DNA of 64,000 bases from Chlorokybus atmophyticus. Its lineage: Eukaryota > Plantae > Mesostigma and Chlorokybus algae. The first letter of the stretch is position 1. Each line of letters opens with the position of its first letter. This document shows positions 1 through 64,000 of the stretch, in pieces. Position numbers and translations under genes: made by a program. The notes under the pieces were generated by a model. The model was not told the DNA's origin and did not search any database. It worked only from the letters and a program-made list of their open reading frames with translations. Location of the stretch: NCBI GenBank assembly GCA_009103225.1, contig RHPI01002910.1, positions 480,103-544,102 on the forward strand. The letters are read 5' to 3'.

Positions 1-1300
1 TTGTTCTGTGGACAGCATTTGCGAGATGCCGTCGTTAAAAGCATAAACGGCCACTGGGTAGAGAGCCACGTTTATCCCAAGGAGGACACTATTTCTAACG
101 CCATGTGTCGGGTGCTGTGAATGCTTCATGACTTCACTGCACCGTGACACAGACCAACCTGCCCGTGACAGGTAGTTGGCTTCCACCATGACGATGAGGC
201 TGATGCGGCCAAGTTCTAAAAAGTGTACTGGACGCCCAAGGAGTGTCGCTTCCACTGGAGTGTCGCCTTGAAGAACGCTACGGTCCGGTCTGAGAACGTC
301 ACCAAGATCAAGCATGTCACTGAGAAGGAGTACAAGTGGACATTGTTTGACAGCAACAAGCGCAAGTGAGTTGGGTCCCTCACCACCATGTCTGCTATGC
401 AACATTGCCTTCTTACTCAGCCTCCACACACACGTACGCATCTCGCCTATTGTAACCGATTCAATCAGGCACGTCGACGCCCTAATGGACCCCGAGCCCC
501 AAAAAGCGCAGATGCGCAACGCGCTCCAAAGTCACAGGCAATACTTCTAGCATGTGCAGGCTCAACTTAAACTATTTATATCGTGACCAATGCCTTGTTG
601 GTATGACTCTCGCAGACAAGTTATGGCGGGAATTTGAGGTGACCGACAATGCAGACCCAGAGCGAAGGGGATACATCCATGAATGGGGCAATCCCATAAT
701 CTGGCAGATGATCGTGCAATGCTGTCGCACGCCGTCACCACACCTGATCGCCGGCAGCTGGCAGTCAACCACCCCGCATACCTGTTGCTTACAATGAGCA
801 CACTGAACTCAATCACTAGTAATTCAGAAATGCTGTAGCCCCAAATTACAAGCTTGCAGCCGCGCTGCAATGAATAGTGGCTTTCAATGCCACTAAAACA
901 TGCTTGTAAACCACACAGGTGGAGCGCATCCTTAAGGGCAAGGATGGAGACCCTCTCATAGCTGCCAGCATCGACACACACGTAGAGTACCTCAGCAAAA
1001 TTAACACCATGATCATGTTAATAAAGCGGGAGATGAGGCAACGGTACGCAGCCCTCCAGCCATTCACCCTTGTGAAACGCCGCACTGTGTCAAGTACCTG
1101 AAAGATCCCAATCGGCGCCGGCCGCAAGAGACGTCTGCTCAAGACCCTCTCGCTAAGGCAGAAGCGGCATTTGATTGGCTGGCGCAACCGTTTGAGGAGG
1201 AGGAAGAGCAAGCTCCGGCGTCTCCTCTACAGGTTCCAGCGCGTGGTGCTTTATTTCATAATGACGAGCAAGGCGATTATGGAGAGGAGCTGTAGCGCAG
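1..1300 (+). pseudogene. 3' part of a decayed multi-exon gene of unknown family (copy A; inverted paralog at 52205-53519), probably transposon-borne
   Basis: Exon 172-365 (acag|GTAGTT...CGCAA|gtgagt) reads VVGFHHDDEADAAKF*KVYWTPKECRFHWSVALKN...KEYKWTLFDSNKRK with TAA at 217-219. Further exon-like blocks lie at about 552-720 and 919-1295, the latter frameshifted. Positions 1-770 are the reverse complement of about 52205-53001. Confidence 0.6.
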
Positions 1301-1669
1301 CTGGTAGTCCGTTTAATTGGTACTGTACACAGCTCCAAGTCTCTTGTGACTTAGTGTTGTGCATCTTAAACCAGCTCAATCAATCGTCATTATGCTCATG
1401 CATGTCAAAACTTGCATCCCTATGGTATACAACAGAACTGCAGGCATTCAAATCACATAATCGAACTACAAGCCTTGGCAAGTGGCTTAGAGACACTGTA
1501 AACATTTTAGTACCTGTACGCAGCACACAGGCACATAACGATGCTGGCGATCAGTGACAGTCGCGTGTAGTCATGCTTTGCAAATACATATAACGACAGT
1601 TGCATCAGTCACCTTCAGTTGCTTGAAAAATGCCTTATCTTGTCGACAACTTCCTAATTGATGCTTGTG

Positions 1670-1965
1670 AATTAGGCTCAGTCGCCTGCGCTGGACTGGT
1701 GTGTAATCTGCAGGTGCCTGTTACATAGGCTGAGTCACCTGTTAAGGCCTAAGTAAGACTGTTGTATAATTTGCAAATGCCTGCTAATTGGGTATAGTCA
1801 CCTGTTAAGGCCTGATGTGCAACTTACACATGCCCCTTAATTGGTTATAGTCATCTGTTAAGGCTTGATAAGTAACTGACAGGTGCCTGTTGATTAGGCA
1901 TGGTCATCTATTAAGGCCTGGTAAATATAAATAACTAACAGGTGCCTGTTAATTAGGCATAGTCC
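1670..1965. repeat. Degenerate tandem array, unit of about 53-63 bp
   Basis: Core AGTCACCTGTTAAGGCCT or variants at 1733, 1796, 1849 and 1903; second motif CAGGTGCCTGTT at about 1711, 1880 and 1939. Confidence 0.8.
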
Positions 1966-1979
1966 AACCATACCACCGC

Positions 1980-4250
1980 AGTTGCGACGCGCTTGGATGG
2001 ATCATATAGTGACTTGGAAATACTCGGAGACTTTGGGCACGGTAGTCATCATAATCAACCGCACAAATCTCGTCATGAGAACCACCGTGCAAGCACGTGG
2101 AGTGTTGCAAGAACATGCTTGTGAATGTGCTGAGCCCCCTTATGCACCTTTCATGCATGCAGAAACTACCACATGTGCTCACTTGTGACTATTTAATTAC
2201 GGGCTCAGACTCTTTGCGGGAGTTCTTTGCTTGTGGAACCAAATGTTGGGCACCAGCCATTGTTGCAGTGCAGGAGACACTGGTGGCCATTAACAAAGGC
2301 ATTTGCAACTTTGTGGAAGCATTTGAGGCCTGTCGAAACCACACTGGGGTGCTGGCACCGTGGACAACCATGCTGATGGCACAAGTCCGCGAGCATGCAG
2401 TTGCACTGCATGAACAAGCTGTGCAACACCCGTTGCCCTATGACAGACACTGACAGGAATTTGTTGAAGGCCATACACCAATGCATGGTGGTCACACAAG
2501 TTTATATATGTGCTGGTACCTTGATGTTGCTGTGCAAGTCCTTTTACTTACAATGCTTGCGTGCAGAGCTGCACACGCCTACGTATAATTTGCCACGACA
2601 ATGTGCAGGACATACTGAATCAGCGCATGGTTTTGCCTCAAATAAACCAAGAGTGCCAGTGTCCTTGCCGCATTTGTACACAACTGTCAATTTTGCACAA
2701 GAGTTCAACTTGGGCGAAGTTCGCCCAAGCCTCGTATTCATTGCTGCATATGCCACCACTTAAGCAGATGCCTCCATCTGTCTCACAGGGTCATATAAGG
2801 GCATGAAAGATTTCGTTCATGTGGTGTGGAGTGAAGCACTGGGAAATCAGCTTTACTCGGCTGCACCTCAACATGACAAGAACACTACAGCAGAGGCGTG
2901 AGCACTTGTTGTTGCAGTTATTTGACTTTAACACATTGTACACTAACTTGGCACATTCTGACTTGTTGGTGCGCATATAATGCATGCGGTCATTAATTAA
3001 CAGAGTGTTTGATTGTGTGCTACGTCCACACCGCAAGACGCACATGCACATCAACATATAGGACGGTGATGTCACACATACTTTGGTGAGGGGTACAATA
3101 GTGACGAGAGAGGGCATCACAAGAGTGTTCACGGTAGCTGACTTGCATGCGTTGCTAGAGTACGTGGTTGCTAACCTGTATGTCCAGATTGTCGATGAGT
3201 TGCACCGCCAAGTCAATGGTATCCCATGGACAATAATGCGGGGGTATACATTGCCAATATGACCTTCCAACATACGAGTTGGACTTTGTACACAGGCTAG
3301 TTGCAGCAGGCCAAAGACCTCTCGCTTTGAGGTTTGCATGCAGTGTGTTGCGTTATGTTGACAACTTGTTGGAGGTTTGCATGAGATGACTGCTTGCATG
3401 TATCCGGACCCAGTCGCACCGTGTGCACCACGGTGGCATTTACCCCAGGCACATGCTACCACTATTTAAAACTGCTTGTGGCATTATCATTCCTTTCTGG
3501 AATTTACTTGTATCTCAATCGCGAGATGTAGAGTTGTGCACCCGTGTGTATAACAAGCTCAACTCTACACCATTCCGGTTTATTTTAAGACGCAGGGCGC
3601 CATACTTAGCCAATAACTCCAACAAGCTAAGTTTGGTCGTGTCACAATTTTTGCGGATTGCATGCATATGCACTTTGCGTGAGCATTTCGCGAGTAAAAT
3701 GGTGCAATTGCAAGACATGCAATCATATGGTTATGCCATGGATCCTTTGCTGGCTGAGCTCCGTGACAAGATGTGTAGGATACAGGGAGAGCAGGATCGC
3801 GTGTCCTACCAACGCTTCTATATGTTGGTAGCCAGGAGGCGTACAGCATCAACGAATTGATAAGTGTAGGTAAGTGCGGTACCCCACATTTGGGGAGTAG
3901 CTTGCTGCCAGCATACCCTGTGCAGTGCGTCCTTGCTTGCCATGCGCTGCTTGTTGATAAACTAAATTAGATTGCATGCACGCGTTATATAGATCGCTAA
4001 CTGAGTAGTTTGCTATTGCATGAGCTATTTTTTTGGCGTAATTACGCAATAGAGCCGTTGCTGCAAAAGCAGCTCCCGTAGCCACTTACCAGCGCCAGAA
4101 AGAAGCCATACCCAAGCATGTGCAGGAGCGGCGCAGCTGATGAAGGCGCCTACGCCGTCTGCCACTACAGCACAGCACAGCGCAGCAGCAACATCACCGC
4201 CCCACCCCGCCCTGCCCAACCTTGCTGATGTGCTGCGACCTGTGCATAGG
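1980..4250 (+). other. Coding-like remnants of unknown identity (possible degenerate multi-exon or TE gene)
   Basis: Several protein-like + strand blocks with splice-like ends, e.g. 2097-2453 (LREFFACGTKCWAPAIVAVQETLVAINKG...) and 3423-3860. No recognisable motif, and I could not build a continuous gene model. Confidence 0.25.
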
Positions 4251-5606
4251 GTATGCATCGTAATCATCCCACAAACATGCTCATGTGCCAGTAGTGAACA
4301 CACAAGAATATACCACCAGCACAAACACAATTATTACACCCGGGGCCTTCACACCTATTCTACATCACATTGAGTGCCTTATGTGCAATGCAATGCAAGT
4401 TGAGCAGCAGGAGGCAGCATAGGCAATCCACGCGTTAACCAACCTGTGTAGCACAGACAGTAGGGGAAGGTGAGAAGCTATGAGGTCGCGCGGGAAGGAA
4501 GAAACGAACGGCCACACGAGTGCAGTGATGTGCTGCGTGCTCTGCCGCCCACGCTATATGCCGCCCGCCCCACGCTCCGAGCCTCATCGCGTTCTAACGG
4601 CTGTTGTGGTTAGGGTTGATGTTGCGCGCTGAGCCAATTGCCTCACGGCAGTCGTGAGGCAGTCGTCAACGTAAATCACGAGCACAGAGTACAGCACGCG
4701 ACACATCAACGCAGAACAAATGACAACCTCAATAACACTGCATGTCTTGCTGCTGCCGCAGTCTACGACTACCTCTGCTAACCAGCGGCTGTGGGCAACA
4801 GGTTGATTGGTTGCTGTCGTTGCTTGCTGCGCCTCCTGCTCCGCCTCAACTCCTCCACACTCATGCACTTAGCTAGGGCACGTAGTTGCAAGCTCCAGGT
4901 TGCCCATGCCTTTGCCGTAAGTTGTGCTTCCTCCTCTGCTTGATTGGCTGTGCTTGTTGCGTGCGTTACATTGCATTGGACCTACTGGACATCCTATACA
5001 ATGAGCATGCAACAACGCTTACACCAATTCCGACTCGTTGGATGCCTCATTTCATATTTCAACTCCGACATTATATGTGTGCTACTCTTTGCAATGCACG
5101 AGTCAAACAATTGCATGACGCAATCTGATGCATAATATATAAATTTGAAAGAGTGCAGGCACATGTGCAGACAAGTGAGAAAGACTCAGTTCAAAGGCGT
5201 CAACCATGTGCAACAACAACCGCTAAAATTGAGCCTCAAACCGTCAACTTCATCAATCATCAAGCACTCTACAGATGATTTACGCTATCTTGTAATCCTT
5301 CAAGCATCGCAATGCACACTGTGCTCGTGCAACATGCCTCAATGTGTAACACCACGACCAAGGTTTTGCAACAAAGTACTCATTACTCCAATCGTGTTTC
5401 AATGAAGCTAACCCAACGCAGCACGACCTTGTTGCACAATCCATGCAACTCATGATGACATGCCTAACGACATGCCACCAGCCATGACAAGGCCAGTCAA
5501 TTACACAGCGCACCCTCGCTGTGCATGGCAATGCGACAGCTCATGTATCAGTGTGTAGAACTTGTATGTCAGGTAGCCACTAAGATTACATACACAGCTT
5601 CGCAAT

Positions 5607-6550
5607 TTACAACATCCGGCCATTGTCCCGAGGGTCAGGCCGAAGGTTCATGAATGGTGAGAAGAGAAGCATCCTGGCCAGTGAAGGGAATCATGTTAGA
5701 AGCAAGAAGTAACTGAGACAGGCACACGGCATGTAGAACTCATGGCGCCACACTAGACAATGTGCGGCACAACGCATACCCTGGGAAGAAGAAGAACACG
5801 CAGAAGAACATAAATCCTGTCTCAAACTTGCTCTTTTTCAGGTACCGCTTGCGGACAAACTGGTATGTAGCGAGCTGCAACAGGCGGAATGTCAGTCAAG
5901 CATGCGCCGTCGAGCAGACATATGCTGTAATTCTTGCATGACATGGAGCACACGTGATCACAGGGTGATACAGTGACGCGCAACCTGTGCGACACAAGCA
6001 GGTCAATGCCCACAGCCTTGTGTGTGCACTTACCGGGCCAATCACAAGGTAAAAGCCGAACACAGCTACATAGTCCGCAAGCACTCTTATCAATGGGAAC
6101 TCAGCCGTCTCAAGTCCAACAATTTCTGCCAGTGCGGGCGCTGCGACTGCAAAAGCCTGGGACGCAAGCACTCGTCAGCTTGGATTATACTTGAACGCTG
6201 CAATGCTGCTACAGATGAGTTGAAACCAAACTGCTGCAGCCTCGCACGCATCCCTGTACATTCACCAGTGCAGGAAACCAAGCGTCGTGACACCAGACAC
6301 AAGAACTCACCTGCAAAGCTGTTGCGGCCGCTCCTGCTCCAACGGCCAAAGCTGGCAGCTCGGACGCTTGCCTAGGCTCACCAGCAGCTCTGCGGGCATC
6401 GCCGCCAGCAGCAGCAACGACGGGTAACCTCAGTCTGGCCGAGATAGGCCGACTGCGGCGCAGGCGCAGGGGCGGAAGCGCAGGCTGACGGAGAAGATCT
6501 GCGCAAGCAGGCGACACGGACACCCCGGCCAAGGCCGCCGCCGCCGCCAT
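5607..6550 (-). CDS. ndhL: Chloroplast NDH complex subunit L, nuclear-encoded with transit peptide; 4 exons
   Basis: Exons 6550-6311, 6156-6034, 5874-5780 and about 5673-5607, all GT-AG. They give an Ala/Arg-rich transit peptide followed by ...VLADYVAVFGFYLVIGP|LATYQFVRKRYLKKSKFETGFMFFCVFFFFPG|MLLFSPFMNLRPDPRDNGRML*, matching the NdhL signature (R.Y...E..M.F.VF.FFPG.LL.P..N.RP). Confidence 0.92.
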
Positions 6551-6597
6551 CGCCGCCGTCTTCGTCTCCTGCAGCCCCTGCCAACTTTTGGGTGGCG

Positions 6598-6605
6598 AAA
6601 CCCTA
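6598..6605 (+). promoter_or_regulatory. Telo-box (AAACCCTA) in the 200-bp NdhL/Gemin6 divergent promoter
   Basis: Exact AAACCCTA at 6598-6605, between ATGs at 6550(-) and 6751(+). Confidence 0.55.
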
Positions 6606-6750
6606 ATGCCAAATCACTGCAGGCTCGCGCAGCTTGAACGCCACTGAAATCTGCATCCGGGCATCCGTCCGCACAGTTGCAGCTAGCTAGTGTTTACCTG
6701 AAGCAGGTGCCAGGCGCAAAAATTGCCTTTGAGGTGGCAGTTTCTAGCGC

Positions 6751-8134
6751 ATGATCAGCTCTGAGGAGCTCCTGGAGGCGTGTGGACAGGTTGTGAAGTT
6801 TACAGTGACGGTTGTTGGAGCGGGGGCCCGCCGCCACAAGCACGTCGCAGGGGTCTTGTACGCTGTGGATCCCGAGCTGGGGCACGTCTTCCTGCTACAG
6901 GTGCTTGCCATTTTTTAGTTGTGCATGCTAGTGTTGATCAGCAATGTGTTTTCTGCAACTGCAAGCAAGATTGGTCTCTGCTTGGGGTATGTTGTTGTAT
7001 AACATGCACGCTCAAGCGCATGCGCATGTCGTCCTGTGGCTCTGTCTGGGCGCATATACCGTGCTTTTTTGCGGCATTGAACGCTTGGCTCACGTTGTTT
7101 GCTGCCTGCAGCCACCGCAGGGATGCACGTTGGGAGGAGACGACCTTCTTGGAATTGATGTGAAGTGGTCGCTGTGTGTACTTATTGCGGATGCGCTTGA
7201 GTCATATCAAGGTGAGATGCTGGTTTGTTATGGTGCCTGCATTTGGCATGTGTTCACGTGCGTAGGGAAGTAAGGCACGCAAGAATGAGGATGTCTCATC
7301 TAGCATGGCTTTAGAGTTAGTGCAGCGTACAATACAGCACCATGAAAACTCTGTGTATGCAGCATGGCATTTGCAAGGGAATGCATGATGGTCACGTGAT
7401 TGTCAGGCAATATTGAGCTTGCGACTATAACTTCACGAATGAGTTGCAATAAGAGTTGCAACGTTGTTTGTAACACCAGTACCAACTTGGGACTTGAACA
7501 CGCAGTATGCCCTGATGTCCTAGACAGCATCAAACTTAGGTAGCGCTGCTGATTTCAGTCCACTCGGTCGACTGCAGCCTGGATTAGGGTTGGCGGTTTT
7601 TCACATGAGCTGCTGTGCACAGTGGCAAGGCTAGCAATGCATAGCAGCAAGCGCGCATGGCAGCTCACCTAGCTAATGCTGCTCGCTGGTATGCACAGTC
7701 CTGGATGCCGATCGAGTAGACGTACACGAGCTACGACCGTTTGACACGCCCACAGAGACAAGGGAGGGTACTGTGCAGGTATCAAAGCGCCTGGCGCAAG
7801 TGCGAGACATTCTGGATAAGGTACGAGTGCCATTGGGTTGCGAAAAGTCATGCACACTGTCAGACACAGCATGCATCATGTTTGCGCTCTGGCCATGTCA
7901 ACTTTAAGGCTCTGTAGCGCTGCTGCTGCATCGCTGCGTCGTGTCTAACAAAAGTTTTTCCAGCACCGGTTGAAGTTTACAGAAGAGGCAGAAGCAGGCG
8001 ACGCGGAAAGGCCCATGTTGCGCGTGCTTGGATGCTTAGATGTAAGGTGGCCATACACAGCAGATTCGTGTGTCTGCACCAATGAGATCATGTTGTCCCG
8101 GGTTCAGGCGCTGCTTGCACGCGACGTTGTATAA
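6751..8134 (+). CDS. GEMIN6: Gemin6-like protein (Sm-like N domain plus AD-type C domain); about 4 exons
   Basis: Exon 1 (6751-6900) MISSEELLEACGQVVKFTV...GVLYAVDPELGHVFLLQ; internal exons ...KWSLCVLIADALESYQ and ...VSKRLAQVRDILDK; last exon HRLKFTEE...LRVLGCLDVRWPYTADSCVCTNEIMLSRVQALLARDVV*, which resembles the Gemin6 C-terminus (PPY...C...NEIILSRVQ.L). Confidence 0.8.
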
Positions 8135-9483
8135 GGGGCGGCTCTGCATTGTCGCCCAGCGAATGGCCGTACGAGTGACAGGTTTATACTTTTCATTTAT
8201 ACTTTTCCGTGTCATGGTCCTAACAGAACTTGGGTTCTGCTGATCGGCCTCCAGCCTCAAGTTATGCATACGATATCATAGACATGCATCAAGCCATAGC
8301 TAGACAAGTAGGCCAACACAACCTCACAAGACAAATCAAGATCTGGCCAGGGGGTGCAGCTGGCCACTGCCTAACTCAACCACTAGATACACCACCACTA
8401 CACCACACATTGTGCGTGCATATGCGAGCAAGTGCGTGCAGTAGCAGAAATGGCAGCACCAACGGACAACAACCTGCAGCAGCCGAGCAGGGGAGAAAGA
8501 CAGAGCGCTGGTGAGTTTACGGGCTTGGCAAGTGTGGGGGTGCTGTGCGATGGGTGTGCAACGTGTGGTGCGTGCGTTCTGGTGAAGCGCAACAACCCCC
8601 CGCGCCCCCTTACGCAACACCGCCGCCAACCACTGTCACAGCAGCGACAACCACGCACTGCATAGTGGCCAGTTATCGTATTAGGGTTCACAGGCGTTAG
8701 CTTGGGTCAGTTCGTAAGCATGCACCAGGACATGCAAGAATGCACAATTAGGGCAGAAGACCAACAGCCAGCATATGTACATACAATGCGCGAGGGATAT
8801 GTAAATGAGACATCTGGTGTGAGCATGTGAGCATGCCCGGCAGTGGGGCGAATTGATGTGTGCAAGCACGACCTGGCTCTGCATGTGTGGGCACAGCATG
8901 CTCCCCGCACAATGTCATCACGCATGTATATTTAGTTGGTTATTGAAGTTCATAGGGTTACTAAACCCTATATATTGACCTCGCTGTTTCAAAGCCATTG
9001 AATTAATATGGTTATAACAGAAGAGAGAGTGGTTTATATTCACAATCTTTTTATGTTATGAATAGCATAAAAGATTATATAATGAAATAGTAATCAGTTG
9101 TGACATCGAGAGTACTGACAATGATGCACTGGCTTGTGTGGGTTGCGTTTGGTTGTTGAAGCTGTCTTGGCAGCTGTGATCCTAAGCAGGAAAACATGTA
9201 AGTGGGTGTGTTGCTGATGGCTTTGCAATAATGCTAACCGTGCAGTTGAAGTAGTTGCAAGGTGTCCTTGCAAGGACCTTTGGAACCCTCAGCATTATCT
9301 CAGCGGTGACATGTCTCTATCTTGCCACGGGAAGGTGCTGCTTTGCATCTTGCAATGCAGCCATCATCTCGTTTGCCCCTGCTTACTGCTCTACAAGAAA
9401 CACTGCAACACTTTTGACAAATAGTCGCAACCTATGATGTACAGTTAAAACGTGGCTAACAACACTGCGACTATCGCGACTCA

Positions 9484-12400
9484 CTACTTGGCAGGAACGC
9501 TAGGGTACAGTGGCACTGGCCCGTTACTACTACTCGGAGGTGGCACTGATAATGCCGGCGCGGTGTACGGGGGAAGCGCGGGTGTTGCTGGCGTCCTCGG
9601 TGGGGGAGGCGCCGCATACGTGGGCTGGGCTGGATACACTTGCTGCGGGGAGGCCAGTGGGTACGCCGTTGCAGGCTGCGGGGGATACACGGCGGGGTAC
9701 TGAGCGTAGCCGGGAGGGTAGGGTGAGGCATAGCTTGACCGCTGGCCTTCAGTCTGCAGCCTCACCATGGTTTCCGACTGCAGCGAGGGGTGAACTGTGG
9801 GGATCATGTCCGCCTGCCACCGGCCGGTGCGGGCCTTGTTGCGCCGTCGGCAGCACCAGCGCAGGAACGCGAGCGTGATGCAGATCAGCAGGGACACGCC
9901 CACGCCGATCAGCACGAAGAACACGATGGGATTGAGACCCAGCCTCCACCACTGCTGCTTCGTCGGCTGACCCGTGCACTGGCGGCTGTCACTCTCTGAC
10001 TGACTGCTGAACTGCAGGTTGCTTGAGCTGCAGTCCAGCCTCCCACCGCAAGCCTTGTTGTACGAGTCGCACGCGGATTTGCACGTTCTTAGCCTGCTGA
10101 CACCATCACTATCGCAGCGCTGCAATGACAGCTGCCACCACAGAGTATACTATCAATAGCCATGGACAGCACGTTGAGGCTCGAAGTATGGCAGATGCAA
10201 ACTAATACACGTATGCAAGGAGCATTGTTACTACCAGCAGCGACCTGTGTGCAAGTGCGAACAGAACATACCCAGCACGCAAGGTTCTTGGCTGCTTTCT
10301 TGCAGTCTCCCCCGTTGATGAAAGAGATTCCTGTCGGTAGGAGAGTGTCGTAGTTTGTTTGTATTGTGGTTGTCTCCAGCTGCTCAAGAACGCTTGGGTC
10401 CGATGGTGCGCAGTAGGTCGCCGAGTTGTTGAGGGCAATGGTGTCTGCGCAGAAGCTAAGTGAAGACTCCAGGCTGGTGGCGTTCGTGCAGGTGTAGCCT
10501 TGATACGAGGAGCAGCGGAATTTGCAGACGCCGTCCACACATGTGCCACCGTTGATCGCACAGTTGGAATCACAAACCTCTGCATAAAACATGCCACTTG
10601 TTCAGAACAACATGATGATGCTTTCTCAATCGCAGCTAACGCGCAAAACAGTCTCATCTAACAGTGCAATAACTTGACAACACAACAGGTGTCACATCAA
10701 GCAAGAGTTGTGTTTGCTGCTGCACAGTGGACTCACTTGTCGAGCAATCAATGCCAGTGTAGCCGCTCCTACAAACGCAGCTACCAGATGAGGAGCAGTC
10801 GCCATTGCCACTGCACCCGTTTGGACAATTGCCTGAACATATTACGTTTGAGACACGGATCAAGATAAGCGACATATAACACAAACAAAAAACATGGACA
10901 TGCACAACCCACCGTAGCTGCAGTCAGCGCCCTGGAAGCCATCATAACAGATACACGTGTTATTCACGCAATTGCCCTGCTGGCTGCAGCTGTTGGGACA
11001 ACCACCCAGAGCGTCATACACAGTGCAAATAGATACTGCGGGTGGGCAGGTGACAGACCCTGCACGCAAACGGGCCCGACGGTTTACATGAGCGCTGAGG
11101 GCTTTAACACTGTACAACAGTTCACAAGACAACGTGAGGAAACCCATGGTATAACAAAAGTTCACGCACAGCAAGCACTGTTTTTTAACATACTCGCATA
11201 ACACACTTAAGGGAACTACTCAATGCAAGCAAGATGACAGATGATAGAGGCAGCAGCTGCGTCTCAGTTTTGATATGCACTGCGTGTGCTGACCCGAGAA
11301 CCCTGTGAAGGTGACTGTGCCGCCTTCTGTAGGACACTGGGCCCAGTTGCCACCAGCTGATACCTGCAGGAACGACGGGCACAACATCAGACAGCTCCTC
11401 ATGGCATGATACCTGCAAGACAGCCACTCACAAAGACTCACCTGCAGGGTGCTGTTGTCAAGGCAGCGGGTCTGATAGCATCCCAGCGAGGGGGTTCCCG
11501 AACCACGCGACACACCGCTCTTAGCCAAAGTGCTTCCAAAGCACCTGAAGTGACACAGGGCATACCAGTCATGACATGCGGTGAAAAGTGTGCATACCAT
11601 GACATTGTTATGCTGGTGCTAATAAGCTAACCGGCAGTTGGGACACGTCAGCTCCCCAAGATTGGGATCCCCACCACTGCCACCACTCAGGCAAGTATCG
11701 CCGTTGCCGGATTCAACATAAGGGCAGTAGTCTGCGTAGGGATCACGGCCGCCTGCAAACCCAATGCGCGACATGTTATGGCTCTGAGACATGCTGCACA
11801 GATTGTGGAGACAAGTGACCCATGCTTCTCACCCACGTCCGGCTGCGAGAAATACTGCGAGTTGCGAGGTAGGTCTCCGTTATATGTCACAATGTCACAA
11901 TACCCGAGACCAGACCTGAAACAAACCACATGTGTTGCAATATTGAACACAGGTCAAGTTGATCACCAGGCTGATCGCGCTTGCATGGAAAAGTGTCATT
12001 ATTACCTGTCTGCTGTGCATTGAGGGCTGTTGTTGGATGTGCAGAAGTACGCAGCACCCCACTTGTTGCAGCGCTGCGTGACAAAAGTCGCCCCCTGCCC
12101 GGCGCCCCACAGCAAGTAGTCCGCTTGGCTGCCAGAAGTACCCATTGTTGCACTGCAAAGTGGCTCTACACAACAGCAAACGCTTGTAAGAACAAGCCAT
12201 GTGTACCTGAAGTTGGCAGTGTACCAGCCGCTGTCTTGCAGCAGTGCTAGCGTCAAAACAGATGTCACGGAGTCGTCGGAGATGGTGCCTGTCATGAGCT
12301 CATTGTGCAGCAGGCGTTTCTCCCAATGCGAGCCTGCAAACAGCACCAAATGAGCCCCAGGCAATGCAAAAGCGAAGCAGCAAGCCCTAAGCAATGAACA

Positions 12401-14093
12401 AATTATAAACCTGCAGTGCCTGAGCCGCCTCCATCCTCCAACTCTATGCCAGGAAATGATGCCGTATCCATCTGAAGTACGCAGGCCCATCAGTGATGCC
12501 TTATGAAAAGCTTCAGCTGGTTACATCTACCAATGACGGATGGACTTCCATATGCCTGGAGCGCATACAGCAAGTCAATGGCAACTGACTGTACCGCAAA
12601 GTGTTGAGCTCCGCGCGCCATCACGTTCGGAGTCACCACGCGCGTCACTTGCTTGCCAAGGTTGCTGTCATATATACTTACTGTAACCTGGGTGAGACAC
12701 ACATGCTGTGGGTTAGCAGCGCTGCGGCATAGAGCAGAACATGCTAGGCAACATGCACCTGTGGTTGCAGCTGCTTGGTTGAGCCGACTCGGTAAGAATC
12801 GAATGCGCTCGGGTCAAAACCCAAGACATGTGTGATCTGCGATGCAGAAAGAAGAATGAGTCGCACATGCCATCCAACATTGCACAATGCAGGTGTCGTT
12901 GACAGCTGACGCTTGACTCACTTCATGCCGCAATGTCTTTAGGAGAAGGTTGTTTGCCGATGAGTCGCCAACATATTGCGGCCCAACATTGACTTGACCT
13001 GCAGAACGTACACAACAACCCAGAATGAGCCCCGACAACTCACTCGCACCAACAGGCTAACAGAGTGTGTTACAAGCGAACCTGCAACGGCGCGGCCCCA
13101 CTGATCGCGCTCACAGCCGACAGCCCAAGCCAATGTGCTTCCAGTTGTCGGCCGAGCAGTAACAAACAGAACTAGATCGGCATTCGCAACGCCAGCTGGC
13201 CAACCCATGGTTGTGTCAGCAGCCACCAACATGCATGCATATCAAGCGAGTATGGCAAATACACTGATAAGAGGACATAGTCACTTACTGCTGGAGAATG
13301 AGCTCGGCACGTTCACACCACCATCCAACCCGCACGCACTATTGCTGCTCAGCTTAAGGTTGCCGGTGATGGGGTTGACTAGGAGCGTCCTCTCCCACCA
13401 AGTCACAACGGTACTCATTGCCTGTGTCAGCAAACAGTTATACATAAAGCAAAAGACGTAAAGTGCTGCTGAAACTGATACTGCGGGTTTCCTGCATACA
13501 AGAGCGGACTGCACCTGCTGCAAAGCCGTCCTCTTCGCGCTGTTCATAACATCAGCAGCCAAACAGGTGTAATAGCAGTCCTGATACACCTGCTGGCTGT
13601 CTGAACAGACAGCCGATGGCGAGCTTGGGTTATCAACCTGCAGTACAACAAACATGAGTAAGGTATACATTTCGCGAACAATGCTTGAATGGCATGCTAT
13701 CTACACGCGCTAAGTCATGTAGTGATGACGCAAGTCAACAATCAAAAGTGAAACAAAGTCTACCCAACATACCGCGACAACATCTCCGGCGTTCAAACAA
13801 TCGCGGCCTGCCAGGGTCCCCAGCTGGTCATAATTTATGACAATTCGGAGTTGCGCCCATGTATTTGGATCGCTGCCTTGCTGCAAGCGCCGTCCGGTTG
13901 ACAACACGCTCGTGTTGGAGCTCCAGCTGTCGCTATACTGCTGGTGCGCTACACTGTACAACGGTAGCCCGCGCTCGCGTCTTGTCTGTACAATGCGATC
14001 ATGTATGCATGAATGCGAATGTGCATCCACGCAAGTCAATAACAATAGGGAGACGAGTACAAGGACGCCAGCCGCGTAGTCCTGCGCAGCCAT
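9484..14093 (-). CDS. Leishmanolysin-like (peptidase M8) zinc metalloprotease with EGF repeats, Cys-rich Frizzled-like domain, TM helix and Pro/Tyr-rich tail; many exons
   Basis: Signal peptide [24 protein letters not shown], propeptide [29 protein letters not shown]|ITHVLGF split by intron 12837-12921, [43 protein letters not shown] units ([28 protein letters not shown]), [24 protein letters not shown]. Confidence 0.95.
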
Positions 14094-15562
14094 ACGACGC
14101 ATGCATAAGCTTCTTATACCCAGTCTGAGTGTGTGTGTGCAGTTATTCCTCTCCCCCCCCCCCCTCTTACCAGTGGAAACCAAAACAATAACCCTCCAAA
14201 ACACACACGTGCACGCGCGCACACGAGGGGGGGTGGGGGGATAACTAGTTGGGCTACGTGCAAGTCATACACACCACCAAGAGTGCAGCTCAAGCCTTGC
14301 GCGCATACGCATGCAGCTGTATGTGTGCTCACCATGAGATGAGGCAACCGTATATCGAGGCCAGTCGACCTCCAACACCGACCAAAAGTATAAACCACCA
14401 CGTTTGGTGCAGGCCTAAGTACCTCACCTGCAAGGAGGGACATCACAGCGGGTCAATAAACAAGTTCGCTCAGAGTAACACTCATGGCTTTGTTTTCACA
14501 CCAGCAGCACGAATGATGTGGATAATATGGATGTGGATAATTACACGATGAGGCCGTCATACGCAGGCCAAAAAGGCTTGCATGCCGGAGCTGAAAACTA
14601 CGTCAACCCGCTGTGGTCAATGCAACACTGTCTAACACAGCATGAACCACTAATGCATTTTCCAAAGACAGCAAGACAGATTGCGGGTAATCTTGTGTAT
14701 AATTGTACCACCTCGTCTTGTGTGTCACTAGGTCAAAGACCAGAGCTAGATCACACCTTGTAGCTTACAGCTGATAGCTGACAGCTGGCAACCTAACAGG
14801 CGCAAGCTTCTCCACAGCAGCAGCGAATGTAAGGCAGGGGCTAGGAATCAAGGCGACGGAGCTTCAACTTCCAGACGTATGTCCACAAATAAAAGCCCAA
14901 CATGGATACCGGTGACCTCGCCGCCGCCGCCGCCGCCTCCACCACCACCGCCGCCGCCGCCGCCACCGCCGTCGCCGCCGCTTGGACTGCTGTGCGCTGA
15001 GTGTGTTACGTGCCGCTGTTTGACAGCGCCAACAGCAACATTCGACTTTAGGGTACCACACTTGGACGCAATTAGGCGTCGGATGAAGCCAAGCAAATGC
15101 CACACCAAGTCGAGAAAGGTGACAGGCTTCGGCTACAAGCATGTGACCAGTTGAATTACGACTGAGTGTCACTGACATGACTTATCACCCCTTCGACCAG
15201 TGATAGATAGCCACTTCGTCATCGGTGAAATAATCATGAACGCTGTCATTATTATGTCACGTTGTCTGCGCGGACCGATTGGGCACGTCGGTAGTCGGCG
15301 ACCACATGAGAGGCGGTCGCCGACAGTCGAGTTGTGTACTGCCGACAGATCAGGTGTCGGCGCATAACCGGTTACAGTGTAAGGTTGTGGAACAGAATGC
15401 ATAAGCTGGGTGATTGAGGCTGGCGGTGGCGGTGGTGGCGGAGGAGCAGGAAGAGGAGGAGGTGGAGGTGACCACAAGCAGGAGGGTACGGTGCCACATA
15501 CCAACCAGACAACGATGCGGTTTGATACCTTGCCGGCATGGTGGTAGCCAAACCGGGCAAGC

Positions 15563-18500
15563 ATGGCGGTGGCCATGGGAAGGGTAAGGGCAGAGGAGGC
15601 AGAGGAGCGGCGGCGGCAGCTCATCGGTAAGTTGGCTTTGCAAAATTGTGTGCCACTCAGTAATCTTGTACGCGATGCAGTGTTCATGCTTCACAGCACT
15701 GCCATGCATGTGTCTCGGTCCGTTGTTAACCGCTGCGCACTGGCACTGGGTTGACTGGCTGCCTTCACTGCTGATCACAGTAAGCAACCGAGAGTGCTTG
15801 CATTTGCTCCGACAACTTATAATGCTACGGTGAAATGGCTCGGAAAGTTTGTTGCAGATTGTGTATTGAAGCCTTGCAACTTCTTCTGTTATTGTAGTAA
15901 GAGAGAGTTGGGATATGCAAGCACGCATTGCAACAGAATGATGGCACGCACTGCTGTACAGTCAATAGCGCCATACAGCATTGACCTCACTGTGATTTGC
16001 AATGCAGTGACAGCGATAGCAGCGCTGGGCCGTCACAGCAACTTGCAGCACAAGCGCCTGAACAGCTGCCGCCGCTGCAGCGGCCAGTGCGATCGGCAGT
16101 CTCTTTCTCGGAGCATAGCTCCTTTGCTGCGATTGGCGCATCCTTAGCTGGCCTGGTTACAGCTACGAAGCCGTTGTCTGCACCAGCAGTCAAAGCCATG
16201 TCTAACGAAGCACAAGCCTTCAGTAAACTGGGCCGACCGACAGCATTACTGTTTCCAGCTCTTCCAGCTGTCGATAACAGCCATGTGGTACACCACGCAT
16301 GGGTTGGGTGCATGCAAGCAACCACTGTTTGATGTTGCAGTTATGTAACACATGTGTTGTATATGTGGTCCAGAGCCCGACAGAGGTTTCTTCCTCCCTT
16401 GTAACGCCTCCTGCGAAGGGTAAACCACCAAGGCCGGGCCCCCTCATGCGTCAGAATGGCACGCTGAGAGATGAAGTGGATCGCATCAATGAGCCGGTGT
16501 TTCCTTGTTCACCGAGGTCTCCAAGAGCAGTGCGTCCAGGTACCCTCCCATATCAAACTATGGGCATCAACAACATGTGCAACACAAATTTCGGTATGTC
16601 GCTGAGGTTGTTGAGGTTTTGCATTGTTGTGGTAAGGAAGCATCCATTACGCTGCAGAAAGACCACTGCCAGAGCCTGTTTCGTGGCGAGATTACATCGG
16701 CAAAGAGCTTACCAGTGGCACGCTGACGCATGTTGAACAACGACCCCGCGGTCCATCTGCACGCCATCGGGTGTACAACACCATTCTCCATGTGCCCAGA
16801 CGTGTTGAACAGGTTTTAACTTCAACCTTCCACCTTACAACTGTCACCTCTTAATGTCTACCTTCGGCTTGCTAGCTGATTCTGTGAGGCCTGCTGACAT
16901 GTGACATGTGGCTACACAGTTTCTGCTGATGGCCGCGATGCTCAATTACGACGCTTGTACAGCCTTGTTTACCATTTTGCCCATCAAAGTTTGCCTTCAC
17001 CTTTTCCAACTGCCTTCACAGATATTGTACGCAACCTTTGCTCTTTGCTCGGTGGTGCTGACAGATGCCTTGAGCTTATCTGAGTGCTGACAGATCACGC
17101 AAGCGCCCGAGTGCGGATCAGATCAGTGACTTGCTATGCTTCTTCATTGTTGTCTTCGTTTCCATATCTCTGCAACGCCTTGGTATGACATTTGCTTGCT
17201 GCAATAGTTAACTGCGCGTATGTTCTATTACATCTGTATATCACACTGTAGCAGCTGCGTCCTTATTTTACTTTTGTTTAATGACAGAGATTAGTTTTCT
17301 CTACCATTGGATCAAAGGCCAAGAGTATATAAAGCTGTACGTCATTTACAACATGTTTGAGGTGGGTGTTCTTCATGATAAGTGCAAGTGGCATGAAGGA
17401 TGTACAAGCTGTGGATATATTCCATGGTTAACCTGGCTTTTGTGGCATGGCAGATAGTGGACAAGCTGTGCTGCTCCTTCAACACGGCTGTCCTCGAGGC
17501 CATGCTCATCAGTGCCTCCAACGCAGCATCCCCTTACCTAACGTCAGCAACAGATGCATCCATAAAGCTTGCGCTGGATTCTGCTGTGGCAACAGCGGCA
17601 GTCTTTATCCACTCAACAACCATTCTAATGCAGGTGTGCGACTGGCGCTTTGCAGATGGTAGTCATCAACAAGATCTGATGAAACCCAGCAACATGTGTT
17701 TTGCAGGCTATAACCCTCAACGTCGCCATCAACAGCCACAGCAACGCTCTGCTGACTGTGCTGATCAGCAACAACTTTGTTGAAATCAAGGGCAATGTAT
17801 TTAAGAAGATGTCGCGCGAGAACCTGCACAAAGTTGCTTGCATGGATGCCGTGGAGCGCTTCCACTTGAGCGTCTGCCTCTTGTTTGTTCTCGTGCAAAA
17901 CATATTGAGGTATGCATTAGTGCTGGTGCGTTGTGCGTAGTTTGCTGCTGTTGCACGTCCATTCTTATAAGAATGCATGCGTGGATGGTGACTGCCTTGT
18001 GGATTGTGGTTTACAATTTGTTTTCTGAAGCTGGTTCCTTTTGGTGGTTTCAGCGTTGCACCAGGCGATCTAACGACGTGGGGTGAGACAATACCATGGG
18101 TGTTGCAGCTATGTGGCAATGCTTGCCTGGTCATCGGTGCAGAAGTGCTGGTGGACATTGTCAAGCACGCTTTCCTCGCCAACTTCAATGACATTGAGCC
18201 GGGCACGTACAGCGAGTACCTGCAGGAGCTTTGTTACCGGGTTGCAACCTCGCAGTCACATCATGTTCACCGGACTCTCAACTTTGTGCCTTTGGCACCT
18301 GCGTGTGTGGTAAACAGCGGCTTTGCCTCAACCCATCGCTATTCCCAAGGCCTTACTACGACTGAAGCTAACTGCTTTTGTGTGCAGGTTATTCGGATAC
18401 TGATGCGTTTGTTCAGGGCAGTGAAGTGGAAAAAGTCCTCCCTTTTCCAAAACTGCCTGTATGTGTCCACTTGGCTTGCAGGATGGCTATTGCTATTCTG

Positions 18501-18591
18501 TAGTAAGCTAGTGGTGGGCTTTTTACTGCAGCTGTACGCAAGGGCGTATTTGAGACGGCATCAGACATCAGAGAAAGCACATCATCTGTAG
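15563..18591 (+). CDS. TAPT1: TAPT1/EMP65/POD1-family ER membrane protein; multi-exon
   Basis: RHRVYNTILHVPRRVE, RPSADQISDLLCF, DISFLYHWIKGQEYIKLYVIYNMFE, AITLNVAINSHSNALLTVLISNNFVEIKGNVFKK, DAVERFHL, VDIVKHAFLANFN, LNFVPLAPAC. The start codon at 15563 is the best guess. Confidence 0.92.
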
Positions 18592-20743
18592 CATCTATAA
18601 AGTCAGCATTCCAAAGGCATGCAAACCGTGCTCTGTACATTGTCGTGCTCATCTCGAGCACTTAGCGTAGTCAGTACATTTGCATGTTATGAAATACATT
18701 CTATGTGATGCAAACTTATTGTGATTGGTTTGTAAAGGTAACTTGTCGCGATGGGTTTGTTTTGTCCTTATGCTTAGTGCTTTGGACTTTTGTACACATC
18801 AGGATCTTTGTATGCATTGGATTGGTTCCTCTTCTATGCTGGCAGACGGATAGGCTAGTTGCATCATGCGGCATATGTGCATTTATGGGCTGTGCCACAC
18901 ATGCTCAATCATGCAATGCCACGCCCAAAGCAAGCCAAGCAAGCAAACACACCAATAATTAGCTATATACATTAGAGGGTTGGTTAGGGGCCTGACTCAA
19001 CCAATGCCACTAAGTGCAAGCAGCGGCATTAGCGAGGGTGGACTGAATGACGAGGGAAACGACACAGCAGGTGCACACGCAGTAGACATTGGCACTACCT
19101 GCATGCTTGTCAGTTGTTGTATGCCAATTTACGCGGATAACATAGTACCTTGAATAAGGTCATTCGAGAAGAAAATTGCAGATTCTATAAATGTACACAT
19201 GTTTGTGAGTGGTTGTTGTGCATGGCATGTTCACATAGATTTGCATGTGGTTTGTCCTGGTGTTGTTTTGGAGTGTGGAAGTCTAGGTTGTAAGCTTTGC
19301 TTGGGCCCCCCGCCAAATTGATTGTTGCTTGCCTGTTGTGCTTGTCTTGTAATTGCTTGCTACATCATATGTGCACGCACATTTACCCATCAAGTGTACA
19401 TGATATGCGCAATGTTGTCATGAACGGACATCACCCGGAGCATACCAACCAACTGTCAAGCACACTCGAACACCACCATCGGGCTATATACACCGCTAGT
19501 GCTTTGCGCATTTCGAATGTTTGCTATGTGTGAGTTCCTTGCGTCTTGTACTCCACTGTATGCATATATTATGCATCAATTTGCATATCATGTACAGATC
19601 ATGCAATGCAAGCATAATGTGCCAGCAACAACAGCGGGCGCAGCAAGCAAAGGCAGGTAAAGCACAAAGAGTTAACCCCCAAAAGCCATATGCTGTAACT
19701 TCACTACGTATTGTTTGTGTATGCAGCGCTGTGTGATAAGACAGCATGGACTGTGTGACTGACCCAATGAGCATACAGAATGCATTGTGGGCAATTATTA
19801 ATGTTATATACTTGAATATTTATAGTATTGATGTATAAAAGTTATAAACTACGTGTTTTGTGCAGGTCATGTTTTAACAATGAGATACGTGGTATTTGTT
19901 ACCTATGATTAGTAATAACTTGCAATATTAAAAACACATGTACATGTCAACTATGCAAATGTAAATATCAATTACACTTGGACAACCATTGTATTATGCA
20001 CACATCATTTGCAACCTAAAGCCGTTATCATCAAGACCATGGCAATGTGCTTTGCCTTTAATTTAGCACTTATACACATGCATTCCAATGTCGCAAATGC
20101 AACAGTTTATATACACATGCATCGCACCCAACCGCAAGGCAAAGCACTCAGCAATTCGTTACATGTCGGTATTGAACGTCTATATATAATAATTACGTAG
20201 TTGCGCAATTTCGTGAGAGTTTGCAATAATGTATGCATCTTGTGCTATCAACAAGATGCATGGCAAATGTAAAAGAATGGAGAGAATAAAAAGAGGTTTT
20301 CAGCAAAGACACTTATGTACCAACGTTTGTATAACATGCAGCCTTACTTGGAACATTGCATTGATTGATTATGAGTTGACGTTGATTGCTATAAGCATTG
20401 GCTTTCAGGCCTTCTTGCATCTTGCAATTGGGCACAGCCAGGAAAGGGGGAATGTTGCTTTTGATCTCCGTGAACGTGCACTACAGTTGCTCAATGCTTA
20501 TAACACCCGAGATCCTCACTCTCACATCGCGGGAGACGCGTGCACGTCGCGACACGCATAGCACGTGCATCTGGAAAGATGTCGAAGACGACAACGCCAA
20601 CGACGATGGCTGCAGCCTGCAGCCCAGCATAGCACGGCCGCAGACCCGGCTCCGTGATTGACCGATGCATCAAACCCACAACCCCAATCATCCCATCCCA
20701 CCGCTTCCCAACCAATTGACCGCATTGACGCCAGCCTTCATCC

Positions 20744-21449
20744 GATTCACTTACTTGAATCACAGGTTGTGAATCACAGGTTGTCACGCACTGGAACCAA
20801 GTGAATCATCACATGCCCGTTTCTCTGTGTCTGACCGTCGCTCTTCCGCTTCCTTCTCTTTCGCGCCTGCGTCGCCCCGAATCTTCCCTGCCAGACATAC
20901 GTGGCCAACCGCCTGCGAATCAGTGCAGAAACTGGAATCTCTCTCGCAACCGTCAGCCTAACCGCTCACAGTGAACTGCCGACCGGCATTTTGCTCGATG
21001 TCATTGTATTTTGCTTGTAGAAGCGGCGGGAAGGTAGGTGGATATCTGTATTGTTTCCAGTCAGCGAACTGAGGCTGTCAGCCAACGTGAAGGTGCAGCA
21101 CGGAGGATTCCCCCGCGGCTTCTCGTCGCGCGGTGCGAGGTCGCCCGCTTGGTCAGCGCCCGGGCACCGCGAGGGGGCCCATGTAAAACGCGTTAGTTTA
21201 TTCAAAGGCAAACAAGCAAGGCAGGCTGAGCTTGGCCCCCCAAAGCTGATAACATAGCTGATAAGACGTGAGCGCGAATTGTTGCGTTTTCAAGGATTCC
21301 CCGATATTCCCTCAGAATCCTGCTTGACAGACAAGTGTGGAACCTATTGACTGTGTGACAGGTCAAGCGACCGGTTGGGCGCTGATGGAAAGCACCGGTC
21401 GCACCAACTGCGGCTGCCAGCTCCAAGACCGACCGTGCCGGCCGGAATC
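20744..21449. promoter_or_regulatory. Cluster of 11 GAATC/GATTC motifs upstream of the GARP gene (candidate NIGT1-type binding sites)
   Basis: Sites at 20744, 20757, 20771, 20803, 20879, 20917, 20935, 21106, 21295, 21315 and 21445. Confidence 0.55.
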
Positions 21450-22088
21450 CTTGGCCTGGTCTATGGCGCAGGCAGCGGCGGCGGCAGCGGTGGTGGGGGA
21501 GGCGGCGGCGGTGTCATTGTCGTTGAGCTGCGTGCTGGGGACGCCTGGATCTGCTGTGGGAAGTAGCGCGTCGCTGGTTGTACGTAGCGTGCTGGAGAGG
21601 TGGACCGTTGGTTACCGCCTTGCTGCGGTGCGTGGCTGGATCAACTTGCCCTTAGCTAAGCCTGCGTGGGTTTGTTGTCGTAGGATCAGCTGGCGGACTG
21701 CTGTTTTGCATGGGTGATGCATAAGCTTGCAGCGTCTGTGCTTCAATGTACATGCTGCTTGTTGGAAAGCTGGCCACTCTGCTGCGGCACTGGTTTGCTT
21801 GTGTGTGCGTATGAGCAGAGTTTGCCACGGCGCCCGCTTCAGTATCTATGCCTGAAAGCGCTTCCCGTTGCTAGCATGCAGGGAGTTTTTTGATCAGCTG
21901 AGACACGTAGACGGCGGAGTGGCTGTGGAGCATGCGAAGCGTAGCATATGGTGCTGAAGCCTCGAGCACAACCAGCACAAGCAACTTCTCCCACGGCACT
22001 ATTCTAGAGTATAGTCATAGACTTAGGTTGGGCAGCTATTGCCGCAGCTTTTGGTATGGGGTAGTGAGCACCTGTTGTGGAAGTGCGG

Positions 22089-24406
22089 ATGTTGGGTTCC
22101 TGGGCGGAGCGGTTGTTCTATTCTGCGAGTGTTCGTGCTGCACAAGGGGCAGGAGCAGGAGCTGGAGCTGGGGACGGAGGAGGAGGAGGTGGTGGTAGTG
22201 CAGGAGGGCATGACCATGCAGGAGGTGGGCCGGTTTCCCGAACACCCCCACCTCCATTGACGCCCGCCGAATTGGAGCAGTACCTCACTGCCCTTACAGC
22301 GGAGCGCAGCAAAGTTGAGGTCTTCAAGCGGGAGTTGCCCTGCTGCACACAGTTGCTTGATGGAGGTAGGCCCTTAAGCTGCATGCATAGTGTCCGGTCC
22401 ATGCTGGTGCTAGCATACAGCACCCATGTGCATAAGACCAGCATCATGCGGCTATTTGTGTAGGGTCGTTGCTATGTGCTGATGCTGCGGCCAGCATTGT
22501 CTGTCTACCACATCTCTCGCTGCTATGTTCCGGCTTGATATGCTCATGGTATTGTCGAATGTTGACCATCATCCGGCTTGAGATGCTCATGGCATTGTTG
22601 AATGTTGACCATCAATACGGTCAGCTGGAGCACTGCTTACGTTTGCTGCTGCTCTAGCCCTAAGTTGGCATGTGTGCTTTGCGGCATCTTGGGTGTGCGT
22701 GGAATGCTTCCACAAAGTTGCATGGCTGGTCGGCACGTTGTTGCCTTTTCTGTAGTGGTTTGTTGCTTGATGCCACGCCAATATACGTCTTATGTTGTGC
22801 AGCCATTGCTTACATCCAAACAGTTGTTGCGAGTCAGCCACAGCAGGCTGAGGCGCCAAGCACTCAGGAGGCTGATGCCGATCAGCCATCATCATCAACC
22901 CCGTCTGTAGAGACAACATCGCCACCAGTAGCTCCCCTTCCCCCACCTCCCTTGTTTTCACCTCCCTGGCCGCACCTGCCATGGCCAGGAGCACAGCCAT
23001 GGGCACCAAATGCACAGATGTGGGGAGCCAGCAAGGATGGTATGGCGATTGCAAAAGGACAGCAGGTACCCTTCTCGGCACCGGTGGCGATACCAGCGGT
23101 GGCGATGAAGACAGAACAAACCTCACCTGTGCATGTCTCTCAATCGTACTCCCCTCCACGGATGCCATCCCCTGTACATGCCTCTCCACCTGTTGTAGTG
23201 CCGCAGCCGCATCGCCCTGCCGTGGTTTTGGCTTCTCACGGCGGTGCCTTCACGCCTTTTCTCCCAGCACGCGAGCCTGATCCCAACAGGTCTCCACCAC
23301 GGTCGCAGTCACAAGAGCACGCCAGCACCTCTCGGCCATCAGCAGAGGCGTGTCGCACAAGCCATTCGAAAGAAACTCGCTCCGATTCGGATGGTGACAA
23401 GGGTGCACCTCGCAAAGCACGGCGCTGCTGGAATACAGAGCTTCACAGGCGCTTTGTCGATGCACTTGAACAGTTGGGCGGCTGCCATAGTAAGTGTCAA
23501 CGTCATAACATAGCAATGCTGGCATGCATGCGACCAAAATACAGCGCACTGACCATGTGTCAATGGCAGCGGCAACACCAAAGCAGATACGGGAGTTGAT
23601 GCTTGTGCCTGGCCTCACAAATGATGAAGTGAAGAGTCACTTACAGGTATGCAATGCCATCCAAGGAGCTGCTTGCATGGCATTGAGCAGAAGTAAAGCC
23701 CCATTGTCCAATGCAGAAATACCGACTGCACTTGCGGCGGCCGCAGTCTTCTCCTCAGCCACGCGGACCACCTGAGCCTTGGCAAATGCCTTCTGGTGCC
23801 ATGCCTCCGATGATGCACCCTGGCATGCTGCCGGGGATGATCCCCGCAATGACAGCGCACATGCAGGACCCGCAGAGCTACCAGGCTGCCGTAGAGGCAT
23901 GGTATGCTGCCATGGCTGTCAGGTCTGCTTACCACAACATGCACCCGCACTCTGGCAACTCGCAGTACCTGAAGCTTTTTATGTGCACACGTCGTTGTTC
24001 TTAGTGTTGTGCATGAGGACTCGCATGTAGCAGCATGTTGCTCGGCAGGTGTTTGCATGCATAGTAGGAACGATGTTGATGCAAGCGCAGTATGAGTGCT
24101 TAAACGTTGCTGTCATTGAACGTGACCACCGATAACCACCACCAACAACAAATCTGTCCTCTTAACAGGCACGATCCTAGTGGTGTCACAACTCTATCGC
24201 TTGGCAGAGGGCAAGCGCCTCCCCAGCCAACATCCTCCGCGCCTCTGATGCAAGAAACCAACCCCGAGTACTCCGGTGACGCTTCCGCTCAAGCTGCGGC
24301 GCCAGCAAGCGCACCTGGCGCGCCCTGGCCAACCCCTTCTGGTTCCCACCCGATGGATGGATCCACAAGCGGCAGTTCAATGTCTGATGCTGCGGGATCC
24401 GGCTGA
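22089..24406 (+). CDS. GARP (G2-like MYB) transcription factor, HRS1/HHO/NIGT1 subfamily; multi-exon
   Basis: N-terminal coiled coil [25 protein letters not shown] is typical of HRS1/HHO. DNA-binding domain [26 protein letters not shown]|[25 protein letters not shown]|KYRLH is assembled across GT-AG introns. The 5' end is uncertain (an upstream ATG exists at 21463). Confidence 0.92.
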
Positions 24407-25341
24407 TACTTATCACGCAAGGACAGCAGCGTCAACATCTCAACCTAGTTAGCAGTCAATGGTGGCTACGACCAGGTACTCGTCGTCGCTCCACAAACTG
24501 TATGTTTCAACTTATTGGCTTGTTTAGCTGATCTTGAGTGGTGCGGTTTCTGCAGGTATGACTACAGTCGCCAAGGGAACGGAAGCAGGTATTTAAGAAC
24601 ACAGGCATGACAAGGCAGGCACCGCGGTGGAGCTTTCAACTCGTGAACTCCAGGGTGTCGTATGCACAAATAAGTGTAGATTCACACGGATATGATGAAC
24701 TGCCATAATGATACAACAGCAACAGTGGCCAGCATATCCAACACATAAGCCCGTGTAGCCGTAGAGCAGCTACATCAGCAGCACACAGCGATATTGCTAC
24801 TGGTCAGAGCAGTGATAAGCTCTACAGTACAGCTTAAAGTACTCAATGTGATGCATGCTAGTATGCATGTTGCCTGCTGCTTTGCATACTGCTTGCCTGT
24901 GCATGTCAAGTTGCTTTTGCAAGCTTTGACGGGGGCGGTGCCAGCACTGCAGCATTGGTGCCCGGTCACCTGGCCATAAATGCTGATGTACCATGATTGG
25001 TTGGACCTGCCTTTTACCCTCTAGTAACTAAACTTCACCTCTCCCGATGGCCGAGTATTACCGCAGCTTTCCAATGGCCGATGCAGCAGCGCACTCAGAC
25101 GACAGAATCATATTGCATATTTTTGCCTTCTGCGTGCTGCACATTAAATATATCTGGCTATACTGCCCTCCCAATCAATCTTTTGTTCAGTTGAGTTGTT
25201 TAAGCATCCATGGTTGTTTAAAGTCCATGGTGTGTGCTGTCCTTGTCTAGGCGTTCACTGTATACCCTGTTTGCAACGCGCAAAAAAACTCACAAGCAGC
25301 AACAGGGACTGGTGGCAATCATATGCATCGCGTATGCGATG

Positions 25342-27962
25342 TCAAGAAGAAAAGCGGCTTGCGAGCTGCCCGGTCAAAGCCTTCACTTGCTTAAGCTGCT
25401 GCGAGGTGACCTCAAAGTCCTTCACCAGGAAGTAGTCTGGCATGCCTGCATTGTCAGAACAGAGTCACAAGCATACATGGACACAGGCATATACACACAA
25501 CGACAATCTGATGCAATTGCATGCGTGTCCACAGCGATAGCGTGTACACTACCTTCCGACGTGTTTATCTGGATGCCACCGAGTAACGCAATGGGACCAC
25601 TGAAATCCGAAGCACGGATTATGTCCAGCAGTTCCTACAACACCACATGAGAGGCTTGTCAACATTACCAACGAGTGCGAGTATACACCAATATGTGAAG
25701 TGTACAACATATGTGTCAATGATCATGCTACTTCCCACCCCTGACCTGTCGTATCTTCTCGTACACCACGTACGGCAGCTCCGCCATCGGGCTGTCCACC
25801 TCCTTCAGCCTTGGCAGGCTGCTCTTGACGGTCTCATACACCACTCTGACAAAACATTAACAAACCCACGAGTTGAACGCCCATCACACCTCGAGTACAC
25901 GCTACCTTCACATCACACACTGTGAACACAATGGACGCAAACTGTCTGGCAAAATAGTGGCCCCAATAATGTTGTGAGCAGACTCATCACACACGCATAA
26001 CATCTCCTCTCCTCGCTCTCCTCACTCCACCCCTTTTCTCACACCCTCCTAGGTACCCTCTATTCACGTTTTTGGATGAAGCGCATGTGCGCGCATGCAG
26101 GCACTTGAACATGGAGAAACAGCGCAAGCACGCGCGCGTATGTGGTGTGTGTGTGTGGAGCCTGCACATGCGCGCGCGTGCGCGCGTGCGCGTAAGCGCA
26201 CATGCGCGTGTGTGGTGAAGTGTGTGCACCGCGCACTCGTGCTCTCACATGCACACTCGTGCCCGTACACACGCGTGCGCGCGCATGTGTCTACGTACAC
26301 AACAACAAGCACACAACACCAACAACAGAACGCCCAAAGCCACTCACTTCTGTTGGTAGTCCCCCTCGCCCTCAAACCCCTTCCCCGCAACGCAGCTCCC
26401 GTACGCCGCGATGGCCGACCCGCACGCCGCACTCACTCCACTCTGCCCGTGCCTTAGCAACTTCCCGACACGGCCATCTCTATCAATCCCGACGTGCGGC
26501 GAGTACAACACAAGCAATCTCCCGTCGTCGCAGGCGTGGTGAGAGAACGCGCCGAAACCGGTGCGGCCGACGAAGGGGAGGCCGGTCAAACCGCCGAGAG
26601 AGAAGTTCTCGTGCAACCTGAGGGTGATTTTGGGTAGGTGTTGGGGTGTTAAGTTGCAAGGGTTGAGAGGGTGGGTGACCAACCCCCCCCCCCCCCCNNN
26701 NNNNNNNNNNNNNNNNNNNNNNNNNNNNNNNNNNNNNNNNNNNNNNNNNNNNNNNNNNNNNNNNNNNNNNNNNNNNNNNNNNNNNNNNNNNNNNNNNNNN
26801 CCCCCCCACCCCACCCCCCCTCTCCTCAATAGCAACCCGATAGCAACCCAACAACAGGGTTGATGTTGGTCACTCACAAAACCCACCCCAACATGGGTGG
26901 GTTTGTGACCAACATCAACCTTGTTACTGGGTTGTTGTTGGGCTGATGCTGGGTTGCTATTGGGTTGTTGTGTCAAAAGTGCGTGCGTGCGTGCGTGCGA
27001 GAGAATGAAATGGAGGGCTTACATGAGATGGTTCCATTGGTTGATGCTGTTGATCTCGTCGGGGCACGTGCTGTTTCCCAAGAGGGTGTTTTCTGGGGTG
27101 AAGCCCTCCTTTGCAAGGATGTCGTACGCTATGTCCCTCACCTGTGCATGCGCAAGGGCTAGAGAAGTTACTCCCTCACGTCGGTGATGCATTGGGTGTC
27201 AGGCATGCAGCGTGTGTTTGTCGCGCGGATACACACACATCCACACTAACCACCTGTGTGCAAATGCTTGTGTGTGCGTGCGCGTGCGCGTGTGTTTGTC
27301 TCTGTGTGTCGGGTGCGCGTGCGTGTGCATGCGTCAATGACTACCGATACATTTCAGAGACCAACAGCTACATATTGTGTGAGCCACTCCAGCTAAAACA
27401 GCCAACCTGGTGCAGCTCTCTGGCGCCAGCGAAGTACGTGGCAATCGACAGCAGGGTGGCTGACGGCAACGAGGCGAGGGGTTGTTGTTTCTTGTTGTTT
27501 GGGTGTTGTTCGATAGCACCAGAGCGCGATAAACCCTCTGCACTGACCTGAATCAAACAAGAGAGAGAACAAACACAGTCAAGCAGCTTGCGTTGCCATT
27601 GCCATTGCGTGCCGGATGGGTTCAGACACAGCAAGCGTGTCATGTTGCCATACCCCGTTCTGAACAATTTGTTCAACCGCAAGCTGCTGCATTTTGCTTG
27701 TTACGTCAGCTGATGGCAAGGTTGCCTCCATGTTGCCTGCACCCAGACAATAAACAGTCTATACGTGTGCATGCGCGTGACAAGTAAGTACGTGTGCATG
27801 TGTGCACGTGTAGAGAAGTACGCAGCAGCAGAGTAACGATGCCACAAACACAAGTCGTCTGGCTCCAACACCATACGCAAGTGCAGACCAAGCCAGCACA
27901 CGCTCTCTCCGTATGCCAAACATGCATGCCCTGTATGTACTTACAATATACTGATTCGACAT
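25342..27962 (-). CDS. LCIB: LCIB/LCIC-family (beta-carbonic-anhydrase-like) protein; multi-exon, 5' end uncertain
   Basis: Exons give FTPENTLLGNSTCPDEIN, FSLGGLTGLPFVGRTGFGAFSHH, LYSPHVGID..G.VG...RHGQSGVSAACGSAIAAY, SPMAELPYVVYE, IALLGGIQINT and DYFLVKDFEV...SRFSS*. Zn ligands Cys, His and Cys are retained. Confidence 0.9.
26698..26800. other. Assembly gap (103 N) flanked by poly-C, inside an LCIB intron
   Basis: Run of n; homopolymer C on both sides. Confidence 0.99.
26827..26962. repeat. Imperfect palindrome of about 135 bp (MITE-like fold-back) in an LCIB intron
   Basis: CAATAGCAACCC (26827) pairs with GGGTTGCTATTG (ends 26962); GGTTGATGTTGGTCAC pairs with GTGACCAACATCAACC; CACAAAACCCACC pairs with GGTGGGTTTGTG. 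Confidence 0.7.
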
Positions 27963-28744
27963 CAAGGCACGGCGATGACCACTCTCAAAGCAACATGCAT
28001 GCAAAGCAATCACCCTTCTTGCCTGCGCTCTTATCACCTGACTGACGAGAACAACACAAGGGTGCCCCCTCAACTGCAATGCAAGAGAGCCCCTCCTTCT
28101 CCCCTTACCTCTGTGTATCTCTTCGCTTCCTCCTCCCCCCAATTGCCTCACTTCACCTCCTTGTACCTGTATTCCTAGTGCTCCTTCACCTCCTTCTTCT
28201 CTTCCTCCTCATGCAAAGATGCCTATCCTCCTTGGCTTTGAATAGCCAAGCTTGGCAGGGACGGAAGTTGTTTGCGCGCCGCGACGGAAGCCTGCCCCAA
28301 TTAAGGGCGATGATGCGAACTTCCGACGTAAACTAGTGGTGTGGCAAGGATATTTCTGTTACGTCGTAATTGTACGGTTTAGGTACAGTTATTGTACGTA
28401 AAGAATTTCTGTACGTACAGTTAAATAAAGGCGAAGAAGAACAACGTAATGACAAACACACCTATACAAACTGGATGTCGGCCAGCAATTGAAGCTCTGC
28501 ATGAGACGTCTCATGTTGCAATAGCTGCTTACCGGGCGATGCAACAACAACAATGAACATGGTTTTAATGTTTCCATACCAGCAATTCTTACTGCGCAAG
28601 CAAGACTATGATACACATAATGCGCTCAACTAATACTTGCAATCTACTTACCTTTAACACGTGGAATCAGATCTCCCACCCTACCCCTACTCCCTTGCTC
28701 GCTCTGTGATCTAGGCTGGTGCAATGAGCCTAGTGTAGTCCCCC

Positions 28745-29048
28745 NNNNNNNNNNNNNNNNNNNNNNNNNNNNNNNNNNNNNNNNNNNNNNNNNNNNNNNN
28801 NNNNNNNNNNNNNNNNNNNNNNNNNNNNNNNNNNNNNNNNNNNNNNNNNNNNNNNNNNNNNNNNNNNNNNNNNNNNNNNNNNNNNNNNNNNNNNNNNNNN
28901 NNNNNNNNNNNNNNNNNNNNNNNNNNNNNNNNNNNNNNNNNNNNNNNNNNNNNNNNNNNNNNNNNNNNNNNNNNNNNNNNNNNNNNNNNNNNNNNNNNNN
29001 NNNNNNNNNNNNNNNNNNNNNNNNNNNNNNNNNNNNNNNNNNNNNNNN
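28745..29048. other. Assembly gap (304 N)
   Basis: Run of n. Confidence 0.99.
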
Positions 29049-30468
29049 CCCGCCGCGCCTCAGCTTGGAAGCTTGCATGTGTGTTTCATGCTTGTTGATT
29101 GCTGGCCGTGTCATAATACTTACATATGTGTACATGACATATGACGTGATGTTGCACACGCAACAGCATGCCGCATGCACACCATTCAAGCATCGCATGC
29201 ACATTAATATACATCAGACCAAGTGATTACCATCGGGCAAACATCTACTGCGCTACCCTGCGACTACTAGCCCTTCCCGTTTGACATATATGCACCCCCC
29301 CCTTTTGTGCACACTTACATGTGGCAATTACTTACACTACAGCCATTGGTTACGGTTCAATCCCAATGTGTGCATAGTGTGAGCCATTGGTAGACGGCTT
29401 GGTCACTGCGGTAGAGAGAGAGTGGCCTGCCCGCTATTGTTGACTATAGCAACAGACGACGGGGCTATTGCATATACATACAATGTGGTGTATTAAGGCG
29501 CCTGCGACAAATATGCAAGAAGTGTGAGTGTAGCACAAAGCATGTGTACAGAGCGACGAGGGAATTCCATGCGTGCAACGCACGCCACACAATGTACACA
29601 ACACAGTGTGCATGGTGTGAGCCACTGGTGTGCAACTTCTACACCCTGTGCCATTGTACTGCTACTTGTGTACAGGAAATTGTAGGGGGCTATTGCGGTT
29701 TTGTATCTCTGAGCGGCCCCTACTGCCATGCTACAGCCATCCATTGTACCGCTACACAAGTTGCACAGAGTTGAGTTGATAGTGACTATAGCAAACAGCG
29801 CAACATGCACATTCATGTAGTAGGGACAATAATCTTGTAGTAGGGACGATTATCATACGGAAGATGCACCAAAATCAGTAGTCATGTAATTGCTTCTGTC
29901 CCTACTTGCCATAAGCTACGGGCTTCGGATGTTGCGAGCTCACTATTGTGTGCGACGCGAAACTTGAATGAAAGCACACACCTCATAATACACTGAGTGT
30001 AGAGATGGCCCGCTATTGTGTAGTGACAGTCGACCATCTTTGCAGTGGTCTGCTGGTCTACTCGCATGCCGATGCATGGCTGAAAGAGGGGCGTCAACCT
30101 GCACAGAAGCAGTGAGCACCACACACATAGCTTGAATGCAATAAATACCACAAACAACAGGAGGGACAAGAAAGTACCTGTTGAGAAAGATGCATGGACT
30201 GCAAGGCATAGGCCAGCAGAATCGAGTGCTGAGCAACTTCATATCATTAAGCCTGTAAAATAATGAAACTTGTTGTAAGCCAACAGAACATGCAGTCATC
30301 AATTTTGATGAACGAGCTGCAAGCACACCCAACACACTCTCTACCCGCGAAGGCTAGCACTCACCTGAGCTTGTGTATGCGCATCACATGGTCTCATGGC
30401 GAACACATGTTGCTGACAGAGCGCTTTGCACAACTCGCAAGCCATCCAGTAGGTCATCCAGTCATTAG

Positions 30469-33193
30469 TCATGCATTGGCCAGAAAAGCTTGGGGCATGT
30501 CGCTGAAAGCCGGGTATATGACAGGGGCGTTGCTCTGCAATGCCAACAGCTGCTCTCGGCTGTAACGCAAGCGCTCATCTGCACGTGGAGCGTGGTAGGT
30601 GAGTCAACCCTCACACAGCCCATATGCAAAACTGATCAGAGAGTGATACACATTGTATTACCGAGAGCCGGAGCTGAGTACCGACGTGGAGCAACAGGGC
30701 TTTGCTTTGGTTTTGGAGCAGCAGGCTCTTGCGGGATGTCCGATCGAATCACGCAGTCGGGCAAGTTCGATTTCAGCGCAGCAACCGCGCTCTGGGATAC
30801 GAGCCAACACCCGCGGACGTCAAGCTCAACGAGCCTCGTGGCTTGCGCAAAGTATTGCAAGCCTCTGTCGGTAACCATTGCGCCCTGTGCATGTTGGTGT
30901 GTGAGTACTCACGACAGCACTCATGAACACTGGAATAACTATTTGGGTTATGTCGGTCCTCTTGTTGTATGTATTTGTACCTACTTGGAATTGCAGCGTG
31001 CGTAGATGGGAGATTGCTGCTACAGCTTGTGCACAATCGTCGGTAAGTCCCGCACCTTTCAAGCGTAGCGTTTCCAACGCTGGCAAACTTTGTAATCTCA
31101 GCCAGCCTGACTCTGTGACACAAGCGCCTCGCAAGTCCAATGATGACAGTACTGAAAGGCCACGCAGCTGAGCACCTGTTTACCACATAACCACTTGGAC
31201 ACTTGTAAGGAACTGTATGGAGAGAGCGTACTGTGTGATTGGGGTAATATATTGTACCTGTTACAGATGTACCGGCCAAGTTGAGATGCTTCACATACTC
31301 AAGTGTTGCAAAGACATCGCACGCATGGTCGTCAATAGCCAAGCATCCTTCCAGCGACAGTTGTTTCAGGCTCTGGCAGCCTCGCAGCAACATCACACCA
31401 TCGCTGCCGATCCTTGTGCGGGCAAGGCTCAGGTGCTGCAGCTTAGTGAGGCCAACCAAACCCAACAGGGTGTCATTGCCAACCTTGGTGTCATCAGCAT
31501 GCAACTGCTCCAAATCTAAGAACACTGTGCACGAGTGTGACAACAATCAGGTAATGACAACTTGAGCACACGCACACAAGTTTGGAGAGCATACGTGCAC
31601 GCTTCATGTCTCTTACCCGCAAGGCATCTTGTGTCGTAGAAGTCAGTCTGGTTAACATTCAGGTACACAAGTGGGGCTTGCGCAAGCGACAACTGCTCTA
31701 CGGCCTCAGACACACCGGATGTTGCACCTAGAACACAACATTGTTGACTTGGTACACCAATAGCGATGCTGAAAAGCAACATTCCACATGGCCAACCAAC
31801 ACGTATGTCAGCATACCTGTGAGCGTAAGCGAGCGCAGCTTGATGCATGTGCCAATGGGCAGAGCATAGTCTGCCAGACCACATCTACTCATATGCAGCG
31901 ATGAGAGAGCGGGAAGATGAGGCAGATGCCGCACAGCTGTCCAACTGAGGTCCAGCTCAGTAACACCCAAATCGTCCAGCCGTTGAACGCCAATGTCTGT
32001 CACTGCACTGCCCCAAAGCTGCAAGGATCGCAGCAACCGACATGCCTGCATAACTATATTGTTGTTGCACTCAACAAGTAAGTTTGCCAGTCGTGCCTCC
32101 GTGCATGCACATGTGTGTGTGCGTGAGCATGTGCGTGCATGCAGGCAGGCAGGCAGGCAGGCAGACGTTCATGCACGTGCGGGGCAATTTACAGAAAAAC
32201 AGGCACAGTTTCATATGTGTACCGCAAGTGCTGTGAGTGCAGTATCATCTGTTGGCAAGCCGCTGAGGGCAAGTGAGTTAATGCACAGCAGCGATGCCAG
32301 TTGCCGGACGCCTCTTGCGCTCACGCCAGTCTCCGACAGGTCCAAGCGCTTAAGAGACAGGAGCTGGCACAGGAAAGGCACTGCACTGTCCGTCACCTTG
32401 GAGCAGCGCGCTAAACTTAAGTCCTCAAGAGAGCTCTGCAATCCTGCGTGCAAATGAGCGTGTGACTGCGAGTGCAAGCAGTGGGCAAGTTGGAGTGGCC
32501 ACATACAAGCACACACTCATGCACGCGAGCATATGTGCGTATGCATCCTCATGCATCCGTGCATGCATGCGTGCTTTCCCCAATCAACCAAAACAAAGCA
32601 TGAGTACAGACACAATTATCTACTTGGAGGGCATACCTGCAAGGTGTGCAACGCCTTGCGAAGTGATCTTGCAGCGCGTGATGTGTAGCACTCGAAGATG
32701 GCGAAAGGACGCCAAGTAGACGAGCCACGTGTCGTTCACGCCAGGTTGCGAATCTAAGCGTACTTCAGTCAAGCACGACTCAAACAACCTGCAAACAATT
32801 TCACACTATGGAACACATACAAGCTACATAAGCTACGTAAGGCAGTTGCGTGCGTTGCACAGCAGCCTCAACGCTCAAGCAAAACCCAGACACGAGAGAG
32901 TATATCAGTTGTTTACGACAAAGCAAAACACAGACACGAGAGTTGTCAACAATAGCCCGTATTGCAGGCTACATAACTACAGCGTTCGATAAGCAAAGAC
33001 AGTGTGCATGCGTGTTGATTGCTTACTGCAGTGTTGGGGCTGTGAGCTGTCTGTTCTCAAGCAGATAGGCAAACAGCTTCACGGCCAGGTAGGGGGGCAG
33101 CAGCGCCAGCCGCCGCCTCTGTAGGCGCCACACGTCGCTCTGGGCTGCGGCGGCTACGCACAGCTCCGCCAGCGGAGCCACCGGCGCCACCAT
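30469..33193 (-). CDS. RNI-like leucine-rich repeat protein with a C-terminal YxxxxLL motif; multi-exon
   Basis: N-terminus MVAPVAPLAELCVAAAAQSDVWRLQRRRLALLPPYLAVKLFAYLL; LRRs such as SLEDLSLARCSKVTDSAV, LKRLDLSETGVSARGV and LQHLSLARTRIGSDGV; last exon DERLRYSREQLLALQ...FLANA*. Confidence 0.88.
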
Positions 33194-33284
33194 CCACGCC
33201 GCCCAACTCGACGACAACGACCACAACGACCACGGCGACAAGGACGACAACTACAAGTGTAAGCAGCCCGGCAACAAGCTGACA

Positions 33285-33292
33285 AAACCCTA
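33285..33292 (+). promoter_or_regulatory. Telo-box in the 146-bp LRR/erlin divergent promoter
   Basis: Exact AAACCCTA at 33285-33292, between ATGs at 33193(-) and 33340(+). Confidence 0.55.
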
Positions 33293-33339
33293 GCGCAAGC
33301 ACCTTTGGTTTGCTTCAGTTGTTAGGCTGCTTGTTGGCG

Positions 33340-36018
33340 ATGTCGGCGTCAGGGCCGGCGGCGGCGGTACGCAGGGATCAACCAGTCGACGGCAACATGC
33401 AGCCGGGAAGGCAGCCGCTGCAGCAGCAACACGCGGGCCACGGGCATGTGCTGGACCAGGGGCTGCCCGTTGCCGCCATGCTCGCTGCCCTTCTTGCGGT
33501 GGGGGTTTTGACCTCACACGTGCATGCTTGATCTGCTTGCCTGCCTTGCGTTGAGTCCGTATTTGCGTTCACCACGCACATAAGCTCGTCCACAATCTTG
33601 CCAAGCCTGCTATCTGCAAGCATGCATGCAAGTCAATTAGTATAAGCTTGCGCACAGTTGTGTGTTCAGCTCAAGGTTGTATAGAAAGACTTGCGTACTC
33701 ACAAACACTCTTTCAGCCTGCCTGTCAGCATAGCACTGCCCATGCCTTGTTTTCTTGCGGAAGCTTGTAGTCAGTGCCAGCACAGCAAGCATATTACGCC
33801 TATCAACTAGCAGCTGAGCTGTGTGCATGCATGCATGATTGGACAGCAGGAGCACTGTCATGGTTGTTAACTGCTGCAGTGTTTGACGGCTTCTCTTTGT
33901 CTCTCGGTTAGATTGCCGTCCCTCTGTTCGCCAGCTATGGTCTCCACAAGGTTCCTGAAGGCTACGTCGGTGTGTACTGGCGTGGAGGAGCGCTGATCAA
34001 TACAACCGCAGGCCCAGGTTGGCGCACTGCACTGCACAGTGCTGCTGCTGTTGTTGCTGCTGCTGCTGCCGCCATTGTTGTGGGTATTATCGTTGTCGTG
34101 GATGGTAGTGGTCTTGTCGTTGTTTCACATTGCTGCTGCTGCTGCCGCTGGTGCTGATACGGTCACACACGCTCCTTCATACACACATATGGGTGGTTAT
34201 GCAAGTTGGCAGTATTGCATGCAGCAATCACTCTCAGTTGCATGTTGCTTCCTTTCAGTGTCATGTCGCAGCCATCATGCCCAAAGACTTGGTGTGCAGT
34301 AGTTGTTCTGTGCAGACTTGTGTGTTTGCTGGCTTGTGCTTCATGGCCAGCTAGCCTTGCTGCTTGCGCTCGTTTATTACTATTCTAAGTGTGCCTCTTG
34401 AGCATTGGTACCTCTCCACTAGTATCAATCAAACATTGCTTCACTGCAGGGTTCCATCTGAGGATTCCTTGGCTGACGGTCTTTGAGCCTATGCAAGTCA
34501 CACTGCAAACCGACAAGGTGACCAAGTAGTTGGATTCAGCCACTTTGTGTATGCGTATGGATTGCTCAGCATTAAGGATTGATGCGTCTGCCAAGCCGGT
34601 GTAATCTGATCTGCTGTGGACATGACGTGTGTAATTACTGTGCTCAGGTCACCAACATACCATGTGGTACCAAAGGCGGTGTGATGATCTACTTTGAGAA
34701 GATTGAGGTTTGATTGTGATATCCAAGTCAAGCTTGTGCATGTTGCAATACTTGTTGATACAAAAGTGTCTTGCAGGTTGTTAACCGCTTGAATCGCAAG
34801 CGCGTGTTAGAGACGGTCAGGGAGTACGGCGTTCACTACGACAAGACTTGGATATATGACAAGATTCATCATGAGATCAACCAGTTCTGCTCAAGCCATT
34901 CCCTTCAGGTTTGCGCATTAACGGGTCGGAGGCATCCGCATGTGAGCACGGGTATGCGCGCTGACATGTTGTTTCCCGCAGGACGTGTACATCGACTTAT
35001 TTGATCAAGTTGACGAGCGCATGCGAGAGGCACTGCAGGTACGGATAGTTCTCGTCACCATCACCATCACCATCATCATCATCATCCTACTACCACTTGA
35101 GGAGAGTTGTTGACTGGCTGGTTGGCTGTCTGTCAGCGTGATTGTGACATCTACGCGCCAGGCATTGAGATCATCAGCGTGAGGGTCACGAAGCCGACCA
35201 TCCCTGGACACATCAAAGATAACTATGAGCTCATGGAAAATGAGAGAACAAAGGCATGTTGCACACTACACGTGTGATTATGTTTTCTCTTATTGTAGTG
35301 GCATTGTGCAAATGTTGAAACCCAATCAATTCTCCTTCACTCATTCTTTCAGGTTCTTATTGCAGCTGAGAGACAGCGCAATGTGGAAAAGGAGGCAGAA
35401 ACTGCCCGCAAGAAGGCGGTAAGTACATTCAGTGACATGTTGCTTGAGACTGTGTATGCAAAAAGCTAACTGCCTGCGTTTGGGATGAAGGTTATGGAGG
35501 CTGAGAAAGAGGCAGAGACCAGCTCCATCCGCATGCGACAGCAGATAATGGAGAAGGAGTCCGCCAAGCAGATGGCAGAGATCGAGGACACAATGTATCT
35601 GGCGAGGCAGAAGTCTCTCGCCGACGCCCAACATTACCAGTAAGCGACCAGCTGCTGTCATATTGCATCGATTTTGTCAATCGAACCAGTGTTCTGAGTG
35701 AGAAGCATGAGACCTACCCTGCCTTGTCACAGAGTGCTTCAAGAAACAGAAGCCAACCGTATGAAGCTGACTCCAGAGTACCTGGAGCTTGCATTCATCC
35801 AGGCCATCGCCAACAACACGAAGATGTTCTTTGGTGAAAAGGTGGGTCTGCTTCTGCAGGCACTGCACTTGTTTTCAAACAAATATGTTGTTGACATGCT
35901 CTCTTGCAAGTGGTGGCTACCCATCTTGAAAACATGTTTGAAAGTCCTTTGCTTTGGACAGGTACCGGGGATGTTGTTTGATCAGCGTCTACTCGGCAAC
36001 GTCCTACATCAGAACTGA
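33340..36018 (+). CDS. ERLIN: Erlin (SPFH/band-7 ER lipid-raft protein); multi-exon
   Basis: [64 protein letters not shown]...[56 protein letters not shown]. Confidence 0.96.
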
Positions 36019-36773
36019 GCGCGGAAAAGCCCGCAAGTCATGTGGTCATTGTATAGTGCTGTGCTTGTGAGTGATGCTACGTGCATCACTTTCAACTGCT
36101 TGCCCTGTAATGTGGACCCGTGACGAGGTCAGATATAAGACAAACAGAAGCAGTGCAGCTGCGGAAGATGCGACAAGGATGAGAGTGGTATGTGGTTTTG
36201 CATTTGATGTAGCGCGACGCTCTGGTTTAGTACGGCTTTGCAGGGGTTTTCCAGAGGACATACATGCAAATCTGCTAGCAGTCAGTCCAGATACCGAGTC
36301 AATCAGGCACGCACGTACGCATGCACGCTAGCTCCCTCATATAAGGTGTTGTGGCAGTCTCAAAGGTCATGCTCCAGCGGCTACGCGTGCCTGTGCGTGC
36401 ATGCCGGTGTACTCATACATGTGCAATTGCTTATGGTGCACGTATGTCAACATACAACAAAGGTTTAACCAACACAAAGGCACAGTCACTCGATGTATAT
36501 TATCAACATGACATGGCAGGTCACCTGACACAGAAAGAAACTTCATTACGACGGCCAGTGTTTCTGTTATATTCACACTGGGGGTCATGAATCATCCCCA
36601 CTACATGTATGACTAACGCAAATGTCTATTCAGTTCAAAATGTGGCTAAACTAAACAAACATAAGAATGGAGAGTTTGCCACAGCAACGCCATGGAAGAA
36701 TGAGTGTGCGTCTGCGGCTTGGTAAGGCTCGCTCGGCAGCGCTAAATTTACAGCTGGCTGGCTGAACTTCCAG

Positions 36774-39728
36774 CTATGTTGTGGACTTCCACTTGGCCAA
36801 TGTGCGATGCAGGATGGTAGGAGCGTCCGTAAACAACATGTCCACACCACACAATAGTGCCTCCACCTGTGCACTCCACTAGTTTAGCACTAAGCATGTA
36901 AAGTCGGCAGTGCACTTGGCACCACAATACACCCGACTGATCTTTGCGTATGGAACACGGTTACACAAAGGGATGCTGATCAATTGAAATGGCTGATATA
37001 TGAGGGTGAGCGTGTGCGTGCGTGCACACATACACCCGAACCCATCATCCGGTTGCAGTGCTACTAGTTGGAAAAAGGTACCCTACCTGATTTTCCTCAT
37101 GCGAAAGCCACGGACCAAATGTCGCCACAAGTCTCTGCAAGAAGGGTAAACTCAGTATAGTGCAATGGCCACAAAGTGCAGTCACACTGGCTTAAGACAC
37201 ACTGCAGTTAAAATGTGAGGTCAGTGTACACATACTGTGCTCACACGCACCTGCCGTTCTTTGAAAGCTTGAACCAGCTGCTTGGACAGCACCTTCTGTC
37301 CCCATGGGGCCACCGCGGTCAGGCCAAGGATCTCATGACGCAGACGGTACGCCCAGAACAGACCCAACCGCCACATCGTATAGCTGGGGACAAGGAAAAT
37401 AAGTGCTATCAGTCACCAGTCCTTCTCTGATGGCACTCAGATCTCGAGTGTGGGAGTGCATGCAGCATATCCAACGACATCATACGTGTCGTTGGATGTA
37501 TGCACGCACGCATGCTTCTCTGCATGCTTGCTTGGATGCAGATGTGTGAATGGGCAATGCATGCGTGATGCATGCATGCATATGTGTTAAATGCATGCTG
37601 CACACATGCATGTATGCTTACCTGCATGCAAGTAGGCATACATGCATTGGAGTCTGTGCCTGTACTTGTACATTTGTATGTGTGTTTATTAATGTATGCA
37701 GTGTTGGACCCCACCACCATCCCGCACATGTGAATCATAGTCCGGAAGTCGGGCGTGCAAGGGATTTCCGCAGGCTTGAGTTTCAACATCTGCACAGTAT
37801 ACAATCACATGCATGCGGCATGCCACAGCAGCACAAGCCATGCACGCAAATGACAATAGGACAGAAACAACAATAATGCAATCACTCGTCTCCACTCACC
37901 AACTGGTTGATAGCGGGAGAGACGGCACCCACAATGCATCTGTAAGTTAGATTCCTTGCACGGATCTCCTGTTGACAATAGAAGTTAACCTTTTCGATCA
38001 CTTGAAAGGCATCCAAAGCAAGGGATACTTAGAAAAGCGTGGAGAGACCACACGTAGCAAAGGTGTTTTAAGCTGACCTGGAAAATCAGCGGGACTACGT
38101 TTATGGCTTTCAGGTCAAAGTACAGAACGAGGCCTTCTTTAGACGCGAATTCATCCAGAACCTGCGCATTTACATTGCGCAGGTCAGTAACTGAACACCA
38201 AGACGCGTTTGCGGGTGTCTGTGTGTGCGGGTGTCTGCGTGTGCGTGTGCGGGCGTGTGTCTGCATGCGCACACATGTATGGAGACCTGTGTGCATTGGT
38301 AAGAGAGTGCACACGGGCAGGTGTATGTGCGTACACGCGCGCCTGCCTGCCCATGCGCACGCATACGCATAGAAGTGCGTGCCTCACCTCGTTCAACAGA
38401 GGGACCTTCAGGCCTTTGCCTCTGTACGGGAACGTCTTGCCGCCATCTGGACTGAAGTGGTAACCCGCATCAAGCGCTCTGCACGCAAGTGGAGTGCTTC
38501 AGTAACAAACACTTCACTGGATCACTCCAACAACAATCCCTTTTGGACCACACTCTTCACTGGACTCGCACGCATCTCAAGTGTCACTCACTCACTCGCT
38601 AGCGTACAAGTGCAGTAACACACAACAACATGCATGATCGACATGTTGGGAATGACAGACTTGTGCATTGTGTGTTGACAAGTCACACGTGTTGTGCCAT
38701 ACCTGATCTCTTGAAGGCTCAGTGTTGCAACGGGTCCGCTCCCGTCAGTAGTGGAGTCCACCACCGCATCGTGCATGCACACCTGCATAATGACATTCTC
38801 AATGTATTGGACTCGAGTGAATCCAACTTACGCACAAACACTCCATCCATCATCATTGTTGCCTACGATGTGGCCGTCTTTGGTGAGTTGCACGTCGAAC
38901 TCCAGCACGTTCGTGCGTCTGCCGCTCCCGCCTTCGCCGTTCACGGCGTGGCGGTATGCCACCATCGTGTTCTGCGGACGCTCCAGCAACCCACCTCTGC
39001 ACGTGTGTATGTAAATATGTGCATGTGCGTATGCGTGTGCACGTGCAGGCGCATGTGTGTGTGGCCATGTGAACGATTACATACACAACGAACACACGCA
39101 CGCGCACCATGACAATCACACACTGTTGGTGTGCAGTACAGCATGTGAGTGAACACTACACGTACTGCATTACATCTACAACAACAGCTTTGAAGAACGT
39201 GCTTGCCCTTTGTGTAGAGGGTGAGTCTCACCCTTACCGAGTCATAGAGAACACGCACTACAAGAGCTAAAGATAGTCACTAAGTGTACGGCATTCACCC
39301 ACCACAGAAGCCAGCAGCAGCGCACACGTTGACAAAGAGTGAATGAGAGGGTGAAGATTTGAAGCAAGGAATGGATAGATAGAAGTGCAGAGTGAGTGAG
39401 TGCAGATACCAATGCATGTTTCAGTGTGTGAATGATTCTCAAAGACGAGTGAGTGAATAAGTCGGTGTGCAAGTCACTCAGTCAGAGACTGACTCGCACA
39501 TCATTGCATTCACTGGTGTGAATCAAACTGTTCTTACCTGTGGCTAGCATGTACGGGCATTGTGAGTAGGTTCACAACAGGGTGTGTTTCTGGGCGTGCG
39601 GGTGGCACATCCCTGCGGAGGTACTTCTCGTACGCCGCCTTCGCCCCCGCCGCCGCCGCCACCCCCGCCACCACCCTCACGCCCAACATCGCCAACCACC
39701 ACCACCACTGCCACTGCCACACCAGCAT
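36774..39728 (-). CDS. Glycerophosphodiester phosphodiesterase (GDPD family) with N-terminal hydrophobic segment; multi-exon
   Basis: SHR|GGLLERPQNTMVAY, VLEFDVQLTKDGHI|VCMHD, LDAGYHFSPDGGKTFPYRGKGLKVPLLNE, YFDLK, GVDMLFTDAP...STT*. The start could also be 39689. Confidence 0.92.
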
Positions 39729-39925
39729 GTCCCCTGTGTGTGTCTCTCCGCCTTCCCTTGCGCTTCTCCCCAACACTCTCCCCACCAACGACGACGACAA
39801 GGAGGGTGACTACCTTCCACCCCGTGCAAGCAAACAACAACGCCGCCTCCACCGCCGCCGCCCCCGCCGACAACAACAACCACAGCAACTACAGCGACAA
39901 CAGCATCAACAAGCATCAAACAAAG

Positions 39926-39970
39926 CAGCTTAGCTCAGCTTAGCTTAGCTGAACTCAGCTTAACTCAGCT
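39926..39970. repeat. Pentamer array (NARCT)9 in the GDPD/UFC1 divergent promoter
   Basis: cagct tagct cagct tagct tagct gaact cagct taact cagct. Confidence 0.8.
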
Positions 39971-40090
39971 CAGAGCAGTGGTGTCGTCGTTGTTGTCGGC
40001 GGCGGCGGCGGCGGCGCAGTTGTCACCCCTCTCATCCTGCTCGTCCTCTTCCTTGTCCTCGTCCTCGTCATTGTCCTTGTCGTTGTCCAC

Positions 40091-41634
40091 ATGGACGGTT
40101 GGGACGCCTCGACTCGGTCGGCTGTGCAGCGGATACCGCTGCTCAGGACCAGGGCTGGTCCCAGGGACGGCGAGGAGTGGGTGAAGAGGCTCAAGGAGGA
40201 GTACCAGGCGCTGATCGGATATGTCAAAATGAATAAGGAGAATGACTCGGACTGGTTCACCATAGCGTCTAACCCACAAGTGAGGACGTGGGATGGAGAG
40301 TGTTTGCTGTGGGTGTGGATGTGGGTGTGGGTGTGGTTGATGTTGTTGCTGCTGTTATCTATACTGGTGTTGTGCTGTTTTTCTCAGTAGTAGTGGTAGC
40401 AGTAGTTGTAGTAATTGCTGTTGCTGTGCATGTACGATACTACACCAGCAATGGCATGCCATGCAATGCATGCAAAGCTGCTGACGCCGACGCTTGCGCT
40501 GCTTATAACTTGTTTTATTACTCGGCAATGCAATGCTGTGTTACACGACACAGTACACAATACATTGCACCGCACGCAGGACTGCTGTTGTTTCTGCCTG
40601 TGTTCCGTCAAGCCTGTTTGGAATGTTAAGCACACAAGCTGTGACTCCCTAAGCTCAAGGGCTGGTAAATGATAGAGAACACAAGCTTAGAGACTTACTT
40701 GTTGTGTGTTCAAGTTACTGCCGAGAGTTGTCAGCTTAGTTCATGCACAAAGTCATCATTACCGCCACATCGGTAACTGTGTGGCATTCCTACTGCAACA
40801 CCCTCTTGCCTGCTATTCATACACGCCAACATCAACATCAAACCATCACCACATCAACAGCCACAACAACAACCACAATGTCAACACCAGGGCACGCACT
40901 GGAGCGGCAAGTGTTGGTACGTCCACAACCTCCTTCGCTACGAGTTCGACCTGCAGTTTGACATCCCCGTCACGTATCCCGCCACCGCGCCCGAGATCGA
41001 GCTGCCCGAACTCGACGGCAAGACCGCTAAGGTGTGCATTGCATGGAGTGGGGTTGTGCTCTGTTGTTGTGTCCGTGTGCTGGTGTTGATAGCTGTAAGA
41101 AGCTCATCCTCCGCGTTCCTGTGTGTACTTGAAACGTGTGCGTGCACGTGTGCAGATGTATCGCGGCGGGAAGATCTGCTTGACCATTCATTTCAAGCCC
41201 TTGTGGTCAAAAAACAGGTGCATTAGCGTGTATGCGTGAGCGTGTTTCCGTTCCCGTGAACGTCAGCGCGCGTGTGGGCTCGCGCAGGCGTGTGCGTGAG
41301 AGCGCACACGTGTGTGCATGTGTGCATGCGAACGTGTACAAGTGGGGTATGCTGCTGTGCCGGCATGCATGGTGTGTGTGTGTCTGTGTGTGTACACACG
41401 CGCACACCGCCGCGTGCGGGACTTCAGCAGATTACATTACACGCACTTGTTGACTGGACACACACACACACACATCTATTGCTCTGTTGTTAATTTTGCA
41501 GCCCGCACTTTGGAGTAGCGCACGCTTTGTGTTTAGGGCTCGCGCCCTGGATGGCAGCTGAAATCCCTCATCTCGTCGAGACTGGCGTTATTCAACACAA
41601 AGACGCATCATCTGCGTCTTCTTCCAAGTCATGA
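40091..41634 (+). CDS. UFC1: Ubiquitin-fold modifier-conjugating enzyme 1 (UFM1 E2); 4 exons
   Basis: [114 protein letters not shown]. Confidence 0.97.
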
Positions 41635-42782
41635 TGTTTGCCGAAAGGAGACCGATGTTGCATTTTTACCGTAAGCCGGTAGATGTATAGAAGACGACTA
41701 TTGTTTGCTCCTAGATTGGGAACTGAGTCAGCGCAGAGTCGCCTGCAGGAGGCTCATATCAGATGTATGTGGTTGACAACATTCCTGCAAGCCAGATAGG
41801 ATGACTTGGATCAACAGGTGAGTCATCGTACTAGTGTTTTTGCAGACGCGATGGTGCAATAGCATGCACCTTTTGCTGCTGCCTGCTATACAGGTGGCTT
41901 GGCCTATCTACTGTTCTTTTCCATATCACGCCCACCACCACTGCTTGCAATCGCATCTGATGGGCTGTGGTTGTGTGGTTGGCCTTGAACCTCTAGTCTT
42001 ACCCCCAAGCTGGTCCGTGCTTGCCTGCTGTGCTTGATGCTATCTGCATGCGTGTGTGCTACTGCGGGTGCCACAGGGCGATTAAGCTCTATGTGTTCCA
42101 GGTGAGTGAGGTGCTAAATGTGCAATAGCGTGTAGCTGATGAATAGCGGCCATACATGCCAAATTCTCAACACAAAGGGTACATGGGCATGGTCACAGCG
42201 CATGCCGAGTTCGTAAGCACCTATGGCCACGCCACAGTATCCCATAACCAGTTGAATTGGGCTACAGTCAGTGGGTAAAAAGTGTCGATGCTGCATTACC
42301 TAGCCCGGTGGTGGTATGATGAATAGAATGCAGGATTGTGGTGTGGTGTGATGGCATAATGACAATAAATTGCTTGCTTAGACTCACGAGCCCTCTCATG
42401 CACATGCAGAACAGCACCTCACATATTGTAACCCCACAGGCCAAAGCATGGGCTAACTGTTGCACTATCATGTGCAAGTACAGTGGCACGACCAGCAGAG
42501 AAACTAGCATCTACAACAACAACAACCAATGCAAGCTATTACGTACAGCAAGGGCAACTGTGCAGTGGTAGGCACCAAGCAGTGTTAGTGTTAGACACAA
42601 CGGCAAGCAAGCAAGTAGCAAGCAGGACCACAAGTATCATGTGGTGGAGAGCATGCATGTGCACCTTTATGTGTGAAAGTGTGGGCATTTGCATACATGT
42701 GTGTTGGTGAGAAAAATCTTGAGCAACAATTCATGCAGCTCTACACGTTCAAACATGCCCAGATTCTACCTACAACCCGAGC

Positions 42783-45276
<2,494 letters not shown>

Positions 45277-45705
45277 TGCAGTGTACAGCAGACCTAAGCC
45301 TGGCCCAGCGCCGACGACGGCGTCGCGCACATCCCCGACGCCGCTCACAAGCTTCAGTCTGCATGCATATACCAGTGGTACACTTTTGTAACCGAGAAAT
45401 CGTAAGCACACATTCAAACCATTCGATTGTTGCTTTGGGTTGATCAGACGGCAGGTGACTCCGTAAGTTGTCTGCAGTGCGGTTCTCGGTTTGTGAGGTA
45501 AGTGTGAACTCTACACTTAACCGAGCGGACGTGGCGGAGGCGGCGGCGGCGTGTGTGGCGGCGAGGTGGGCGGCGACGTGGTTAGGGCTGTGGCTGGGGA
45601 GCACCTGGGTTGCTGCGTGGTCAAGAGGCTTTTGAAAGCAGGCACGCACCCAAGCAAGTGCAGGGTTTCTCCGTTTCTCCAGCAGCACAGGAGCTGTGGT
45701 GAGGC

Positions 45706-47114
45706 ATGGCGTCGGCGGTGACGCACTGCCAGCTGGCGTTGCCGCGGCGGTCGGCATCGCCGAGGGTCTCATCGTCGTCGCCGGTGTGCGCTGCTCTGCG
45801 AGCTGGAACACGTGGCGAGCTCGCCGGGCAGCAGCTCCGGCTGCGGGCCAGGGTTGGGCAGCTGGCCGGCTTGCGCTCACGACAGCTGCCAGGTTAGCTG
45901 CAGTACATTTATTTTGCAAGGCAGCACACGCACGAGTTGTTTTCCAACATGCTGCCATGAACACTTTACAGCACATGTCGACAATACTCCTGCATGACAT
46001 GTCCCCTGCTTCCCAAGTGCCGGGATCAGATCCTCTCTTATGGTTACAGCACGCTAGCATGCCAGTGTTGGTGTGTGCTAAGTCAGTATTCCTTACACCA
46101 AGCACAAATAATACCACAACAGCACTTGCTTTTGGTTTTCCATGCTTGCTTGTGTTGCTGCTTTTCGTGCTTCGTGTCTGCTTTTCTTGCTTCAATCATT
46201 ACGTCTAACGCAGGTGCATCGCGGCATCTTGTTGTGCGCATGTCATTTTTTGGTGTTGGGGCGCCGGAAGCTTTGGTGATTGGAGTGGTGGCTCTCCTCG
46301 TTTTTGGACCTAAGGGCCTGGCTGAGGCCGCGCGGTCTCTCGGCAAGACGCTCAGGGCCTTCCAGCCCGCTATTCGCGAGTTGCAGGTCAGTGCCAGCAG
46401 CCAACATGCTTGCTGTAAGCACGATCAAAAACCATGCTGACGTGCACGCACGCGCATGCGCACATGCACATGCACATGCGCGTGCATGTTATCCAGGTGC
46501 ATGTGTTTTCCCTGTAACAGTGAGGATGCATATTTTTAGCCATGCATAACTGTCGCCAAGCGTATTATATTGTACTAGAGTTACAGTGCGGTAGATGTCC
46601 AGTCAATAAGCCTATGGTTGACAGCCTATTGAGTTACTGACACTACTGCAACCACCAACACTACCTTAGACTTGCGAGTGACACCCCTGTCGGATATTGA
46701 TTTATGCTGCTACGTCTGCAGGAAGTGTCAAGGGACTTCCGAGGCACGATTGAGCGCGAGATCGGTATGGACGAGTACCGACAACCTCCCACCTACTCGA
46801 CACCGCCACGACCGCGCGAAGACTGGGAAGCCAATGTTGCAGATGAGGCGCGGGCAGCATCAGAGCGAGCCGCGTGGGGCGGGAACCCGCCTCCAAAGAA
46901 CACAACAACATCATCAACTGTTGCCAGCGAGTTGACTCAGCCTTCTTCGGAACACAAGTCTGCTGCTGCAGAGAGGCCAACAACACAATCAGAGCAGCAG
47001 GGAAGCAGCAGTGCAGCACAGCCAAAGGCGGAGAAGAGTAAAGCGGATGGTGTGGCGGAGGCGCCAAGCAAGCCGCAGGCGCAACAGGCACCGTTGTCAG
47101 ACCGCAGTGCGTAG
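45706..47114 (+). CDS. HCF106: Thylakoid Tat translocase subunit TatB (HCF106) with transit peptide; 3 exons
   Basis: Transit peptide MASAVTHCQLALPRRSASPR...; SFFGVGAPEALVIGVVALLVFGPKGLAEAARSLGKTLRAFQPAIRELQ|EVSRDFRGTIEREIG. Confidence 0.95.
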
Positions 47115-48143
47115 ATTTGAGGATTACAATTTTGCATCATCTGTAAGTTTATGCTGTATCTTACTATGTGTTGTCTATCACCATGGTCAAGTTGTGCCAT
47201 GTTGACACATGCATGTTGGTGTGTGGCACTGGTTGGTGGCACGCAGCTGCTGGCGGTGCTGTGTTGTATGCATGTGTGTGTTGGCATGCGTTGCACGCAG
47301 TCAATCCCCTCCCGGTTCTTTTGTATACATGTGCGTGTAGTAGATGCATGTGTGCAGGTGTTGTTCTTGAGCTCATAAGATTGGAACCATGTTGCACTGT
47401 TGCATCCACCCCTCCATGTGAGCTGTCAGTGCACATTGCTAGTTGCGTTCTTCTCAGCTGCAGTTGCTCTCTGTTTGTTGACTAGTATGATAACATGTAG
47501 ATATGAGCCTTTAAGCCACCCAGCAGAAGAGTTTGCCGACCAGCCCCACCTTCATGTCAATGTGTGAGGTTGAGCGTGCTTTAGCCCGTTGTTGAATGCA
47601 CCATGCACCATACTATTGATAAAATTAAACAGTATTGCAATGCTGATGGGTGTAGAGCTGCGTTTTCAGCAAGCTCAAGAGTTCCCCAGGGGCCACATTG
47701 CGCAAGCAAGTAGTATAATATAGTATGCAAGGATTGTAGTATAATATAGTGTGCAAACGTCAACCAACAGCAGAGCACTCACTTTACATACACATACATG
47801 TACACGTCTACATGCTTGATGACGGTTTCCGTTGTTGCTGTTGTATCACGTCACTAACACTATGAATGTTATGGCGTAATGGATATTACTGCCCTGCGGC
47901 AAGCTTGTAGGTCGTGTGCATTCAACACCAGAGGTTTGCCAGGTAAGATCAAACGAGTCCAAATGCAACGTCAACCTGAACAAGCACATAAGCTGGCGCT
48001 ATATACCCATCTGTGCAATGGCACAGCTTACCCAGCAACATAACATCTCACCTGTGCAATCTAGCAGCGATATAAACACGTACGCCAATGCGACGCACAC
48101 TCGACAAGGCTCAACCTAATCATCACACAACCTGTTACACACT

Positions 48144-50399
48144 CTATTCCCCATAGACACACAGCTGTCCCCTTGCCATAAGTCTCTGATACGCGTAGTG
48201 CTCCATGACCATGTGGTGCTTGCCGCTCACGCTCTTCTCGTCGGAGAAGTACTTCTTACCCCCCAGCCCAGAAAAGCCGTAAAGGTCCACGTGCGTGCAC
48301 AACCCCGACGCCACCACCTGAACATCAATATCAACTTCATGTGTGCACATGCATGGGAGCGCACCTGCATGTGTGTGCGCGCGTGTGCAAGATCGGGTGC
48401 ATGCGTGCGTGATGTGTGTTTGTGTGGGAGTGTGTGCGCATGCGCACACATGCGCGTGCACACATTCGTGCGGCTGCGTGCATGCACGCATGCGTGTCTG
48501 TATGTATTTGTTTAATTATTACTTTTTTGTTTCTTTGTTTGTATTTGGGTTCATGCTGGTGCTTGAACCTTTGTAATCTTGGTTGCGGCGCTCACAGCAC
48601 AACACTCAACAAGTCATGCATACCTGCATAGCAGTCTCCCATCCCCACGACGGCTTGCGCGTGATGAGCTCGGCGTGCTTGTCCTTCTTCTTTTTTGGAT
48701 TTCTTATCCTATACATGGCTCCATACACAGCCTGCTGCGCGGCATACAACTCACTGCCTCCTGGCCCCTGTACACGCAACACATGTTGGTTTGTGTGTCA
48801 AGTTGTACTAGCATCAACACAACTTTTCACCATGGGGAGGAAGCGTGTGCCTTTCAAGGGTGGGTTCTCATCGTAGCGAGGGGGGTCCGCCACCACGTAG
48901 GCGAGGTCCGCGTGCATGTTGGCCTTGTCGCCGTACCGGAGGATGTAGTTGGGCTTGACGACCACCACGGAGGTCTTGCGCCCGATAAACTCCTCATACC
49001 TAATGCCGTGATGGATTTGTCACAGTCAAGTGTGTGTGGGCGCACGCGTGCGCGCGCGTGTGTACATATACGGGCATGTGCGGGTGCTTGTGTACAAGCG
49101 TGGGTGTGTGGGTGCACACGCACGCACGCACATGTATATGTGCGTGCGTGTGGTTGTGTGCCCTACCCTCTCATTGGGACGCTGTAGCGGAAGATGGTGT
49201 CATGATCGTCGATTTGCTCTCCCCGCGCAGGGCGCTGCTTCGTGAGGCTGTCTGCGTTGCCCACCACCGCGCACCTCCCAAACGAACCCGCACCTCCTGC
49301 TCGTAATAGCCAACAACTTTCACCAACCAGGACGCTAACAGTTGCAACCGGTTGTGGAGCGAGCGTAGGTGAGTGCAACATGTTTTTGGTCACCTGTAGC
49401 ATAACATGTGCTCATAGCAAGATGGGTGCGCATGTACGTATGTGCATGCGTGTGTGTGCGTGAGCGTGTATGAGTGTCTGCGCGTACCATTGGGGGTATG
49501 CGAGTTTGCGTGTGTACATGTGTGCCTGTGTGAGTTGCATGCGTGTGCGTGTGTGTGCGCGCGCATATGCATTGGGCGGGCTTATGTACCGCCATTGCAA
49601 ATGTGCACACGCGTGCGCGCGCGTACGAGTCTCTGCATGCATGCGCATTGCAACACTCTTCCTTTCCCTACCCACCTGGCAACAGTCGTGTCTCCGCCCA
49701 CTCCTTCACCCTCTCTTTCTCCCCCTCCATCCCCTTCACATTCCCCTCCACCCACTCCCTCCCCGCCGCCGTCTCCGCGCACGCCGCCGTCATGAACACG
49801 CACTCATCTCTCCTGAGCTTCCCCTCGATCAAGCTGTTCAATGCCTGCAACCCAGCCTCGACGCCGTCACGCTCCTCGACGCTGAGGTCGGAGAGGATGA
49901 CGGCCAGGTCGTCCACGACAGCCACGCTGGGACCGTCAGGACAGATGTGGGCGTGGGTGTCATCCGTGTACGTGTCCACCACCGCCTGGCTTGATGGCAA
50001 CAACATTGGAGGTGGAGAAGGAGGAGGAGAAGGAGAAGGAGGAGGAGGAGAAGAAGGAGGGGGAGGAGAAGCAGCAGGAGGAGGAGATGAGGGAGGAGGG
50101 AGAGTTGTTGTTATTGTTACCTCTCTCCTAGTTTGTTGGCCATCATTGTTGTCGTTGTTGTTATTGTCAAAGTTGTTGTTGTTGATTTTGTCTGGTGCGG
50201 TTGCTGCTGCTGCCGCAGACGCGAGTGTATGCGCCAGGTGTCTCAGCGCTCTCCTGGGCGGCTGTCTGAACGACTCCAGCGTGCCGTTCTCCCAACCCGC
50301 GGGCGGGGGGACCACCATCGCCGCCAGGACTAGCACCAGGGTCGTCGCGGCGACGAGTCCCACCGCCCGCCACGCTAACAAGGACGAGCTGCCCGTCAT
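48144..50399 (-). CDS. Glycosyltransferase family 29 (sialyltransferase-like), type II membrane, Ser-Pro/Asn-rich stem; multi-exon
   Basis: TM AVGLVAATTLVLVLAAMVV; sialylmotif L RCAVVGNADSL...GEQIDDHDTIFRY...YEEFIGRKT; motif S KPSWG...GLCTHVDLYGF; VS-like HHMVMEH. Confidence 0.88.
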
Positions 50400-51375
50400 G
50401 GCGCCAACGCCAACGACGATGGGCAGAACGATGAGGTCTCTCTCCTCTTCCTTAACCGCCGCCCCCCTACCTCCCGCCTCCCCCTCGCTCACCTCCTTTC
50501 CGTTTGCCTCCAACTACCACTCCGCGTCCTCCCCATCCTCCCCTTTCTTGTCCTTGTCCTTGTCCTCGTCCTCGCCCTCGTCCTCGCCCTCGTCCTCCTT
50601 CCCCTTCGCCTCCTGCTCCTTGCCTTCGTCCACCAACAAACTTCGGTACGGAGGAGGGTTTGCATGGAAACGTCCATGTATTTCATGATGGGATGCAGCT
50701 ACGCACGAAGTGCTATCACGTGCTGAGTGCATCGGTCGGTTATCGCCAAGCACTACCGGTAGGTGCCATCCAGTTGGTCCTGATCAAAGTAGTAAGGTGT
50801 AAAAGTGATAAAGTTATGAAGATGCGGTAGATGAATTGCCAATGCATTGGCAACGCAAACACATTCAGTACATGTGGAGTTGAACAATATGTTGATTTCA
50901 GTATTCAAGCATCGAGTATTCGTTTAAAAGTAGCAAGAGGTATATGTCAAAGCATGTTTAACAGATTGTTTAGCATAAACACTTACATACGGCAAAACGA
51001 ATGATAGCTCTTGAATTAATCTCTTTCATTGAAGGATGCATTGCGTAGAGCTCGATAGAGGTCACCTTTAAGTTTGCGGGGATACCATGGTGATAACAGG
51101 CCCGTTGATTGAGTATGTTTCATATATGTGTAAATAAAGTTTTATACTGTATATAATATATATATGTACGGTATATTACAATTCAACTATGCGTATATAA
51201 CAATGGAGTTTATATAAAAAGTCTTTTTAATCACATGAAGAGAGAGTTCCATATGCGTCACATATGGTTCCAGCTACGAAACTATACTATTTCGTGCAGT
51301 TCCGCAGCTGAAACCATATATAAATTTACGGTTTCATCAGGCTTGCATGCAATGATAAATATGAAGAAACGTTGG

Positions 51376-51766
51376 AGGCCATATACGTATTCATGTTGTT
51401 GGATTGGTTGCTGCAAAACGGTTTGCATCATATGGATGGAAATGATAACCACACACTTCAAACGGTAGGGACTTGGCGGAAAATGTTGCGTCGCAGATGC
51501 GCCATAGTTTGTCTGTATTTACCAAACCGGTATGTGGTAATTGAACACCACACTGCACATACAAGAAACAGTCAAGGCCATATATAACTCATCTTGTTGG
51601 ATTGATCGCTGCAAAACGGTTTGCGCAGCATACAGGTGGAAATGATACGTACACATTACAAACAGTAGGGAGTTTGCAAAAAATACTTGCGTTATAAATG
51701 TGCCATATTTAGGCTGTATATACCAAATCGATATGTGATTGTTGAACACTCTACTGCTGCACATAC
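51376..51766. repeat. Diverged tandem duplication, 199-bp period, AT-rich
   Basis: AGGCCATATA at 51376 and 51575; shared TTGTTGGATT..GCTGCAAAACGGTTTGC, GGAAATGATA, CAAAC.GTAGGGA and TTGAACAC..CTGCACATAC blocks. Confidence 0.8.
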
Positions 51767-52204
51767 ACACCACGTATGTCCGTACTTCAAACACCACATT
51801 TGTGCACATTCACACTATACATATTCGTAGTGTGAGGCTCCCGCAAAATACTCACGTGATGTGTATAGGTGCAGCTATAACAACTATGCAATCACATTCA
51901 CTCACACACGGTATACATGGCAATTTCGTGTGCCATGATCAAAATCAAGCACTATGCGGCAATGTGTAAATGTGGTTATGTACGTGTATAAAAACTGCTA
52001 CTAAAAACTGCCACTATGCATTATGTAATGATTGCTATAGGGCTGTGCGACAAAGGTTGCCGCCAACTAGTCTAAAGGTCTGCAACATATTTCAAAGTGG
52101 CAAGGAATGTCACATCACAGCATTCTACGGCTTGTGACATGCACACCGTATATAAATATGCCTTTCTGCATATATATTGAACAAGCATGAATATAGTGGA
52201 ATAC

Positions 52205-53519
52205 TGTCAGCTGCCGGCGACCAAGTGTAGTGACGGCGTAAGACCAGCATTGCACGATTATTTGCCAGATTATGGGATTGCCCAATTCATGGATGTATCT
52301 CCTCCGCTCCGGGTCTGCAGTGTCGGTCACCTCAAATCTCCGCCATGACTTGTCTGCGACAGTCATACCAACAAGGCATTAATCACGATATAGATAGTTC
52401 AAGTTGAGCCTGCACCAGGCTAGAATAGTGCCACTGACTTACTTTGGAGCGCGTTGCGCATCTAGGCTTTTTGGGTCTCGAGGTCCATTAGGGCGTCGAT
52501 GTGCCTGATTGAATCGGTTACAATAGGGGAGATGAGTACGTGTGTATGGAGGCTGAGTAAGAAGGCAGTGTTGCATAGCAAATATGGTGGTGAGGGACCC
52601 AACTCACTTGCGCTTGTTGCTGTTAAACAGTGTCCATTTGTACTCCTTCTCAAGGACATGCTTGATCTTGGTGACGTTCTCAAACCGTACCTGCGTGGCT
52701 TTCTTCAAGGCGACACTCCAGTGGAAGGGGCACTCCTTGGGAGTCCAGTACACCTTATACAACTTGGCCGCATCGGCCTCGTCGTCATGGTTGAAGCCAA
52801 CTACCTGTCATGGGCAGGTTGGTCAGTGTCACGGTGCAGTGCGGTCATGATCATTCACAGCACCTTACACATGACGTTACGAATAGTGTATTCGTAACGT
52901 CATGCGAGCTTTGTCCTCCTTGGGATAAATGTGGCTCTCTACCAGTGGCCGTTTATGATTTCAACGACGGCATCTCGCAAATGCTGTCCACAGAAGAACA
53001 ATCCGTTACACACATACACACAGTGTCACAGTGTCACATAATGCTTACCTCGTTGCAAATCTTTCACTTGCTTGGGGAAGGGGTGCTGACGGCCGTGGTT
53101 GCCACGTCACGGCTAAATGCGTTTGGGTTGGGGGTTCCAATCGACCCTCTGCAAGCACAACCACATGAGTCATGCTGTCAGCCATACAAGATGCAACCCT
53201 CACAGTTGTGCAAGAAGAACAACGTGCACAATGTATTCAGAACGCATGCAGTGAGTCACTGTGCTAGTCATGAAAGAAGCAAGCATCCAAGTTAGAAATT
53301 GAGCAAGAAGCAACGTGCACAGTGCATCAAGAACGCATGCAATCTAGCTTGCCCTTGCGACTGCGGTGTCAGGTGGAGTTGTTGTGATGTGCTGGGCGTT
53401 AGCGCGGGGTCTTTCTGCAATTGGTTGGCGACGGTTGCTTGGTTGAACACTGGGGGCAATGTGGTCAACTTGCGCCGACCTACACGACGAGGTGCACCTA
53501 CGGATGGACCACGAGGCAT
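52205..53519 (-). pseudogene. 5' part of the unknown multi-exon gene (copy B; paralog of 1-1300)
   Basis: Exon 52804-52608 VVGFNHDDEADAAKLYKVYWTPKECPFHWSVALKKATQVRFENVTKIKHVLEKEYKWTLFNSNKRK is open here, but neighbouring exons carry stops or frameshifts. Putative start MPRGPSVGAPRRVGRRK at 53519. Confidence 0.6.
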
Positions 53520-53647
53520 CTCTCCAACTGATAGTCGGGTGCCGCCTGTTCAGCTGATAGTGGCGCTGCCGCCTCCAACGCTGCCGTCGCCGGTTGGCCC
53601 GCCCAAATGTACGAGGCGCGAAAACGAAAATGAGGCGGTTTTAAACG

Positions 53648-53856
53648 TCTAGTGTCCCGCACTAGAGTCGCACTTGTAGTGCGTCCTATGGTTGATGGTA
53701 CGACTTATCCATTCGTGCCATCCATGCTTCGTACACAACCATTGGTAACAATGGTTGTGTCGTAACATTTATGGTACGACAGAGGCATCTCTCGTCTCAC
53801 CTCAGCCATTGCCGTACAATGGTTCTGTCGTACCATCCATGGTACGACAGAGGCAT
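53648..53856. promoter_or_regulatory. Cluster of hairpins/palindromes and a 40-bp direct repeat between two divergent pseudogenes
   Basis: TCTAGTG/CACTAGA (53648-53666), CGCACT/AGTGCG (53669-53683), ACACAACCATTG-GTAA-CAATGGTTGTGT (53733-53760), CTGTCGTACCAT-CC-ATGGTACGACAG (53825-53850); repeats 53749-53788 and 53817-53856 match at 36/40. Confidence 0.7.
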
Positions 53857-53859
53857 TGC

Positions 53860-56593
53860 TCGATGAGCCCGAATGGGAGTTAGCGTGCACTCACCCAAAC
53901 ACGCTTCATCGATGGCCGGATGATGGCACGCAGGAGCAGCAGGTCGATGACGGGTCGAATGTCAGGCATAGTGAGCCTGGGTTCGACTAGGAGGCGGAGG
54001 ACCAAAAGTCAGAGGAGGCGGCGGCGGCGGCGTGGCACATCTTGCGAGAAGTTGTGGTCGTAAGAGTTCAAGCAGCGAAGCCAGCTACTATATTGCGCCA
54101 CGTCATGGCAGGCGTCAGCAATGGGGCTGTTTAACATGCATCACCAACATTGGACAAACTAGCAGGCAAGCTATTTACGACCATCTTCACACAGAGAGCT
54201 GCTTGGTGGCTCGCTTTCTGCAACAAGGAGTGGATCATGAGCTGCAGTCCTTGGAGCCCCTTGTTGGAACCATGCGGGACCAATTGCGACTGTCGGAACA
54301 AGCACAAAGGAATGCACAGGTACGCTCAACAGTTACATGCATTACCTTGCAAGAGCCATTTGTTTTTGGTACGGTCCATGTGATACATGTAGCGTGGCTG
54401 CAGGCCTCCACTATTCACCTATACCCACCCCACAGTTAAGCCAACGTTGCGGAAGCCAGAGCATATGGACAGAGCTGGGCGGCGGTATGTTGTTGCCAAT
54501 CTCGCTGTACATGTTGACTGCATGCACCTCCAATGCATGCCTACCTTTGCATGCTAAAATGTGCGTGAGCGAGCGAAGTTTCGCGCGCGCGCGCTGAACG
54601 AAGTAGGCTGGGTTTGAGCACAGGAGCGCGTGGCCATTTGTTCGGCACTCAACTCGTACTGCATCAACCAGCAATGACGCAGTCCATGCAATCATTTGTG
54701 CATCAACCAGCAATGCCGCAGGTGATTGTTCGAAGCATCCAGCTGATGACGGTGTGACGCAGTTGACTATTGCAATTGCAGTGTCGCAAGCATGCAGCTA
54801 ACCCACATGTGATTGGTTGACATCACCACAGTGCACTAGGTCCTGTTGGAGCTCCTATGCAAGCCTGTATTCAATCCAATCAACTGGTCCTTCAATCCCA
54901 CTTGATGATGGGCGCGGCGGCAATGCGGCATCAGTTTAACATGCATGTTGGCATGTTGAATCCCGACATGTCCATTGGGGCAGTGGCGCATGATGTGCCC
55001 ATGGCTCACGAGCTCCGTGACGAGTCTGCGATCGAGGGTGGCGAGGAGAGTGCACCCAATACCACCTTGTTAGCCCCCATGGCTTCCCCTGCTCCATGCA
55101 GCCCACGGGCCATTGAGGTAAGTCGCTGTCTTTTATGCTCGTGCCTTAGTAATAATGCGTCAGGCACTGCATAAGCTTATATTCGTCCTTTGCAACATTG
55201 TGAACCATCATATTCTGGGTCCTGTATACAGCCCCCCTTGCTGCACAAGTGGTCTCACCTGCCGCTCCTGCTCCCCTCGCAGCCAGAGCACAACCACCTT
55301 CCGCGGCACCAGTCCTTCATACACTGCCATCTCCTCCACGAGCAGCACCGGTGATTGCGGGGCAACAATCCTTCTTGCCGCCACCGGCGAGACCACAGCA
55401 CAATGCAACAACCGATGTGGCTTCTGCACCTACCTTACCCCACCAGCTGCAAGTTGAAGCCGGCAGTCTGCCCCAAACTCAGGTACTTTATCAGTCACTG
55501 TGACTCTTACCGTCCAGAATTGGACACACCATTTAAGTGCTGTATGCGCATGCAGCAGGGGTCACCACCTGCCAGCGAGTCATCAGAGGAGCTGACCGCA
55601 ACCCACATACGGCCATCAGTCATGCTAGGTGGCCAGCTCACCTCATGGGACCACTTCAATGCGCCAACGGATGGTAATTGCTTCTACCTTTGTGTATTTC
55701 GCGCCAGGCCATCCATAGCGCAAAGTATCCTGGATGATCACAAGTGCCCCAGCTCGAGCAGATTTTGGGCCATGCTGGACACCATGGACGACGACGGCAG
55801 GGGGGACACTCTCCGCAAAATTACCGCCAAGGCTGTCGATGCAGGCATGGTGAGCAGAATTCTAGACTTCTGCAGAGCCACTGGTGCCGCGGGAGAGATG
55901 GCGCAGTATTACGTCAAACTGCCTGCGACCATGGTGGCTGATGTCAATTGCAACATTGACCTAGCCATGGCCAAGGTGCGACAGATCGTGCGGAGAAAAG
56001 ATGTGTACGTCGAGCACCTGCAGATGACCATGTTTGCCAACAAGCTGGGCTTGTTGATTGGCTGCGTGACCGTTCAGCGCGAGCATGGGGAGTGGATGCC
56101 ATGATCCGGCAGCGCAGTTTGGGTTGGAAATAAAGAAGCCCCCAACTCAGTCCTGGTGGTGGGCAACACTGCTTCTGATGAGCCAGAAGCACACTTTTGG
56201 CTCCTCAAGCCTGCTGGCACCGAATAGTGGTCGTGGCCTATGCATGAAGTGCCACCGGAGGTAACACACCTGATCGAAGAATGGCGGAATGGCTCCATCT
56301 TCAGAAGTGTCAGCTTGCGTCTCAGCTGCAACTTGCTTGAGTTGCTGTTGGCCTTAAAGAGGGTGTCGAAGACCTCCCACGCCTCACATCCAGTCTTGCA
56401 ATCCGCAATAAGAGGGAGATGGAAGTCTTTGACGTGTAAGCCTATCAGCGCAAAAGCTGATTGTGAGTGCGTTGTCCAGGTACCAGTGTCACCTGTTCTT
56501 GGCCGTAATGATGCGGAGGAGATGGGATCGACAAAACTTCAGAGCTTCTTGCGGATCAGCACCAACTTCATCTTCAGCGACCATGAGGCGTAG
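53860..56593 (+). pseudogene. Spliced pseudogene ending in an OTU-like cysteine protease domain
   Basis: NAPTDGNCFYL (DGNC at 55670-55681) and EAHFWLL (His at 56192) are in one frame, which runs to 56593 through in-frame TGA (56102) and TAG (56225). Upstream exon-like blocks at 53860-54060 (one TAG) and about 54165-54320. Confidence 0.65.
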
Positions 56594-56923
56594 TTGTGCA
56601 GATCAAGAGACACGATGGGCATCCTTCCTGTGTCAGCTATTGCTTGCTACACAATAGTACAACTCACCCTCTCCCGAAAAACACTCTACTAGTAGGCGCC
56701 TATGCTCAACACTTTCTCTCACTAGCACAAGCGATCACACAAGCGAGTGTGGGCCCATAACCTGTTGAGAACTAGTGATGCGCCTAGTGTGTGTGTATTT
56801 GCCTCCTACATACAAGTGTGCACACTAAAGACAAGTGCAGCAAGCACACCAATTATAGGGACAATGTGCGACCCACTATTTTAAGCAGTATACAGTATCT
56901 CATATACTATGCTACTAAGCACT

Positions 56924-57055
56924 AGTCAACTCTAGTCAACTTTGGTCAAAGTCAACACTAGTCAACACTAGTCAATGGTCAAAGTCAATGGTCAAAGTCA
57001 AAGTTGATCATGACCATAACTGCCGTAACTCCCGTAACTCTCGTAACTCCTGTAA
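56924..57055. repeat. Array of 10 RGTCAA (reverse W-box core) motifs followed by (GTAACT) repeats
   Basis: RGTCAA at 56924, 56934, 56944, 56950, 56960, 56970, 56977, 56983, 56990 and 56996; then ataactgccgtaactcccgtaactctcgtaactcctgtaatt (9-bp period). Confidence 0.8.
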
Positions 57056-57793
57056 TTATAAAGGTTAAGCTGATCGTACCAACTACATGTAGGCGCCGCC
57101 TATACATGTTCTTTCATCCAGCTATACCATCTAATCGGAGACGGGCTTCACATTGCCTGTTGCTACTTTCATTTGCATCGCTATAATTGCCTTACTTGAC
57201 AGAGTTCGAAAACGTCACTTCATTGACACTCGTCTCGCTAATGAGATCCTGGCATGTTGTGTATGTTAGCAAGTTGTGGTGCCTACACTTAAATTCATTG
57301 ATGACCTTCAACACGACTCACCACATGTATATACTTGGTGGCACATGCTTTTGCTGCTTTGTTATATTTGTTGGCACACTGGTCATATGCTCACATCCGC
57401 AGCAATCAATCGGTAATATTAAAAGATGCTAAGATTGCACGGGTCATAATCAACAGCATACCTACTATGTGCAGCCATCACTCATTAGACTTCAACTCCC
57501 ATTAGCCTTCAACCAGCACAGCTCCACCTTTGGGCGGTAGCAGCGAACCCTTGTGACAGCAATAGCCGATGAGAAGCACGGTCCGTTGCCCGTGGTCCTT
57601 GTCATGCCATCTACCCTCGCATGCCAGTTCTTCTCAAGCATGCCTACACCCAGCCCCACGCCAGGGCTACCAGCATGAAGACCGCGCGAGCCCCAGCCTA
57701 CTGCTAGCTACTGTATCACTCATGTAGCCTGTAGCTAGGGCTACTTTATAGACCTGTCTGTAGGGACCGCGCGTAGCTGATCAGTTGCAAGTC

Positions 57794-58192
57794 TGTTAAG
57801 AACACATGTGCTATATCAAGTCTTAGGAGATTTCCGAAATAGCATGAGGCCTCGATGTGACCGTTGGCCTAGTGCCCGCGTGGCACTGCACAGTCATGAT
57901 TTGACATGTATAAGTAGGAAGTCACGTCACCAGACTGGCTGGTGACACTGTAAGTGAGTACTGTGAGTACTAGGAGTACTAAGAAGTAAAGACTCTGTTT
58001 CTAAAGAGCTTGTGAAGCGACTTGAACTGGAAGCACGCTGCCCCGGTTGCCAAGAACTCCTTTACTGCGTGAGACACGGTGCATGCTCTTGTGCGCTGTG
58101 CCTGCCATTGCTGTGAGCTTGACGGTGGTGTGTTGTTTCAGTAGTTAGGGTGTTGTATCCACGTGTTGCACACTCATTCACCTCACTTAACA
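57794..58192 (+). repeat. Putative 5' LTR (399 bp)
   Basis: Begins TGTTAAG (57794) and ends CTTAACA (58192), a perfect 7-bp terminal inverted repeat with TG...CA ends. Contains TATAAG at about 57908 and is followed by a PBS-like gTGTATCA. The 3' LTR is not in the window. Confidence 0.5.
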
Positions 58193-58463
58193 GTGTATCA
58201 TTCTATCCACTCATGCAAAGAACTGTGTCCACAGCACTACCTATCGTAGTGGCTTGTTGACTTACAGTGTCACCCTCTTTGCACAAGTGAGTGTGTTGCA
58301 ATCTGCATCAGATAGTGCAGTCTGCACCCAGGGATACATCGCTGGGCATTCGTTATCATTGTCATCACATAGTGCGTACAAGCACTAGTGTGTTGGGTGG
58401 TAACAGCATCAGGATAGACGGTAGAGCACAAGCACTCTACCCTTTCACCTCTGGACCAGCTGT

Positions 58464-61400
58464 ATGAGCAGGCCCACCCCGTTCTCCCCAATAGACGAGG
58501 GTGACCTCAGCAGTTGGAGCCCAACCACCAATCTCACTTACGAGCGGACCAGTGACGGAAGCATCGACCGCAGCAGCAGAGGCTCGCGCTCCATCTCCAG
58601 CTTCACCCCGCTCCACTCTACTCCTCGTCATTCAGCTTCTCCACTATCATCGGACAGCGACGACAACGAGATGGAATCTTTCAGTTCAACCACATCCCTG
58701 CGCTTCTCCGGACGTGCCGGCACCACCTCGCTGGATGAGTTCATCATCAAGTTCCACTCCTAGATGCGGCAGCAAGCACTGAAGAACAAAGACTGGTCAG
58801 ATGAGATCTCTTTCCACATTGCTGCTCAGTATCTTGATCATGAAGCACACGATGTCTGGAAGTCCGTTGCTGAACTGCATCGAGTAGACGGCTATGGCGA
58901 GCTTGCCAGCACCATAGCATCTGCAGCCCTGCACCGTCCAGCAGGTGTCATTCCACCTGCCACTTCAGTTGCAGTAACAGGCTTGACCATAGCTGCAGCT
59001 CTCAAGCAGGCAGAGGAGGAGGAACCAGAGTTGGTACTTGTCAACTCGACCCCTGCAGAAGTTGAGTCCAAGGAGGCCACACGTCAAGCCCGCATCCTTG
59101 ACCGTTCTGCCAGCATCATTGAGGAACAAAGAGCTGTACAGCAAGCGGCAGCCGCAGAGTGGGGTACTCCTCTACCTCCAGCAACACCTGGCTCTCGTGC
59201 AGGAGGCAGTGCTTTCACCCTCGGGTCAGTAGCACTGCGCGCACCAGCCATCACCGTAGGTGCTGCCATCTCTGATTCTCCACTCAAGGACCTGTACGCT
59301 GCCCTGCGCCGTACCTTCCCTCCTCAGACCACCAGCAAGGTTGAGGAGCTGAGACGCTTCCGACGCAAGCCCAATGAGGATCCCCTCCGCTTGTACTCCA
59401 GACTGGAAGGTCTGCTGAAGGACACTGACTACAAGATTGTCAGTGAGGAGGCTGCTGCAGTGATATACGTCAATGAGTTGGATGCTGCTCTGAGCGAGTC
59501 GACACGCCTGACTCTGAACTACAGCAGGCCCCTTGGCTACACCCTCAAAGAAGCCTTCGAGACTGCACAAGCCATCCACAAGCGCTTGGTGTATGAGAAG
59601 GCAGTGCTGGACACCAACCGCAGCGCCGTACGGCCTGTAGTCAGCACGACAACTGAGCCTCCTCGCCGCGACCGTGGCCGGGACGCTCCACCAGCACGCG
59701 ACAAAGGGAAACGGTCAGCTCATGCTGCACTTGCTGCCCCTGTGCTGTGTCATCGCTGTGGACGGCATGGGCACTACCAAAAGGAGTGCACCGAAGAATA
59801 CTCAACTTTGGTTTGCGACCACTGTCACAAGACTGGTCATTTGGAGTCAGTCTGCTGGCTCAAGTTCCCAGAGTTGAGGCCCGCCAACAGCTACAACCAC
59901 AACTACTCCGGTGGCTACAACAGCAACAACACTGGAGGCCACACTGGCAACAACTTCAGTGGCTACAACAGCAACAACACTGGAGGCCACACTGGCAACC
60001 ACTTCAGTGGCTACAATAGCAACAACACTGGAGCCCACAACAGCAACAACGCTGGTGGCAGTAACAACAACAACAACGCCAGTGTTCGCAAGGAAGAGCA
60101 AGGCTACAGGGGGAAGAACAGACCTCCTCAGCGTAAGGGACCAGAGACACGTCCGCGCGCTGCTGCTGTTGCCGCCAAGGCTTCAGCCAACCCACCAGCT
60201 GATGACCATATGGCAGCCCTCATGGCGCGTATGGCACGCTTGGAGGAAGACAAGGAGCAGGACTACCGCGCCTGCTACGCTGCCCGATGGGCGCTGATGG
60301 CTGCAAAACGCGAGAGAGACAGGAACACTCCGTCCCGCGTGCAACCATCACGACGAGCACGAGGGGAAGCTGCAACAACATCAGCAGGCACCTCCTCCGA
60401 AGCCACCAGTGGTGCTGCCTCCGCAGCAACAGCCACACCGGCTACAACGTCGACTCCACCAACGTCAGCAGCACCCACTCCAGTTGCACCACAACCTGGT
60501 ACACCGATGGACACCGGGACGCCGACACTGGTGAGCACAATGGCAACAGCCGTCATCTCTACCGAATCTGCACCAGTGGGCGGTGCACTTCCCACTGCAG
60601 CAGTGCCTCTGTCCGTAGGCGTTGAGACAACTCTCGCACCACCGACCGGTACCGTCGCAACTGCCACAATTGCCATCGTCGAGCCCGCTGTCTCTGCAGC
60701 GACGCGCGCAGCCACTCTGCCCGCTCTCGACGTCACTCAGGCTGTCCCAACTGGTCAGCAAGCTGAGCGAGCATGGGAAACCATCCTGCGCGGAGCAGAC
60801 CCCACTACCATCGCCTTCGGTCGGGGGGGGGAGCGCACCACGCGTGTCGCCCGCGATGATCGCGTCTTCCCGCTACCAGAGGTTCACACCCTTCCAGCAC
60901 TCACTCAACACCAGTTAGAAGATGAGATCCTTGCTGGCACTGCACCTCCGATGCGTGACAGGGTGTTTTTGATCAGCTACAGCCCACCTGTAGTGTTGGA
61001 GTTGGCTCTGCAGCTGTTCTGGGCGTTGCACAACAACATGCAGACCGCCCCGCGCCAGCCTGCACGCATGCCAACCACCACCTTTGAACCCAGCCCGTTG
61101 GACACGTATCGGGACCGCCGAGACGCCGTCCAGCAGCGCATCGCCGACGCAGCCGACCTGCCTTTGGGCACTGATGAAGCACTCGGACCTCCTACAACCG
61201 CTCGTCTTCATCAGCGCTACCACGCACTGGAACAAGCATATCATTGGCGACAGGATCAAGCTGCCGCCATTGCTGCACGTGAACAAGCTCTTGAAGCTAC
61301 ACGTGCACCAATACCTCAGTCACCAACTGCTGGTCCATCCTCCAGCACCACTCCGCTCTTCGTCGAGACCAACTCTGACCAAGCGAGGGCGTTGGCTCAA

Positions 61401-64000
61401 CAAACCAGGGGGGTGATCGCCCCGTTGCTGCCTGCGCTGGTGGAGGATCTACCTGAGGACCAAAGGGAGCCAGGGAGGGGCTACCTTACACCACAAGGGT
61501 GTACACAAAGAGATGGAGCAGGACTGGTTGGAGAGCAACAACTACGCACTGCTCTGTTGCGACAAGCAACCATGCTGCATCGGCAAGAAGGCATCGGACT
61601 GCGGCAGATGCTTGGGATGCGAGACAGTGGCAACGCGGCACGCGCACGGTTAGTGACGTGGCTGGTTACCAACCATCCCGCAGTCCCGTTGTTCGCTTTC
61701 GGCGCCAGAATAGCGTGGGTGGACGCATTCCTTCGCTCCATACGGCAAGCCTATGATGAAGTGGCTTCCGCCGCCACTGACACTCTGGAGGGAGCTCTGG
61801 AGGCTATACTGAGTTTGCCAGGGGTGGAGGCAGGACGTCAGCGCAGGCGCATCGCCACTGCTTACGAGCAGCATGTCCAACAGCCAGAGACCCGGCTCAC
61901 TGTACGCACACGAGCAATAACAGTGCTGGAAGTGGGAGTGGTCAACGGCAGATGGGATGCTTACATGGCAGGGATCCTCAGGGTGCCCACCATCACCCAC
62001 GACATGAGAGCGCGGCTCCTACGCGCAGTGTACCTGCAGACCATGCCTCAGAACCATCGCTATATAGATGCGGACAACGATGCGACGGCGACATGGGAAG
62101 GTAAACTAGTCAGACAGGCAGCCCATGCTGTGCGATGGACCTATGCAGAGGAGCAGGCTGCACGAGAGGCAGTCCCGCAAACACCAGGTCCTCCAGGGTT
62201 CCCGCCACAGCCACTGGCCACTCCTCCTGGCATGACAACAGCTGCACAGAGGGTCAACCCTCCTGCACCTCCACTTGGACAGGTTGCAGCAGCACCTCCA
62301 GTGCCTAGGCCACCACGCGTGTACCAGCAACCGCGACAAGGACGGTTTGGACAAAGCCGAGGACAAGGAGGCCCACAAGATCCATCAGGCAGAGGAGCCC
62401 TGGCTACCCTACGGTCAGGCCCCGCAGATGAGAATAAAGCAACAGTCTCTCCACGCAAGAGGTTCCGTCGCTTCAAGAGGCTGCGCATCAACGCCAATGC
62501 AGCCATGATCGCCAACCAAGGCAAGCACGTGACCGTCAATGGGCGGGCACCCAAACGCGTGATGCTGGACACTGGAGCACAGCCTGTCATCATTGGGCGC
62601 TACCTCGCACGAGATCTCGGCATCACCAGCGCTGAGCTGCTTCCCTGTCCCTATCAGCTGGACACCGCAACCGGCAACCGTGACAAGGTACTCGGCCTTA
62701 CCAAGCAGGCTGTGAGCATCCGCCTCACCGGACTAAACCCTTCCCACAGCACCGAGATTGTACAAAGGTGTGTGGTCACCGATGCCGGGTCCTTTGACCT
62801 ACTGTTGGGACAGGACTGCAACTTCCCTGTCGGCATGGGGCTGGACTGCTGGACTGAGCAGGCATGGTTTCGACCACATTGGGATGAGGACGATGGAGAG
62901 GAGCAGGGATTCCTACCTCTCGAACTGGTGGCCAAGGACCGCTCGCAACGAAGATCGGCTGCAGCAGCCACCTACAGTCTTACAAAAAGCTCACGTGTGC
63001 CTCGTGCGCGAACGCAGCCAAGGACAACTGCAACGAGCTCGAGCCCGAGCCTAAACGCTGAAGAGGACTCCCCTACACCGTACGATGAGTCTCAAGAGAC
63101 TGTCACCAAAGAAGTGGCCTTTCAGGAGCCATCCGAGCGTCGCTGGAGCGCACAAGTAGCAGCACACATGCTGCTGACCAGGCCTCAGCTCACTGCACAC
63201 TTCCCTGCCTACAAAGACCAGGCTACAGTACAGGAGCAGTACCACATAGCTACGGGAGTTGTGGAGTTCCACATGTTCCGCCGACAACAAGGCATCACCG
63301 TGCTGGAGCTGTTCGGAGGCATAGGCAGTGGGCTTGCGGTTGTCCTCAACACAGGAACAACAGTCACCAAGCACCTCTACTGTGACCCTGACCCTCATGC
63401 ACAGGAGGCTCTGAGCCATCATTTACGACAGCTGCACCAGCGCTACCCGCAGCAGCTACCACTGTCGGCACTGCAAGGAAGCCAGAAGGCTCTACCGCAG
63501 GACATCCGCTGGATTACCAAGGATCACCTGCAGGCAGTCGGCAACATTGACCTGCTGATAGCAGGGTGGGAGTGTCAAGGGCACTCCAGGGCAGGCAGAG
63601 GCCAAGGGCTCTCGGATCCTCGCTCACAGCTGTTCTGGGAGCTAATGAGAGTCATCAAACTCCTACAGATCAGTCAGATCGCTAGGCCCTTGGGGTACAT
63701 CATCGAGAATGTGCACTCCGAGGATGACAAGCGGCACCACGTCGCCAAGGCCTATCGGCAAGTATGCTCCTTGCTGGGGCATCCTCTCAAAATCAACGCC
63801 GCGCGTCATGGATCTCGTGCACACCGCGTCCGCGCCAAGTGGACCAACCTGGCCATTGTGGAAGACCTGTTTCTGGCAGAGTACCTATACAGCAATCGGC
63901 CACGAAATCTCGTCGTCGATGACATCCTGGACCCTGGACGCACAGCGCAACCAGTCACACGCCTTGACCACCACCACTTCTACCAGTGCAACCAGCCTGG
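58464..64000 (+). CDS. Gag-protease-DNMT polyprotein frame (over 1800 codons, one in-frame TAG at 58761-58763, open at the window end)
   Basis: All codons start at positions divisible by 3. CHRCGRHGHYQKEC (59748), CDHCHKTGHLESVC (59814), VMLDTGAQPVIIG (Asp at 62568) ...DLLLG, VLELFGGIG (63300), DLLIAGWECQGHS (Cys at 63573), IIENV (Glu at 63705), SRAHRVRAKW. I read no stop from 58764 to 64000. Confidence 0.9.
59908..60040 (+). repeat. 48-bp in-frame tandem repeat encoding (S/G)GYNSNNTGGHTGN(N/H)F, about 2.7 copies
   Basis: gtggctacaacagcaacaacactggaggccacactggcaac repeated immediately after the second zinc knuckle. Confidence 0.85.

Follow-up and report, generated by a model that had tools for sequence, protein, structure and literature searches.

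The 3' end of the window, by which we mean the whole 64,000-nucleotide stretch of Chlorokybus atmophyticus DNA analysed here, carries the 5' part of a Ty3/Gypsy retrotransposon in which gag zinc knuckles, a retropepsin and a C5 DNA methyltransferase (DNMT) are joined in a single reading frame. With a confidence slightly better than even, we read it as a copy interrupted by a stop in gag, from a multicopy family whose DNMT3-type enzyme is likely freed by protease cleavage and then likely methylates cDNA of the element itself, and which is predicted to be self-primed and to integrate from a circle. We put at about even the chances of a wider proposal, in which Gypsy-DNMT3 elements form an old green-plant lineage (chlorophytes and streptophyte algae) with two domain orders that would be self-primed and would pass through an obligate two-LTR circle, opened at an LTR-internal palindrome and methylated by the DNMT.

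The gag-protease-DNMT reading frame

The frame comprises 1,745 codons without a stop and is still open at the window end (Table 1). The CCHC knuckles of gag, the protease with its LDTGA motif and the DNMT follow one another in it, as a preliminary description of this DNA had proposed. On recomputation no stop or frameshift lies between protease and DNMT, and the HMM search with PF00145 that was suggested there gave a match (E 2e-11). The same description placed the DNMT directly after the protease; the order holds, but the two are separated by a linker of 146 residues. In 71 type-A proteins (defined below), the window included, this linker ranges from 60 to 316 residues.

An in-frame stop at 58761–58763, overlooked in the preliminary description, immediately precedes the long frame. 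Similarity to the gag of relatives continues through this stop (E 1e-8); because it is found on both sides, the gag of the window copy is probably broken there and the copy defective in gag.

The spacer between knuckles and protease is the longest in the family, with 892 amino acids in the window versus 102–573 in 44 relatives. It finds no match among the 335 proteins compared, its Atlas matches are only to gag-like clusters (scores 0.90–0.91, a lead only), and its structure model has a pLDDT of 45. Asn/Gly-rich repeats with a 24-nt spacing occupy 59876–60075, just behind the zinc knuckles.

Table 1. Features of the element and of the neighbouring host genes in the window.
Feature	Position	Strand	Basis
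Predicted left copy of target-site duplication, TCCT	57596..57599	+	Inferred from 4-bp duplications of relatives; predicted far end ..ACA then TCCT
5' terminal repeat A1, begins TGTCATGCC as in relatives	57600..58262	+	9-mer match, contig ends, depth
TATA-like box (TATAAG)	57909..57914	+	32 nt upstream of predicted RNA start
Predicted RNA 5' end, the putative self-primer	57941..57955	+	Pairs perfectly with 58260-58274 over 15 nt
Predicted primer-binding site, self-priming type, at end of repeat A	58260..58274	+	15-nt complementarity
N-terminal gag segment, same frame, ended by in-frame stop	58425..58763	+	Frame reading, similarity to gag of relatives
Gag-protease-DNMT open frame	58764..63998	+	ORF, Pfam, motif reading
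Two CCHC zinc knuckles (nucleocapsid)	59748..59855 (knuckles at 59748, 59814)	+	Motif; PF00098 E 0.0045, under curated cut-off
Spacer between knuckles and protease	59904..62483	+	About 860-892 residues: Asn/Gly repeats, low-complexity tracts, helical region
Retropepsin protease, LDTGA at 62565	62529..62816	+	PF13650 E 2e-9, over curated cut-off
DNMT3-type C5 cytosine methyltransferase	63288..64000	+	PF00145 E 2e-11, over curated cut-off; window end cuts before motifs IX-X
Gemin6, intron-containing host gene	7949-8131	+	
DUF747, intron-containing host gene	17683-18588	+	
Presumably a GARP-like factor, intron-containing host gene	22664-24000	+	Motif
LCIB/C carbonic anhydrase, intron-containing host gene	27022-27198	-	
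GDPD, intron-containing host gene	38591-39076	-	
UFC1, intron-containing host gene	39953-41700	+	
Cupin/JmjC protein, intron-containing host gene	43559-43783	-	

The methyltransferase domain

The DNMT motifs occur in the unpermuted order I-IV-VI-VIII: LELFGGIG at 63303, WECQ with its Cys at 63573, ENV at 63705 and RAHRVR at 63816. The last three agree with the preliminary description, and motif I, given there as 63300, starts three nucleotides later. The catalytic Cys, the motif VI Glu, the Arg-x-Arg of motif VIII and the FxGxG of motif I that make up the C5 signature are all present, with Glu instead of Pro before the catalytic Cys. Motifs IX and X are found in the relatives, where they align to DNMT3A.

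A search of PDB sequences with the window domain places DNMT3A/B/C at the top (E 5e-8). The family profile matches DNMT3A with E 3e-24, compared with 9e-15 for the DRM type, which is the next family, and 7e-12 for M.HhaI. The structure model (pLDDT 65) gives only DNMT3 proteins as its top Foldseek matches (E 2e-9). Judged by these sequence, profile and fold searches, the window enzyme is of the DNMT3 type. In a quick tree of family and phage sequences, with no cellular DNMT3 among them, 58 family rows including K. nitens GAQ93235.1 and the window lie on one side versus ten phage DNMTs (SH-aLRT 100). In viral contigs, 79 loci resemble the DNMT, all weakly (E at least 2e-12; best segments 25–56% over short stretches), and none of them is a close viral donor; a search of viral contigs for relatives of the RT gave four pattern matches, none of them confirmed.

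The catalytic Cys is kept in 140 of 142 non-redundant family domains, and the motif VI Glu and the first Arg of motif VIII in all 142. The residue preceding the Cys is Glu in 86 of them, Pro in 46 and another residue in ten, and it changes state at least 13 times across the DNMT tree. The WEC of the window, which the preliminary description thought a possibly undescribed variant, thus carries the residue that family members most often have at this position, and the alternation of Glu and Pro is, as far as these alignments tell, a polymorphism of the family as a whole and no defect of the window copy. A literature search for Glu-Cys variants located nothing.

Differences between DNMT copies (runs X1–X3) point to purifying selection. 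Among the differences listed (40 of 123, subfamilies mixed, with one from an unrelated 44-nt match left out), 26 of 39 are synonymous versus 24% expected (p 2e-8), and none of the 39 falls in the codons of motif I, WECQ or ENV.

Domain orders, hosts and trees

The element is multicopy, with contigs of two studies matching it in many diverged pieces (307 and 449). A profile search for the family DNMT returned 375 protein clusters at E ≤ 1e-30, a number that does not support the rarity of the class stated in the preliminary description. Its members show two domain orders. In type A, the order of the window, protease is followed by DNMT and RT, while in type B the DNMT lies between RNase H and integrase. 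The 301 proteins with domain matches comprise 80 of type A, 129 of type B, 76 that are untypable and 16 without a DNMT; 80 metagenome loci divide into 58 of type A, 21 of type B and one untyped. The downstream order in relatives is DNMT-RT-RNase H-integrase-PHD, and 26 of the 58 type-A metagenome loci extend to integrase and the PHD finger. We infer from these relatives that RT, RNase H and integrase of the window element lie 3' of position 64000.

Named hosts of type A are Closterium, Mesostigma and Klebsormidium nitens, all of them streptophytes, and those of type B are the chlorophytes Haematococcus, Hariotina and Scenedesmus. The DNMTs closest to that of the window (46–48% identity) belong to type-A metagenome proteins. 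Type B forms one side of a branch both in the DNMT tree (108 rows, support 98, with the long-branch P0110 outside and no cellular DNMT3 included) and in the RT tree (73 rows, support 99, with a single DNMT-free outgroup). It is plausible that both orders descend from one capture, after which the domain moved.

P0110 is a Gypsy polyprotein with the order RT-RNase H-DNMT-PHD-integrase; it has long branches in both trees, falls outside types A and B by its RT, and is possibly a separate DNMT capture. P0108, a DNMT-RT protein of the family, has PF05869 in its precomputed Pfam list, which we take to be a Dam-type adenine methyltransferase and which would resemble the dual-methyltransferase EpiLTRs. 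A further family polyprotein, P0090, is filed at NCBI under a Minisyncoccia bacterium MAG and is likely to be algal DNA inside a bacterial bin.

Terminal repeats and predicted priming site

Long type-A loci have the layout A1-coding-G-rich PPT-B1-junction-A2-B2. Repeat A begins with TGTCATG and repeat B finishes with GACA, giving TG..CA ends; where B1 meets A2 the sequence is palindromic, typically ACGACA GC TGTCATG. The conventional 3' LTR expected in the preliminary description does not appear in these relatives, which carry split repeats and in which the PPT is followed by B and adjoins it, not the 5' repeat. The junction palindrome was found in 19 of the 80 loci (14 of type A, four of type B and one neighbouring element), thus in both architectures, and in all 19 it lies 3' of the coding region. 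Shuffled sequences give 0.1 matches to the junction pattern per set; the pattern was drawn from the same loci, so this excess is partly circular.

Six loci have both ends, and their target duplications are exact over 4 bp in two, match at three of four positions in three and are lacking in one (L007). The A2|B2 join is identical in seven of 13 loci and off by 1–3 nt in the other six, several of the 13 resembling one insertion seen twice. This variation may fit end-joining, and decay after insertion also.

One element without an RT match shares these ends. L040:1975-9320 starts with TGTCATGC, has the same junction palindrome and holds DNMT, integrase and PHD in one frame of 1,798 codons; a search of this interval for RT and RNase H gave no match. 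It is possibly an RT-less derivative that retains the methyltransferase. L042 is similar in appearance.

In the window, the 9-mer TGTCATGCC has its sole + strand match at 57600, where 1.8 matches are expected over both strands of 64 kb. A low-depth flank contig (run X2) stops at 57599, and depth increases in that bin. Three contigs of two studies diverge from the window sequence past 58262, which fits the expected A2|B2 join, A1 being the repeat visible in the window.

The 15-nt complementarity between the predicted RNA start and the site at the end of A1 was reached by one of 1000 shuffles and by none of 63 host tiles. Repeat A of L004 and L007 likewise ends 2–3 nt inside the primer complement, and an offset of 31–32 nt from TATA to start recurs in L004, L007, L010 and L032. 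When the site behind A1 was compared with the site 31–32 nt past the TATA box in 12 relatives, a match of 11–15 nt was present in four and one of 9 nt in another; the remaining seven have no such complementarity. The minimum-energy fold of 57935–58290 does not contain the primer pair (z -1.6). No tRNA gene was found in the window, and Rfam gave no match in 55000–64000. Two full LTRs, the 3' one after a PPT, and a tRNA primer site, as in conventional LTR elements, were not found, the window bearing on the 5' side of this comparison. At the level of sequence, the window thus shows the same 5' anatomy as its relatives, with the putative end, TATA box and self-primer match in place.

Proposed life cycle

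The following cycle would account for these ends. The RNA would begin in A1, and its first ∼15 nt would pair with the site behind A1 and serve as primer for the reverse transcriptase, as happens in Tf1. Extension of the plus strand from the PPT would then yield a linear cDNA with B-junction-A at each end, and joining of these ends would create the A|B join of a two-LTR circle. In the left repeat, integrase would cut the palindrome (..GACA GC TGTC..); cleavage after CA on each strand, and hence staggered, would leave two CA-3' ends with 2-nt overhangs, a normal integrase substrate, and insertion of the opened circle would give exactly A1-coding-B1-A2-B2. B2 can follow A2 only if the ends have been joined, and therefore a two-LTR circle or a dimer would be needed. 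The model also predicts the mirror layout, produced when the other junction is cut, and none of the 19 junctions lies 5' of the coding region. If true, this would be an LTR retrotransposon with integrase attachment sites away from the cDNA ends. For retroelements that use an integrase, circles are normally regarded as a dead end, so that a lineage built on circles would change the textbook cycle. Cleavage of a palindromic LTR-LTR junction by a retroviral integrase has been reported for foamy virus (PMC1180852).

As for the enzyme, the protease would free the DNMT within the particle, where it would methylate the cDNA or circle, probably at CG, so that a new insertion would arrive in the methylated host genome with its marks already in place. 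The circle route and the action of the DNMT on the element's own cDNA are both proposals. Related SymbioDIRS-Dnmt3 domains carry out de novo CG methylation in yeast, whereas the Klebsormidium domain did not (PMC5890265); the latter result and the CpG figures given below count against the proposed methylation.

An unlikely alternative is that the element is as described here and the DNMT acts at or after insertion, on the new copy or its flanks, either dampening the element or shielding the host. Type B places the DNMT directly before integrase and PHD (129 of the 301 proteins), the RT-less frame of L040 keeps precisely these three domains together, and self-restraint is among the options listed by de Mendoza et al. 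(PMC5890265). Against it, the type-A order, which is that of the window, puts RT and RNase H between DNMT and integrase.

We consider it quite improbable that the domain is no active 5mC writer and has been conserved because it binds DNA, is weakly active or acts as a decoy. The replacement of Pro by Glu in the Pro-Cys of 86 of the 142 domains would suit such a role, as would the inactivity of the Klebsormidium domain in yeast, which its authors judged inconclusive; human DNMT3B likewise failed in that assay (PMC5890265). CpG depletion is weak too: the observed/expected ratio is 0.66 in the element versus 0.74 in the window's host DNA, only five of 18 window-specific T/A sites are of the CpG type, and no clear footprint of self-methylation was seen by CpG depletion in the element. 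An active writer is favoured by the near-invariance of the active-site Cys, Glu and Arg while the residue before the Cys flips at least 13 times.

The ends themselves could in principle arise from ordinary LTR replication through linear cDNA, with the split repeats produced by tandem or nested insertions. The usual fate of retroviral circles speaks for this, and the window shows the 5' end only. We nevertheless regard it as very unlikely: independent insertions repeat the A-B-A-B arrangement with fixed lengths, A1 and B2 are the parts that border on the target duplication, the PPT stands before B1 rather than before A, the TG/CA palindrome lies inside the element, and the same layout has been reported in Klebsormidium (PMC5890265). 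A chimeric assembly, or chance read-through into a host DNMT gene, has a negligible likelihood as the source of the fusion and is already refuted by the relatives: 80 proteins share the order protease-DNMT-RT. The protease-DNMT linker is, moreover, spanned by contigs from two studies (62892–63389 and 62892–63453).

Relation to known elements

The element has its closest precedent in KnitGypsy-Dnmt3 of Klebsormidium nitens, for which a DNMT3 inside the Gypsy Pol and repeats like those of DIRS elements were described (de Mendoza et al. 2018, PMC5890265). From its sequence the window element is a new family of this known kind: in both, an intronless DNMT3-type domain with unpermuted motifs sits in a Gypsy Pol, and the split repeats are found in the relatives of the window element. 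The known Klebsormidium class invoked in the preliminary description thus stands, as GAQ93235.1 has the same order and aligns over the protease (29% identity) and the DNMT (36%). The two are separate families, likely of different hosts, and differ in the active site (WEC in the window, FPC in K. nitens) and in the spacer before the protease, which is 892 amino acids long compared with 284. The accessible text of the 2018 paper describes no self-primer, internal palindrome, target duplication or circle route for KnitGypsy (PMC5890265).

SymbioDIRS-Dnmt3 likewise has a DNMT3-type domain in Pol, two domain orders and split repeats, but differs in having a tyrosine recombinase instead of a DDE integrase, a dinoflagellate host and an independent capture (PMC5890265). 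DIRS, Ngaro or PAT identity of the present element is ruled out by the protease in the window and by the rve integrase and 4-bp duplications of the relatives. The EpiLTRs of Cymbomonas and Euglena are also LTR elements with a cytosine DNMT, one of them in a chlorophyte; their DNMT differs in being sister to DNMT4 and in being accompanied by DAM and a chromodomain (bioRxiv 10.64898/2026.05.21.726589). As in Tf1/Sushi and Tcn1, the predicted start of the RNA can pair with a site that follows the 5' repeat, but those elements have ordinary LTRs, a chromodomain and no DNMT (PMC7175516, PMC6317226). Other Gypsy elements that self-prime or carry a PHD finger have been described, and these have no DNMT (PMC6317226, PMC9940879). 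In foamy virus and HIV-1, integrase opens a palindromic 2-LTR junction to give processed ends, as proposed here (PMC1180852, PMC1905944); there the palindrome lies at the joined cDNA ends and serves a side route, whereas here it is fixed within the repeat and would be the normal route.

In its accessible parts, the 2026 preprint lists Gypsy-DNMT3 for streptophytes only (bioRxiv 10.64898/2026.05.21.726589), and the available text of PMC12344493 gives no additional hosts. Our literature search, which in part reached incomplete texts, found no Gypsy-DNMT3 outside Klebsormidium and streptophytes and nothing on split repeats in Gypsy elements, some of which Repbase, theses, subscription journals or supplements might cover; nor did the texts available hold an account of the chlorophyte form or the circle route, for which supplements and databases might be a source. 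What we have not found in print is the presence of the family in Closterium and Mesostigma, the chlorophyte form with its DNMT placed after RNase H and before integrase, and the arrangement A-coding-PPT-B-palindrome-A-B together with its TG..CA ends, its 4-bp target duplications and a self-primer resembling that of Tf1.

By itself, the DNMT fusion in the window extends a kind known since 2018 by a single host. The family is no Klebsormidium oddity and extends to chlorophytes, so that cultured Haematococcus, Scenedesmus and Closterium could serve to explore the benefit that a methyltransferase of its own brings to a transposon. The split-repeat layout, unexplained in the 2018 text as far as it is accessible, acquires a simple reading as integration from a circle that is cut internally.

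Surroundings of the element

Just upstream of the element, a Copia-type gag fragment lies on the minus strand at 56077–56538 (PF14223, E 4e-10), in a multicopy stretch that reaches about 57100. The remainder of the window holds the intron-containing host genes listed in Table 1; the LCIB among them points to algae with a carbon-concentrating mechanism. Two inverted copies of a ∼700-nt repeat, 87–95% alike, are found at 126–724 and 52245–52998.
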